Shown piece after piece: positions 1 through 64,000 of a stretch of DNA of 64,000 nt. The notes beneath the pieces are model-generated. The model saw only the letters and a program-made list of their open reading frames with translations, searched no databases and was not told the DNA's origin. Numbering within the stretch: the stretch's first letter is position 1; the number at the start of each line of letters is the position of its first letter. Source of the DNA: Nemertoderma westbladi (Eukaryota; Animalia; Xenacoelomorpha); assembly GCA_032718475.1 (NCBI GenBank), contig JAUCBJ010005785.1:1-64000 (forward strand), read 5' to 3'. Both the position numbers and the translations under genes were made by a program.

Positions 1-130
1 AACGAAACTCAGATATTGTTACATATTTGGAATCCTGTTACGCAAACTTTCCAATGATATCTACAAACCGAGACCAATGTAAAGAATATCGACGATGGGA
101 GATGTGCAATTTCGCAAAAGACACACATAA

Positions 131-470
131 AGGCCCGTTTCCCGTGCAGCTTTTTTTTTGAGTTTTTTTTAAGCTTTTTTTAGTTAAAACAATTTCTAGA
201 AATTAATTGCTTCAAGATAAATCTGAGAATTTTCGAATGCTAAAACCTAAAAATATAGAATAAAGCTCCAAAAAGCTTGAAAAAAAGCAGGGCGAATATC
301 ATAATTATCTAATCTTTACATGTAATATTACATCTCAATTTTATCTGAACGTTAGAAAAGGCTTATCAAGCTTGAAAAAAAGCTCGAAAAAAGCTAGAGA
401 AAAAGCTCAAAAAAAAGCTTAAAAAAAACTCAGAATACCTCACATAAAAAAGCAGCGCGGAAACGGGCCT
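131..470. mobile_element. MITE, PIF/Harbinger (Tourist)-like
   Basis: Terminal inverted repeats AGGCCCGTTTCC...GGAAACGGGCCT, TAA on both flanks (128-130, 471-473), mirrored T-rich/A-rich interior. Confidence 0.7.
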
Positions 471-1966
471 TAAGAGTTTAAAACTCTAATAAAAAAAAAT
501 GTACAGGCAAAATCTAAAATTCCGGCTTCATGTGGACATCGACGATGAGTGGAACTAGTTGTTTTTCCTATTTCAAGCAATATGATAAAGATTTGTTGAA
601 AACGCTTGGGGGGGGGGGGGGGGGGGGGGTCCGTGTCATCAGAAAATGGCACAATATTTATGGGTCATGGTGTACCGTAATTATTTTATTTAGCACATTC
701 TGATTTATACAGTAGTAAAACACAAGTGGAGTAAACAGTACAAACGAGGGATTCCTGCTTAGATATGTTTAGGTGGTTTGTTGTCTTGGCTCTTGTGGTC
801 GTACAGTAACTACGGATGAAATATACTTTTCCGGAAATTTCCTTGAAATAAAACGTATTTTAGGAAAACGCACATCCTTACATGTGGAAATTAGAAATTT
901 TAAGCATGTTCCTGTTTATATCAGTCAGTACCCTTATATCCTAGTAGTAGTATAAAAACATCTGATCAAAAAATGCAAAATTTGAAAGTGACAAAATATA
1001 CATTCATAAGCTACAAAAATATTTATACTTTTTTTCACACTAGGCCTATCTTTTTGTTTTTTATATATTTTGGGAAAAATAAGTGGGAAAATTGCCTCGT
1101 TCGGTTCCGGTTCGGCTCTATAGTTCGGTCGATCACTATAGTTGTGGGATCGTGGTGGGAGGCCTGGGGCATCCGGCCCCTCCCCCCCCCCCCCCCCCCC
1201 CCCCCACCCCCCCTCCCTTAAATACGGCCCTGATGATTCGTGTGGTTTGTTACAGAAATTGGCCTTGCACGGGCCCGGTAAATTAATTTTTTTTTTATTT
1301 TAACACAGCCTAAAAATATAAAATTTAATTTATTCTGATCGATTTACATACACTGATTCCAAATACTACTGTATGTCCATGATTTATCCTGACTGAGTCA
1401 CCGTTTTGGTTTTATTGGAGTTAGAAACCTCCAAACTTACTGTACTCGTTTCGTACCTTGTTCATATTTTAACTGAATAATACTGTTATAAACCAATAAG
1501 TATAAACCAGTACACCAAGGTGGAACAAGTAGTGTCAGTTACCGTCAAGTCAGATCAGATAAGGACTAACCTACTAACTAACCTACTGCTGTTGCTTGCT
1601 GTAGTGTCACAGTAGTGCATAGTGCCATATACTATACAGATGCAGATATAGGCCTATCAGCCTATAGTTCAGTAGTTCAATAGTTCAGCAGTTCCAGAGT
1701 TCTCTAGCGCTATGTTTAAAGTACCTGGACCCGGATCATCAGACCCCGTAGAAGACAAACGCAAAAGCCAACAGGAGGCGCTGAAAAGTCTCGCAATATT
1801 TATCGGAATTTGTGTCACCATAAAAGCCATATCCGTGTTAGCCGGCAAAGTTTCTAACAAATAAATAGTACGGCCTACCCGCCTACACCTACAGTTCAGT
1901 TGTTACAAGATTGTTGGTGATTGTTGTCAAGACAGCAAGAGTCGAGAGCCCCTAGCCTGACACTCG

Positions 1967-2497
1967 ATGGCTGAGGAAATCATTCACGGCACTGTTGAAT
2001 TAGGAGAATTAGAAATTTTAGAAAGGTTGGGTGAAGGTACATACGGAGAAGTATTCCTCGGACTTTATAATGATACACATGTGGCCATCAAACACATCCA
2101 TGTGACTGTCAACTTCCTTAAGGAAAAGGATCAATTCCTGAAACTCAGTCATCCGCACATTGTAAAGTTATTTGCCTTTGATTTTGAAAGCAGTGTGTTG
2201 GTGATGGAGTTGGCTGAAAACGGGTCGTTGTACGAGTTATTGCATCCGAAACGCGATAAACCACAGTACTCGTATGGACTGGGCAATGTGTTCAGTTGGT
2301 TACTGCAATGCGCCAAAGGATTGGCTTATCTGCACTCAAAGAAACCCAAACCGATGATACACAGGGATGTTAAGCCGCCCAATCTGCTGCTGACGGACGG
2401 TGGGCGTTGCCTTAAGATCGCAGATTTCGGTACTGCTTGCGATATGTCTACGACTTTGACAACAGACCGGGGATCTGCTGCATGGATGGCACCAGAG
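1967..2497 (+). CDS. MAP3K7: TAK1/MAP3K7-like Ser/Thr kinase, exon 1 (subdomains I-VIII)
   Basis: GEGTYG, VAIK, HRDVKPPNLLL, DFGTACD and GSAAWMAPE (TAK1 signature). Donor GAG|GTACGT at 2498, phase 0. Confidence 0.88.
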
Positions 2498-2944
2498 GTA
2501 CGTATAACAAACAACCCTATCATCTCTGTGTTTTTTATTCGCTTTTTTAAAATATAATTTCTACACACTTACAAACAATTTTTTTGCAACTGTATAATAT
2601 ATCCAATAAGATAAGTCAATAGATAAGTGAAGTAGGAAAACCGTGCGCCTGCAGTCATTATTATTACTCATAAACTTAGTTAAACAATAAATACGGTACC
2701 GGAATAATAATTATTAATATGCTCTAATTTGATAAACCGAAACTCAACCTAATTTTACTTTTTTTTAAAGTCTTCTCTGCTCGTTAGATCATACTTTTTT
2801 TCAACTTTCATTATTAGTTTACTGGTAAATTTGAGAAATCCCACCAACTAACTACATCACACTTTTTAACATCAGCGCATTTTACAAGCACATTTACATA
2901 TGTGCTTTTCAACTGATAATTTGTTTTTTTATTCCGCTTCCCAG

Positions 2945-3934
2945 GTGTTCCAGGGCACTAAATACAACGAAACGGTTGACTGTTTCTCCTTCGGAATTAT
3001 TATGTGGGGCCTTTTAACCCGCAAGAAACCCTTCATGAAAAACACCACTGCCTACATGATCTTGTGGGCTTATGTCTCAAAACTACGACCCCCAATCATA
3101 CAGAACTGCCCCCCGGTAATAGAGGACATATACACAAAGTGCTGGGCCCATGATCCCGAAGATCGCATCCCTATGTCCAAGATTGTGGACATTCTAGGGG
3201 ACTTACTGAAACTCTGTCCCGAGGAATCCTACAACACTCCAATTATGCCCGTCGCGACGACAACGACGCGAGTACGCCGACCGTCGGAAGCGATGACAAC
3301 GCTCGATTCTCAAGCTACACAAGATACCGAGGTCCCGCGGGACTTCACGAGGTCTACCATGATGACCGCGTCCATATCCCCAGGTACTCGACCCCGAGCT
3401 GTCACCTTCAAGCATCCCCCTGTAGCGCGTCCTTCCAGTCCCGTTCGGAGTCGATCCAGTGAGAATTTAATCTCTCCGGAGCCGGCTTCCACCGGCATCC
3501 TCAAACAGCGTACGCATCGCCGGACGCACAGTGATGGGCCTCCTCCGGCCGACGACGACTCGATGCGACCCCCATCGCCGAATCGCAGCGTCTCGTGGCC
3601 CAGTCCGCTGGACGACGCATTGGATGAGTTCGTACGTGGGTTGGACGAGCGTTACCGCCCCATCAACCCCGATGTAAGTAATCCGCGCTCCGTCCAGATC
3701 TACAACGACCATGTTAGTAAGCTACGGTCATATATGCAGTTGTTGGAAGAGACTGACAAGTACAAGGCCGAGTGTTCGAGGTTGGAGGCGGAACTAGCCG
3801 TTAAAGAGCGGAAAGAAACAGAAGATCTGGAGAGAGTGAAAGCTGAGAATATTCAGTTAATAACTCAGAGGGATCAGCTGAATAAGCTAATAATGGATGA
3901 GCGAGCACGACTTGCAGTGGGCGTAAATGTTTAA
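2945..3934 (+). CDS. MAP3K7: TAK1/MAP3K7-like kinase, exon 2 (subdomains IX-XI, Pro/Ser-rich linker, C-terminal coiled coil)
   Basis: Acceptor TTCCCAG|GTG continues in frame as APE|VFQG..DCFSFGIIMW..TRKKPF..CWAHDPEDR. C-terminal helical region resembles the TAB2/3-binding tail. Spliced product 506 aa. Confidence 0.88.
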   Translation: MFQGTKYNETVDCFSFGIIMWGLLTRKKPFMKNTTAYMILWAYVSKLRPPIIQNCPPVIEDIYTKCWAHDPEDRIPMSKIVDILGDLLKLCPEESYNTPIMPVATTTTRVRRPSEAMTTLDSQATQDTEVPRDFTRSTMMTASISPGTRPRAVTFKHPPVARPSSPVRSRSSENLISPEPASTGILKQRTHRRTHSDGPPPADDDSMRPPSPNRSVSWPSPLDDALDEFVRGLDERYRPINPDVSNPRSVQIYNDHVSKLRSYMQLLEETDKYKAECSRLEAELAVKERKETEDLERVKAENIQLITQRDQLNKLIMDERARLAVGVNV

Positions 3935-5520
3935 AATACTACGCGGCTTCTTTTAGTAGCTTAACCAACTTAATCGCGATATTATTAATTGGAGTAGATT
4001 TAACAATTTAGTCAACATAATATTTGTAGTATAATGTACATTATTCTATTCGGAATAATTTAATTGATAGAAAGTAGTTGGTTGTAGTTGTATGCGTTGA
4101 ATGAATGTAGTTGTATGCGATTTTTTCCTCAATTTCATTGCGAGAGGAATTCAAAACTTATCAGTATCGTTACCTATTATTATCTAATGTTGGTGTTGGA
4201 GGTAGTTTCGTGCCACACAGGAGCGGCTTTTAGCAAAAAATAAGAGCTGTTTAAATATATTTGCCGAAAAAATATCATACAATAACTATACGTTCCGTTT
4301 ATCAGTTAGTGAAATTCTAGATTATTTTCTCACTGAGTATTTTATTTCTCTGTCCATACTTTTACTATTGTGTTGTTTCGTGTTCCTCAAATTATGATGT
4401 AACAACCTACATTTAGATGAAAAGCTATTGTATTAATTAAACTCTCGCTATTAATATTTTTCTTCATATCAGTCTGTTCGGGATTGTCACTAACGGGGTC
4501 ATGAAGCACTAGCGGAATTGTGATTTTCAATTAATTAAGATAAGTATTACCCATAATAAAATTAAACTTTTCATAAATTTGCGAAATTTTCCAAAAAAAG
4601 TTTGATATTTTTATGCTTTCATGGGGTGACATCAGTGATTTTTCACCACAGAACAGCACTTCTCAAAATTTGAACTTTTTGAAAAAAAATTTACTATTTT
4701 TTATATAAACTTCGAATTCAAATTTTTCTAAAATTTGGTCAGATTCAATATTTTCACTTAATAGAAGAAAACAACCCAGAGAACGGCAGAGTCTAAAAAT
4801 GCACGTATTAAGGATGAGCAACATTATTTATGGCAGATATTCGTGACTCTGTATAAAACAACAGTTTTTTACAATTTTTAGATTTTGACATTTTTCATAC
4901 TAAATTCCCTACTAATTTTTAATTTTTCACTTAATTTTCATCAAACATAATATATCCCAAATTGTTCAGCTTCTTTAGGGATACAATCTTAAAGTTTGGT
5001 TTAGCTATTCGGATGTTCAAGAACCGATTTAGTGCCTGCTACCTTTCGACTATCTCAAAATATGATCACAAATCAACGTGAATGTACTAAAAGTCGTCTA
5101 AAACCGCCATAAATTTAAGAATTTTATTTTGATATCTTCAAAAAAGATCGCTTGCATATCTAAGTCGATGATCAATTGTGCTAAACTTTTGGACTGATAT
5201 CTGCAACCCAGGAAGTGTTAATGATACTATTTTACATATAAAAGCCCCAACCAAAATGTAGACAAAAAAGAAGTGCAAATGGTGCCTTCCTGCACAAAAA
5301 GTACCAATTTATTTTCAACAAATTGGTTTACGAAGCTATCCATACTCAGTTTTCATAGTAAAACAGCTTATTGTATTAAAATTTCAGAATACTGATACAA
5401 AAACACGAACTGAAGCAGAGGGCAACCTAGTACATATTACAATTTTCAATAGTTTATTTTTTTTCTATTTCTACAAAAATTGATCTACACACAGTGAAAT
5501 CCCATTCCGTACACTAAATC

Positions 5521-6401
5521 GCTCTGTTATCACGGGTGGAACGGGGACACGGGTAGCTCTGTTGCAACGGGTGGAACAGGGACACGGGTAGGAGCTCTGC
5601 AGTAACGGGTGGGGCAGGGACACGGGTAGGAGCTCTGCTGCCACGGGTGGAACAGGGACACAGGTAGGAGTTCTGCTGCCACGGGTGGAACAGGGACACG
5701 GGTAGGAGCTCTGCAGTAACGGGTGGGGCAGGGACACGGGTAGGAGCTCTGCTGCCACGGGTGGAACAGGGACACGGGTAGGAGCTCTGCTGCCACGGGT
5801 GGAACAGGGACACGGGTAGGAGCTCTGCAGTAACGGGTGGGGCAGGGACACGGGTAGGAGCTCTGCTGCTACGGGTGGAACAGGGACACAGGTAGGAGCT
5901 CTGCTGCCACGGGTGGAACAGGGACACGGGTAGGAGCTCTGTTGCAACGGGTGGAGCAGAGACACAGGTAGGAGCTCTGCTGCCACGGGTGGAACAGGGA
6001 CCCGGGTAGGAGCTCTGCAGTAACGGGTGGGGCAGGGACACGGGTGGGAGCTCTGCTGTAACGGGTGGGGCAGGGACACGGGTAGGTGCTCTGCAGTAAC
6101 GGGTGGGGCAGGGACACGGGTAGGAGCTCTGCTGCCACGGGTGGAACAGGGACACGGGTAGGAGCTCTGCAGTAACGGGTGGGGCAGGGACACGGGTAGG
6201 AGCTCTGCTGCCACGGGTGGAACAGGGACTCGGGTAGGAGCTCTGATGTAACGTAACAGGTGGAACAAAGACACGGATGGGAGCTCTGCTGTAACGGGTG
6301 GGGCAGGGACACGGGTAGGAGCTCTGCTGTAATGGGTGGGGCAGGGACACGGGTAGGAGCTCTACTGTAACGGGTGGGATGGAGACACGGGAGGAGCTCT
6401 G
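5521..6401. repeat. GC-rich minisatellite, 38-bp unit, about 23 copies
   Basis: Unit ACGGGTGGAACAGGGACACGGGTAGGAGCTCTGCTGCC interspersed with a GGGTGGGG/CAGTA variant; period 38 (5643 to 5681). Confidence 0.95.
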
Positions 6402-6908
6402 TGTGAGAAATTTGTCCTAGGGAATCTGCCTAATTAACACTTGTAGTTTGCAACTCTTGAGTTTATTGGCAACCGACGAAGTTTAGTTCCATCGTATGAC
6501 AATTCACTGAACACTGCCCTTCTCCATAACCAAGGTCGTTTCCAGAGCAACGGTATTTTTTAATACGTATATAATAATTATTATTATTGTTATTATTATC
6601 AAAATGGCAGGACATACTACATTACAGCATTACGAGGCATATTATTAGCAAATCGTTTCATAGCGCGGTATGCTATGCATTCTGCCAATTAGATTTTGCG
6701 TCCGAATATTGGTTTGACAATAAGGATAAGTGCAGGTCAAATCGTAAAAGAATCAAAACTATTGCAAGCTGTTCTATGTCTGTCTGTCTCTATCTCACAC
6801 TACAGCACTAGGCCTATCTTTATTTGACTATTAAGACTATGCTACGGTGAGATTATAACTATAGGGCCTACCTATACAACCATGGACTAGGCCTAATCCT
6901 GTAATAAA

Positions 6909-7324
6909 TCACTTTTCATCTTGCATCCGAGTGTATGGATTGAATCCGTCCCACTGGGGCTGGGGTACGACCATAAGCGTTGTGTGTACGTTGGTTGTCC
7001 TCCTACGACAACAGCAGCAATAACAGCAGCAGATACCGACGAGTAGGATAGGTATGATGACAGTGCAAGCCGCGATGATAATAACCGCGTTGTAGGAAAC
7101 ACCCAGTATATCGCCGAGTTCGTCTAGGAATTTCTCTATATTCGAACAGCAGTGATCCCCTCGACAGCAGTACCGGTATCCCTGGTCTAACAGTACGTCG
7201 GTAACTTGGCAGGTTTATCGCCGGTCGGACCAGGTAGGCAGGGTACCCGGTTACTGGAATCGGAACCATAGACACCAGTAACAGTGATAATAAAAGCTAA
7301 TGACGTAATACAAAGTATTGTCAT
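6909..7324 (-). pseudogene. Shisa-like/STMC6-type single-pass Cys-rich membrane protein with a 1-nt frameshift (pseudogene or sequence error)
   Basis: Hand translation: signal peptide MTILCITSLAFIITVTGVYG, then ..VPCLPGPTGDK. Adding one base near 7214-7216 gives TCQVTD..YRYCCRGDHCCS..TM helix..CCCYCCCCRRRTTNV..QDEK*, 138 aa, with a C-C-CC-CC ectodomain pattern. Absent from the ORF track. Confidence 0.7.
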
Positions 7325-7541
7325 CTTACGTTCTGAAGTTCAAAGTTTACTTATTCAGGAGCAGCGGGACTTTCAATACTAGCCTATATAGTTACTGATT
7401 ACGGTACATAAATTCCATAAAACAGGGACAACAGGACTATCGGTAGGCATTTGCACTAAAGATCGGACAACCAGGGCGAGACGGGGGGAACTGGACGCAA
7501 AACCCGCCTTGGCGAATTAATATCCCGCCTCAATGTTAAAT

Positions 7542-8220
7542 GGGGCCGTCCAAGTATGACGTCTGCACTTTTCCCCAAAATTTTGACCCCCTCCCTCCCC
7601 TAAATCAGATGTCATCAGATAGACGTTGACCCCCCCCCCCCCCCCCTAAATCAGATTAAAAAAAAATTTGTAATAAACTATTATCAGCAGGATAAAGGTA
7701 TTATATTGCATTGGAGGGGGGGGGGGGGGGGTGCACGGGGGCTGGCTGTAGTTACATAGCTTATCTATATAGGAAGGTATAGAGTTGTAGTAGGATAGCC
7801 TATCGTTTACATACTTCTACCTGATGCGACAGCAGTTTATGAATGATAATAAACAAACAAGCTAATAATAGGCCTAAATGAACCAGTACTGCAGTCTTTA
7901 ACAATCATTAGCTTAGGATTAATGTTTCATTTTCAGGCGAACCCCAGTACCTCAGTACCCCAGTAGCACGCGTCCTAATCACTGAAAGATGGTGACTGGT
8001 AACTGAAACAGAAGGTCGTGCTAAGGGCCTTCGGGGGCTTCGAACAATTAAAATAGGCAAGCTATTTACTCTTCTGCTATATCTCTTCTAGCGCCTATAA
8101 ATGAACATGCTGACGTCAGATTTTGGCTGACCCCCTCCCCTCCCCTCATCAGCACGTCATCAGATTTTCCCAACCCCCCTCCCCCCCCCTAAAGTGCTGA
8201 CGTCATACTTGGACGGCCCC
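7542..8220. mobile_element. Non-autonomous TIR element (Harbinger-like)
   Basis: About 30-bp TIR GGGGCCGTCCAAGTATGACGTCWGCACTTT at both ends; 3-bp duplication AAT (7539-7541, 8221-8223). Confidence 0.75.
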
Positions 8221-8961
8221 AATTCTCAATTTAGGGAAAGGAGCAGGTTACAGTGTTACGTTATTTTAACGCAAAACAATAAACTGAGCATAATATAACA
8301 GGTTACAGTGTTAGGTTTGAGCATAATCAGCTGTTATTTGCGTCGAATGTCACCGTCGCCAGACGATGAATTTGTATATTGCGTCCAGCTTCCTCCCCTT
8401 TCTGCCCGGGGTTGGTTGAGCTGCCTTGTAGTCGAATATGAATTCCCCGGACATTTTGACTATTTGAACTCAATTCTTACGCTTTGCGAGGATAAATTAG
8501 ATTTTAAAGAATGCTGCTGTCACAGCCGGTTGTAGATCGATTCGGCCTCGATTTCCCGATTGTCCGGTTTTCGGCTCTGTGACAGTAAATAATTACCCCA
8601 CAATTTCTGGAACTATATTTGCCGTACTTCCGTAGATAGTCATATGAGTAAAGCAAACAAAAATATCTAAAAACGGTTGATGACCAATTCTTGAATTGTT
8701 TAGACTGAAGTAGCATGTATCCGAGATTTGGGATCAGGAACCGGAACTCTGCCAAGACGATTCTGAATTCGAACATAGACAATTAAAAATAAGAATGTGA
8801 AAGAAGTATTGTGACATGCTCTTCAAAACTGTTGAGAAAATCACCGGATAATTTGTCAATACAGAAAAAACGACATATTATGCAGAACAATGTCACTGAA
8901 GAACAATAATTTAGTAAATGGGACTAGTTAATAATTTTATTTTTTATAATTTTCTGGTAAA

Positions 8962-9645
8962 GTACTACTACTACTAGGATCGGCATGCTGCATTGCAGCT
9001 GCATTTTTAAGAATACTGTGCCGGCTTGTCGACAGAATTGCGCCGCCACAACTCCCTATCACCCATGACATTTGCTAGATCATCCGCATCTTCAAGGCCA
9101 GTGTCCTTTAAGAGGCGTCTCAAGAAAGTCATGGGCTGTCCACCATGCTTATTCACTCCATGAGGCTGCCAAAGTACAAGATTATGCACTGGCTGGTCCT
9201 GACGGCAAAAGCAATATCCTGCAAAGCGGAGGCGATTTTGTTCTAGTGTCAAGCTTGGGGGAAGCAATGAGACACCTCTAATGTTATATAGTGTCTGGTT
9301 GGAGATGTGTGCATTGTACTTGACACAATGAAGTGAATGTGCCATCCAGAGATTTGGTGTCCTCAGCAGTTAGAGCCCAGCATGGACTCCCATAGAGGAG
9401 TACTGGAACTACTGCTGCTCTAAATAATCGGACCTCAAGTTTCCCATTAATTCTCGGTGACTTCTAAATCCTGGAATGCCTATTCCATGCTGCCCATGCC
9501 TTTCCCTTACGCATTCGAAGGTCCTCACCTGACTTCCAGATCCATGATCCCAGGTAACAGAAGTCGTCCACATGCTCAAGCATACCATCCTTTGAGCAGA
9601 GACTTGCTGAGGACTTTCAAAGTTAACTGTCAAAATGTTGGTCTT
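8962..9645 (-). mobile_element. RTE-clade LINE, 5'-truncated 3' fragment
   Basis: RLRFAG(Y/H)CF..QPVHNLVLWQP..DRELWR C-terminus, 3' UTR and (TAG)n tail; near-identical to 30233-31304. Confidence 0.9.
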
Positions 9646-10241
9646 GTCCAAGGGGGGGTAAATCCTTAAATCCGGTATTTACTCGGACATCCTTTATGGA
9701 CGACCCCTTAAACAGATTGAGATAAGTGAAATTGGAAGGGTTATGCCTTTCGCACGCTCTCTAGCAGCAGACTGGAGAACTGCAGACCGATTATCTAACC
9801 AAACAATAAAAAAAGGTCAATATCACAAGTTACAGGTTCATTTTTGATGGAAATCAACCGTTATTTGTCTTGATTTACCCATATAGAGTATCCCACTTAG
9901 ATCGCGTCACACCAATAACATGGTATGAAAGGATGACTTCATCACAACCACAATTATTTCAGAGAGACTATTTCAGTTTCCGCCTTATTAATTGTATATT
10001 TATACACCACACTACACTAATACAGTACATAACGAAAATATATTCGTTATTTAACAAATACCAACATAGCAATAACGAATGGTTTCATCCTAGCTGTTGG
10101 TGGATGGATGGATATAATATGTTATATATATACCATATGTTGTTATATGGTATATAATATGTATAACTTATTGTAGTACACCATTATTGTGGACTTAAAA
10201 CCCTATCTGGCCCGGACTATTTTACAACGTAATAGGGTTGA

Positions 10242-10695
10242 GTACAACTGTGTTTTGGGCACACCGCAGCCCCCCCCCCCTCAAATTTTTTATACTAGCT
10301 AGTTTTTGTTACTTTTTTAAAAAAAATGTTGTAGAACATATTATCTATTCATTTAATATCAAAAATTTTGTTCTAGAACAAATATTTTTTGTTCTAGAAT
10401 AAAAAAACAAAAACTAGCTAATTTGTTAATTTTGTTAATTTTTTATTGTATGTTATCTTTGTAATACATATTTAATAAAAATCACTAGCTACAATGAAAA
10501 TTTGTCAGTAGTTGTTAGTAAATGTTTTTAACATAAATTTAGTAAATGTTCTAGAACAAAAAGTATTCGTTCTAGAACATTACTTTTTATAAAAATGAAT
10601 AGATGATGTTCTAGAACATTAAAAAAAGTAAGAAAAACTAGCTATTTTTAGGGGGGGGGGGGGGGGGTGGGGGGTGGGCCAAGCACAGTAGTACC
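10242..10695. repeat. Inverted-repeat (foldback) element
   Basis: Mirrored arms: GTACAACTGTG..poly-C..TAGCTAGTTTTT..GTTCTAGAAC versus GTTCTAGAAC..AAAAACTAGCTA..poly-G..CACAGTAGTAC. Confidence 0.7.
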
Positions 10696-10700
10696 ATAGG

Positions 10701-11451
10701 GTTGGTGCGCGAAAAATTGTTGGGTTACAAACAATTGAATAAGCCCTGAATCGAGTGGCGGGGTGTGTTTTTTTGTAAAACACATGCAAACGGTCGAAAT
10801 GACGGGTTTAAGTAAGCGCGGGAAGCCAATTTTGAAAATCGGCTGTGATTGGCTGCTACAGATCTGACGTCACTACGAAGTGCTCAGATAATTTATTGTA
10901 TTGGTTTCTATGGAGGGTGATTTTAGATCCATTTAAATACACATTTAATCTCAATAATTTCACACGTGGCTTATATCAATTGAAAGCGGAGAGTCTTGCT
11001 CGTCTTTTAACACTGCAATTAATTAAATTCATGATGAGGAACCTTGATAAAATGAACCAATTTACAATTATAAAGTCGCTGAATGCCTGACCGCACAACT
11101 GTTTGCAAAATTGCAAACAGTATTTTATCAATGTTCATGATCATGAATTTAAGTAATTGTAGTGTAAAAAGACGCGCAAGACTCTCCGCTTTCAATTGAT
11201 ATAAGCCACGTGTGAAATTATTGATCTAAAATCACCCTACTTAGAAACCAATATAAGAAATTATCCGAGCACTGCGTAGTGACGTCAAATATGTAGCAGC
11301 CAATCACTTTCCCGCGCTTGCTTAAACTCGACATTTCGACTGTTTCCACTTGTTTTTACAAAAAACACAGCCCGCCACTCGTTTCTGGGCAGGGCACCTT
11401 GTTTCACCTTATTCGATTGTTTCTAGCTAAACAATTTTTTCACGCACCAAC
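10701..11451. repeat. Long foldback element, arms about 340 bp
   Basis: AATTTCACACGTGGCTTATATCAATTGAAAGCGGAGAGTCTTGC (about 10956-10999) has its reverse complement at about 11176-11219; the symmetry extends to GTTGGTGCG/CGCACCAAC at the ends. Confidence 0.85.
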
Positions 11452-12917
11452 GCGGGGGGGGGGGGGGGGGGGGGGTGGGTGGGGCGGTTCATTTTAGAAA
11501 TTTTTAGATCGTACCTCACAATTTTGATGGTACAAGGGTGGCAATGCAACCATCATTTTTGGTGCTATTTTGTTCCCCTAGGACGATAATAATAAATTTT
11601 GCGTTTGGGTTGATAATTCTGAACGTATATTGGTTTTCGAGGTCGCTGATCAAGATGAAACTGGTTATAAATATTTCTGGTAATGCAAACGCAATTTTGG
11701 TGCCATTCTGGCGCCCCAGAACGAAAAATACAAGTAGCACAAAATTATAAGCTGTTCAATTTTACCTTTGGTTTGGTAATTCTGAACCTATTTTACTTTT
11801 CGAGGTCGCTGATCACGAGATCACGATACAACTCGTCATGAATCAATCGTGGTAACATACAACGATAATTTTTGGTGCTTGTCTGTTGGGACGAAAAATA
11901 CAAGTAGGATATAATTTCAAACGACAAAAAATTGGTTGGATAATACGATATTTTTGAGTGTCATATTCGTGATCTGCGTGACAGAAAACCCATAATATCT
12001 AAAAATCAGGTTGATTTTCTAATGATTTTTGTTTATCAAATTTGTGCTACTTGTATTTTTCGTGCCGCACATTGACACATATCCAAAAATGCCCTAAACA
12101 ACAATGTACGATATATTTCAGTGTCATATTCGACGAGATCAGCATCCCAAAAAACCTACATGGTCATAAAATCAATTTGATTTTGTGTTAATTTTTCATT
12201 ATCTTATTTGCACTAGGCCTACTTGTTTTTTTCGTGCCCCTAGCCCTGATGGCATATTCAAATTACCCAAAATTTTCTCGAATGTTGTATTTGAGTTCAA
12301 TAATCGCGACCAGTGTCCAAAAAAACCGCTACATACCGCAAATAAATTAATCTTAGTGAATTATAAAAACTTTTGAAAATTATAGCACGAAAAATACTGG
12401 AGATGGGTGCCAGAAAGGAACCACAGCACGAAAACTATCATAGCCATGTGAATGGCGTTTGCTCTGTTGGATAGCCAATTAAATTTTAGGAAAAGTCACA
12501 AAATCTCAGTTTTCCCAACAAACCTGACTCAAAGATACAGATAAATTACAAAAAGATAAAATGACAACCCCCCCCCCCCCCCCCCCAGGGCCAAAATAGG
12601 GTTAAGTAACTAACTACATTCCAGGTAAGAGGTGACGGTGTAGTTTACGGACACCAGTGTAAAAATTTAGGCGCCTACACAAAAAACATTTATATCACGA
12701 CCATATATAGCCCGAACAATAGACAGACACCAAGAAAATGTAGTGTGGATAATTCCAAAACATTTTTATACAGTCTGGGAAGTTAGTTATAAGTAACAGT
12801 GAGAAATGTTGCATTGTGACACGTCTTCAGTATACTTCCGGTTGATAATACATCGTTAAATTGTATGTTTTCGTAGCAACTTTAAGTTTGTGATCAACTT
12901 CATTCATTGGCTCGCGT

Positions 12918-13130
12918 TTACACAGCTCGCACCATCCGCTCAGTGTCCCCATTGGGTACACCGGCTCCGGTCACTATCATGTTGTGTTGGACATTTGTTG
13001 TAGACCGTCGACAACAGCAGCACCAACAACAAAGGCAACATAACAGGATGAGAACAATAGATCCACAAGCAATCCCAATTATCGCACTTACCGCAAGGCC
13101 TCCAGCTGCAACTGAACCCGACCCATCCAT
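12918..13130 (-). CDS. Small 70-aa single-pass Cys-rich membrane protein, paralogue of 6909-7324
   Basis: ATG-initiated ORF with TM helix AIIGIACGSIVLILL, then CCLCCWCCCCRRSTTNV, matching CCCYCCCCRRRTTNV of the upstream paralogue. Confidence 0.7.
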   Translation of the reverse strand: MDGSGSVAAGGLAVSAIIGIACGSIVLILLCCLCCWCCCCRRSTTNVQHNMIVTGAGVPNGDTERMVRAV

Positions 13131-14598
13131 TATTTATTTCTGTTAATGAATACCTCGAGCTAAACACTTAATACTATTAATATTAAGAATCAGTAGGTAG
13201 TTTTATTCAGTTAACAATTCCTGTTATTATATATCACTAAACTGACATGGAAATTGAAAACTGAAATATAATTATTGAATTGATTGGTCTGACCTTGTGT
13301 GTTGTCCCTTGGATATCCGTCAATGTGACCAGATTCGAGCTACATATAAATACCGGTCCATTAGGTTTTTGCACTAAATGATTGAATGAGGATTCGGCAC
13401 TTCAGTAATAGACATAACAGTACCGGTGGTATAATAATGGTCAGCATACAAGTGAGTGGCATCACTAGGTCAGTCCGATACCCTTAATATACTTTGAGCC
13501 TTAATTTATAATGTTATGAGTGGAGATTATGGTAGAAATCGAAAAGTACTACACTGTTCCTACTACATGTGCTTACTACAGACTACGGCGTAGACAATAC
13601 ACAGGGCGGGAATGCTAGACCATCTATCGCGTTAATGCGTCAAGTGTAATATTTTAATTATTATTATATGTAATAATGTTAACTTAAATGTATATTAATA
13701 TTTTAATAACGAACAGAACTTAATGCTTATTCAATTGCCGCGCTCTCCCTACAAACTAACTTATACCAAATAATACCAACCCTTTACATTATTCTAAATT
13801 ACCGTTGGGGGGGGGGGGGGGGGGGGGGGAGTCTGAAAGAATAAGTAAATACTGTAGGCCTAAGGTGATAATTAAATAACGGGTATACCACCCCATGTTA
13901 CTTACATGAGACAAGAACGTATCTCTTTATACTATAGCAGATACAAAGAGCATGGAAATTAATATGATGAAAGCCCCACCCAACCAAACATTTGAATAGC
14001 AAGATGTTTATTACAACTCTGTTAATTTCCTAACAAGCACTCAGACTGAACTGGCATTGACCTAAGGATGCAATAATAAGGTAATAAGGTGAGAAGTTAT
14101 TCATCTGACTGTCTTGGACTCGAAGTAGCCTTCTATAATTATATTACTTTATTATATTACTGTATTTGTCAATTTTAAACCTGTGACGGCTTTACTGTAA
14201 CCGCCATATTTTCATTTCTGGGGTTAACATTTGTACTTCACTCAGAAATGGCATTCTGTGGGTTGCATTTTCACTTCATCATTACATAGCAACACTCTTA
14301 TTTTTTTATTTATTTTACAAACTCCACTGTTTAAATTCGTGAACGTATTAAAGTTAGTTTTGGGCAAATGAAGAATACAAGGCTTTCTCTTTTCGGTCGG
14401 AATTAGATTGAAAATTTATATATGAAGAATTTTTATTATTTAAATTTATCCTTATAAGTGATTTATAACGCTTATTTATATCTTATAAACGTTTACAGCC
14501 CTTCTGTAACCTGCGTTTTTAGTGAAAACCAGGTATCCTTCACATGGTAATATATCATCAGAAAGTGTGGATTACTGTGCCGTTAGTTATTTAGTATC

Positions 14599-14851
14599 GC
14601 CCATGTTAAGAATACCAGGATTTCACTTTTCGGTCGACTTTTTATTGGAATTTTATAAGAAGATTTTTTTTTTTTTTTAATTAATTGTTTTATGGCGCTT
14701 ATTTCTGTCTTATAACCTGTACATCTAATAATTCGTTTATTGTTTTGATTAAATTCAGCCCTTCTGTAACCTGTGGTTTTTGGTGAAAACCAAAACAGTA
14801 ACTGCAAAGTGAAATATAACGGCAGAAAGTCTGGTATTCTTCACATGGGCC
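14599..14851. mobile_element. MITE with TIR GCCCATGTGAAGAATACCAG
   Basis: TIRs at both ends. Same family at 34269-35161, with partial copies near 14500-14546 and 28040-28260. Confidence 0.7.
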
Positions 14852-14927
14852 TTTAGTATTGTAAATGGTGTAGCAAATATTTATTCTAGATTTTATTTTG
14901 AAAATTAAAACTAACGCTATTTGTATT

Positions 14928-15925
14928 ATCAGAAGGATACGCAAGGAGAAGGCATGGGCAGCGTTAAATAGTCTGTTTGGAAGTGCCATAGAATAAAACG
15001 GAACCTTAAGGTTCGATTATTTACGGCAGTAGTAGTACCAGTACTCTTATGTGAGTCCATGCTGGGCTCTAACTGCAGAGGATACCAAATCTCTGGATGA
15101 TAATTGATGTTAACGACATACTGACTAACAGGGGGTTGGTATGTATATATTAAATTAAATTAAAGGAAGAACAGGAGTCTTACACCCCCAATAAAAAATA
15201 TAGAATCAGGACATTTAGCCCAAAATATTTCTCGACCCCTAGGGTCATCGAAAGAACAACAAACACACAAACACAAACACAAACAAATATAAATACATGC
15301 TAAACATACAGGTATTGTCATATATTTTCTTATAGAATATAGGCTTAGCTATTGTGCAGTTTATTAACGGTATCATTTAGTGTATGGCGGGTAGGCTTAG
15401 GGTTAGGGTTGCGACACATACCTGTATGTTTAGCATGTATTTATATTTGTTTGTGTTTGTGTGTTTGTTGTTCTTTCGATGACCCTAGGGGTCGAGAAAT
15501 ATTTTGGGCTAAATGTCCTGATTCTATATTTTTTATTGGGGGTGTAAGACTCCTGTTCTTCCTTTAATTTAATTTAAAAATCTCTGGATGGCACTTTCAC
15601 AAGAATGGTGCGCCGGGTTCATTGTGTCAAGTACAATGAAAACATCTCCAATCAGACTCTATAGAACCTTGGATGTATTTTATTAGTCTCCCCTAGCTTG
15701 ATACTTGAATGGAACCGCCTCCGCTTTGTAGGACATTCCTTTCGCCGTGAGGACCAGCCAGTGCATAATCTTGTGCTATGGCGGTCCCATGGAGTGAATA
15801 AGCATGGTGGACAGTTCATGACTTTCTTGAGACGCATCTTAAAGGACAATAACCTTAAAGATGCGAATGATCTATCAAATATCATGGGTGATAGGGAGTT
15901 GTGGAGACGCAATTTTGTCGACAAG
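14928..15925 (+). mobile_element. RTE LINE 3' fragment, interrupted by a palindromic insertion
   Basis: Degenerate KAWAALNSL..GTFTRM..RLRFVGHSF..DRELWRR; interrupted at 15100-15577. Confidence 0.85.
15150..15577. mobile_element. Near-perfect palindromic insertion (arms about 165 bp; TTAAAGG...CCTTTAA ends)
   Basis: Arms are near-exact reverse complements around a spacer of about 100 bp containing (TTAGGG)2. Host sequence AAATCTCTGGATG is duplicated at 15087-15099 and 15578-15590. Confidence 0.85.
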
Positions 15926-16141
15926 CTCTTCAATTATCCTTCTAAGTGCCAAAATGGGCTCCATGGTCCCACGACCTTTACGGAACCCATTCTTATTTCC
16001 ACGGAGCAGTCTCTCAATGGGATCCCTGATGCGATTTAATAGAATTCTATTGTATAGCTTTGAAGCAATCGAGATCAATGAGATTCCCCGAAAAGAACCA
16101 TAGAGTGTTAGGTTGCCCTTCTTGGGAACTGGCACCAACTT
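15926..16141 (-). mobile_element. RTE LINE fragment, N-terminal part of the RT domain
   Basis: LVPVPKKGNL..RGISLISIASKLYNRILLNRI..NGFRKGRGT..ILALRRIIE. Confidence 0.88.
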
Positions 16142-16209
16142 ATTTGTTTTCATTTCTTGTGGGACTCTTGTTGTTCGGTACATGTCTACTATGATGGGAT
16201 AGATGAGCT

Positions 16210-19200
16210 TCAGTACACTATGGACAGCACACTACTGTACAGTTCTACATTACACACAAGTACTTTAAACAATAAGGGTCAGCACACCAAGGACAGCACC
16301 CTACTGTACGGTTCTACATTACACACAAGTACGTTAAACAATTAGGGCCAGCACACCAAGGACAGCACCCTACTGTACGGTTCTACATTACACACAAGTA
16401 CGTTAAACAATTCGGGACAGCACACCATGGACAGCATCCTACTGTACAGTTCTACATTACACACAAGTACGTTAAACAATTAGGGCCAGCACACCAAGGA
16501 CAGCACCCTACTGTACAGTTCTACATTACATATAAGTACGTTAAACAATTCGGGACAGCACACCAAGGACAGCACCCTACTGTACAGTTCTACATTACAC
16601 ACAAGTACGTTAAACAATTAGGGCCAGCACACCAAGGACAGCACCCTACTGTACAGTTCTACATTACACACATGTACTTTAAACAATTAGGGTCAGCACA
16701 CCAAGGACAGCACCCTACTGTACGGTTCTACATTACACACAAGTACGTTAAACAATTAGGGTCAGCACACCAAGGACAGCGCCCTACTGTACAGTTCTAC
16801 ATTACACACAAGTACGTTAAACAATTCAGGTCAGCACACCAAGGACAGCACCCTACTGTACGGTTCTACATTACACACGAGTACGTTAAACAATTCGGGT
16901 CAGTACACTATGGACAGCACCCTACTGTACAATTCTACATTACACACAAGCACGTTAAACATTTAGGGTCAGCACACCAAGGACAGCACCCTACTCTACA
17001 GTTCTATATTACACACAAGTACGTTAAACAATTCGGGACAGCACACCAAGGACAGCACCCTACTGTACAGTTCTACATTACACACAAGTACGTTAAACAA
17101 TTCGGGACAGCACACCAAGGACAGCACCCTACTGTACAGTTCTACATTACACACGAGTACGTTAAACAATTCGGGTCAGTACACTATGGACAGCACCCTA
17201 CTGTACAATTCTACATTACACACAAGCACGTTAAACATTTAGGGTCAGCACACCAAGGACAGCACCCTACTCTACAGTTCTACATTACACACAAGTACGT
17301 TAAACAATTCGGGACAGCACACCAAGGACAGCACCCTACTGTACAGTTCTACATTACACACAAGTACGTTAAACAATTCGGGACAGCACACCAAGGACAG
17401 CACCCTACTGTACAGTTCTACATTACACACAAGTACGTTAAACAATTCGGGACAGCACACCATGGACAGCACCCTACTCTACAGTTCTACATTACACACA
17501 AGTATGTTAAACAATTCGGGACAGCACACCAAGGACAGCACCCTACTGTACAGTTCTACATTACATATAAGTACGTTAAACAATTCGGGACAGCACACCA
17601 AGGACAGCACCCTACTGTACAGTTCTACATTACACACAAGTACGTTAAACAATTCGGGACAGCACACCATGGACAGCACCCTACTCTACAGTTCTACATT
17701 ACACACAAGTATGTTAAACAATTCGGGACAGCACACCAAGGACAGCACCCTACTGTACAGTTCTACATTACATATAAGTACGTTAAACAATTCGGGACAG
17801 CACACCAAGGACAGCACCCTACTGTACAGTTCTACATTACACACAAGTATGTTAAACAATTCGGGACAGCACACCAAGGACAGCACCCTACTGTACGGTT
17901 CTACATTACACACAAGTACGTTAAACAATTAGGGTCAGCACACCAAGGACAGCACCCTACTGTACGGTTCTACATTACACACAAGTATGTTAAACAATTC
18001 GGGACAGCACACCAAGGACAGCACACTACTGTACAGTTCTACATTACACACAAGTACGTTAAACAATTCGGGACAGCACACCAAGGACAGCACCCTACTG
18101 TACAGTTCTACATTACACACAAGTATGTTAAACAATTCGGGACAGCACACCAAGGACAGCACACTACTGTACAGTTCTACATTACACACAAGTACGTTAA
18201 ACAATTCGGGACAGCACACCAAGGACAGCACCCTACTGTACGGTTCTACATTACACACAAGTACGTTAAACAATTCGGGTCAGCACACCAAGGACAGCAC
18301 CCTACTCTACAGTTCTACATTACACACAAGTACGTTAAACAATTCAGGTCAGCACACCAAGGACAGCACCCTACTGTACGGTTCTACATTACACACGAGT
18401 ACGTTAAACAATTCGGGACAGCACACCAAGGACAGCACCCTACTGTACAGTTCTACATTACACACAAGTACGTTAAACAATTCGGGACAGCACACTAAGG
18501 ACAGCACCCTACTCTACAGTTCTACATTACACACAAGTATGTTAAACAATTCGGGACAGCACACTAAGGACAGCACCCTACTCTACAGTTCTACATTACA
18601 CACAAGTATGTTAAACAATTCGGGACAGCACACCAAGGACAGCACCCTACTGTACAGTTCTACATTACACACAAGTACGTTAAACAATTCGGGACAGCAC
18701 ACCAAGGACAGCACCCTACTGTACAGTTCTACATTACACACAAGTACGTTAAACAATTCGGGACAGCACACCAAGGACAGCACCCTACTGTACAGTTCTA
18801 CATTACACACAAGTACGTTAAACAATTCGGGACAGCACACCAAGGACAGCACCCTACTCTACAGTTCTACATTACACACAAGTATGTTAAACAATTCGGG
18901 ACAGCACACCAAGGACAGCACACTACTGTACAGTTCTACATTACACACAAGTACGTTAAACAAGTCGGGTCAGCACACCAAGGACAGCACCCTACTGTAC
19001 AGTTCTACATTACTCACAAGTACGTTAAACAATTAGGGCCAGCACACCAAGGACAGCACCCTACTGTACAGTTCTACATTACACACAAGTATGTTAAACA
19101 ATTCGGGACAGCACACCAAGGACAGCACCCTACTGTACAGTTCTACATTACACACAAGTACGTTAAACAATTCGGGTCAGCACACCAAGGACAGCACCCT

Positions 19201-22200
19201 ACTGTACAGTTCTACATTACACACAAGTACGTTAAACAATTCGGGTCAGCACACCAAGGACAGCACCCTACTGTACAGTTCTACATTACACACAAGTACG
19301 TTAAACAATTCGGGACAGCACACCAAGGACAGCACCCTACTGTACAGTTCTACATTACACACAAGTATGTTAAACAATTCGGGACAGCACACCAAGGACA
19401 GCACCCTACTGTACAGTTCTACATTACACACAAGTACGTTAAACAATTCGGGACAGCACACCAAGGACAGCACCCTACTGTACAGTTCTACATTACACAC
19501 AAGTACGTTAAACAATTCGGGACAGCACACCAAGGACAGCACCCTACTGTACAGTTCTACATTACACACAAGTATGTTAAACAATTCGGGACAGCACACC
19601 AAGGACAGCACCCTACTGTACAGTTCTACATTACACACAAGTATGTTAAACAATTCGGGACAGCACACCAAGGACAGCACCCTACTGTACAGTTCTACAT
19701 TACACACAAGTACGTTAAACAATTATGGTCAGCACACCATGGACAGCACCCTACTGTACAGTTCTACATTACACACAAGTATGTTAAACAATTCGGGACA
19801 GCACACCAAGGACAGCACCCTACTGTACAGTTCTACATTACACACAAGTACGTTAAACAATTCGGGACAGCACACCAAGGACAGCACCCTACTGTACAGT
19901 TCTACATTACACACAAGTACGTTAAACAATTCGGGACAGCACACCAAGGACAGCACCCTACTGTACAGTTCTACATTACACACAAGTACGTTAAACAATT
20001 CGGGACAGCACACCAAGGACAGCACCCTACTGTACAGTTCTACATTACACACAAGTATGTTAAACAATTCGGGACAGCACACCAAGGACAGCACCCTACT
20101 GTACAGTTCTACATTACACACAAGTATGTTAAACAATTCGGGACAGCACACCAAGGACAGCACCCTACTGTACAGTTCTACATTACACACAAGTACGTTA
20201 AACAATTATGGTCAGCACACCATGGACAGCACCCTACTGTACAGTTCTACATTACACACAAGTACGTTAAACAATTATGGTCAGCACACCATGGACAGCA
20301 CACTACTGTACAGTTCTACATTACACACAAGTACGTTAAACAATTATGGTCAGCCCACCATGGACAGCACCCTACTGTACAGTTCTACATTACACACAAG
20401 TACGTTAAACAATTCGGGAAAGCACACCAAGGACAGCACCCTACTGTACAGTTCTACATTACACACAAGTATGTTAAACAATTCGGGACAGCACACCAAG
20501 GACAGCACCCTACTGTACAGTTCTACATTACACACAAGTACGTTAAACAATTATGGTCAGCCCACCATGGACAGCACCCTACTGTACAGTTCTACATTAC
20601 ACACAAGTACGTTAAACAATTCGGGAAAGCACACCAAGGACAGCACCCTACTGTACAGTTCTACATTACACACAAGTACGTTAAACAATTCGGGACAGCA
20701 CACCAAGGACAGCACCCTACTGTACAGTTCTACATTACACACAAGTACGTTAAACAATTCGGGACAGCACACCAAGGACAGCACCCTACTGTACAGTTCT
20801 ACATTACACACAAGTACGTTAAACAATTATGGTCAGCCCACCATGGACAGCACCCTACTGTACAGTTCTACATTACACACAAGTACGTTAAACAATTCGG
20901 GAAAGCACACCAAGGACAGCACCCTACTGTACAGTTCTACATTACACACAAGTATGTTAAACAATTCGGGACAGCACACCAAGGACAGCACCCTACTGTA
21001 CAGTTCTACATTACACACAAGTACGTTAAACAATTATGGTCAGCCCACCATGGACAGCACCCTACTGTACAGTTCTACATTACACACAAGTACGTTAAAC
21101 AATTCGGGAAAGCACACCAAGGACAGCACCCTACTGTACAGTTCTACATTACACACAAGTACGTTAAACAATTATGGTCAGCCCACCATGGACAGCACCC
21201 TACTGTACAGTTCTACATTACACACAAGTACGTTAAACAATTATGGTCAGCCCACCATGGACAGCACCCTACTGTACAGTTCTACATTACACACAAGTAC
21301 GTTAAACAATTCGGGAAAGCACACCAAGGACAGCACCCTACTGTACAGTTCTACATTACACACAAGTATGTTAAACAATTCGGGACAGCACACCAAGGAC
21401 AGCACCCTACTGTACAGTTCTACATTACACACAAGTACGTTAAACAATTATGGTCAGCCCACCATGGACAGCACCCTACTGTACAGTTCTACATTACACA
21501 CAAGTACGTTAAACAATTCGGGAAAGCACACCAAGGACAGCACCCTACTGTACAGTTCTACATTACACACAAGTATGTTAAACAATTCGGGACAGCACAC
21601 CAAGGACAGCACCCTACTGTACAGTTCTACATTACACACAAGTACGTTAAACAATTCGGGACAGCACACCAAGGACAGCACCCTACTGTACAGTTCTACA
21701 TTACACACAAGTACGTTAAACAATTATGGTCAGCACACCATGGACAGCACACTACTGTACAGTTCTACATTACACACAAGTACGTTAAACAATTATGGTC
21801 AGCCCACCATGGACAGCACCCTACTGTACAGTTCTACATTACACACAAGTACGTTAAACAATTCGGGACAGCACACCAAGGACAGCACCCTACTGTACAG
21901 TTCTACATTACACACAAGTACGTTAAACAATTATGGTCAGCCCACCATGGACAGCACCCTACTGTACAGTTCTACATTACACACAAGTACGTTAAACAAT
22001 TCGGGAAAGCACACCAAGGACAGCACCCTACTGTACAGTTCTACATTACACACAAGTATGTTAAACAATTCGGGACAGCACACCAAGGACAGCACCCTAC
22101 TGTACAGTTCTACATTACACACAAGTACGTTAAACAATTCGGGACAGCACACCAAGGACAGCACCCTACTGTACAGTTCTACATTACACACAAGTACGTT

Positions 22201-23423
22201 AAACAATTATGGTCAGCACACCATGGACAGCACCCTACTGTACAGTTCTACATTACACACAAGTATGTTAAACAATTCGGGACAGCACACCAAGGACAGC
22301 ACCCTACTGTACAGTTCTACATTACACACAAGTACGTTAAACAATTAGGGTCAGCACACCAAGGACAGCACCCTACTGTACGGTTCTAAATTACACACAA
22401 GCACGTTAAACAATTCGGGACAGCACACCAAGGACAGCACCCTACTGTACAGTTCTACATTACACACAAGTACTTTAAACAATTCGGGACAGCACACCAA
22501 GGACAGCACCCTACTGTACAGTTCTACATTACACACAAGTACGTTAAACAATTATGGTCAGCACACCATGGACAGCACCCTACTGTACAGTTCTACATTA
22601 CACACAAGTATTTTAAATAATTCGGGACAGCACACCAAGGACAGCACCCTACTGTACAGTTCTACATTACACACAAGTACGTTAAACAATTCGGGACAGC
22701 ACACCAAGGACAGCACCCTACTGTACAGTTCTACATTACACACAAGTACGTTAAACAATTATGGTCAGCCCACCATGGACAGCACCCTACTGTACAGTTC
22801 TACATTACACACAAGTATGTTAAACAATTCGGGACAGCACACCAAGGACAGCACCCTACTGTACAGTTCTACATTACACACAAGTACGTTAAACAATTAG
22901 GGTCAGCACACCAAGGACAGCACCCTACTGTACGGTTCTACATTACACACAAGTACGTTAAACAATTCGGGTCAGCACACCAAGGACAGCACACTACTGT
23001 ACAGTTCTACATTACACACAAGTACGTTAAACAATTACGGTCAGCACACCAAGGACAGCACCCTACTGTACGGTTCTACATTACACACAAGCACGTTAAA
23101 CAATTAGGATCAGCACACCAAGGACAGCACCCTAATGTACAGTTCTACATTACACACATGTACTTTAAACAATTCGGCTCAGCACACTATGGACAGCACC
23201 CTGCTGTACAATTCTACATTACACACAAGCACGTTAAACAATTAGGATCAGCACACCAAGGACAGCACCCTACTGTACAGTTCTACATTACACACATGTA
23301 CTTTAAACAATTCGGCTCAGCACACCATGGACAGCACCCTACTGTACAGTTCTACATTACACACAAGTACGTTAAACAACAATTCGGGTCAGCACACCAA
23401 GGACAGCACCCTACTATACAGTT
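16210..23423. repeat. Tandem satellite, 69-bp unit, about 104 copies (7.2 kb)
   Basis: Unit CAGCACACCAAGGACAGCACCCTACTGTACAGTTCTACATTACACACAAGTACGTTAAACAATTCGGGA with substitution variants; edges more diverged. Confidence 0.97.
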
Positions 23424-23664
23424 ATACGTTATTTTTTTTATAACTTTCTATTATTATGTGGTTACTATGTATTTATTTATATTGCTACCCATTGAAAGTT
23501 CAGTATTTCAGCCAGCGGTAATGATGGAAGTTAAAATGGTAATTTAAGTAAATTCGAAGATTGTGTAATGATAATAGTAATTTATACTTTGATTTTACCA
23601 CTGGTATGATCTATAGTGTAGGCCATCAGGATATAAAGAATTCTAAAACTATCCCCACTATGTG

Positions 23665-25872
23665 ATGAATTCCAACAATTCCCCCATATTCTCGACTGAC
23701 GCAGTTACCGACTACACTCACCCGGAATTGGTGGATCTCAATACCACGGTAATCAATCAGCCGATCAGGAACTTGAAACGTCGCAATAAGAGACTAAGGG
23801 TTGATTTCGGGTTGTCCAGGAACGGCTACAGCAAACGGAGAGGTCTAGATAACCTCCTAGTGGAACAGCCCCCTCCTGAAAATGGTTGCTATGATTACCA
23901 AATCAACCAATGGTCCCAGCAGTTAACGGAAAACTATGTTAGTTGTAGACCAGCCGATGACGTATTTAAGTCTGACATGGAGTTTGATCAAGATAAAGTG
24001 TATGACCTCAGTATGAAGCCCACCCACAAAACAGTTGAGGACCACAATGTTAAAATAATAAACGTTGATAGTGTCTGCAATTATGAAAGGTTTATTCCCA
24101 TTGAGGGTCCTAGAACTTCTAACAACCACTCCAGTCTAATACATACTGACGTCACAACGGTATCACTCGACACTGATGTTAAACATGGGCATGGATTACA
24201 GAGTCATAGCGGATGTGACGTCATCGAAAGGTATGAGGATGAGAGTATTATCTGTGATGTAACTAAGCCTCTTTATGATAAGCTATGCGTGGATGATGTT
24301 GCAAATACCTTTAATATCGAGCTGACAAAAGATTCCTATAAGATGGCCAATGAAGAGGATTTGGGGAAGTCTTTCCCATTGGCTAACACCCACATCGCCA
24401 CTACCAGCAACACCCCCAGCATCCCCCAATACCTGGATGAGAAAGAAAAGTATATCGCGGAAATACTGCGGATGAAAGAACAACTCCTCGCGTTGGAGGA
24501 AACATTCAGCAGGTTATACGGTGAGGATCCTCCGCATCTGGGTTGTCATGGTAACCGACCAATCCGTCTGGGTAACTATGGTACACAATCAACCCAAGTG
24601 GGTAGCCAGGGTAACCAAACAACACAATTGGGTAGACATGGTAACCAAACAAACCAAATGGGTAGCCATGGCAACGAACCACCCCAAATAGGTTGCTTTG
24701 ATAACCATCCAACCCAGATTGGTAGCCATGGTAACCAATCAACCAAAGTGGGTAGCCATGGCAGCCAACTCGCTCAGCTAGGTAGCCATGACAACAAAGC
24801 CTCGAAGCTTTGTAGCCAGGGCAACCAGCTCTCCCATGGTGTCGGAGAGGATCTAGTTGAGGTTCTTAGCTGCGCCTTAACCAAGGCAGTCGATGGGGCG
24901 TTTAAGAAATACATTCCAATTATTTATAGTAATAATCACATGGGTGTTACGTTACCAGTTGTGTCACCTCCAGCCCAGCGCCATATTGCGCCAACATCAC
25001 GCGACGAGGTTCAGATCATATTGAAACCTGTAGGGGGCGCTGTAGATACGTCAGCATTCAAATGCCGCCCTATTCCATTAATAGAATACCGCCACCAACC
25101 GGTGGAATGCAGTCCCCGGAAACCTCTCGAAGCCCCAGAGCCAATCCCTGTCACTGACCAACCCGCTCGTGTTGATAGCTGCCCGCCTCATAACAACAAG
25201 GTCATGGATATGGTGTCCGCACCCATTCGGCGGTGCCTTCAGGGCGGTTCTGCGCGAGACAAGAAAGCTCAGCGTTTACTGGTTCAACGTCGGTGTCCCG
25301 ATGGTGGTGGTAAAGACAATGTCAAGGTTACAGATAATACGTCAATCCAGACGGCATCCTTCTGGACGTCTAATCTCACCCCCGAACACCTAAAGAAAGC
25401 GAAACTCATGTTCTTTTACACCCGCTATCCAACATCCGCCATGCTGCGAATCAATTTTCCTGATGTCAGATTTACTCGTCACATTAATGCCCAACTCATC
25501 AAATGGTTCAGCAACTTCAGAGAGTACTTTTATATACAGATTGAGAAATTCGCTCGACAATCTGTAGTTGATGGAGCTGCCATTGCTACCGATATCGTGG
25601 TTAACGAGGACTCTGCACTACATAGGGCCTTGAATCTCCATTACAACAAGGCCAATCTGTTACAAATTCCAAAGAGTTTCGTTACAGCTGTTACAACAAC
25701 GACTCAGGAATTTTTCTTTGCCGTTTTTCATAACAAAGATCGCGACCCATCCTGGAAGAAACGAATATACAAGATTATCACCAAATTGGACTGTAGCATT
25801 CCTTTATCATTCCGTTCCCCCAACTTTATGGAAGAGTTAGAGCGTACTTATCAGCATGAGTATACACAATGA
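23665..25872 (+). CDS. pros: Prospero/PROX homeo-prospero transcription factor, single coding exon
   Basis: LTPEHLKKAKLMFFYTRYP..LIKWFSNFREYFYIQIEKFARQ..LNLHYNK..DPSWKKRIYKII homeo-prospero domain; N-terminal KRLRV and MKEQLLALEETF coil. First ATG is 23665 (track starts at GTG 23662). Confidence 0.93.
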   Translation: MNSNNSPIFSTDAVTDYTHPELVDLNTTVINQPIRNLKRRNKRLRVDFGLSRNGYSKRRGLDNLLVEQPPPENGCYDYQINQWSQQLTENYVSCRPADDVFKSDMEFDQDKVYDLSMKPTHKTVEDHNVKIINVDSVCNYERFIPIEGPRTSNNHSSLIHTDVTTVSLDTDVKHGHGLQSHSGCDVIERYEDESIICDVTKPLYDKLCVDDVANTFNIELTKDSYKMANEEDLGKSFPLANTHIATTSNTPSIPQYLDEKEKYIAEILRMKEQLLALEETFSRLYGEDPPHLGCHGNRPIRLGNYGTQSTQVGSQGNQTTQLGRHGNQTNQMGSHGNEPPQIGCFDNHPTQIGSHGNQSTKVGSHGSQLAQLGSHDNKASKLCSQGNQLSHGVGEDLVEVLSCALTKAVDGAFKKYIPIIYSNNHMGVTLPVVSPPAQRHIAPTSRDEVQIILKPVGGAVDTSAFKCRPIPLIEYRHQPVECSPRKPLEAPEPIPVTDQPARVDSCPPHNNKVMDMVSAPIRRCLQGGSARDKKAQRLLVQRRCPDGGGKDNVKVTDNTSIQTASFWTSNLTPEHLKKAKLMFFYTRYPTSAMLRINFPDVRFTRHINAQLIKWFSNFREYFYIQIEKFARQSVVDGAAIATDIVVNEDSALHRALNLHYNKANLLQIPKSFVTAVTTTTQEFFFAVFHNKDRDPSWKKRIYKIITKLDCSIPLSFRSPNFMEELERTYQHEYTQ
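24541..24840 (+). repeat. Coding tandem repeat in Prospero, 10 x 30 bp (GSHGNQxTQx)
   Basis: GCHGNRPIRL GNYGTQSTQV GSQGNQTTQL GRHGNQTNQM GSHGNEPPQI and following units. Confidence 0.85.
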
Positions 25873-26524
25873 AACAGTGGCAACGACATGTTTAAACATC
25901 AAAACTAGCAAGGCATCAATTTAAATAAATTCATTTTGCAGGAAAGTTTTAGGTTTGTTTACTTTTAATCAGTGCCAAATATTGTAAGGGTTAGCGAGTA
26001 AACTGAAAAAAAGTTATTTATTTTTATTTATATACTAAGAATAATTAATAGTAATCCAATTTTTGTGAAGGTAGATTTTTTTTGTTAGTGTTAGTGGTGA
26101 AAAAATATACAAACAACATTGTGTATATTATTTATTTTATATTATATTATATATTTTGTTTATTCCACATTATGTTGTAGTATGTACATAAATAATATAC
26201 TTCCGTACTAAAGGGGTTCGTCCATGTTAGTTCAGGAAAATCTAGACTTATTTATCTTGGAATTAAATAAAATTCCCGTACAAATATATTAGTAAATAAT
26301 ATATTAATAAATGTCGCTACTTTTATATTAATAAAATCGCTATTTTTTTTAAGTTTATTGTTTTGAGTTAGGAGATTTAATCGAATTATACAGTGTGGGA
26401 GAAAACAGTAGAATCGATAACCATTTAGCTTTCATCTTATCGCTCTACTAAATTTTGCTTATTTTTTATTGTTTTTTTGGTTTACTGTAAGTAGTACAAC
26501 GCGTGGCGAGTACGATAGATACTT

Positions 26525-27571
26525 TATTGTGTATTTCATTACTTAATGGTGTTCTGTTGTGTATTTCATTACTTAATGGTGTTCCGTTGTATATTTCATT
26601 ACTTAATGGTGTTCTATTGTGTATTTCATTACTTAATGGTGTTCCGTTGTGTATTTCATTACTTAATGGTGTTCCTTTGTGTATTTCATTACTTAATGGT
26701 GTTCTGTTGTGTATTTCATTACTTAATGGTGTTCTGTTGCATATTTCATTACTTAATGGTGTTCTGTTGCATATTTCATTACTTAATGGTGTTCTGTTGT
26801 GTATTTCATTACAATGGTGTTCTGTTGTGTATTTCATTACTTAATGGTGTTCTGTTGTGTATTTCATTACTTAATGGTGTTCCGTTGTGTATTTCATTAC
26901 TTAATGGTGTTCCGTTGTGTATTTCATTACTTAATGGTGTTCCGTTGTGTATTTCATTACTTAATGGTGTTCTATTGTGTATTTCATTACTTAATGGTGT
27001 TCCGTTGTGTATTTCATTATTTAATGGTGTTCCGTTGTGTATTTCATTACTTAATGGTGTTCTGTTGTGTATTTCATTACTTAATGGTGTTCTGTTGTCT
27101 ATTTCATTACTTAATGGTGTTCTGTTGTGTATTTCATTACTTAATGGTGTTCTGTTGTGTATTTCATTACTTGATGGTGTTCTGTTGTGTATTTCATTAC
27201 TTAATGGTGTTCTGTTGTGTATTTCATTACTTAATGGTGTTCTGTTGTGTATTTCATTACTTAATGGTGTTCCGTTGTGTATTTCATTACTTAATGGTGT
27301 TCTGTTGTGTATTTCATTACTTAATGGTGTTATGTTGTGTATTTCATTACTTGATGGTGTTCTGTTGTGTATTTCATTACTTAATGGTGTTCTGTTGTGT
27401 ATTTCATTACTTAATGGTGTTCTGTTGCATATTTCATTACTTAATGGTGTTCTGTTGTGTATTTCATTACTTAATGGTGTTCTGTTGTGTTCATTACTTA
27501 ATGGTGTTCTGTTGTGTATTTCATTACTTAATGGTGTTCTGTTGCATATTTCATTACTTAATGATGTTCTG
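26525..27571. repeat. Minisatellite, 30-bp unit, about 35 copies
   Basis: Unit GTGTTCTGTTGTGTATTTCATTACTTAATG. Confidence 0.96.
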
Positions 27572-28571
27572 TAAGTTAATTAAAAGTGAAAATTATTAAT
27601 TATTATGTGAGTTCAAGACAAGACTAGGAGGTAGTTATGTTAAATTTATAAAATTTTTGTTCTTTCAATACTGTTCTTACTTAGGTACAATGTAATGATA
27701 ATCTATTTAATCTCCTTTTAAGTTTGTTGTTGATTATGCCTAATAAAGAAATTGCTATAACCCCATGTGCTCATCAATTTATATAATGGTTATAAAAGAT
27801 ATTGAATTTCTGCTTTGTATTTCCTACGAAACATAATAATGGTCTATATGGAACTAACATATCTAACAGAGTTATGTGTTATTCCATAGCACAGGTGGCA
27901 CCTCCTTTGTGCTGTATTGTATGGAGGTGGAAGTTCGACGTATTTCCTGGATCAATTGAGCGAGATGACCTTCATGACTCTGGGATTACACACAAAGTCT
28001 GACGACGTATTTCACCCCCCCCCCCCCCCCCCCCCCTCCAGCCCACATGAAGTAGACCAGACTTTCACTATTGTGAACTATATGTTATATTTCACTTTGC
28101 AGTTTACCCCCATGTAGAGAATACCAGGTTTCACTAAAAACTCAGGTTACAGCAAGGCTAAATATAACCAAAACAATAAATGAATTAGTATCTGTACAGG
28201 TTATAAGATATAAATAAATGCTATAAAATATCCAGTTAGGAGAAATTAATAAAATACAAAATAAAATCCCAATAAAATTTCGACCACAAAGTGAATACCT
28301 GGTGCAAAACCTTCGCCCAATAAGATCTGTATTAGTAACCATTTTAGTTACAAATAGAGGGAAAGGAGCAGGTTACACAGACGGCTTTTTTTAACCAAAA
28401 CAATAAACGATGGTGTTACAATTTAGGGAAAGGAGCAGGTTACAGCGACAGCTTTTTCTAATCAAAACAACAATTGCTTATTGGGCGAAGATTGCTCCGG
28501 GCGAAGCTTTCTCGCGGGCGAAGTTTGCTGGGTACCCTCTCCACCCTAATAATTGCATATAACATTTATTC

Positions 28572-30232
28572 AAACCACCTTCGCCGCATCCCCGCTCCAA
28601 AGAGATAAACTATATTATAACTGAATCAAAAGCCGTGAAGAAGTCAACAAAATCATTGATGGCATCAACCTGTTGGTTTATAAGCTCCTGTAGATTAGCA
28701 GAGTACTGCCTGTTCAGGGACCTAAATGCAGCCTTAACTGCATTCTTGGCCGCTGTAGACTGTTTGAGTCGGGACTCTTTCTGCGCCTAATAGAGGTCAT
28801 TTCGGCACTTCCGAATTTGGTGGTCAGTCCAGGGGGCCTTTTTCTTGTTTCGAAGGGTATACAGGAATTGTTTCTGCAGCTGCCAACTTAACTGCTTCTG
28901 TGAAGGCAGTATAGCCCTCGCAGTGATTTGCCGCTTCAGAGGCAATAACCCCATACCTGTTGCTCAGCTGTATTGTGAAGCTGGATCTCACACTTGGCTG
29001 TTGCAATAGAGAGGACCAGTCATGCCGCGGCAATGCCGCGAAGGCAGATTTCGTTGTTCTGCTAGCACGCAGACTAAGTCTTTCCTTGGCCACAATAAGG
29101 CGGTGATCACTGGAGAAGTGTCGAAGTGTAAATGCATTACAGTCTTATATAGAGCTCCTGTATTTCCTACGAAACAGAGTCCAATATGAGTCCATAGCTT
29201 TCCAGTTCGCTTCTTGAACTGGGTTCCAGCCGAAAACCACCAATTTCCAGAGATGAAATCAATTCGGTTAACACTATCGCTATAGACCGAGGGCGATGTA
29301 GGTGATTGATGCAGACTTGCATTAAAGTATCTCAGGAATGGTAAGAATACATGCTGATCCATTCCATCAGTTGCTACTTGTAGATTGTGATAGAAATTTT
29401 CCACCTCATCTACTGGGGCAACACTAGTTGGAGAGTAGCACACAATCAGAACCACCTTAGGAAACTTCTTAGCCAGTCTTCCAGAACATGAGAAGTGGCA
29501 ACGGATGATGCGGTTAGAGATTTGGTCTATTTTGTCCAATGCTGCATGTGCAGTTGGATTCATCAATAGACCAATTCAACCATTGCCACTATCATCTGCT
29601 GATGCGAGGGCGAGTCGCCAACCGCCCCCCATGTCCTTAATCAGAACCTCATCAGTCTGTCCAGTCTGCATTCGGTGCTCTTGAATACCCACTGCGCTAA
29701 GAGAAAGCTTATCTGCCAAGGCATTCAGTCAGCTCACCTTGTCGCATTGGGGACCCGAGTGTTAGGGTGTTAATTTAGGCTAGTCTAGTGACGTGCCTCA
29801 GATTCACCAATGGCTTTGTTGGTCGGGGTGGAACGTGAGAGTAGCCTCCAACTCCAGAATCCCTCTCCCTCTCACAATCTGGCCTCCCTGGTGACCCAGG
29901 GTCTGGGCCAGAAAGGTCATCAGGAAAGGGACTCACATAATTGTTGGCCGCTCTCTCTCCAGTAGGGGGTGAGACATGCTGCCGGTCAGGAGATAACTGA
30001 CGCCTGTAAGGCCAATAGTGTCCGGTAATTCCACTGGCCTCTAGTGGCCGGACCTCCGCATTACTAATGTAATCCATAGTGGGGGTTGGGGGTGCTTTTT
30101 TGCCGGAGTCAGCTCTTGGGGCAAATACCACACCCTGGTTTGCTATTCCACAGGGTGGGTGTCGCAGTGGAGTCAGATATGAGGCCCATCACCCATACCT
30201 ACTCTGACGCACATGACCCACCACTGGTTGGG
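28572..30232 (-). mobile_element. RTE LINE 5' portion with degenerate AP endonuclease domain
   Basis: VGIQEHR, LLMNP..ISNRII..VCYSPTS..VENFY..FNA, FSAGTQFKKRTGKLWTH; stops and frameshifts; its 5' UTR continues at 31305-31707. Confidence 0.85.
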
Positions 30233-31304
30233 CTACTACTAAGATCGGCATGCTGCATTGCAGCTGCATTTTTAAGAATGCTGTGCCGGCTTATCGACAA
30301 AATTGTACCGTCACAACTCCCTATCACCCAGGACATTTGTTAGATCATCCGCATCTTCAAGGCCAGTGTCCTTTAAGATGCGTCTCAAGAAAGTCATGGG
30401 CTGTCCACCATTCTTATTCACTCCATGAGGCTGCCAAAGTACAAGATTATGCACTGGCTGGTCCTCACGGTGAAAGCAATGTCCTGCAAAGCGGAGGCGA
30501 TTTTGTTCTAGTGTTAAGCTTGGGGGAACCAATGAGACACCCCCAATGTTATATAGTTTCTGGTTGGAGATGTGTGCATTGTACTTGACACAATGAACCC
30601 GGCGTAGCATTCTTGTGAATGTGCCATCCAGAGATTTGGTGTCCTCAGCAGTTAGAGCCCAGCATGGACTCCCATTGAGGAGTACTGGAACTACTGCTGC
30701 TCTAAATAATCGGACCTTAAGTTTCCGATTAATTCTCGTTGACTTCCAAATCCTGGAAAGCCTATTCAAGGCTACCCATGCCTTTCCCTTACGTATTCGA
30801 AGATCCTCACCTGACTTCCGGATCCATGATCTCAGGTAACAGAAGTCAACCACATGCTCAAGCATACCATCTTTTGAGCTTATGCTCATCCGATCAGAGA
30901 CTTGCGGAGGATTTTCAAAGTTAACTGTCAAAATTTTGGTCTTTCTGGAGTTAATAAAAAGACCAACACTAGAAGCAGCATGTTCTACTGAGCTGAGGAG
31001 CCGTTGGGCTCCCTCTAGTGATTCTGAGAGTACTAAGTCATCAGCAAAGTCAGTTAGGTACTTGGCAGGAATTCCTCGACTTCTGGAGCCAGTAGGTGGA
31101 GTTATCATCACCCCATCATCACTATGATGATCTAAGGACATGCGTAGAACATAGTCAACTAAAATTATGAACAAGAATGGTGCAAGTGTGTCTCCCTGGA
31201 GGACGCCCCATAACACTTCAAATGGTTCTGTGTCACCGTCAGCAGTAGACACAAATGTTGTCGAACCATCGTATACTGATCTGATTTGAGGAGTCTGATA
31301 GTTT
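30233..31304 (-). mobile_element. RTE LINE 3' fragment (RT C-terminal half to tail) inserted in the 5' UTR of another RTE copy
   Basis: GVLQGDTLAPFLF, FADD, KAWVALNRL, RLRFAGHCF; (TAG)n tail; flanked by an identical 54-bp direct repeat (30167-30220, 31305-31358). Confidence 0.92.
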
Positions 31305-31634
31305 GTGGAGTCAGATATGAGGCCCATCACCCATACCTACTCTGACGCACATGACCCAGCATTGGCTGTGCAGCTCATCTGCTGGGCCATACCCTGTACC
31401 CCTGCTGCCAGGTGCAGGTCGCAGTGAAGTGCATTCAGAGTGGACATGAGAACACTCTACTCCTGACCAGCCGCCATTGGTAGATCACCATTTGCCTGGC
31501 CAGGCAATATACCCCTACAACCAAGTATATGGGTACCCTCTAGCCTTCTTCACAAAGACACACCATGTGGAATTGTACATTCAGCTTATTATAACTTTTT
31601 GTTGGTCACAGCTTTCCAATGTCGACAATGATGT

Positions 31635-31707
31635 CCAGGTGGGATCGTGCGTACTAGTGACCTCTGGGTTGGAAGTCTGACGCTCTAACCATTCAGCTAG
31701 CGACCCA
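31635..31707 (-). mobile_element. tRNA-derived (SINE-like) head at the 5' end of the RTE copy
   Basis: Minus strand GGGTCGCTAGCTGAATGGTTAGAGCGTCAGACTTCCAACCCAGAGGTC...GATCCC: clear A-box/D-arm, degenerate B-box. Not a functional tRNA. Confidence 0.55.
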
Positions 31708-32891
31708 GGTAAAAGGCGGCCAAGTACACGGTAGGGTTGAGCAGTGGCAGCAGAGTCCTCTAGCGGCAGACTGGATAAATGCAGATGAATCACCTTCCTC
31801 AAAAAGACGGTCCAGCATTTGGTCTAGTACATATATTTCAAGGTTCAGCTTATCCAGATTAAGATCAAGGAAATGGGGAAGGTTACCACTTTCACACATA
31901 GCGGAACGGTCATAAATAACGGAATGGATCAAGGATTTCACTATCATTCATTTCGCCCTCTAGCGCCAGACTAGAGAACTGCATACGGACGGCTGAATGA
32001 TGAATGACTCAGCTGATGGTGTAGTACAATATACCAAGTATCAACTTGAAGGGATTAATAAAGCAAAGAAATTGGAGGACATTTAATGTTTAGACACGTA
32101 GCCCTCTATCGAGAGACTGTTGAACTCTAAAAATCTCAACCTTTGGTCGTATTGATGCCTATAAATTTTCAACTCGATAGCTTTAAATTCGTCAAAGTTA
32201 TGTAAGGTAAGTCAGATCGGTAAGGCTCCGCCAACTTCGTGGCTCGCCCCACACCTCTCCTTTAAAACTGTAAAATAAGAATGACATTAAACAACAGCTG
32301 GGGTTCTGCCTTCTGATTGGCAGATATTTAACACATTAATTGTAGTGTGTGATGTACTGACGTCCGTTCTCCAAAATGGCTTATGAGCAGTGTCACGTGC
32401 AGACGTGCTAACTTAACTTCCTTATCATGATGGTGACTGTAAGGTGTGACGTAACCTAACCTGCTTGTTCTCACTGCCCACACTGACACAAACAGCTATA
32501 AATGTATGCTATAGCTGTCAGGCTGTATAGTGCTCTTGCATCACATCGGTCTGTCGGTTGATCGGTATAACTGTTTGTGGTTTCGTGTTACCGGTACTGC
32601 TGTACTGGTACTACTGTCATGAGTCTTTGAGTCAGGGCATCAGGGTGTAGGCCTATCTATCAGTTTTTGTAATGAGTAATGCTGTAATGCAGTACGGTAC
32701 TGCAGTAGCCTGCCTATCTTTTCGGCTGTCCGCTATTACAGTATGCAGTAGGGTTAACTCTTCAAATTCCGGACAAATCAAATTCCGGACACCATGGTCA
32801 AATTACGGACAAATTTAAATTTCATTGGTACAAACTATGAACTATGGAATTAATATCTGACTTTGTACAATAGCCTATAGACTTTGATCAC

Positions 32892-33498
32892 TGATGACTT
32901 AGAGGTACTGTCAGAATCACTAGAGGGAGCCCAAACAGCCAAAGGCTTCTCTGCCAATTGGAGCAGGTTGCTTCTAGTGTTGGTCTTTTTGTAAATTCCA
33001 AGAAGACCAAAATAATCACAGTCAACCTAGACAGCCCTCAAGAAATGTCTGATCGTAAGGGCACAAGCTCTACGGACAAACGCAACGGGGCTTTCTTGAG
33101 CACGTGTATGACTTCTGTTACTTGGGATCGTGGATCAGAAAGTCAGGTGAAGACCTTCGGGCTTCGGATACGTAAGGGGAAGGCATGGGCAGCGTTAAAT
33201 AGTCTGTCCATGATTTGGACAGACTATGGGACCATAGAATAAAACATAACCTTAAGGTTCGATTGTTTAGAGCAGCAATAGTGCCATTACTCTTATGGGA
33301 GTCCATGCTGGAGCTCTAACTGCTGAGGATACCATATACAATATATCTGGATGGTACTTTCACAAGAATGCTGCGCCGGGTTCATTGTTTCAAGTACAAT
33401 GAACACATCTCTAATCAGACTCTATACAAAATTGGAGGTGTTCCATCAATCTCCCTTAGCTTGACTCTAGGGCGGAGCCGCCTCCGCTTTTGCAGGAC
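32892..33498 (+). mobile_element. RTE LINE degenerate fragment
   Basis: EQVASSVGLFVNSKKTK..RIRKGKAWAALNSL..GTFTRMLRRV; same family as 30233-31304. Confidence 0.85.
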
Positions 33499-34268
33499 TG
33501 CATAGATAGATTCAAGCATCACCAAATTTCAAAAGTTGCTAGCTGCGTGTTGATTGCCTATTGCATAAATTGTTTGCTTATTATTATTACCAATAAAGGC
33601 TCGCCAAGTCTACTTGTCTATCTTTTGTGATATGTCTAAACAGTACTTTTTATAAGCCAGCTAGCCAGCAGAACCTGGAACGCTTTAGGCATAACTACAG
33701 AACTATATATATAATATATATTCCAGTAGGTGTATCATATATATTATAGGCGGTACCTATTACGATGGCGCTGGGTTATAACCGCAAGATACAGGTTAAA
33801 TTCTATAAATCGTCAAATAGACAATTTGGGAGAGGAGCCCCATCGATAATTGATCCAAACATTGAGAAATATATACGTCATGTCATAAGGAATGCGTCTG
33901 GTAATATTTCCAATCCATGTAATGTCTGCCAACAACCATAGCACTGTCAGACTGTAGTAACTCTAGAACAACTTTGTTTAATTTATAATAGTTTCAATTA
34001 TCAGCAACTGCTAACTGTTCGCAAATCCCATCTTGGTCTGTTGGTGAATGAATATTTCGCTTCAATGTTAAATTCTCAATTTAGGGAAATGTCAAATGAC
34101 ACGAATGAGCAGATTATAGTGACACGTATTTCTAACCAAAACAATAAATGGAACACAATAGAACAGGTTATAGTTTTATTTATGGGAGTAATCGAACTGT
34201 TATTTGTGTCGAATTTCATGGAGAGGGATCATTATTATTGCGTTGAAAGTCCCCCCACCCCCTATCCC

Positions 34269-35161
34269 GCCCATGTGAAGAATACCAGGATTTAACTTTT
34301 CGGTCGACTTTTTATTGGAATTTTATATATGAAGATTTTTTATTTTTTTAAATATATCTTTATTAAGTGTTTTATACCGCTTATTTCTGTCTTATAGCCA
34401 ACTACTACTAGTATCGGCATGCTGCATTGCAGCTGCATTTTTAAGAATGCTGTGCCGGCTTGTTGACAAAATTGCGCCGCCACAACTCCCTATCACCCAT
34501 GACATTTGCTAGATCATCCGCATCTTCAAGACCGGTGTCCTTTAAGATGTGTTTCAAGAAAGTCATGGGCTGTCCACCATGCTGCCATGCTTATTCACTC
34601 CATGAGGCTGCCAAAGTCAGAAAGTACAAGATTATGAACTGGCTGGTCCTCACGGCGAAAGCAATGTCCTGCAAAGCGGAGGCGATTTTGTTCTAGTGTC
34701 AAGCTTGGGGGAACCAATGAGACACCTCCAATGCTATATAGTGTCTGGTTGGAGATGTGTGCATTGTACTTGACACAATGAACCCGGCGTAGCATTCTTG
34801 TGAATGTGCCATCCAGAGATTTGGTGTCCTCAGCAGTTAGAGCTCAGGATGGACTCCCATAGACTGCATAGAGGAGTACTGGAACTACTGCTGCTCTAAA
34901 TAATCGGACCTTAAGTTTCCGATTAATTCTCGGTGACTTTGGACTTCCAAATCCTGGAAAGCCTATTCAAGGCTGTCCATGCCTTTCCTGTAGCCTTTCT
35001 TATAGCCTAACCTGTACACATATACTAATTTGTTTATTGTTTTGGTTAGATTCAGCCCTCCTGTAATCTGTGTTTTTGGTGAAAACCTGGTATTCTTCAC
35101 ATGGGGGTAATTGCAAAGTGAAATATAACGGCAGAAAGTCTGGTATTCTTCACATGGGCCC
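34269..35161. mobile_element. MITE (same family as 14599-14851) carrying an RTE insertion
   Basis: TIR GCCCATGTGAAGAATACCAG / CTGGTATTCTTCACATGGGC; interior collinear with the 14.6 kb copy. Confidence 0.72.
34401..34988 (-). mobile_element. RTE LINE 3' fragment
   Basis: (TAG)n tail, 3' UTR, RLRFAGHCF; TCTTATAGCC is duplicated on both sides. Confidence 0.9.
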
Positions 35162-38100
35162 CCTATCTGGGGTGGGTATGCAAAACATAAAGCATTGCAT
35201 AACTTCAGAACTGAGTACAGGAGTAAAATATGGCTGTATGTAATACACCCAGATACCTAAACTAATGGAAATAAAGTTTAATTTAATTATTAAAATAGCC
35301 CTAATATCAACCCTCACATCAACTCTCACATCTAATAAAAGGCATTGTCCGGAATTATATACATGTCCGGTATTTTACCAGGTAGTCAAATTCCGGACAG
35401 TCAATTTATAAAATGAAAACCACCCAGTTACAACTAAACAGTTGAACTGAGTGGTAACAATTTGGTTTTATAGTGAACTACAATTGCATCTTGTACAGAT
35501 GCAAACATAATATCAAGGATTAATGCAATTTAAAGTGTCCCAAATTAAAAAAAAATGAAATTTTGTCCGGAATTTGAATAGTCAACCCTATTGGGCTCTA
35601 TCACAAATTGCGGACCCGTCTTTCTTTTTTTTCTGCTACCGGTAGCTGGGTAGATTGGTAGGCCTATACATCTGTACATACAGTCAGGAACACTGGTCAC
35701 AATTTGTCCAATTTACAGTCAGCAGTCCATCCATCAGTTCATCTGTCTGTCTGTCCATACTGCCATAGAAAACATTAGGCCTACTAAATTTAATTTGAAA
35801 ACCGTTAGGCCTAGTGCAATTTTAACATTGGCATTCTAAAAATTATAGGGCAGTACAGCAGTAGGGTGTAGGGGGTAGGCGTACCATTACCAAAGGTAGA
35901 ATCGTCATACTGTCATATAGGCATAATTCTGTATACTGTTATAGGCCCCTAAAATTATTTGAGAATTAGAATCTCATCGTTTGTCGTTAATAACTAGGCT
36001 AAGTAATTAATAATACTGTAATAGGCCTAACTAATACTGTAATAACTGAATAAGATAAGCCTATTAAAACTATCATTAATATTACAAATAAAAAACGGTC
36101 ACATTACAGCATTTGGCATTACCGGTGCGGTGAGTGAGGTCTGGAGGTAGGCAGTAGGGCAGGGTCTATGTCCGAAAACGTGAATTACAGCCAAAATGTG
36201 TCCGGCTTCTGCTTTGAGGACTAGGGCCTATCCTAGTGGAGTTACAGCCAAAACGGCTCTTTCCGGTTTCAGGGGCACGTACTGACGTCAGGACGTACTA
36301 TTTTACAACTGCAGTATTACTGGCAGCCTTTATTTATTGTACCGGTTCACCAGTATTGGTGTACGTACGTCTGTACGTACAGGCAGACATGTGTATAAAC
36401 ACAACTTTTTGTTGTTTTGTGTTGTTTTGTTGAATTGCAGAATTGCGGATGCCTTGCGATAATTAGAAGTATCATTTTTAGTATATTTGTCAATATCGCA
36501 TCAAGGTGCTGGTGTTGACTTGTGCCGGACAGCCGGACTTCACATTTTCTGCAATATCTCAAAAACTATTCGCTTTATCCTCTATGCTTGTTTTGAAGGT
36601 GTCTACCTACGGTCTACACCAACTAAACCTCATTGCGGTTCTATTGAGCATAATATCAATGCAGTAGGAATACTAGAAATAAAATTGGGAATATGACTCA
36701 CTTGCACCATGGTAGGGAACTGGCCATGTGCCTGTGGCAATATTTCCTGTCATCCCCAAATCAAAATTTTGGTATTTATATACCGGAAAATTTGAACTTG
36801 GAAAATTTTTTTTCATTAACAATTTTTTTTTCTGACTGTCCGACCATATGGTTCCCCTCAATTGGTAAAGTGATTGTTTATTGTTTTGGTTAGAAAACTC
36901 GCCTCTGTAACCTGCTCCTTTCCCCTAATTGGTAAAGCAGTAAAAAGTGGCCGTTTATTGTTTTGGTGGTCTGGTCCTGGTGGTAGTGGTAGAGGGTAGA
37001 CTGGAGAACTGCATCAACTGCAGAGTGCAGACATATCAAGCAGACAATCCACCACAAAGATTAAGCTACTACAGCTGTACAGTAATATGCGCACAACAGC
37101 ACTAAAGGGTACAGTAGTCTACCTACACTAACTAACTAAAGATCTAATGTCTAATCGAACCGTCTTTGAAGGTCTAGCAGTCACTGGTCACAAAGGACTA
37201 TAAACAAACAACGAAATGTGAGGTTTTTCCCCCATAGGCCTAACGGATTGCACTCTCGTGGCAGACTGTAATAAAACCCAATAAAACCTAATAATCTTTA
37301 AACTAGGTAGGTTTTTTATTAAACCCTAATAATAAAACTGAATAGGAACACCTAATTGCCATCCCTGGGCACGGTACCTATCTGCCTATTTATACGATAG
37401 CCCGGCTGCTTGACCGAAGGCAGAAATGTGCCTTGCCTGCTTGCTCAGTGATGCCTCTTCTCTCTGGCTCTTTTGATTTTGTGGTATATCAGGTTTAGTT
37501 TGGTTAGGTTAGTCACTGTGCACTGTTAGTTGGTCATGCCAGGCCTCAACCTTAATTACTGAATTACTGTCATGTAACCCTAACCGTAAGTCATAGGCAT
37601 AATCTCTGAAATGTAGAAGAATTTACCACATCCAGATTTCATTGCCATTTAAATTTCTGGGATTATGACTTGGTCTTGGGGTGCGTTACAGTAACAGGTT
37701 ACCCGTACTTTCTGTTACGTAAAGTTTTAATTACGGGTTGAAGCCGCGAATCGACAATATCATGGACAGATCGAGCTTCATACAGTATAAAAATTCCTTA
37801 AAATGGAGACCCCCACCCCCCCCCCCCCCCCCCCCCAAACAAGAACGTCCCTTTTGATTATAAAAGTTCGCTACTGTAACCTGGACCTTTCCATCAATTA
37901 TTATACAATCTAGTTTCGTTTACTGTTTAGGTTAGAAAATTACGAAATATAAATCTAGTTTCCTTATTCGTTTTATTGTTTTGGTTAGAAATTGGTTATT
38001 CTTATTACGTTTTTCTTATTAAAAGAAACATTGAGGTCTTCCTGGTTTCGTTTTGGACCGATGGGATGCCAATTTCATTAAAAACTCAAAGTGGTTTCAT

Positions 38101-39516
38101 GTAAATTGTCCAAAAAATCAAAACACGGGTCCCGCAAATGTGCCATTTCACCAATCCAGAATTCTCAAAAGCAGGTCACCTTTTCATTTTGCGACATATG
38201 CGATAGGGTAAGGCTATAGGCTAGTCGATACCTGCATACATTTACAGTAGTCATTTTTAGTTATTTCTTAGGTGTTAACTCATTCAGGGTGTAAATGCGT
38301 CATCGTTGCATCGTGGACTAGTCTATCTCAACAACCACAGGCAGAATTCCTGTATTGCGAAAAAGTGTCATTTTCAATATGATTGATTTTGATACCTTGT
38401 GGTTTTGGAATCACTAGGCATAGCACGCAGATTAGGTAAAGTGTACACCGTACAGTTAGGGGAAAGGCGATAATTAAAAATATAGGCTCTATAATGTAAT
38501 ACTTTTGCATTTTGTGGACCATGGTTTGGTTAATCCAAATATATATTAGACAATATTTATTATTAGATTAGAGCATTGTGATCCTTTATCCTTACCCGGA
38601 CAGAGACCCAAAAGTATATTTACCAAATGGTAGAATGAACTAGGGAAAGTGGAAGAATCCCTCAACTCTCCTCGTCCGTATGCCAATTTCATTATCCATC
38701 AATTTATTACACAGGCTGATTTTCCCCGATTGTTGTGTACGGCATTGATCATTTCTTGGTATGTGCAGAACAAATTGTAAAATAAAACAAAAGTAGTGGA
38801 GTGCTTCGTTCGAGGAGGATGACTTTTCTCTATTTTGCCCTGAATATTATTGATAGCTTTACTTTATTTCGCCATCCAATTGGCATGGCACGACAATGTG
38901 CCCATGCAATGTGTCCATGCAGTGACGCCGCGCACTCGCACACTAGTCCATGACTTTCAATTAAGTGGTATCAGAATTATGTGGGAAAGGCACAAATATT
39001 ATTTTCTACAAGCTCCCTTACTACACTAGAAGAAAGGCGGAGAGCTTTTAGCGTTTTAATTGTGTCTACTAAGGTTCCGTTATCTACTGTCGTTACGCTA
39101 GGAGCATAATGTAGGGCTTGGCCTTTAGGCGTTTCTAGTCAGTCCTTAATGCATTCCTTAAAAAAGTTCTAATAAGATGTGGCTCCGCACAATGGGGCCG
39201 TCTCTATAGTAACGGTAGTTGCATTTAGTTACTGGAAATACAATGAAGGACTGTGTTGTATAAGGATGCCGTTACTTATTGTTAGAATACCTTTCACCCT
39301 TTTCTCCACTCGTTTCTGCACATTGGCCCCTATACCATGGGACGGTTGTGGGGACGCGGAGGTGTGTTCAATGGAGGTATGTTTTTGGGCCCCGCTCTCC
39401 AGGGCCAATCTTCCCAATTAATGTTTCCTGTAACAATGGTAAAGTCTCTATGTGTAAGATGGTGGCGTGCCTAGGTCACGGGATCTTAGGCGTAGATGCC
39501 ATATGTGGGAATATAG

Positions 39517-39523
39517 TATAAAG
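39517..39523 (+). promoter_or_regulatory. Candidate TATA box of the Tob gene
   Basis: TATAAAG about 25-30 bp before an initiator-like TAGTCACATT, about 290 bp upstream of the ATG; CArG-like CCATATGTGG at 39499-39508. Confidence 0.4.
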
Positions 39524-39810
39524 GCGCCAACTGCGATCTGTAGTCACATTCTCTTATATTTGGTTAGGATATTAAATACGGTATTTATAGATACTCTAAC
39601 AATAAATATATCAAATAAATTAATTAATATATTTGAAATATACAGCTATAAATTACGGTAAATTTTATATTGAATTTTTACATATCGTAGTTTTTTTTAT
39701 TTTAATAATAAACACAAAAAATATAGAAAGAAGAAACTCCAATTGGCCTAACTGTGTAACTAATCGAACCTACAAACATTGTCGTTTCGGTGTATAAGGA
39801 AGTTAACATT

Positions 39811-41487
39811 ATGCAGATTGAGTTGCAATCGGCGTTAAATTTTTTGATGACCTATCTGTACGATAGGTTGCCCCGACGACGGATTTACCTATTCGCCGAG
39901 GAGTTGGAAAAAAATCTCGTCCAAAAATTCGAAGGCCACTGGTACCCGGATAAACCCAGTAAAGGTTCGGGGTACCGGTGCTTGAAGTTCGGTCTGACTA
40001 ACCTCGACCCCGTGGTCATTGTGTCTGCTAAATCGTGCGGGGTGGACCTCCAGGACATCCGTTCGTTCATTCCGTTGGATCTGTGTATCTGGGTGGACCC
40101 GGGGGAGGTTACCTATCGCGTGGGGGGCGACCGCGCTCCGCTCCAGCTCCTCTACTCGTACGACGGAACCGGCCCCTCCGTCGCCGTCGACCGATCCGAC
40201 TCGCCCGGAAGTTGGTCCGCGAGTCCGGCTAAATCATCCTCGTCCAGCTCCTCCGCCGGTAGCATGGCCGACGGTCTGACCCCCTCCGAAGAGCTCCGCC
40301 CGTGCAGCCCTTCGAACCACCAGCTATTCACCCAGAAACCGGCCTCGCTAACCTTTAGTAGCGACGCTTTCATTGCGACTAAGTTCGGTTCCACTAAAGT
40401 CCGGAATTTCTCATCGGCACCCCAGTTTATGGCGACGCCTTGCGCCGCTCCGGTAGATGTCCATTCTCCGTTGACGAATCAACAACTTCTCTTCCCATTC
40501 CAGGATCGATCCAATCTTCCCCCCATCAACCAGAACCGCCCGACTTTCTTCCCTTCTTCCTCAGAGGATCTCGAAAATTTTCCCCCCAGGGAGCGAGACT
40601 TGCAGCCGATTCAGCCTCCCGTCTCCCGCGACTTTCCCCCTGCTCAGGCCCCAATCTCCCGGGACTTTCCCCCTGCTCAGGCCCCAATCTCCCGGGACTT
40701 TCCCCCTGCTCAGGCCCCTATCTCCCGGGACTTTCCCCCTGCTCAGGCCCCGGTCTGCTACTCACGGCCGGAAGCGGTTACCTTTTCAGCAGACGAATTC
40801 ATATCCACGAAGTTCGGCTCCACCAAATCGCGAAAGAACGCGCGCCGGGCCGACACTTCGGCCATGTCGCAGGATGAGTTCCACGCCTATATGCGTCGTC
40901 ACATCGCCCAGTTGCATAGCAACCGGCAACGCAGTATGTTGGCTGTGGCTGCGGCAAACTGCGCCGCCATGGGAGGTCTACCCGCTTACCAGTTCCCTTA
41001 CTCAATGAACAAAGATATGGTTATGCAAGCTTTATTCGAGCAGATGTATCTCAATAACAAATCCAATGACGTCACAGAAGCTAATAGTATGACGTCATCG
41101 TATGGGGAATCTTGGCCATTGTCATCCTACGGAGATGGGTTCACTTACTCGTCGGAAGGGGGCGTGTTCGGTTCGTTGAAGAACGCTGGAGGCGGTACTA
41201 ACTGCGGTTGGATGGACGTGCCTGCGCCTTCCATGCCATTCGGATCCTCGCCGCACTCGTTCGGTTCCACGCAGCCGTCGTGGCTCGCGCCCCCTCTGGT
41301 CTCGCCGCCCCACCGTGCGGCTCCAGCGGTGGCCCCCACCGGCCCGGTTGGTCTGCTGTCCGCTGGGGGCGCTACCGAAGCACCTGGCTACGGCGCCGGT
41401 CCCGGTCGTCTCACTCGTAACATCTTCGATTCGACGCAGTATGACACCCCGTTGCACCAGTCCATCGCCGCTGTCATCGCGAACTAA
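39811..41487 (+). CDS. TOB: Tob (BTG/Tob family antiproliferative, CCR4-NOT adaptor), single coding exon
   Basis: MQIELQSALNFL..LPRRR..HWYPDKPSKGSGYRC (box A), LCIWVDPGEVTYRVG (box B), Tob-type TKFGSTK motif. ATG at 39811 (track starts at GTG 39790). Confidence 0.93.
   Translation: MQIELQSALNFLMTYLYDRLPRRRIYLFAEELEKNLVQKFEGHWYPDKPSKGSGYRCLKFGLTNLDPVVIVSAKSCGVDLQDIRSFIPLDLCIWVDPGEVTYRVGGDRAPLQLLYSYDGTGPSVAVDRSDSPGSWSASPAKSSSSSSSAGSMADGLTPSEELRPCSPSNHQLFTQKPASLTFSSDAFIATKFGSTKVRNFSSAPQFMATPCAAPVDVHSPLTNQQLLFPFQDRSNLPPINQNRPTFFPSSSEDLENFPPRERDLQPIQPPVSRDFPPAQAPISRDFPPAQAPISRDFPPAQAPISRDFPPAQAPVCYSRPEAVTFSADEFISTKFGSTKSRKNARRADTSAMSQDEFHAYMRRHIAQLHSNRQRSMLAVAAANCAAMGGLPAYQFPYSMNKDMVMQALFEQMYLNNKSNDVTEANSMTSSYGESWPLSSYGDGFTYSSEGGVFGSLKNAGGGTNCGWMDVPAPSMPFGSSPHSFGSTQPSWLAPPLVSPPHRAAPAVAPTGPVGLLSAGGATEAPGYGAGPGRLTRNIFDSTQYDTPLHQSIAAVIAN
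40618..40752 (+). repeat. Coding tandem repeat in Tob, 4 x 33 bp (ISRDFPPAQAP)
   Basis: Near-identical units ATCTCCCGGGACTTTCCCCCTGCTCAGGCCCCA. Confidence 0.9.
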
Positions 41488-42987
41488 ATCTAATTCGGTA
41501 ATTTCGATTGATCATCGTTTATTGTGGGAACTTTAATTTTTTAGCGATTGAAACGTGTTTCGGATTATTTTGCAATAATAATTACAGTAGAAATTATGTA
41601 AGCGGATTAAGGTTTATTATAATATACTTCGTAGCGCCTATAAACGGAATTTTATTTTTTATTTCGAGTTGTTTGTTGAGTCTTTGTGAGTGAGAGTCAT
41701 AAAAAGTGAGATATAATTTTGTATTTTTTACTTGCTATGTAATTATCATGATGTTTTTTTTACTACATCAGTAGTAGGTAAGGTACCATATGAGCAGACC
41801 TGTTTGTCTGTTGTGTTGCAGTTTTTTTATACAGTGTTTATTGTAGGTGCGTATTTTACAATTTGACGACAATATTAATACCGAGTGAGTGGCCAATGAT
41901 GGCCTTGATGTTTTATTGCAATTGTTTAATTCCATGTTGCCTTGCAGTGCCGATCATATCTACAGTGTCAAACACAATATAATTAATTACTCTATTAATG
42001 TTTCCTTATTTACTTGCTATATACTTTATATCACTGTTCCATTTTATATCTTTACAATTGGACTGTTGTGATTCGTATAATCTTTGTTTACATTACATAC
42101 GTTCCTTTGTCTACTTCTATGCAATTTTATAGCTTTTATGTTATTATCTTTAGTTAAAAAAACGGTTTATACTGAAGTTTATCGTTTTCTTACAATCGAG
42201 AAATCCAAAAAAAAAACATTCAAAAATTTCGATTCTGTGTTTCGTGCCCATTCGAATTGTGTCAAGAATCCAATCCAAACATCAAATAATATATATAGCT
42301 AGGGATTAGTTATAAATATACGAAATTTGTTTAATCCGCCGTCCCACAGATATAAATATAGCTGACCAGATATCTATGTGTCACTCTGCTAATGTTTAAG
42401 TTTAAGATTAGGTTCGTTCCCTGAGGTTCCATTACAATATTAATAATTACCAAGTCTAGTAAACCCATTTACTACAGTTTCATAAACCATATACCAACCA
42501 TATCATCAATGTTATAAAAAAATTATAGTTATAATAGAGATCTATTCTACCATAACGTATTAAAAAATATCAAAAAGTTATCGTATCAAAAAGTATCAAA
42601 ATCAAATCGTATCAAAAAGTTGAACTTTTTTTACTATTCTCGGGGCATTTTATTATTATCAGTAAGAGATAATATTGAAAAGTGCCTTACTCAATGTTAA
42701 ATAATTTAGTGTTCTCGAATAGTTTTAACGTAACTAAAGAACCACTTAACAACTAAAACCAATATTGGACATTGAGTTCCGTTTTGAAGTTCGCCTTGCA
42801 GATACTAAAGTTGCAATAACTTTTGAGTTTTGAGTGTGTGAATGGATTTTGCTCAAATTAAGTGCAAAGCTTTTCTACGTCGATGCTCTTTCAACACATG
42901 TAATATAATTTAAGAAATTCCACCAAAAATTTTTTAATTTACTTTTTCACCTGTGTAACACGCTGAGATAACTCACCACCAAATATG

Positions 42988-43412
42988 ACTCCCCAGTCTT
43001 CTCAGCCTAGGCTGAGAACACTCCCCAGTCTTCTCAGCCTAGGCTGAGAACACTCCCCAATTTTCTCCCTAGATTTCTTAATTAACGGAAAGGAGCAGGT
43101 TACAGTAGCGGGCTTTTCTAACCAAAATAATAAACGATAACTCAATAAGGATATAGGTTACAGTTTTATTTTTGCAATATACGAAAATAACACAGGTACG
43201 GATATGAAGTACGAACAAATTATGAATGAGTCATCCTCAGCCTAAGGGGAGTGTTCTCAGCCTAGGATGATATATCTGGGGAGTGTACTCAGCCTAGGCT
43301 GAGACGACTGAGGAGTGTTCTCAGCCTATGCTGAGCTGACTGAGGTGTGTACTCAGCCTATGCTGAGACGACTGAGGAGTGTTCTCAGCCTATGCTGAGA
43401 CGACTGAGGAGT
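42988..43412. repeat. Inverted arrays of about 31-bp units built on palindrome CTCAGCCTAGGCTGAG
   Basis: Two units plus a partial at 42988-43059 and about six in opposite orientation at 43236-43412, around a core holding the dispersed AGGAGCAGGTTACAG repeat. Confidence 0.75.
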
Positions 43413-43935
43413 GAGGTACAGGCAGTTGTAGAATACGTGTCCCCTTTGAGAATAATATAAACTGGAACTGATACGGGGGGGGGGGGGGGGTTCTTGTACA
43501 GCTAAATAAAATACATTATATGTGTTCATGTTCAATGCGGTGAGGTTGGCATCGTCACCCTTGGGAAGGTGGGAATACTACATTTAATATAATAATATAG
43601 AAATCTAAACTAAAGATAACTTATTTCGAAAAAATATCGTTAATTAAAGGCCACAGAAGGCTTGCTAGACCCATCGTAGGGCAAGGGTCTCGGTAATTCT
43701 ATGAAAGAAACTAAAGTGTTGATTATTGTTATCGAAGAGTCTCTGCTTAATTGATCTAAAACGCTTGATGAAATGGTCGGAATTCATTCATGCTACTTAC
43801 AACGATAGTACACATACACAATGCTTTCATGCGTTTAGGCCACAGCGTATTTAAATTCTCCAATAAACGAATTAACTGCAGCATAAATAAATAAAATAGA
43901 TTATTTCGACTAGTGATTCCCCTTATTGTTATTAG

Positions 43936-44077
43936 GATGTTTGAGAATGATGAGGGACTACAGCCTGCTGGTTATGCCTTCCTGCAAGAGTTCCTGAGCA
44001 ACCAAAGTCATCAACCACAACACTACGGCGATAATCTAGAAGGATGTGGGTTGGAAAACGAGACTGCAGTTAGAAAG
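43936..44077 (+). CDS. ZZEF1: ZZEF1-like protein, internal exon A
   Basis: TTAG|G ATG..MFENDEGLQPAGYAFLQEFL..HYGDNLEGCGLENETAVRK|GTGAGT. Joins in phase 0 to AFYLLV at 52698, recalling the ZZEF1 LEGCG..YYQLV segment. Confidence 0.68.
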
Positions 44078-44495
44078 GTGAGTCGTAACTCGTAAAAATT
44101 CTATAAATTCCGTTATTCTTCGTTTATTATCAATAATATACAGTAATGAACTGGACTATTTCTAGAAGCACATCAGTTAACTCTACAAAGCACCTTCAAC
44201 CAACATAACCAACCAGCATTGCACCATAATTAATTAACAAACTATTTAAATACGTAACGAATTAATACAGAACGTGTACAAATCAATTTAGACATCTAAA
44301 ATAAATTGCATTACACTAACTCATATCGAGAATCATATCGCATGGGAATATATCCTGTTAGAAGACAACCATTTCTATTTTACACTGACTTTTACACCAC
44401 ATAATATAGAAATAAAGTAAGACATACGAAATAATTATATAAAATAAATATTATGGCCAATGAAATAAATAATCGTGCAATATAACATTTATCCG

Positions 44496-47400
44496 TCACA
44501 AACTATGGATTCTTCTTCGATTATAAAATGTAGGTAGAATATAGGCAGCAGTCTTGTGGAACCAAATCCGTAAATACGGTAGAACAATATAGGCCAGAAC
44601 GATAAGGAACATGATATTAATGCGAAACAATAACAGCTGTCTGTACTTGGACCATTCCCTTAGGTCGTCTACATAGAGGAATCTATTGCGGTAGTCAGCT
44701 GATAGTTCGAACGGGGATGGTTTGGGGTACAGAGTCTCTAGTAGATCCTTAACAATAGCCTTGACAACATGGGCATCAGCATGGTTGTGGTCGATGTTAT
44801 CGTTTAGGCATATAAACTTCTTCGGTCGTCTACGGATATCGTCCATCTGGTCAATGACCTTGGAGACGTTGCTACGGATCATTTTAAAGGCAACTTGTTC
44901 ATCGTCTGTTGTTTCAAACTTATATTTATTGCGGTTAGTGTAAGAAGTGGATTCGTTTATCTTATTAAGGAGAGGTTCGCATGATTGGAAGACTGCTCTG
45001 GTCACCTGAGGAAGGATTGGGTTGTAGTAGGTCTCCTCGGGTCTATGTGGGTATTCCTCTGGGTTGGTTTTGGTGCAGTTCGATATGATGTACTCCATGT
45101 TGGTCAGACTCCCCATGGTTAGAGGGAATGGGTAAAGTCTAACGGCGAGGACTCTTAACTCCCTGTCGGAAAGTACACCGGAGTCATCAGTGTCGAGGTC
45201 TTCGAAAATTTGAGAGAAATTTAGTTTCACTTTCGCTTCCATTAGGTAGTAATAGTAGGAGAAAGCGAATTGCATATCTTCAGAGTGTCGCAGCTTATGG
45301 GAGGATGTCTTGTGGAATTCCTCGGGGAATGTTTCGTGAAGTTCCTCGACTATATCTCTGTTCGCGAAGTGCGGCATATGTGCGGGAACTGATCGGGCCG
45401 CGTGTCCGAACGCTCGGTTGTACAACGAGTTCACGTAGAGCAAGGAATCACTGAAGCTATCCAGCAGTAACCGACCCCGCCCTCCACGAGTTCTGTACGA
45501 CTCCTTAAGAGCATCGCGTTTATATTTTTCCTCCACCAACGAATCATAAGTTCCCAGTTTCTCCCAAGGCAAACTCCCATAGTTCTCTACTAATTTTGTC
45601 TTCGTTATTTTTTCAACGTAATTTTCACTTAATGATAAAATATCTCTGCTCAATTTACTTTCAGTTTTATAAGAATCGTTAATTAGTGATGTATTTAATG
45701 ATTTACTTACATGATGTGATATGTTTGTATTTAAATTTAATGCACTTAATGATAATGGTATGATAGTCTCACTGTTATTGTTTACATTGAAATTGGAAGT
45801 GATAATTGATTGATATGGTGATAATAATGTGTTAAGGTAACGCGTGTATCCCAAACGAGTTAATTCCTCGTTCGCGTATTTAGTTTGCAGCTGTTTGACG
45901 TGGCGGAGTACCCCGTCGGGTAGACCCCGAGTGTCTAGGTAGTCTGGGAGACCCGAGGGAGCCCCACCCGCGTACAGCGAGCGGTTCACCTTGGGGCCCA
46001 GACTCCCGTCCGGGATGTCCGGGATACTGATGACGTCATCCGCGCCCATCTCCGTCTCCTTGGCGACCAGGAACTCCCCCCGCGAGGTATCGCAGACCAC
46101 GGACCACCTCGTCGCCACGGTTACGTTCCCCGCGTCCGCCGTTACCAGGAAGTCAACCCGAGTGGAGCCGACGTTGGCGTAGAGAACGACTGTCATCGAA
46201 CGGGAGGGAATGTTGACTCCGACGACTCTCACTATATCCCCGTTGCTATCGTAACTCGCTGTTACTACGGTAGCGTTCGCGTCTATGACATCATTGAGAT
46301 CGATGTAGAAGACGCCCCAACCGAGAGGCGCCACTTCCGGTTTCGTGACGTCATTGATGGTGAGTTTGTTTATTAAGTGGAGCTGTGGACCGCAGTCGCC
46401 GGCGTCGTAACCGCAGACCGGGCGGTTGCATGCGGGGTCGCAGTAGCGGTCCGCTACCCAGCCGTCGAAGCACCCGGGCGCGCACATTGAGTCCTCCGAG
46501 TGCGCGCCCGCGTAACCGCCGCGCCCAGGGCGCGCGCCCAGACAGTCGCCGCCGTCGTAGTCGCAACGCGAGCGGTTACAGACGGCATCGCAGTAGCCGT
46601 CGGCGAGCCAAGCCGCTGCGCAGCCCTCGGCGCAACTCGGGACCGGCCACGTCAGATACACGCGCTGCCCGCTGGAGGGCGCTAGGAAGTCGGACGGGCG
46701 GATCGGGGCCCCGAAGAAGACGTCGTCGTTGAGGTAGATGAAGTGGTTGGAGAGGCCGGGGATGCGGTGGAGGTTGGCCTCGATGGCGGGCGAGCTGAAG
46801 GTCGGGAGGTGGGAGCGGTTCGCGAAGATTTCCGCGTGAGTGACCAGGACGACCCGCGGGTGCTCCAGGTTCAACCAGTGCGGGATCTGGCCGTTGGTTA
46901 CCACGTAGACGCGACGCACCCACGGGGCGTAGCGAGCGACCGAGCGTAGCGAGTAGCGGAGTTCCTCGTTGTCCTGGAAGCGGTTGGACTCACTTCGATC
47001 GTCCGTCGGGAGCGCGTCGAGGTCCCAGACTAAACTCGCCGTGTTTATACGTCGGTCCCACTCGTGCGCGGTCACGAACGCGGATAGGTCCTCCGTGCGT
47101 GACGTCACCAAGGCGGCGTTCGCATGGACGATGACGTCAGCAGAGACCGGAAGTCCGTCGGCGCGGAGTCGGTTTCGGACCTGATCGGCCCGAGTCGTTA
47201 CGTTCTCTACGATAAACGCGTGGCTCAGTAGGACGCTGTGAGGCGCTAAATAGTTCGTGGTCACGTATCCCTGAGAGGCGTGCACCGCTGCACCGTTAAT
47301 ATCCACCGGTGAACTCATCGCTTTTAGTAAACTCGATTCCAACGCGAATTCCATGACGGTAATTTGGAATTGGAATTCCCCGGGGACGGTTTTGTTGTAC

Positions 47401-47870
47401 ATAGTCAACGCCGGCATAAACTGTTTGTATTTGAGTTGAAGTTCCGACAGTTTAATGTGGCCGGGGACGGCCGGTTGAAGAATCAGCATGTTTGTTGGGA
47501 TGCAATGCGAATAAGGACAGAGGGAGTCGGTTTGTTCCACTCCGTTCTGCTCGCGTTCCATAACGCGTCGCACTTTACGTAGTTCCACTAGCATCCGCGG
47601 ATCCGACCCGTTGACCCACGTGTAAACAACGTCAACCGGTAACGGACCCCCTATGTCGTCCCATACCGAACGATCAGCTATGTTGTCGCGGTAAACTTGG
47701 ATAATATAATCCCCACTGTTGTTACCCATATGCTGCAAAGATACATGAGATACGGAGAGGAAATACATTGCGGAAAAGGCAAACACAATGATTCCAGCGA
47801 ATATTAAATAAATACTGTAGCGACGAGATAAACATGAGTAGGTGTGTTTTTGTATAAGTTTATGTAGCAT
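44496..47870 (-). CDS. GNPTAB: GlcNAc-1-phosphotransferase alpha/beta precursor, intronless
   Basis: N-terminus MLHKLIQKHTYSCLSRRY plus TM; Stealth CR1 VDVVYTWVNGSD, CR2 RFQDNEELRYSLRS..FIYLNDD; two Notch/LNR repeats; S1P-like site RLLL|DSFSDSL; EF-hand DTDDSGVLSDRE; CR4 KFICLNDNIDH; C-terminal TM. In-frame upstream ATG at 47984. Confidence 0.95.
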   Translation of the reverse strand: MLHKLIQKHTYSCLSRRYSIYLIFAGIIVFAFSAMYFLSVSHVSLQHMGNNSGDYIIQVYRDNIADRSVWDDIGGPLPVDVVYTWVNGSDPRMLVELRKVRRVMEREQNGVEQTDSLCPYSHCIPTNMLILQPAVPGHIKLSELQLKYKQFMPALTMYNKTVPGEFQFQITVMEFALESSLLKAMSSPVDINGAAVHASQGYVTTNYLAPHSVLLSHAFIVENVTTRADQVRNRLRADGLPVSADVIVHANAALVTSRTEDLSAFVTAHEWDRRINTASLVWDLDALPTDDRSESNRFQDNEELRYSLRSVARYAPWVRRVYVVTNGQIPHWLNLEHPRVVLVTHAEIFANRSHLPTFSSPAIEANLHRIPGLSNHFIYLNDDVFFGAPIRPSDFLAPSSGQRVYLTWPVPSCAEGCAAAWLADGYCDAVCNRSRCDYDGGDCLGARPGRGGYAGAHSEDSMCAPGCFDGWVADRYCDPACNRPVCGYDAGDCGPQLHLINKLTINDVTKPEVAPLGWGVFYIDLNDVIDANATVVTASYDSNGDIVRVVGVNIPSRSMTVVLYANVGSTRVDFLVTADAGNVTVATRWSVVCDTSRGEFLVAKETEMGADDVISIPDIPDGSLGPKVNRSLYAGGAPSGLPDYLDTRGLPDGVLRHVKQLQTKYANEELTRLGYTRYLNTLLSPYQSIITSNFNVNNNSETIIPLSLSALNLNTNISHHVSKSLNTSLINDSYKTESKLSRDILSLSENYVEKITKTKLVENYGSLPWEKLGTYDSLVEEKYKRDALKESYRTRGGRGRLLLDSFSDSLLYVNSLYNRAFGHAARSVPAHMPHFANRDIVEELHETFPEEFHKTSSHKLRHSEDMQFAFSYYYYLMEAKVKLNFSQIFEDLDTDDSGVLSDRELRVLAVRLYPFPLTMGSLTNMEYIISNCTKTNPEEYPHRPEETYYNPILPQVTRAVFQSCEPLLNKINESTSYTNRNKYKFETTDDEQVAFKMIRSNVSKVIDQMDDIRRRPKKFICLNDNIDHNHADAHVVKAIVKDLLETLYPKPSPFELSADYRNRFLYVDDLREWSKYRQLLLFRINIMFLIVLAYIVLPYLRIWFHKTAAYILPTFYNRRRIHSL

Positions 47871-48841
47871 ATCGGTTGCAGAGTATCGATGCGAATTTCT
47901 GCTACCGTTACCGCCGCTACCAGTAATTATTTCCCAGCTTGTTAAACAGCGACATCGCTGTTCTATCCAACCGCGAATAAACATGGAGATTACCGGTAGC
48001 TGTGTTCGCTACTGTCTATTCCAGTATTCGGGCAGTCGGATTCGCGTGCTTCAAATCTAAAATTGCCAGACTTCGATGTGTCATTGTCAAACCCAATCCT
48101 GTCTTTATAATAATTATGATGTGTGAAGTACACCAAGTAAGTAAGCCCCTAAGCAGTAAGCACCGGAGTTTGGGACATTATACTGTTATAGGCCTACTGC
48201 ATGCATAGTGCAGTAGTGCATGAAGTTGAAGTACAGGTACCGGCAGACCAGTAGTGCTGGTATTGTGTTGGGTAGGGCGAGATCTACCTAGTTATGCCTA
48301 TTGCAGTATTGAAAAATTATTTACTTTCAATTTCGGTTAGTTTCAGTTATTGGTAATTGATCATTGTTAGTACCAGAATGCGTAATGTTGTAGCTTGTAG
48401 GTAAATCAGTACAAAACTAAATCACCTGTTTTAATGTTTAATCTAAGTGATTTTTACGGTGGAAAATTTGGGTCAATTAATTTTTTTATTTTTTCATTCC
48501 AGCAAATTCTAAATGCTGAAATGATGTTATATTTATATTCTTAAATTGTTACTTTTTCGCTCGAAAATACCCCAAATTCGTGAGAAATTTTCCCTACTGA
48601 AAAAGTAACGAATCTCGAATGGTACTTTGGGGAACACTGAGGCGATACAGGAAATAGGACTTTACATTAATATGCCAACGCGAGCCACGATTGGGCTCGC
48701 GCTGCAATCTCAGTAACTACAAACTAGTAGTACAGATACTGTCACATATCAGCGAATCTTTATATTATTATTGAAATTACACCATGGTTGTGGTAAAATT
48801 GGCAAACATCTCAGTACTTAAAAGTAATAAATAAAGTATAT

Positions 48842-48976
48842 AAAATAAATTAAAATTAATTAAACTAGTTAAGGAGCCTAGTATAGAAAATAAATTAAAA
48901 TTAATTAAACTAGTTAAGGAGCCTAGTATAGAAAATAAATTAAAATTAATTAAACTAGTTAAGGAGCCTAGTATAG
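48842..48976. repeat. Tandem repeat, 3 x 45 bp
   Basis: AAAATAAATTAAAATTAATTAAACTAGTTAAGGAGCCTAGTATAG three times, abutting the LINE fragment. Confidence 0.9.
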
Positions 48977-48989
48977 AAAATCTATCTAC

Positions 48990-49490
48990 AAATTGAAAAC
49001 GGACGTTTGCTTAATGTACCGCGTAACGATAAATTATGCCAGCTCTGTAATGTCCAAGAAGTGGAGGATGAATACCACTTTGTACTTAAATGTCCGCTCT
49101 ATCATGATCTACGCATTACATTTTTGGCAGTAAGATATCATAGAAATCCTTCATTGGTCAATTTTCTTGAACTCCTCAGTCTGACGGCGGATTGCAAAAT
49201 TAAGCAGTTTGGTGTGTTTTTATACCACGCCTTTAAATTACGACTGGAGGCTAAAACCTAGTTAGTATTACGTGTGTTGAATGTTTGTGGTGTGAGTGAG
49301 AATGTGTTGGAAGTTCTACGGTTTAGATTGTTATTATATATATAATATATATTATGTTCCTACTTTATGTACTGGGTTCATCTATTTATTTATTTTCTAA
49401 ATGTATATGTACTCCGGTATTGTAGCGTGCAGTTGGTAATACTTTGCTCTCAACAATAGCCTTAATTGGCTTGTGATTAAAAATAAACAA
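48990..49490 (+). mobile_element. Non-LTR retrotransposon 3' end (RTEX-like C-terminal CCHC finger and 3' UTR)
   Basis: GRLLNVPRNDKLCQLC..VEDEYHFVLKCPLY..LR; TG-rich 3' UTR ending in AATAAA. Confidence 0.75.
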
Positions 49491-50460
49491 ACCAAGAAAT
49501 CCATCAGATTTAACAGCACTGCAAATCATTGAAACCATGTTATTGAAGTTTTGGAATGACTTCGAAATGACTAAAAACTACCGCGATTCAAAGAAAATTA
49601 TTTTTAATAATTACAGTATGTACTGTAGCAAGATTAAAGATTACTTCTTATAAATTGCATCATTACGTTTATTTTATTCACTTTGTATTTCTTAACAATA
49701 TTAGAAAGCCCGCAAGCTGGCTGGAAGGAGCCCGGGGGAAAAATAACTATGTCAGTCAGCAGTAAGTAAACTAAAATTGTCTAAACTGCAAGGCGTGAGG
49801 CTAGCTGACTTTGTGGCTCGCCCCACATAATAAAAAATGCAACTTAGCTACCACTAACAAAAATATATTATGAAGCAAATAATTTCATTATCAAGCACGT
49901 TTACAAGATATAAGATACGATTACCAAATATTTATAAAAAATTCCCATGATGGACAACCAGATAAATAACAACGATTAGAGCCAAATAACAAATTTAGTT
50001 TCCTTCTATAGGTATCGCCCCGTCGTCAAGCGGAATATCTCTTCCCAGTGAATCCTATGTGAATATGTAATATAGGTATTCCTGCTAAGTTAGGCAGTAG
50101 GCCAGAGCGGGCTCCTTAAATACATGCAACTACTGTATTATAGTGTAGATCAACTATAAAACATAGGCAAACCACAGTGAGTAACAACTGCAATAGGACA
50201 CAACACACTGCTTTGTGTAACTAAAATTCATTCTCCTGATCCACCCCTTAACATAGCAGAGTGAGTAACCTTATTGTAGATATACCCTTAGGAAGCACTG
50301 GGAGAGCAATCAGCTTATGGGGTAATACATTAGAAACCAACAGCTTATGTGTGAGTAAACATTGCCTTTCCTTATAGCCTACTAGTAAAACTTGGCAACC
50401 AACACGTTTTACTATGACTGTGTATAACATATTAAGCCATATTTCATCATGAACACCTAT

Positions 50461-50559
50461 ATTTATTATCCTGATATTTTGTTATTTTTCCGGAACAGGA
50501 AAGTTCCTGTTCCTCGGGTTAAAATAACCGGAAAATAACAAAATATCAGGGTAATAAAT
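50461..50559. repeat. Short hairpin/inverted repeat
   Basis: ATTTATTATCCTGATATTTTGTTATTTT..CCGG mirrored by CCGGAAAATAACAAAATATCAGGGTAATAAAT. Confidence 0.75.
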
Positions 50560-51088
50560 GTGTTGTTACCAACTAATCTCGGAAAAAATAACCAACTACA
50601 TCATGTTTATATCAAGAAGCCACTATTAATTTACAATATACCAAACCCATCCAGATACCCTAGATTTCTAAAAGGGTTTTGTTTGGGGGTAGAAATATAA
50701 AAATGGGGCTTGGAAATTTTGGGGGGAGACACTAATTACAAATTATTAAATAACACGAGCGGCCAAGGCATAAAATAAATAAATAACATGAGCGGGCCTA
50801 TGCCTAACAATTTCCCCCTGGCGGGTAAACTGGAATAAAGTAAAAAAAACAAATAAATATAATAGATTAAATAATAAAGTAATATAGAATAAATGATGGA
50901 AAATACTAGAATTTATTTCCATTCCACAGTATGTATAGGTAACACGATGATAGTGATGGGAGTCTACTCGGGACAGCTGAGAGCGTTACATCGTGTGGAA
51001 TTGGGTGAGACACAATGTAGACAGAACCATTCGTGTGAGAATAGGTGAATGTAGGCTTACCATACTGTATACGATGTACGAATTTAAC

Positions 51089-51266
51089 TTAAGAATAAAC
51101 TTACGTATTTCAGTATATGAGAAAAAAGTAGAACATTTTGTTTCTCAATATTCTCTCAACCCTTTATTAACCTCGCTGAAGCTCGGTAAATAAAATGCCT
51201 CGAGAATAACGAAAAAAAGTTCTACTTTTTTTCCCATGTACCTAATAAATAATTATTTATTCTTAA
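51089..51266. mobile_element. Small MITE-like inverted repeat
   Basis: TTAAGAATAAA..GAAAAAAGTAGAAC mirrored by GTTCTACTTTTTT..TTTATTCTTAA. Confidence 0.5.
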
Positions 51267-52697
51267 ATTGTTACTTTTGCGCCCGAATTTAGATCAAAAT
51301 CTGGAGAAAATATTTAACTTTTTTTCCTGGCGAAAAAAGTAAAATATAATATTTTTGGTGGAATTTCTTAAATTGTATTACCGTTGTACCGGTACCGTAC
51401 GTAGTTCTACAGCATTGTGCATGTGCAGTATGTAAACCTACGTTATTTACAACTGGTAGGTACAAGTCTGTCTGTCTGGTACGTTCGTCTTTACAGTAGA
51501 ATCGTAGAAACTGTAAGAGAATGTGTAGAGAATGGTATTCCTGCCATGATCAGGATGCTGCTGTCCATAATTGTCAAATACCGAAAGTAAAAGATCTCTG
51601 AGTAGGCTGAATTGAGTGTGCAATCTGAACTTGTAGTGTAGGCCTACCAGTACTGCATTTCCCGTTTAGTTTGCCAGTACCGGTACATTAAATTATTGCC
51701 CAATATGCTCTGTTCTGTAGGCGTACCGGTCAGGTAGGTTTTGTAGTTGCAAGGCAGTGATGTGATTGAGACATTAAAGGAAGCTGTGGTACCACTACCG
51801 GTACTGTACGATGCATGCAGTCAGTCTACCTACAATCTGAACTGAAAACATACCATAGGCCTACGATAGTCTTATTCTTATAACTTTCACTTTCACTCAT
51901 GTTAGTAAAGGTAACCGGTACCCTAAGCTAACTAATGTATTCACAACACGGCAAACAGGCATAAATATAATTTCAACATGCAGATTGCAGATACCGGAGT
52001 GTTGAAAAATAAATGTGTTATTTTTTCCTAGGACTAAAATAACACTATTTTTAGATAGGTTATCATTGCGATTGTGTTATTTTTTCCGGGATTGGTTGGT
52101 AACAACAGCTGTTATTTTACCATTGCTTTTAATTTCGCGACAAAATAATGTCAAAAAACTAAATATATCGAATACCACACATATAATCGATCTGAAATTT
52201 TGTAACGCGATTATGAACCACCAAAGCAATGTACTTGCAAAATTTCATCAAAATCGCCAGGCAGGAAGTGCCTGAACTTGGATAATTATCAGTCAGTGTT
52301 AAATATCCTGAGATTTTTACAGAAAGTATCCCTGAGATTCTTACAGTAAGTATCCCGCTGTCAAGCGGGCTCCTAATTACGTAAGTAAACATGGCTTAAA
52401 CAATGGCATTTACAGTATTTAACAAATTTGTATAATACTTTATATGCTGAGCGAGATAATTAGTTTACCCACAAATTCCGATCTAAGTCATTGTCGGTTT
52501 ATCTGAAGCGATTGGTTGAGTTGACGTTCAATATGGTTAAGATCGAAATTTCTGGGCAAAAACCTCAAACGTTGACATACCTAAGGTAGCTCAGCCTAAG
52601 GCTGTATCATCTACTGTACAGTATTTGCTCAAGTATTACTTTTAATATTTTATATTCTGCATCCACTTAAACTAATATAAATATATTGTTATTTCAG

Positions 52698-52791
52698 GCA
52701 TTCTATTTATTAGTACGGCGCGTCGTTAAAGTTGCTAACAAAATCCTCGACTCTGATGGAGAGCGTTCTTTACTATCTGAGCACACAATTG
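52698..52791 (+). CDS. ZZEF1: ZZEF1-like protein, internal exon B
   Basis: TTTCAG|GCA..AFYLLVRRVVKVANKILDSDGERSLLSEHTI G|GTAGGT. Phase 1 joins CT at 61627 to give Ala. Confidence 0.68.
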
Positions 52792-55700
52792 GTAGGTTTA
52801 TTATGAGGCAGACACACAATTGGTAGGTTTATTATGAGGCAGACACACAATTGGTATGTTTATTATGAGGCAGACACACAATTAGTAGGTTTATTATGAG
52901 GCAGACACACAATTGGTAGGTTTATTATGAGGCAGACACACAATTGGTATGTTTATTATGAGGCAGACACACAATTGGTAGGTTTATTATGAGGCAGACA
53001 CACAATTAGTAGGTTTATTATGAGGCAGACACACAATTGGTATGTTTATTATGAGGCAGACACACAATAGGTAGGTTTATTATGAGGCAGACACACAATT
53101 GATAGGTTTATTATGAGGCAGACACACAATTGGAAGGTTTATTATGAGGCAGACACACAATTGGTATGTTTATTATGAGGCAGACACACAATAGGTAGGT
53201 TTATTATGAGGCAGACACACAATTGATAGGTTTATTATGAGGCAGACACACAATTGGAAGGTTTATTATGAGGCAGACACACAATTGGTAGGTTTATTAT
53301 GAGGCAGACACACAATTAGTAGGTTTATTATGAGGCAGACACACAATTGGTATGTTTATTATGAGGCAGACACACAATTGATAGGTTTATTATGAGGCAG
53401 ACACACAATTGGAAGGTTTATTATGAGGCAGACACACAATTGGTAGGTTTATTATGAGGCAGACACACAATTGGTAGGTTTATTATGAGGCAGACACACA
53501 ATTGGTATGTTTATTATGAGGCAGACACACAATTAGTAGGTTTATTATGAGGCAGACACACAATTGGTATGTTTATTATGAGGCAGACACACAATTGGTA
53601 GGTTTATTATGAGGCAGACACACAATTGGTAGGTTTATTATGAGGCAGACACACAATTGGTAGGTTTATTATGAGGCAGACACACAATTGGTAGGTTTAT
53701 TATGAGGCAGACACACAATTAGTAGGTTTATTATGAGGCAGACACACAATTGGTATGTTTATTATGAGGCAGACACACAATTGATAGGTTTATTATGAGG
53801 CAGACACACAATTGGAAGGTTTATTATGAGGCAGACACACAATTGGTAGGTTTATTATGAGGCAGACACACAATTGGAAGGTTTATTATGAGGCAGACAC
53901 ACAATTGGTAGGTTTATTATGAGGCAGACACACAATTGGTAGGTTTATTATGAGGCAGACACACAATTGGTAGGTTTATTATGAGGCAGACACACAATTG
54001 GTATGTTTATTATGAGGCAGACACACAATTGGTAGGTTTATTATGAGGCAGACACACAATTGGTAGGTTTATTATGAGGCAGACACACAATTGGTAGGTT
54101 TATTATGAGGCAGACACACAATTGGTAGGTTTATTATGAGGCAGACACACAATTGGTAGGTTTATTATGAGGCAGACACACAATTGGTATGTTTATTATG
54201 AGGCAGACACACAATTAGTAGGTTTATTATGAGGCAGACACACAATTGGTAGGTTTATTATGAGGCAGACACACAATAGGTAGGTTTATTATGAGGCAGA
54301 CACACAATTGGTATGTTTATTATGAGGCAGACACACAATTAGTAGGTTTATTATGAGGCAGACACACAATTGTTAGGTTTATTATGAGGCAGACACACAA
54401 TTGGTATGTTTATTATGAGGCAGACACACAATTGATAGGTTTATTATGAGGCAGACACACAATTGGAAGGTTTATTATGAGGCAGACACACAATTGGTAG
54501 GTTTATTATGAGGCAGACACACAATTGGTAGGTTTATTATGAGGCAGACACACAATTGGTATGTTTATTATGAGGCAGACACACAATTAGTAGGTTTATT
54601 ATGAGGCAGACACACAATAGGTAGGTTTATTATGAGGCAGACACACAATTGGTAGGTTTATTATGAGGCAGACACACAATTGATAGGTTTATTATGAGGC
54701 AGACACACAATTGGAAGGTTTATTATGAGGCAGACACACAATTGGTAGGTTTATTATGAGGCAGACACACAATTGGTAGGTTTATTATGAGGCAGACACA
54801 CAATTGGTATGTTTATTATGAGGCAGACACACAATTAGTAGGTTTATTATGAGGCAGACACACAATTGGTAGGTTTATTATGAGGCAGACACACAATAGG
54901 TAGGTTTATTATGAGGCAGACACACAATTGGTATGTTTATTATGAGGAAGACACACAATTGGTAGGTTTATTATGAGGCAGACACACAATTGGTATGTTT
55001 AATATGGGGCAGACACACAATTGCTAGGTTTATTATGAGGCAGACACACAATTGTTAGGTTTATTATGAGGCAGACACACAATTGGTAGGTTTATTATGA
55101 GGCAGACACACAATTGGTAGGTTTATTATGAGGCAGACACACGATTGGTAGGTTTATTATGAGGCAGACACACAATTGGTAGGTTTATTGTGAGGCAGAC
55201 ACACAATTGTTAGGTTTATTATGAGGCAGACACACAATTGCTAGGTTTATTATGAGGCAGACACACAATTGGTAGGTTTATTGTGAGGCAGACACACAAT
55301 TGGTATGTTTATTATGAGGCAGACACACAATTGGTAGGTTTATTATGAGGCAGACATACAATTGGTAGGTTTATTGTGAGGCAGACACACAATTGGTATG
55401 TTTGTTATGAGGCAGACACACAATTGGTAGGTTTATTATGAGGCAGACACACAATTGGTAGGTTTATTATGAGGCAGGCTCACAATTGGTAGGTTTATTA
55501 TGAGTCAGACACACAATTGGTAGGTTTATTATGAGGCAGACACACAATTGGTAGGTTTATTATGAGGCAGACACACAATTGTTAGGTTTATTATGAGGCA
55601 GACACACTATAGGTAGTTTTATTATGAGGCAGACACACAATTGGTAGGTTTATTATGAGGCAGACACACAATTGTTAGTTTTATTATGAGGCAGACACAC

Positions 55701-58700
55701 TATTAATTGGTAGGGTTATTATGAGGCAGACACACAATTGTTAGGTTTATTATGAAGCAGACACACAATTGGAAGGTTTATTATGAGGCAGACACACAAT
55801 TGTTAGTTTTATTATTAGGCAGACACACTATTAATTGCTAGGGTTATTATGAGGCAGACACACAATTGGTAGGTTTATTATGAGGCAGACACACAATTGG
55901 TATGTTTATTATGAGGCAGACACACAATTGGTAGGTTTATTATGAGGCAGACACACAATTGGTACGTTTATTATGAGGCAGACACACAATTGGTAGGTTT
56001 ATTATGAGGCAGACACACAATTGGTAGGTTTATTATGAGGCAGACACACAATTGGTAGGTTTATTATGAGGCAGACACACAATTGGTATGTTTATTATGA
56101 GGCAGACACACAATTGGTAGGTTTATTATGAGGCAGACACACAATTGGTAGGTTTATTATGAGGCAGACACACTATAGGTAGGTTTATTATGAGGCAGAC
56201 ACACTATTGGTAGGTTTATTATGAGGCAGACACACAATTGTTAGTTTTATTATGAGGCAGACACACAATTGGTAGGTTTATTATGAGGCAGACACACAAT
56301 TGTTAGTTTTATTATGAGGCAGACACACAATTGGTAGGTTTATTATGAGGCAGACAACACATTGGTAGGTTTATTATGAGGCAGACACACAATTGGTATG
56401 TTTATTATGCGGCAGACACACAATTGGTAGGTTTATTATGAGGCAGACACACAATTGGTAGGTTTATTATGAGGCAGACACACAATTGGTAGGTTTATTA
56501 TGAGGCAGACACACAATTGGTAGGTTTATTATGAGGCAGACACACTATAGGTAGGTTTATTATGAGGCAGACACACAATTGGTAGGTTTAATATGAGGCA
56601 GACACACAATTGGTAGGTTTATTATGAGGCAGACAACACATTGGTAGGTTTATTATGAGGCAGACACACAATTGGTATGTTTATTATGCGGCAGACACAC
56701 AATTGGTAGGTTTATTATGAAGCAGACACACAATTGGTAGGATTATTATGAGGCAGACACACTATAGGTAGGTTTATTATGAGGCATACACACTATTGGT
56801 AGGTTTATTATGAGGTAGACACACAATTGTTAGTTTTATTATGAGGCAGACACACAATTGGTAGGTTTATTAAGAGGCAGACACACAATTGTTAGTTTTA
56901 TTATGAGGCAGACACACAATTGGTAGGTTTATTATGAGGCAGACACACAATTGGTAGGTTTATTATGAGGCAGACACATAATTGGTAGGTTTATTATGAG
57001 GCAAGCTCACAATAGGTAGGTTTATTATGAGGCAGACACACAATTGGTAGGTTTATTGTGAGGCAGACACACAATTGGTAGGTTTATTATGAGGCAGACA
57101 CACAATTGGTAGGTTTATTATGAGGCAGACACACAATTGGTAGGTTTATTGTGAGGCAGACACACAATTGGTAGGTTTATTATGAGGCAGACACACAATT
57201 GGTATGTTTATTATGAGGCAGACACACAATTGGTAGGTTTATTATGAGGCAGACACACAATTGGTATGTTTATTATGAGGCAGGCACACAATTGGTAGGT
57301 TTATTATGAGGCAGACACACAATTGGTAGGTTTATTTTGAGGCAGACACACAATTGGTAGGTTTATTGTGAGGCAGACACACAATTGGTAGGTATATTAT
57401 GAGGCAGACACACAATTGGCAGTTTATTATGAGGCAGACACACAATTGGTAGGTTTATTATGAGGCAGACACACAATTGGTAGGTTTATTATGAGGCAGA
57501 CACACAATTGGTAGGTTTATTATGAGGCAGACACACAATTGGTAGGTTTATTATGAGGCAGACACACAATTGGTAGGTTTATTATGAGGCAGACACACCA
57601 TAGGTAGGTTTATTATAGGCAGACACACAATTGGTAGGTTTATTATGAGGCAGACACACAATTGGTAGGTTTATTGTGAGGCAGACACACAATTGGTAGG
57701 TTTATTATGAGGCAGACACATAATTGGTAGGTTTATTTATGAGGCACACACACCATAGGTAGGTTTATTATGAGGCAGACACACAATTGGTAGGTTTATT
57801 ATGAGGCAGACACACAATTGGTAGGTTTATTATGAGGCAGACACACAATTGGTAGGTTTATTTATGAGGCACACACACCATAGGTAGGTTTATTATGAGG
57901 CAGACACACAATTGGTAGGTTTATTATGAGGCAGACACACAATTGGTAGGTTTATTGTGAGGCAGACACACAATTGGTAGGTTTATTATGAGGCAGACAC
58001 ATAATTGGTAGGTTTATTTATGAGGCACACACACCATAGGTATGTTTATTATGAGGCAGACACACAATTAGTAGGTTTATTATGAGGCAGACGCACAATT
58101 GGTAGGTTTATTATGATGCAGACACACAATTGGTAGGTTTATTATGAGGCAGACACACAATTGGTAGGTTTATTATGAGTCAGACACACAATTGGTAGGT
58201 TTATTATGAGGCAGACACACAATTGGTAGGTTTATTATGAGGCAGACACACAATTGGTAGGTTTATTATGAGGCAGACACACAATTGGTAGGTTTATTAT
58301 GAGGCAGGCTAACAATTGGTAGGTTTATTATGAGGCAGACACACAATTGGTAGGTTTATTATGAGGCAGACACACAATTGGTAGGTTTATTATGAGGCAG
58401 GCTCACATTTGGTAGGTTTATTGTGAGGCAGACACACAATTGGTAGGTTTATTATGAGGCAGACACACAATTGGTAGGTTTATTATGAGGCAGGCTCACA
58501 TTTGGTAGGTTTATTGTGAGGCAGACACACAATTGGTAGGTTTATTATGAGGCAGACACACAATTGGTAGGTTTATTATGAGGCAGACACACAATTGGTA
58601 GGTTTATTATGAGGCAGGCTCACATTTGGTAGGTTTATTGTGAGGCAGACACACAATTGGTAGGTTTATTATGAGGCAGACACACTATAGGTAGGTTTAT

Positions 58701-59017
58701 TATAAGGCAGACACACAATTGGTAGGTGTATTATGAGGCAGACACACTATTGGTAGGTTTATTATGAGGCAGACACACAATTGGTAGGTTTATTATGCTT
58801 CAGACACATAATTGGTAGGTTTATTATGAGGCAGACACACAATAGGTAGGTTTATTATGAGGCAGACACACAATAGGTAGGTTTATCATGAGGCAGACAC
58901 ACAATTGCTAGGTTTATTAAGAGGCAGACAACACTATTGGTAGGCTTATTATGAGGCAGACACACAATTGGTAGGCTTTTGATAGACGGATACACACTTG
59001 GTGGGTTTATTATGAGG
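52782..59017. repeat. Intronic satellite, 29-bp unit, about 215 copies (6.2 kb)
   Basis: Unit ACACACAATTGGTAGGTTTATTATGAGGCAG-type monomer with period 29; the first unit overlaps the end of exon B. Confidence 0.97.
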
Positions 59018-60051
59018 GCATATTATGCTCATCTTTCTTTGTTTCGGGAAATATTTACATACGTTGTTTATATATAATTTTCCATTATAAGATTATCAAC
59101 ATCAATTAAATATAAATAAACAAACACATTAGATTAATCTCGTAATAAATTTTACTTCAAAGTTTAAACATTAACTTTTAACACGTGTAATTTATTATAA
59201 TCTAAATATAATCCGCAGATACGCCATATTTAGGGTGAGACTTTATAGTGTCATTTTGCAACAGACCTACAGTATCTGAGCAGCACACTGTAAATAAAGT
59301 GCTACTTTACACACCAAGTATGAATTAATAATAACCATTAATTAGTCCATCCCATCCTTGAAACGAACGCGTTTTGGATAAGTTCCTGTCGCCAGTTTAA
59401 TTTATCCTGAAGGGCTGCGTGAGAGCTGGGGGCGGTTGAGGTGCCTCGTTTGCGTAAACAACTCCGTAACTCAATACAAACATGACGATTAAAAGCAACA
59501 CAGCTTTGATATAGTTTACCATATTCGATTCCATAATACGTGATGGACGAATGTTATATATAATTTAAATAAAATTTATTGATAATAATATGTATGCAGA
59601 TTATATTGCTTTTATAATAAATATAAAAGACACGATAGCTTGGTGGTTTTATTTATACAATAAAATTGAAAGTGAGACCGAGTTTCCACTGAATAAACGA
59701 TATATAAATACTTTACTTTGGCGGCTTTATCTCATTATGTAATGAATCAGTAAATTACAAAATACTTTGCATCCAATTAAATTACCATTATCTTATTTAT
59801 CAAATTCAAAAAATAGTTAAAAAGCTTTTAAAAACTTTTAATGGACAATTATTTTGAATAATCATGTTCATTGATAGTATATCGATTTCTTTTATCGGTT
59901 TTCAAATCTGTAGAAATTACTTCTGAAATAATTATGTTTGGATCGGAATGTATTTCGTAGGAATGTATTAACCCACACTACTTCCTTTGTGAGCAACATA
60001 GCTCCATAGTCATAATAAAATGCACAGCATGTTCTGTAAGGTGGTAGGTTG

Positions 60052-60856
60052 CTCCCAAAATATACAACAAAATGATTCTATATAGAATTAGGCCTCACAT
60101 AGAGAAACTGCTGCCTAAGATCCAAAACAGATTTCGACCAAATAGATCAACAATAACTCAGATACTTGCACTACAGAGACTAATTGAAGGGATTAAGTCA
60201 AAGGATCTCCCCGCAGTCATGACTTTTGTGGACTTCAAGAAGGCATTCGACTCCATCCATAGAGGTAAAATGCTGGAAATCCTAAGAGCTTATGGAATAC
60301 CCGAAGTAATTTTCGTTGGCATTGGATTGTTATATTGTGACACAGAAGATCAGGTATACTCTTACCAGATGGTGAAACTGAGTTCTTCTCAATCCTGGCT
60401 GGCGTACTGCAAGGTGACACATTGGCGCCATTACTATTCGTAATTGTACTGGATTACGCAATGAGGATGGCCACAAAGAGTGAAGATTTCGGATTCACAC
60501 TACAAGAACGCAGATGAAGTAGATATCCGGTAACTACAGTCACAGACACCGACTTTGCGCATGACATCGCCCTGCTCTCTAATACGCTAGCAGATGCACA
60601 GCTTCTACTGAATAATGTGGAGAGGGCTGCTAAGGAGGTTGTATTGTATATAAATGCTACCAAGACCGAATTCATGACTTTTTATGTTGATGGAAACTTG
60701 ACAAGAATTGAAAATAATCAGCTAAGGGAGGTTGACGACTTCCAGTACCTTGTGTCATGGATAGAGAGTAGCGAAAAAGACATAGAAGTGTCATGGATAG
60801 AGAGTAGAAAAAAAAAGACATAGAAGTTAGGAAAGCAAAGGCATGGGTAGCTCTAT
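60052..60856 (+). mobile_element. RTE LINE RT fragment, second subfamily, degenerate
   Basis: FVDFKKAFDSIHRGKMLEILRAYGIP, GVLQGDTLAP, DFAHDIALLS; frameshifts and a stop. Confidence 0.9.
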
Positions 60857-61626
60857 CAACAAGCGCGAAATCGCGCAAAGGTCCGCGTCTACTAACGCAT
60901 TACTGTTAGTTATATTTTAGAAGTTAGTAATAATGTCATCATGTAATCATAGTCTTTTGTTCGTTATGAAATTATACGATATCTGTTAAGTTAGTACATA
61001 TCTGCAAAAGTTTCATCAGTATTTTTAAAAGAAACGTTCTTTCTATCAATGGATTGTATAACGCAATTGTTTTTAAGTTCTGTAACATTATGCTATTGTA
61101 CAAGAATAACGATGTCATTGTGAAATAATACATTTTATATAAAAGCGATGGTTCGTTTGAAGACATATGGGACATCTGCGGGAATGTACTAATCTGGAAC
61201 ATTTCTGCAAAAGGAAACTGTAGCTTAATATGTATTTATAATATGTATTATGTTTATTGTTACTTTAATTATTTTTAGAAATACAAGTGTTTTTTTAAAT
61301 AACCTTGTTTTGTTGTAAATAAGGTACACAGTGGTTTAATACCTTTGAATGGCTGCTAAGCTATATTTCATATATTTACCCTCGAATGCATTAAATGCTG
61401 GGAAATATTTGCCTCCAGTTGTAGACATTAGAATGACGTCATGTGATATTTAGTACGACAGTGGTTACATACTGGACATACATCGTAAACGTATGGGCTG
61501 GAGTAGGGACATACTGATAAATAATGTCGCACTGCGATATATAATATGTCGTTATTTGGCAGTGTGAAATGTTTTCGAATAAATTAAATATATTCTTGGT
61601 TTTTTTTATCTTACCTTTATTTTTAG

Positions 61627-61808
61627 CTCTGATACTTCATTTGTTGTGCATTGTATGGAAACCTAAGGATATGGGGCTGATTTGTGATATTGAGTTGCCG
61701 GAGTTGCTACTAAAGAGCTCGCTGCTCGGAATAGGTCCTTCCGCCGACTCCAAGAACTACTCGGCCCTCGACCATAGAACCAATCGACCCTACTTGAACA
61801 ATGAAACG
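61627..61808 (+). CDS. ZZEF1: ZZEF1-like protein, internal exon C
   Basis: TTTTAG|CT..ALILHLLCIVWKPKDMGLICDIELPELLLKSS..NET|GTGAGT; resembles the recalled ZZEF1 segment ALLHLLDMGWEPND..DIQLPDLL. Confidence 0.75.
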
Positions 61809-61997
61809 GTGAGTTTTTATATATTTCTGAACCGAGCGAATAATTAATTAGTACGTAATTACTTTATTATGTATAATAATTGGTACGCAATAAACTGTTC
61901 TTAAGAATCACAGACTTCTGACTCACCCCTCAGAAACAATGTGTTGAACAGTTATAAAAGTGTAAAAGTATTATCCTTTTCCATTTATATGCTTTAG

Positions 61998-62102
61998 GAA
62001 TTAGAGTCACAAAGCCGACATCTGGCTTGGTTGGAGCAGGCCAAGGGGTCCTTCTCCGATTGGTTTGGGGCCATAGAAGAATTATCTCCTGATGAAGCTA
62101 AG
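61998..62102 (+). CDS. ZZEF1: ZZEF1-like protein, internal exon D
   Basis: CTTTAG|GAA ELESQSRHLAWLEQAKGSFSDWFGAIEELSPDEAK|GTTGGT, phase 0-0, 105 bp. Confidence 0.72.
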
Positions 62103-62308
62103 GTTGGTGGCAAGATGGAGGTGTGTTGGGGGCGGGGTGGGGGGGGGTGGAATTATCAATGGTTTGGTATCTAGGGTGGGGTGTATCTGTGGTTTGGTAT
62201 AGGTATAAGTGGGGGGGGGGGGGGGGGGGGGGGGGGGTCTATGGCGTTTGGTTGGTAAATTGTATTGATAATTAATTGTAATTTACCAATCATTATTTAT
62301 TATTCTAG

Positions 62309-62453
62309 GATAGGCACTTTTTCGTATCTCGATTCGGCGATCAACTTCCTTGTAAGAGCAGTTGTAACAATTGTCTTTCGGACCTCAGGGATCGAACACG
62401 ATACCGTTGTTTGGACTGTAAGGATACGGACTTCTGTGGGAACTGTTTCACAA
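62309..62453 (+). CDS. ZZEF1: ZZEF1-like protein, internal exon E (ZZ-type zinc finger)
   Basis: TTCTAG|DRHFFVSRFGDQLPCKSSCNNC..RYRCLDCKDTDFCGNCFT A|GTAAGT; ZZ finger CxxC..RYRCxxCxDxDxCxxCF. Confidence 0.78.
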
Positions 62454-62609
62454 GTAAGTCATTGGGTTATCTCGTAAATATATATTGTAAAGTTATCTCC
62501 AGACTCATTCCTCTGTAGTCTTTCACTTCTGATTTCTCTTATTAATAACTTGGTACAATATCATTCAATCGATTATATTTCTGTGTTGGTGAGAAAAATA
62601 GACTCCCAG

Positions 62610-63126
62610 ATGTAAAGTAAAGAAAGTAAAGTAAAGTAAAGTAAAAGTAATGTAATGTAAAGTAAAGTAAAGTAAAGTAAAGTATAGTAATGTAATGTAA
62701 TGTAATGTAATAATGTAATGTAATAATGTAATGTAATGTAATGTAATAATGTAATGTAATGTAATAAGGTAATGTAATGTTATGTAATGTAATGCAATGC
62801 AATGCAATGTATTGTAATGTAATGTAATGAAATGTAATGCAATGTAATGTAATGTAATGTATGTAATGTAATGTAATAATGTAATGTAATGTATGTAATG
62901 TAATGTAATAATGTAATGTAATGTAAAGTAATGCAATGCAATGTAATGTAATGTAATGTAATGTAATGTAATGCAATGCAATGCAATGCAATGTAATGTA
63001 ACGTAATGTAAAGTAAAGTAATGTAATGTAATGTAATGTAATGTAATGTAATGTAATGTAATGTAAAGTAAAGTAAAGTAAAGCAATGTAATGTAATGGA
63101 TGTAATGTAATGTAATGTAATGTAAA
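62610..63126. repeat. (TGTAA)n/(AGTAA)n pentanucleotide microsatellite
   Basis: About 515 bp of GTAAT/GTAAA/GCAAT units. Confidence 0.95.
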
Positions 63127-63251
63127 GAATTCTTCCTTGTATGCGGTAATTTCACATGAAAGCTCCATCTTTTGAGCCGGACCACAGTTGCTATGGTTGT
63201 AGTATTCCCTGCCACAATAGTTTCACCGTATGTTTCGGCCTCGCTTCGCAA

Positions 63252-64000
63252 GTATGTTTGATTGTCTATTTTTATTGAGTCGGTTTATTGTGTAAGTATG
63301 TTTGTTTGTCTATTTTTATTGAGGCGGCCTATTGCTTAAGTATGTTTGATTATCCATTTTTATTGAGTCGGCCTATTGTGTAAGTATGTTTGTTTGTCTA
63401 TTTTTATTGAGGCGGCCTATTGCTTAAGTATGTTTGATTGTCTGTTGTTATTGAGTCGGCCTATTGTGTAATTTTTTTGATTGTCTGTTTTTATTGTGTC
63501 GGCCTATTTTGTGAGTTTGTTTGATTGTCTGTTTTTATTGAGTCGGTTTATTGCTTAAGTATGTTTGATTATCTGTTTTTATTGAGTCGGTTTATTGTTT
63601 AAGTATGTTTGATTATCCATTTTTATTGAGTCGGCCTATTGTGTAAGTATGTTTGTTTGTCTATTTTTATTGAGGCGGCCTATTGCTTAAGTATGTTTGA
63701 TTGTCTGTTGTTATTGAGTCGGCCTATTGTGTAATTTTTTTGATTGTCTGTTTTTATTGTGTCGGCCTATTTTGTGAGTTTGTTTGATTGTCTGTTTTTA
63801 TTGAGTCGGTTTATTGCTTAAGTATGTTTGATTATCTGTTTTTATTGAGTCGGTTTATTGTTTAAGTATGTTTGATTATCCATTTTTATTGAGTCGGCCT
63901 ATTGTGTAAGTATGTTTGTTTGTCTATTTTTATTGAGGCGGCCTATTGCTTAAGTATGTTTGATTGTCTGTTGTTATTGAGTCGGCCTATTGTGTAATTT
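63252..64000. repeat. Satellite, 44-bp unit with about 263-bp higher-order period; runs off the window
   Basis: Unit GTATGTTTGATTGTCTATTTTTATTGAGTCGGTTTATTGTGTAA; the ATTATCCATT variant recurs at 63340, 63603 and 63866. Confidence 0.93.

What the first reader, a model, noticed from the sequence alone, without database searches (positions are those of the whole stretch)
44078..52697. Complete intronless GNPTAB nested antisense within a ZZEF1 intron
Seen: exons 43936-44077 and 52698-52791 have canonical splice sites and join in phase 0 as ..LEGCGLENETAVRK|AFYLLVRR.., continuing through three more phase-compatible exons to a ZZ finger. The 8.6-kb intron holds the entire GNPTAB ORF, whose stop is 418 bp from the donor and whose candidate AATAAA (44123-44128, minus strand) is about 45 bp from it. 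Known: GNPTAB is the usually multi-exon mannose-6-phosphate tagging enzyme. Inference: a retro-relocated housekeeping gene inside another gene.
Basis: partly seen in the sequence, partly recalled or inferred. Interest (0 to 1): 0.8.

Follow-up and report, generated by a model that had tools for sequence, protein, structure and literature searches.

The report
Intronless GNPTAB nested in ZZEF1 intron
In an invertebrate animal, the gene for the enzyme that tags lysosomal proteins (GNPTAB) is one unbroken reading frame lying backwards inside an intron of the ZZEF1 gene; it is likely a working gene that arrived as a copy of its own mRNA, a well-known kind of arrangement, and unbroken GNPTAB genes also occur in other animals.

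Summary
Observation confirmed. Five plus-strand exons join without a stop into 222 aa that align collinearly with 53 of 53 ZZEF1-family proteins, gap-free across the 44077/52698 junction. The 52698 exon ranks first among 3,221 candidate acceptors. The 8,620-bp intron holds a full-length, single-ORF GNPTAB with all 12 tested active-site residues; it lacks the dimer cysteine Cys70. No RNA or genome was available, so splicing, expression and copy number are untested.

'Retro-relocated' is plausible (about 0.55), not shown. There are no insertion scars, nearby TAK1, Prospero and Tob are also intron-poor, and 20 of the 33 best-ranked related loci carry GNPTAB as one ORF, mostly in an unrelated lophotrochozoan clade, none beside ZZEF1. 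Nested genes and parent-replacing retrogenes are common in animals. The scan noted similar nested retrogenes in other genomes, but not this pair.

Open point: ZZEF1's first ~1,520 residues are missing from the 44 kb upstream. Either several more genes are nested in a larger intron, or ZZEF1 is split. New member of a known kind; interest 0.3.

The parts
43936..44077 (+). ZZEF1 exon upstream of the host intron (aligns to about residues 1523-1571 of full-length ZZEF1)
   Evidence: Splice sites; tblastn hit by 53 of 53 homologs, best E 7e-9; profile 37.7 bits
44078..52697 (+). ZZEF1 host intron, 8,620 bp, phase 0, GT-AG
   Evidence: gap-free alignment across the junction; no Rfam family at gathering score in 41400-52800
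44123..44128 (-). Candidate poly(A) signal of GNPTAB, 45 bp from the host donor
   Evidence: Only minus-strand AATAAA between stop and donor; at least one arises in 32% of shuffles, so weak
44496..47870 (-). GNPTAB coding sequence, one ORF of 1,124 aa from the ATG that aligns with homolog starts; an in-frame ATG lies upstream at 47984
   Evidence: Stealth CR1-CR4 and two LNR repeats above Pfam cut-offs; 37-39% identity over 96-100% to animal GNPTAB; PDB 7s05 E 1e-221; active site, RxxL/D cleavage motif and two membrane helices kept
47871..48300 (-). Likely 5' untranslated and promoter region of GNPTAB (inferred from position only)
   Evidence: No strong acceptor-like site on the minus strand between 48600 and the ATG in a simple pattern scan; start site and any 5' UTR intron untested
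52698..52791 (+). ZZEF1 exon downstream of the host intron
   Evidence: Top-scoring of 3,221 candidate acceptors; too short for the profile search alone
52782..59017 (+). 31-bp tandem repeat, about 201 copies, made of the last 10 exon bases plus the splice donor ('mirage' type)
61627..61808 (+). ZZEF1 exon 3 of the five seen
   Evidence: Profile 20.7 bits, E 5.9e-6; hit by 38 of 53 homologs
61998..62102 (+). ZZEF1 exon 4 of the five seen
   Evidence: In order and in phase; weak alone (5.0 bits; 14 of 53 homologs)
62309..62453 (+). ZZEF1 exon with the first ZZ zinc finger
   Evidence: PF00569; 53 of 53 homologs, best E 5e-10

Best explanation
A complete GNPTAB coding sequence sits as one unbroken reading frame on the opposite strand inside an 8.6-kb ZZEF1 intron; it is likely a working gene with its own promoter, and it likely arrived long ago as a reverse-transcribed copy of spliced GNPTAB mRNA that would since have replaced the parent gene. 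The two genes would be transcribed separately. GNPTAB mRNA would start inside the intron, run towards the upstream ZZEF1 exon and end shortly before it. ZZEF1 pre-mRNA would read through the whole intron and lose it by ordinary GT-AG splicing, since an antisense passenger offers no same-strand exon to mis-splice. The product is predicted to be a Golgi precursor with two membrane helices, cut at its RxxL/D site and transferring GlcNAc-1-phosphate to lysosomal hydrolases as in mammals, but without the Cys70 disulfide between subunits. Shown: both gene identities, exon order and phase, intact ORF, conserved residues. Inferred: splicing, expression, promoter, poly(A) site, RNA-mediated origin, loss of the parent.
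For: Host model. Passenger intact and collinear end to end with 11 homologs; all 12 active-site residues named in PMC9388126 passages are kept, although overall identity to any relative is only about 40%, which points to long purifying selection. ZZEF1 and GNPTAB have diverged in proportion (0.34 vs 0.44 and 0.39 vs 0.52 against inter-phylum means), so the long branch looks lineage-wide rather than a decaying copy. One RNA-mediated event explains both the lack of introns and the odd location. Human GNPTAB has 21 exons; some related loci are multi-exon (L037, L064). The host keeps old introns: ORF fragments from other contigs start or run off at the same two boundaries as the ZZ exon (inferred from protein ends). 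Across bilaterians 15.7% of gene translocations were classed as retrotranspositions and 80-85% of these lost the parent (PMC13689697 section 25). No ZZEF1 match lies beside GNPTAB in any of 80 related loci (flanks mostly short).
Against: No poly(A) remnant or flanking direct repeat. Parent locus and copy number unchecked. Intron-poor genes cluster in this window: TAK1 has one intron, Prospero and Tob are single ORFs, so intron loss may be lineage-wide and unrelated to the move. 20 of the 33 best loci have single-ORF GNPTAB, and L003 and L005 have three coding pieces, so the gene may have been intron-poor before it moved; this sample is biased towards intron-poor genes. In Drosophila only 17% of opposite-strand nested duplicates arose through RNA (PMC3814207 passage). 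Cys70, kept in 11 of 11 aligned homologs and 32 of 32 loci with the motif among L001-L033, is glycine here.
Confidence: 0.55

Rival explanations
1. GNPTAB lost its introns where it stood (or was already intron-poor) and was later moved into the ZZEF1 intron as DNA, by transposon-aided transfer or local rearrangement. It works the same way; only the history differs.
For: Single-ORF or nearly single-ORF GNPTAB occurs in an unrelated lophotrochozoan clade and in animals outside the bilaterian clade. Neighbouring genes here are intron-poor, and TAK1 keeps one intron. DNA-based translocations outnumber retrotranspositions about 5:1.
Against: It needs two steps where retroposition needs one. The host and, by unverified scan notes, many other genes of this genome remain multi-exon, so loss looks gene-wise rather than scattered.
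Confidence: 0.3
2. The nested gene is an extra retro-duplicate with a narrower role, and an intron-containing parent GNPTAB still does the housekeeping job elsewhere in the genome.
For: Nested genes in Drosophila are often young, tissue-restricted duplicates. Loss of the otherwise invariant Cys70 could reflect relaxed or changed constraint.
Against: Divergence is proportional to that of ZZEF1; all 12 active-site residues are kept; most bilaterian retro-translocations lost the parent.
Confidence: 0.1
3. The nesting is not functional or not real: the ZZEF1 exons are a relic or split remnant, or the contig is mis-assembled.
For: No ZZEF1 exon for the first ~1,520 residues is found in window 1-43935, and the exon after the first ZZ finger was not convincingly found before the window ends. 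No RNA support was obtainable.
Against: Five exons over 18.5 kb keep open frames, canonical splice sites, compatible phases and collinear homology. A mis-join would need two breakpoints that leave consecutive exons in order and in phase.
Confidence: 0.05

Closest known systems
Opposite-strand nested genes of animals (Lee and Chang 2013, PMC3814207; Assis 2016, PMC5174743; Schultz et al. 2021, PMC8527503; passages read)
   Same: A whole protein-coding gene inside one intron of a large multi-exon host, on the opposite strand (71% of Drosophila cases; 37% of those are single-exon). About 10% of Drosophila genes are in nested pairs, and 2,357 nested genes were counted in a ctenophore.
   Different: The passenger is long (3.4 kb of coding sequence against a median near 0.9 kb in Drosophila) and is an old housekeeping enzyme, whereas typical nested genes are short, fast-evolving and tissue-restricted.
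Orphan retrogenes that replaced their parents (Ciomborowska et al., PMC3548309, abstract and outline; Lamb et al. 2026, PMC13689697, abstract and section 25)
   Same: Intronless, intact, conserved copy of a gene that is multi-exon in human, at a location not seen for it in the related loci.
   Different: Loss of the parent is not shown here, no insertion scars remain, and the intron-free state recurs in other animals.
GNPTAB, GlcNAc-1-phosphotransferase alpha/beta precursor (PDB 7s05; PMC9388126 and PMC8913297 passages)
   Same: Stealth CR1-CR4, two LNR repeats, EF-hand-region homology, two membrane helices, cleavage motif, 12 of 12 tested active-site residues.
   Different: Single coding exon; Cys70 replaced by glycine; DMAP1-binding domain only faint (E 0.058, below cut-off).
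Single-ORF GNPTAB of a lophotrochozoan clade in metagenome contigs (for example L010, L022, L024, L031)
   Same: Whole protein in one reading frame in genomic contigs of up to 17 kb.
   Different: Separate clade in the tree; Cys70 kept; neighbours include RPP40 pieces, with no ZZEF1 match.
ZZEF1 (zinc finger ZZ-type and EF-hand domain-containing protein 1)
   Same: 222 aa collinear with the segment leading into the first ZZ finger in 53 of 53 family members, 42 of which carry the ZZEF1 name.
   Different: The N-terminal half (APC10/DOC region) and the second ZZ finger were not found in the window.

Membership tests
GNPTAB | Stealth conserved regions CR1-CR4 in order with two LNR repeats | tested here: met
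   all above Pfam cut-offs
GNPTAB | Substrate-binding and catalytic residues (human R322, S385, E389, N406, D407, D408, H956, H959, R986, Q992, N1151, N1153) | tested here: met
   12 of 12 kept; residue list from PMC9388126 passages; mapped through mammalian homologs P0109 and P0061
GNPTAB | Two membrane helices and a site-1 protease site between alpha and beta | tested here: met
   Hydropathy peaks at residues 60-78 and 1117-1135; R, L and D of the site align; cleavage itself not tested
GNPTAB | Cys70 inter-subunit disulfide (conserved feature, not the family definition) | tested here: not met
   Glycine here; cysteine in 11 of 11 homologs and 32 of 32 loci checked
GNPTAB | Phosphotransferase activity on lysosomal hydrolases | not testable with these tools
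   Needs an enzyme assay
ZZEF1 | Collinear homology outside the ZZ finger, leading into ZZ1 | tested here: met
   among the 40 ZZ-exon hits only P0138, P0160 and P0129 align well upstream of the ZZ exon
ZZEF1 | N-terminal APC10/DOC half and second ZZ finger in the same gene | tested here: inconclusive
   Not found in the window; may lie beyond its ends
Nested intronic gene | Whole coding sequence lies within one intron of another gene | tested here: met
   44496-47870 within 44078-52697
Nested intronic gene | Host intron is spliced and both genes are transcribed | not testable with these tools
   No RNA run listed
Orphan retrogene | No introns in the coding sequence while orthologs have them | tested here: inconclusive
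   Single ORF here; human has 21 exons, but many animal loci are also single-ORF
Orphan retrogene | Poly(A) remnant or target-site duplication | tested here: not met
   expected to erode in old retrogenes, so weak
Orphan retrogene | Parent gene lost; new chromosomal position | not testable with these tools
   No genome held; the ancestral-chromosome table of PMC13689697 could not be read

The most novel reading that the evidence does not exclude
ZZEF1 in this animal is a host for a whole cluster of relocated, intron-stripped core genes. Besides GNPTAB, the preceding ZZEF1 intron would span more than 44 kb and carry Tom5-like, TAK1, Prospero and Tob on the same strand plus two small membrane-protein genes on the other. 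This would point to a lineage in which old housekeeping and developmental genes were moved wholesale by retroposition into the introns of a few intron-rich genes, with ZZEF1 transcribed through several same-strand poly(A) sites.
Probability: 0.3. Interest if true: 0.55.

Novelty: new member of a known kind. Interest (0 to 1): 0.3.

Why it matters
On its own this is a clean, ordinary case of a nested gene, useful mainly for annotation: gene finders are likely to cut ZZEF1 here. It adds one data point that even a 3.4-kb housekeeping gene can live intron-free inside another gene, and the related loci show that GNPTAB has been intron-free in more than one animal lineage. It would matter more if the upstream genes are nested too, because that would make a testable natural case of a long host transcript passing several same-strand genes. 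The lost Cys70 is a natural variant for asking whether the alpha-alpha disulfide is needed.

Tried and rejected
No whole genome is held, so copy number and the parent locus were not checked. No RNA holder was listed for 43900-48100, so no reads were laid. The word-based protein search with the ZZ exon gave no hit; the HMMER search of cluster representatives did. The ESM Atlas gave no usable hit for exon 3. The exact GNPTAB protein is not in the collection. Rfam found nothing at gathering score in 41400-52800.

Upstream ZZEF1 exon: anchored scans of window 1-43935 gave a best score of 12-16 for 15-residue tests, against 11-12 for the minus-strand control and about 35 for true homologs, and nothing in longer tests; rejected as noise. 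A ZZ-like stretch at 37631-37705 (5.2 bits, E 0.29, out of order) was treated as chance. A sixth exon near 63162-63251 scored below controls and was left unresolved.

An in-frame intron in the AT-rich stretch near 45560-45850 was considered and rejected: the frame is open and total length matches molluscan homologs. A motif-density scan as a promoter marker used motifs chosen after looking, so it is not used as evidence. Intron mapping in related loci was crude; I take from it only that L005 and L064 both have an intron near window residue 898, with phase calls that differ. Trees were the quick and FastTree versions; they put the window protein on a long branch among bilaterians and do not name the phylum. 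The second tree used 24 of 80 loci and 16 named proteins.

Literature: ZZEF1 plus GNPTAB gave 6 papers and GNPTAB plus intronless gave 1, none on this topic by title or abstract start; searches added no report of this locus. The supplement of PMC13689697 could not be read and may say whether the two genes share an ancestral chromosome; the supplements of PMC10565955 were listed but not read.
Full report
Observation. The minus strand holds a stop-to-stop frame at 44496-48008. Its ATG at 47870 aligns with the starts of homologs; another in-frame ATG lies at 47984. On the plus strand, exons 43936-44077, 52698-52791, 61627-61808, 61998-62102 and 62309-62453 all have AG/GT ends and compatible phases and give 222 aa without a stop. 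The first intron is 8,620 bp, the GNPTAB stop is 418 bp from the donor, and the AATAAA is at 44123-44128.

Passenger gene. Pfam finds Stealth CR1-CR4 and two LNR repeats above cut-off. The best of 1,934 homologs are animal GNPTAB proteins at 37-39% identity over nearly the whole length, and solved GNPTAB 7s05 matches at E 1e-221. The alignment with 11 homologs is collinear from the first membrane helix to the last. All 12 active-site residues named in PMC9388126 (passages) are kept, as are the cleavage-site motif and both membrane helices. One invariant residue is lost: Cys70, the inter-subunit disulfide (PMC9388126 and PMC8913297 passages), is glycine here but cysteine in 11 of 11 homologs and in 32 of 32 loci among L001-L033 that have the motif.

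Host gene. A HMMER search with the ZZ exon gave 40 hits. Three of them align well with the joined peptide upstream of the ZZ exon; one is named ZZEF1-like. Searching with the longest of the three returned 53 long proteins, 42 of them named ZZEF1. The joined peptide hits 53 of 53 at 29-38% identity, E 2e-35 to 6e-18, without a gap at the exon 1/exon 2 junction. These 53 were selected through a ZZEF1 query, so they are not an unbiased panel. As a control, 3,221 open AG sites on both strands were scored against the ZZEF1 columns that follow exon 1: 52698 came first at 26.9, the next at 12.6. The interval that holds GNPTAB is therefore one intron by homology. Splicing was not seen, because no RNA run was listed.

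How it likely works. GNPTAB would be transcribed from a promoter inside the intron towards the upstream ZZEF1 exon and end near 44100. The AATAAA is the only candidate but is weak evidence, since 32% of shuffles contain one. ZZEF1 would splice over it. Four plus-strand AATAAA sites lie 220-390 bp after the host donor; their use would truncate ZZEF1, so they are presumably suppressed (inference). Both proteins are more diverged than usual between phyla, in similar proportion, which fits a fast-evolving lineage rather than a decaying copy. Trees put the protein on a long branch among bilaterians without a close relative. A scan note on another piece of this genome mentions a match to a Nemertoderma transcript; I did not test that. 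A draft Nemertoderma westbladi genome averages 3.3 exons per gene (PMC10565955 passages).

Origin. Retroposition explains both the missing introns and the location in one step. Human GNPTAB has 21 exons (PMC7555117 passage). Across bilaterians 803 of 5,104 translocations were classed as retrotranspositions, with 80-85% of parents lost or not identified (PMC13689697 section 25), and parent-replacing retrogenes are known in human (PMC3548309 abstract). Against it: no poly(A) remnant or flanking repeat, and no way to look for a parent. A metagenome scan confirmed 439 relatives and kept the best 80. Among the top 33, 20 carry the whole protein in one ORF, and L003 and L005 have three coding pieces. 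Eight of the single-ORF loci were placed in the tree as one clade within lophotrochozoans, apart from the window protein; L002 and L021 fall with animals outside the bilaterian clade. Some sit in 14-17 kb contigs beside RPP40 pieces, so they are genomic. None of the 80 loci has a ZZEF1 match, though flanks are mostly short. This sample favours intron-poor genes, so it shows that the state recurs, not that it is usual. In the window, TAK1 has a single intron and Prospero and Tob are single ORFs. I put retroposition with parent loss at 0.55, intron loss followed by a DNA-level move at 0.3, an extra duplicate at 0.1 and a relic or artefact at 0.05.

Comparison with what is known. About 10% of Drosophila genes are in nested pairs, 71% of nested genes are antisense, and 37% of those are single-exon (PMC3814207 and PMC5174743 passages). 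A ctenophore has 2,357 nested genes (PMC8527503 passages). This locus is a member of that class by the one feature testable here. It differs in being a long, old housekeeping gene. Searches for ZZEF1 with GNPTAB and for GNPTAB with intronless returned no paper on it by title or abstract start. The scan's notes list several nested intronless genes in other genomes but none for this pair.

Loose end. Exon 43936 corresponds to about residue 1,520 of a roughly 2,900-residue protein, yet no earlier ZZEF1 exon is found in window 1-43935 by tblastn, profile search or anchored scan. In a control, the profile found 113 of 130 exon-sized pieces of the N-terminal half of four held-out homologs, and 82 of 138 and 64 of 132 after 30% and 40% extra mutation; it found 3 of the window's own 5 exons at E below 1e-5. 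The roughly 30 expected pieces are therefore not in these 44 kb. Either an intron of more than 40 kb also holds Tom5-like, TAK1, two small membrane genes, Prospero and Tob, or ZZEF1 is split (exon 43936 begins one base before an ATG), or the contig is mis-joined. Same-strand nested genes in Drosophila are mostly single-exon (73%), which fits the first option but does not prove it.

Verdict. Real, correctly described, and a new member of a known kind. The retro origin is likely but unproven. Interest 0.3.

Noticed in passing
window 1-43935: No exon for the first ~1,520 residues of ZZEF1 lies in the 44 kb upstream of 43936; the genes there may be nested in a very large ZZEF1 intron, or ZZEF1 is split.
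   Followed up: partly
window 52782-59017: About 201 copies of a 31-bp unit made of the ZZEF1 exon end and its splice donor; matches the 'mirage' repeats described in amphioxus (PMC3087553 passages). Reading on past the first donor meets a stop within 11 codons.
   Followed up: partly
window 1712-1864 and 1967-3934 (+): A 50-aa single-ORF Tom5-like gene (Pfam E 0.002, below cut-off) ends 102 bp before the start of TAK1/MAP3K7, which has only one coding intron (2498-2944); operon-like spacing.
   Followed up: partly
window 23665-25872 and 39811-41487 (+): Prospero (whole homeo-prospero domain) and Tob are each one ORF. Tob contains a short proline-rich tandem repeat.
   Followed up: partly
window about 6918-7324 and 12918-13130 (-): Two related small genes with a membrane helix followed by a cysteine run (Shisa/CYYR1-like by recall; the second, the only one scanned, had no Pfam hit). 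The first is split over two frames, so a pseudogene or a sequence error.
   Followed up: no
window 47649-47651 (-): GNPTAB has glycine at the otherwise invariant Cys70 dimer-disulfide position.
   Followed up: partly
loci L009-L031 except L021: A lophotrochozoan clade with single-ORF GNPTAB in genomic contigs, next to RPP40 pieces in L022, L024 and L025: a probable independent intron-free origin.
   Followed up: partly
window 63250-63997: A 44-bp tandem repeat that begins at a donor-like site after about 125 bp of unique sequence; may mark a further, diverged exon, which did not score above controls.
   Followed up: partly
window 37631-37705 (+): A short ZZ-finger-like stretch, weakly hit by 21 of 53 ZZEF1 homologs (best E 0.4) and out of gene order; probably chance.
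   Followed up: partly
window 5480-6420, 16200-23420, 26500-27580: Three more satellites upstream; the one ending near 27570 is followed by a perfect splice-donor hexamer, so they may mark exon edges of an unrecognised gene.
   Followed up: no
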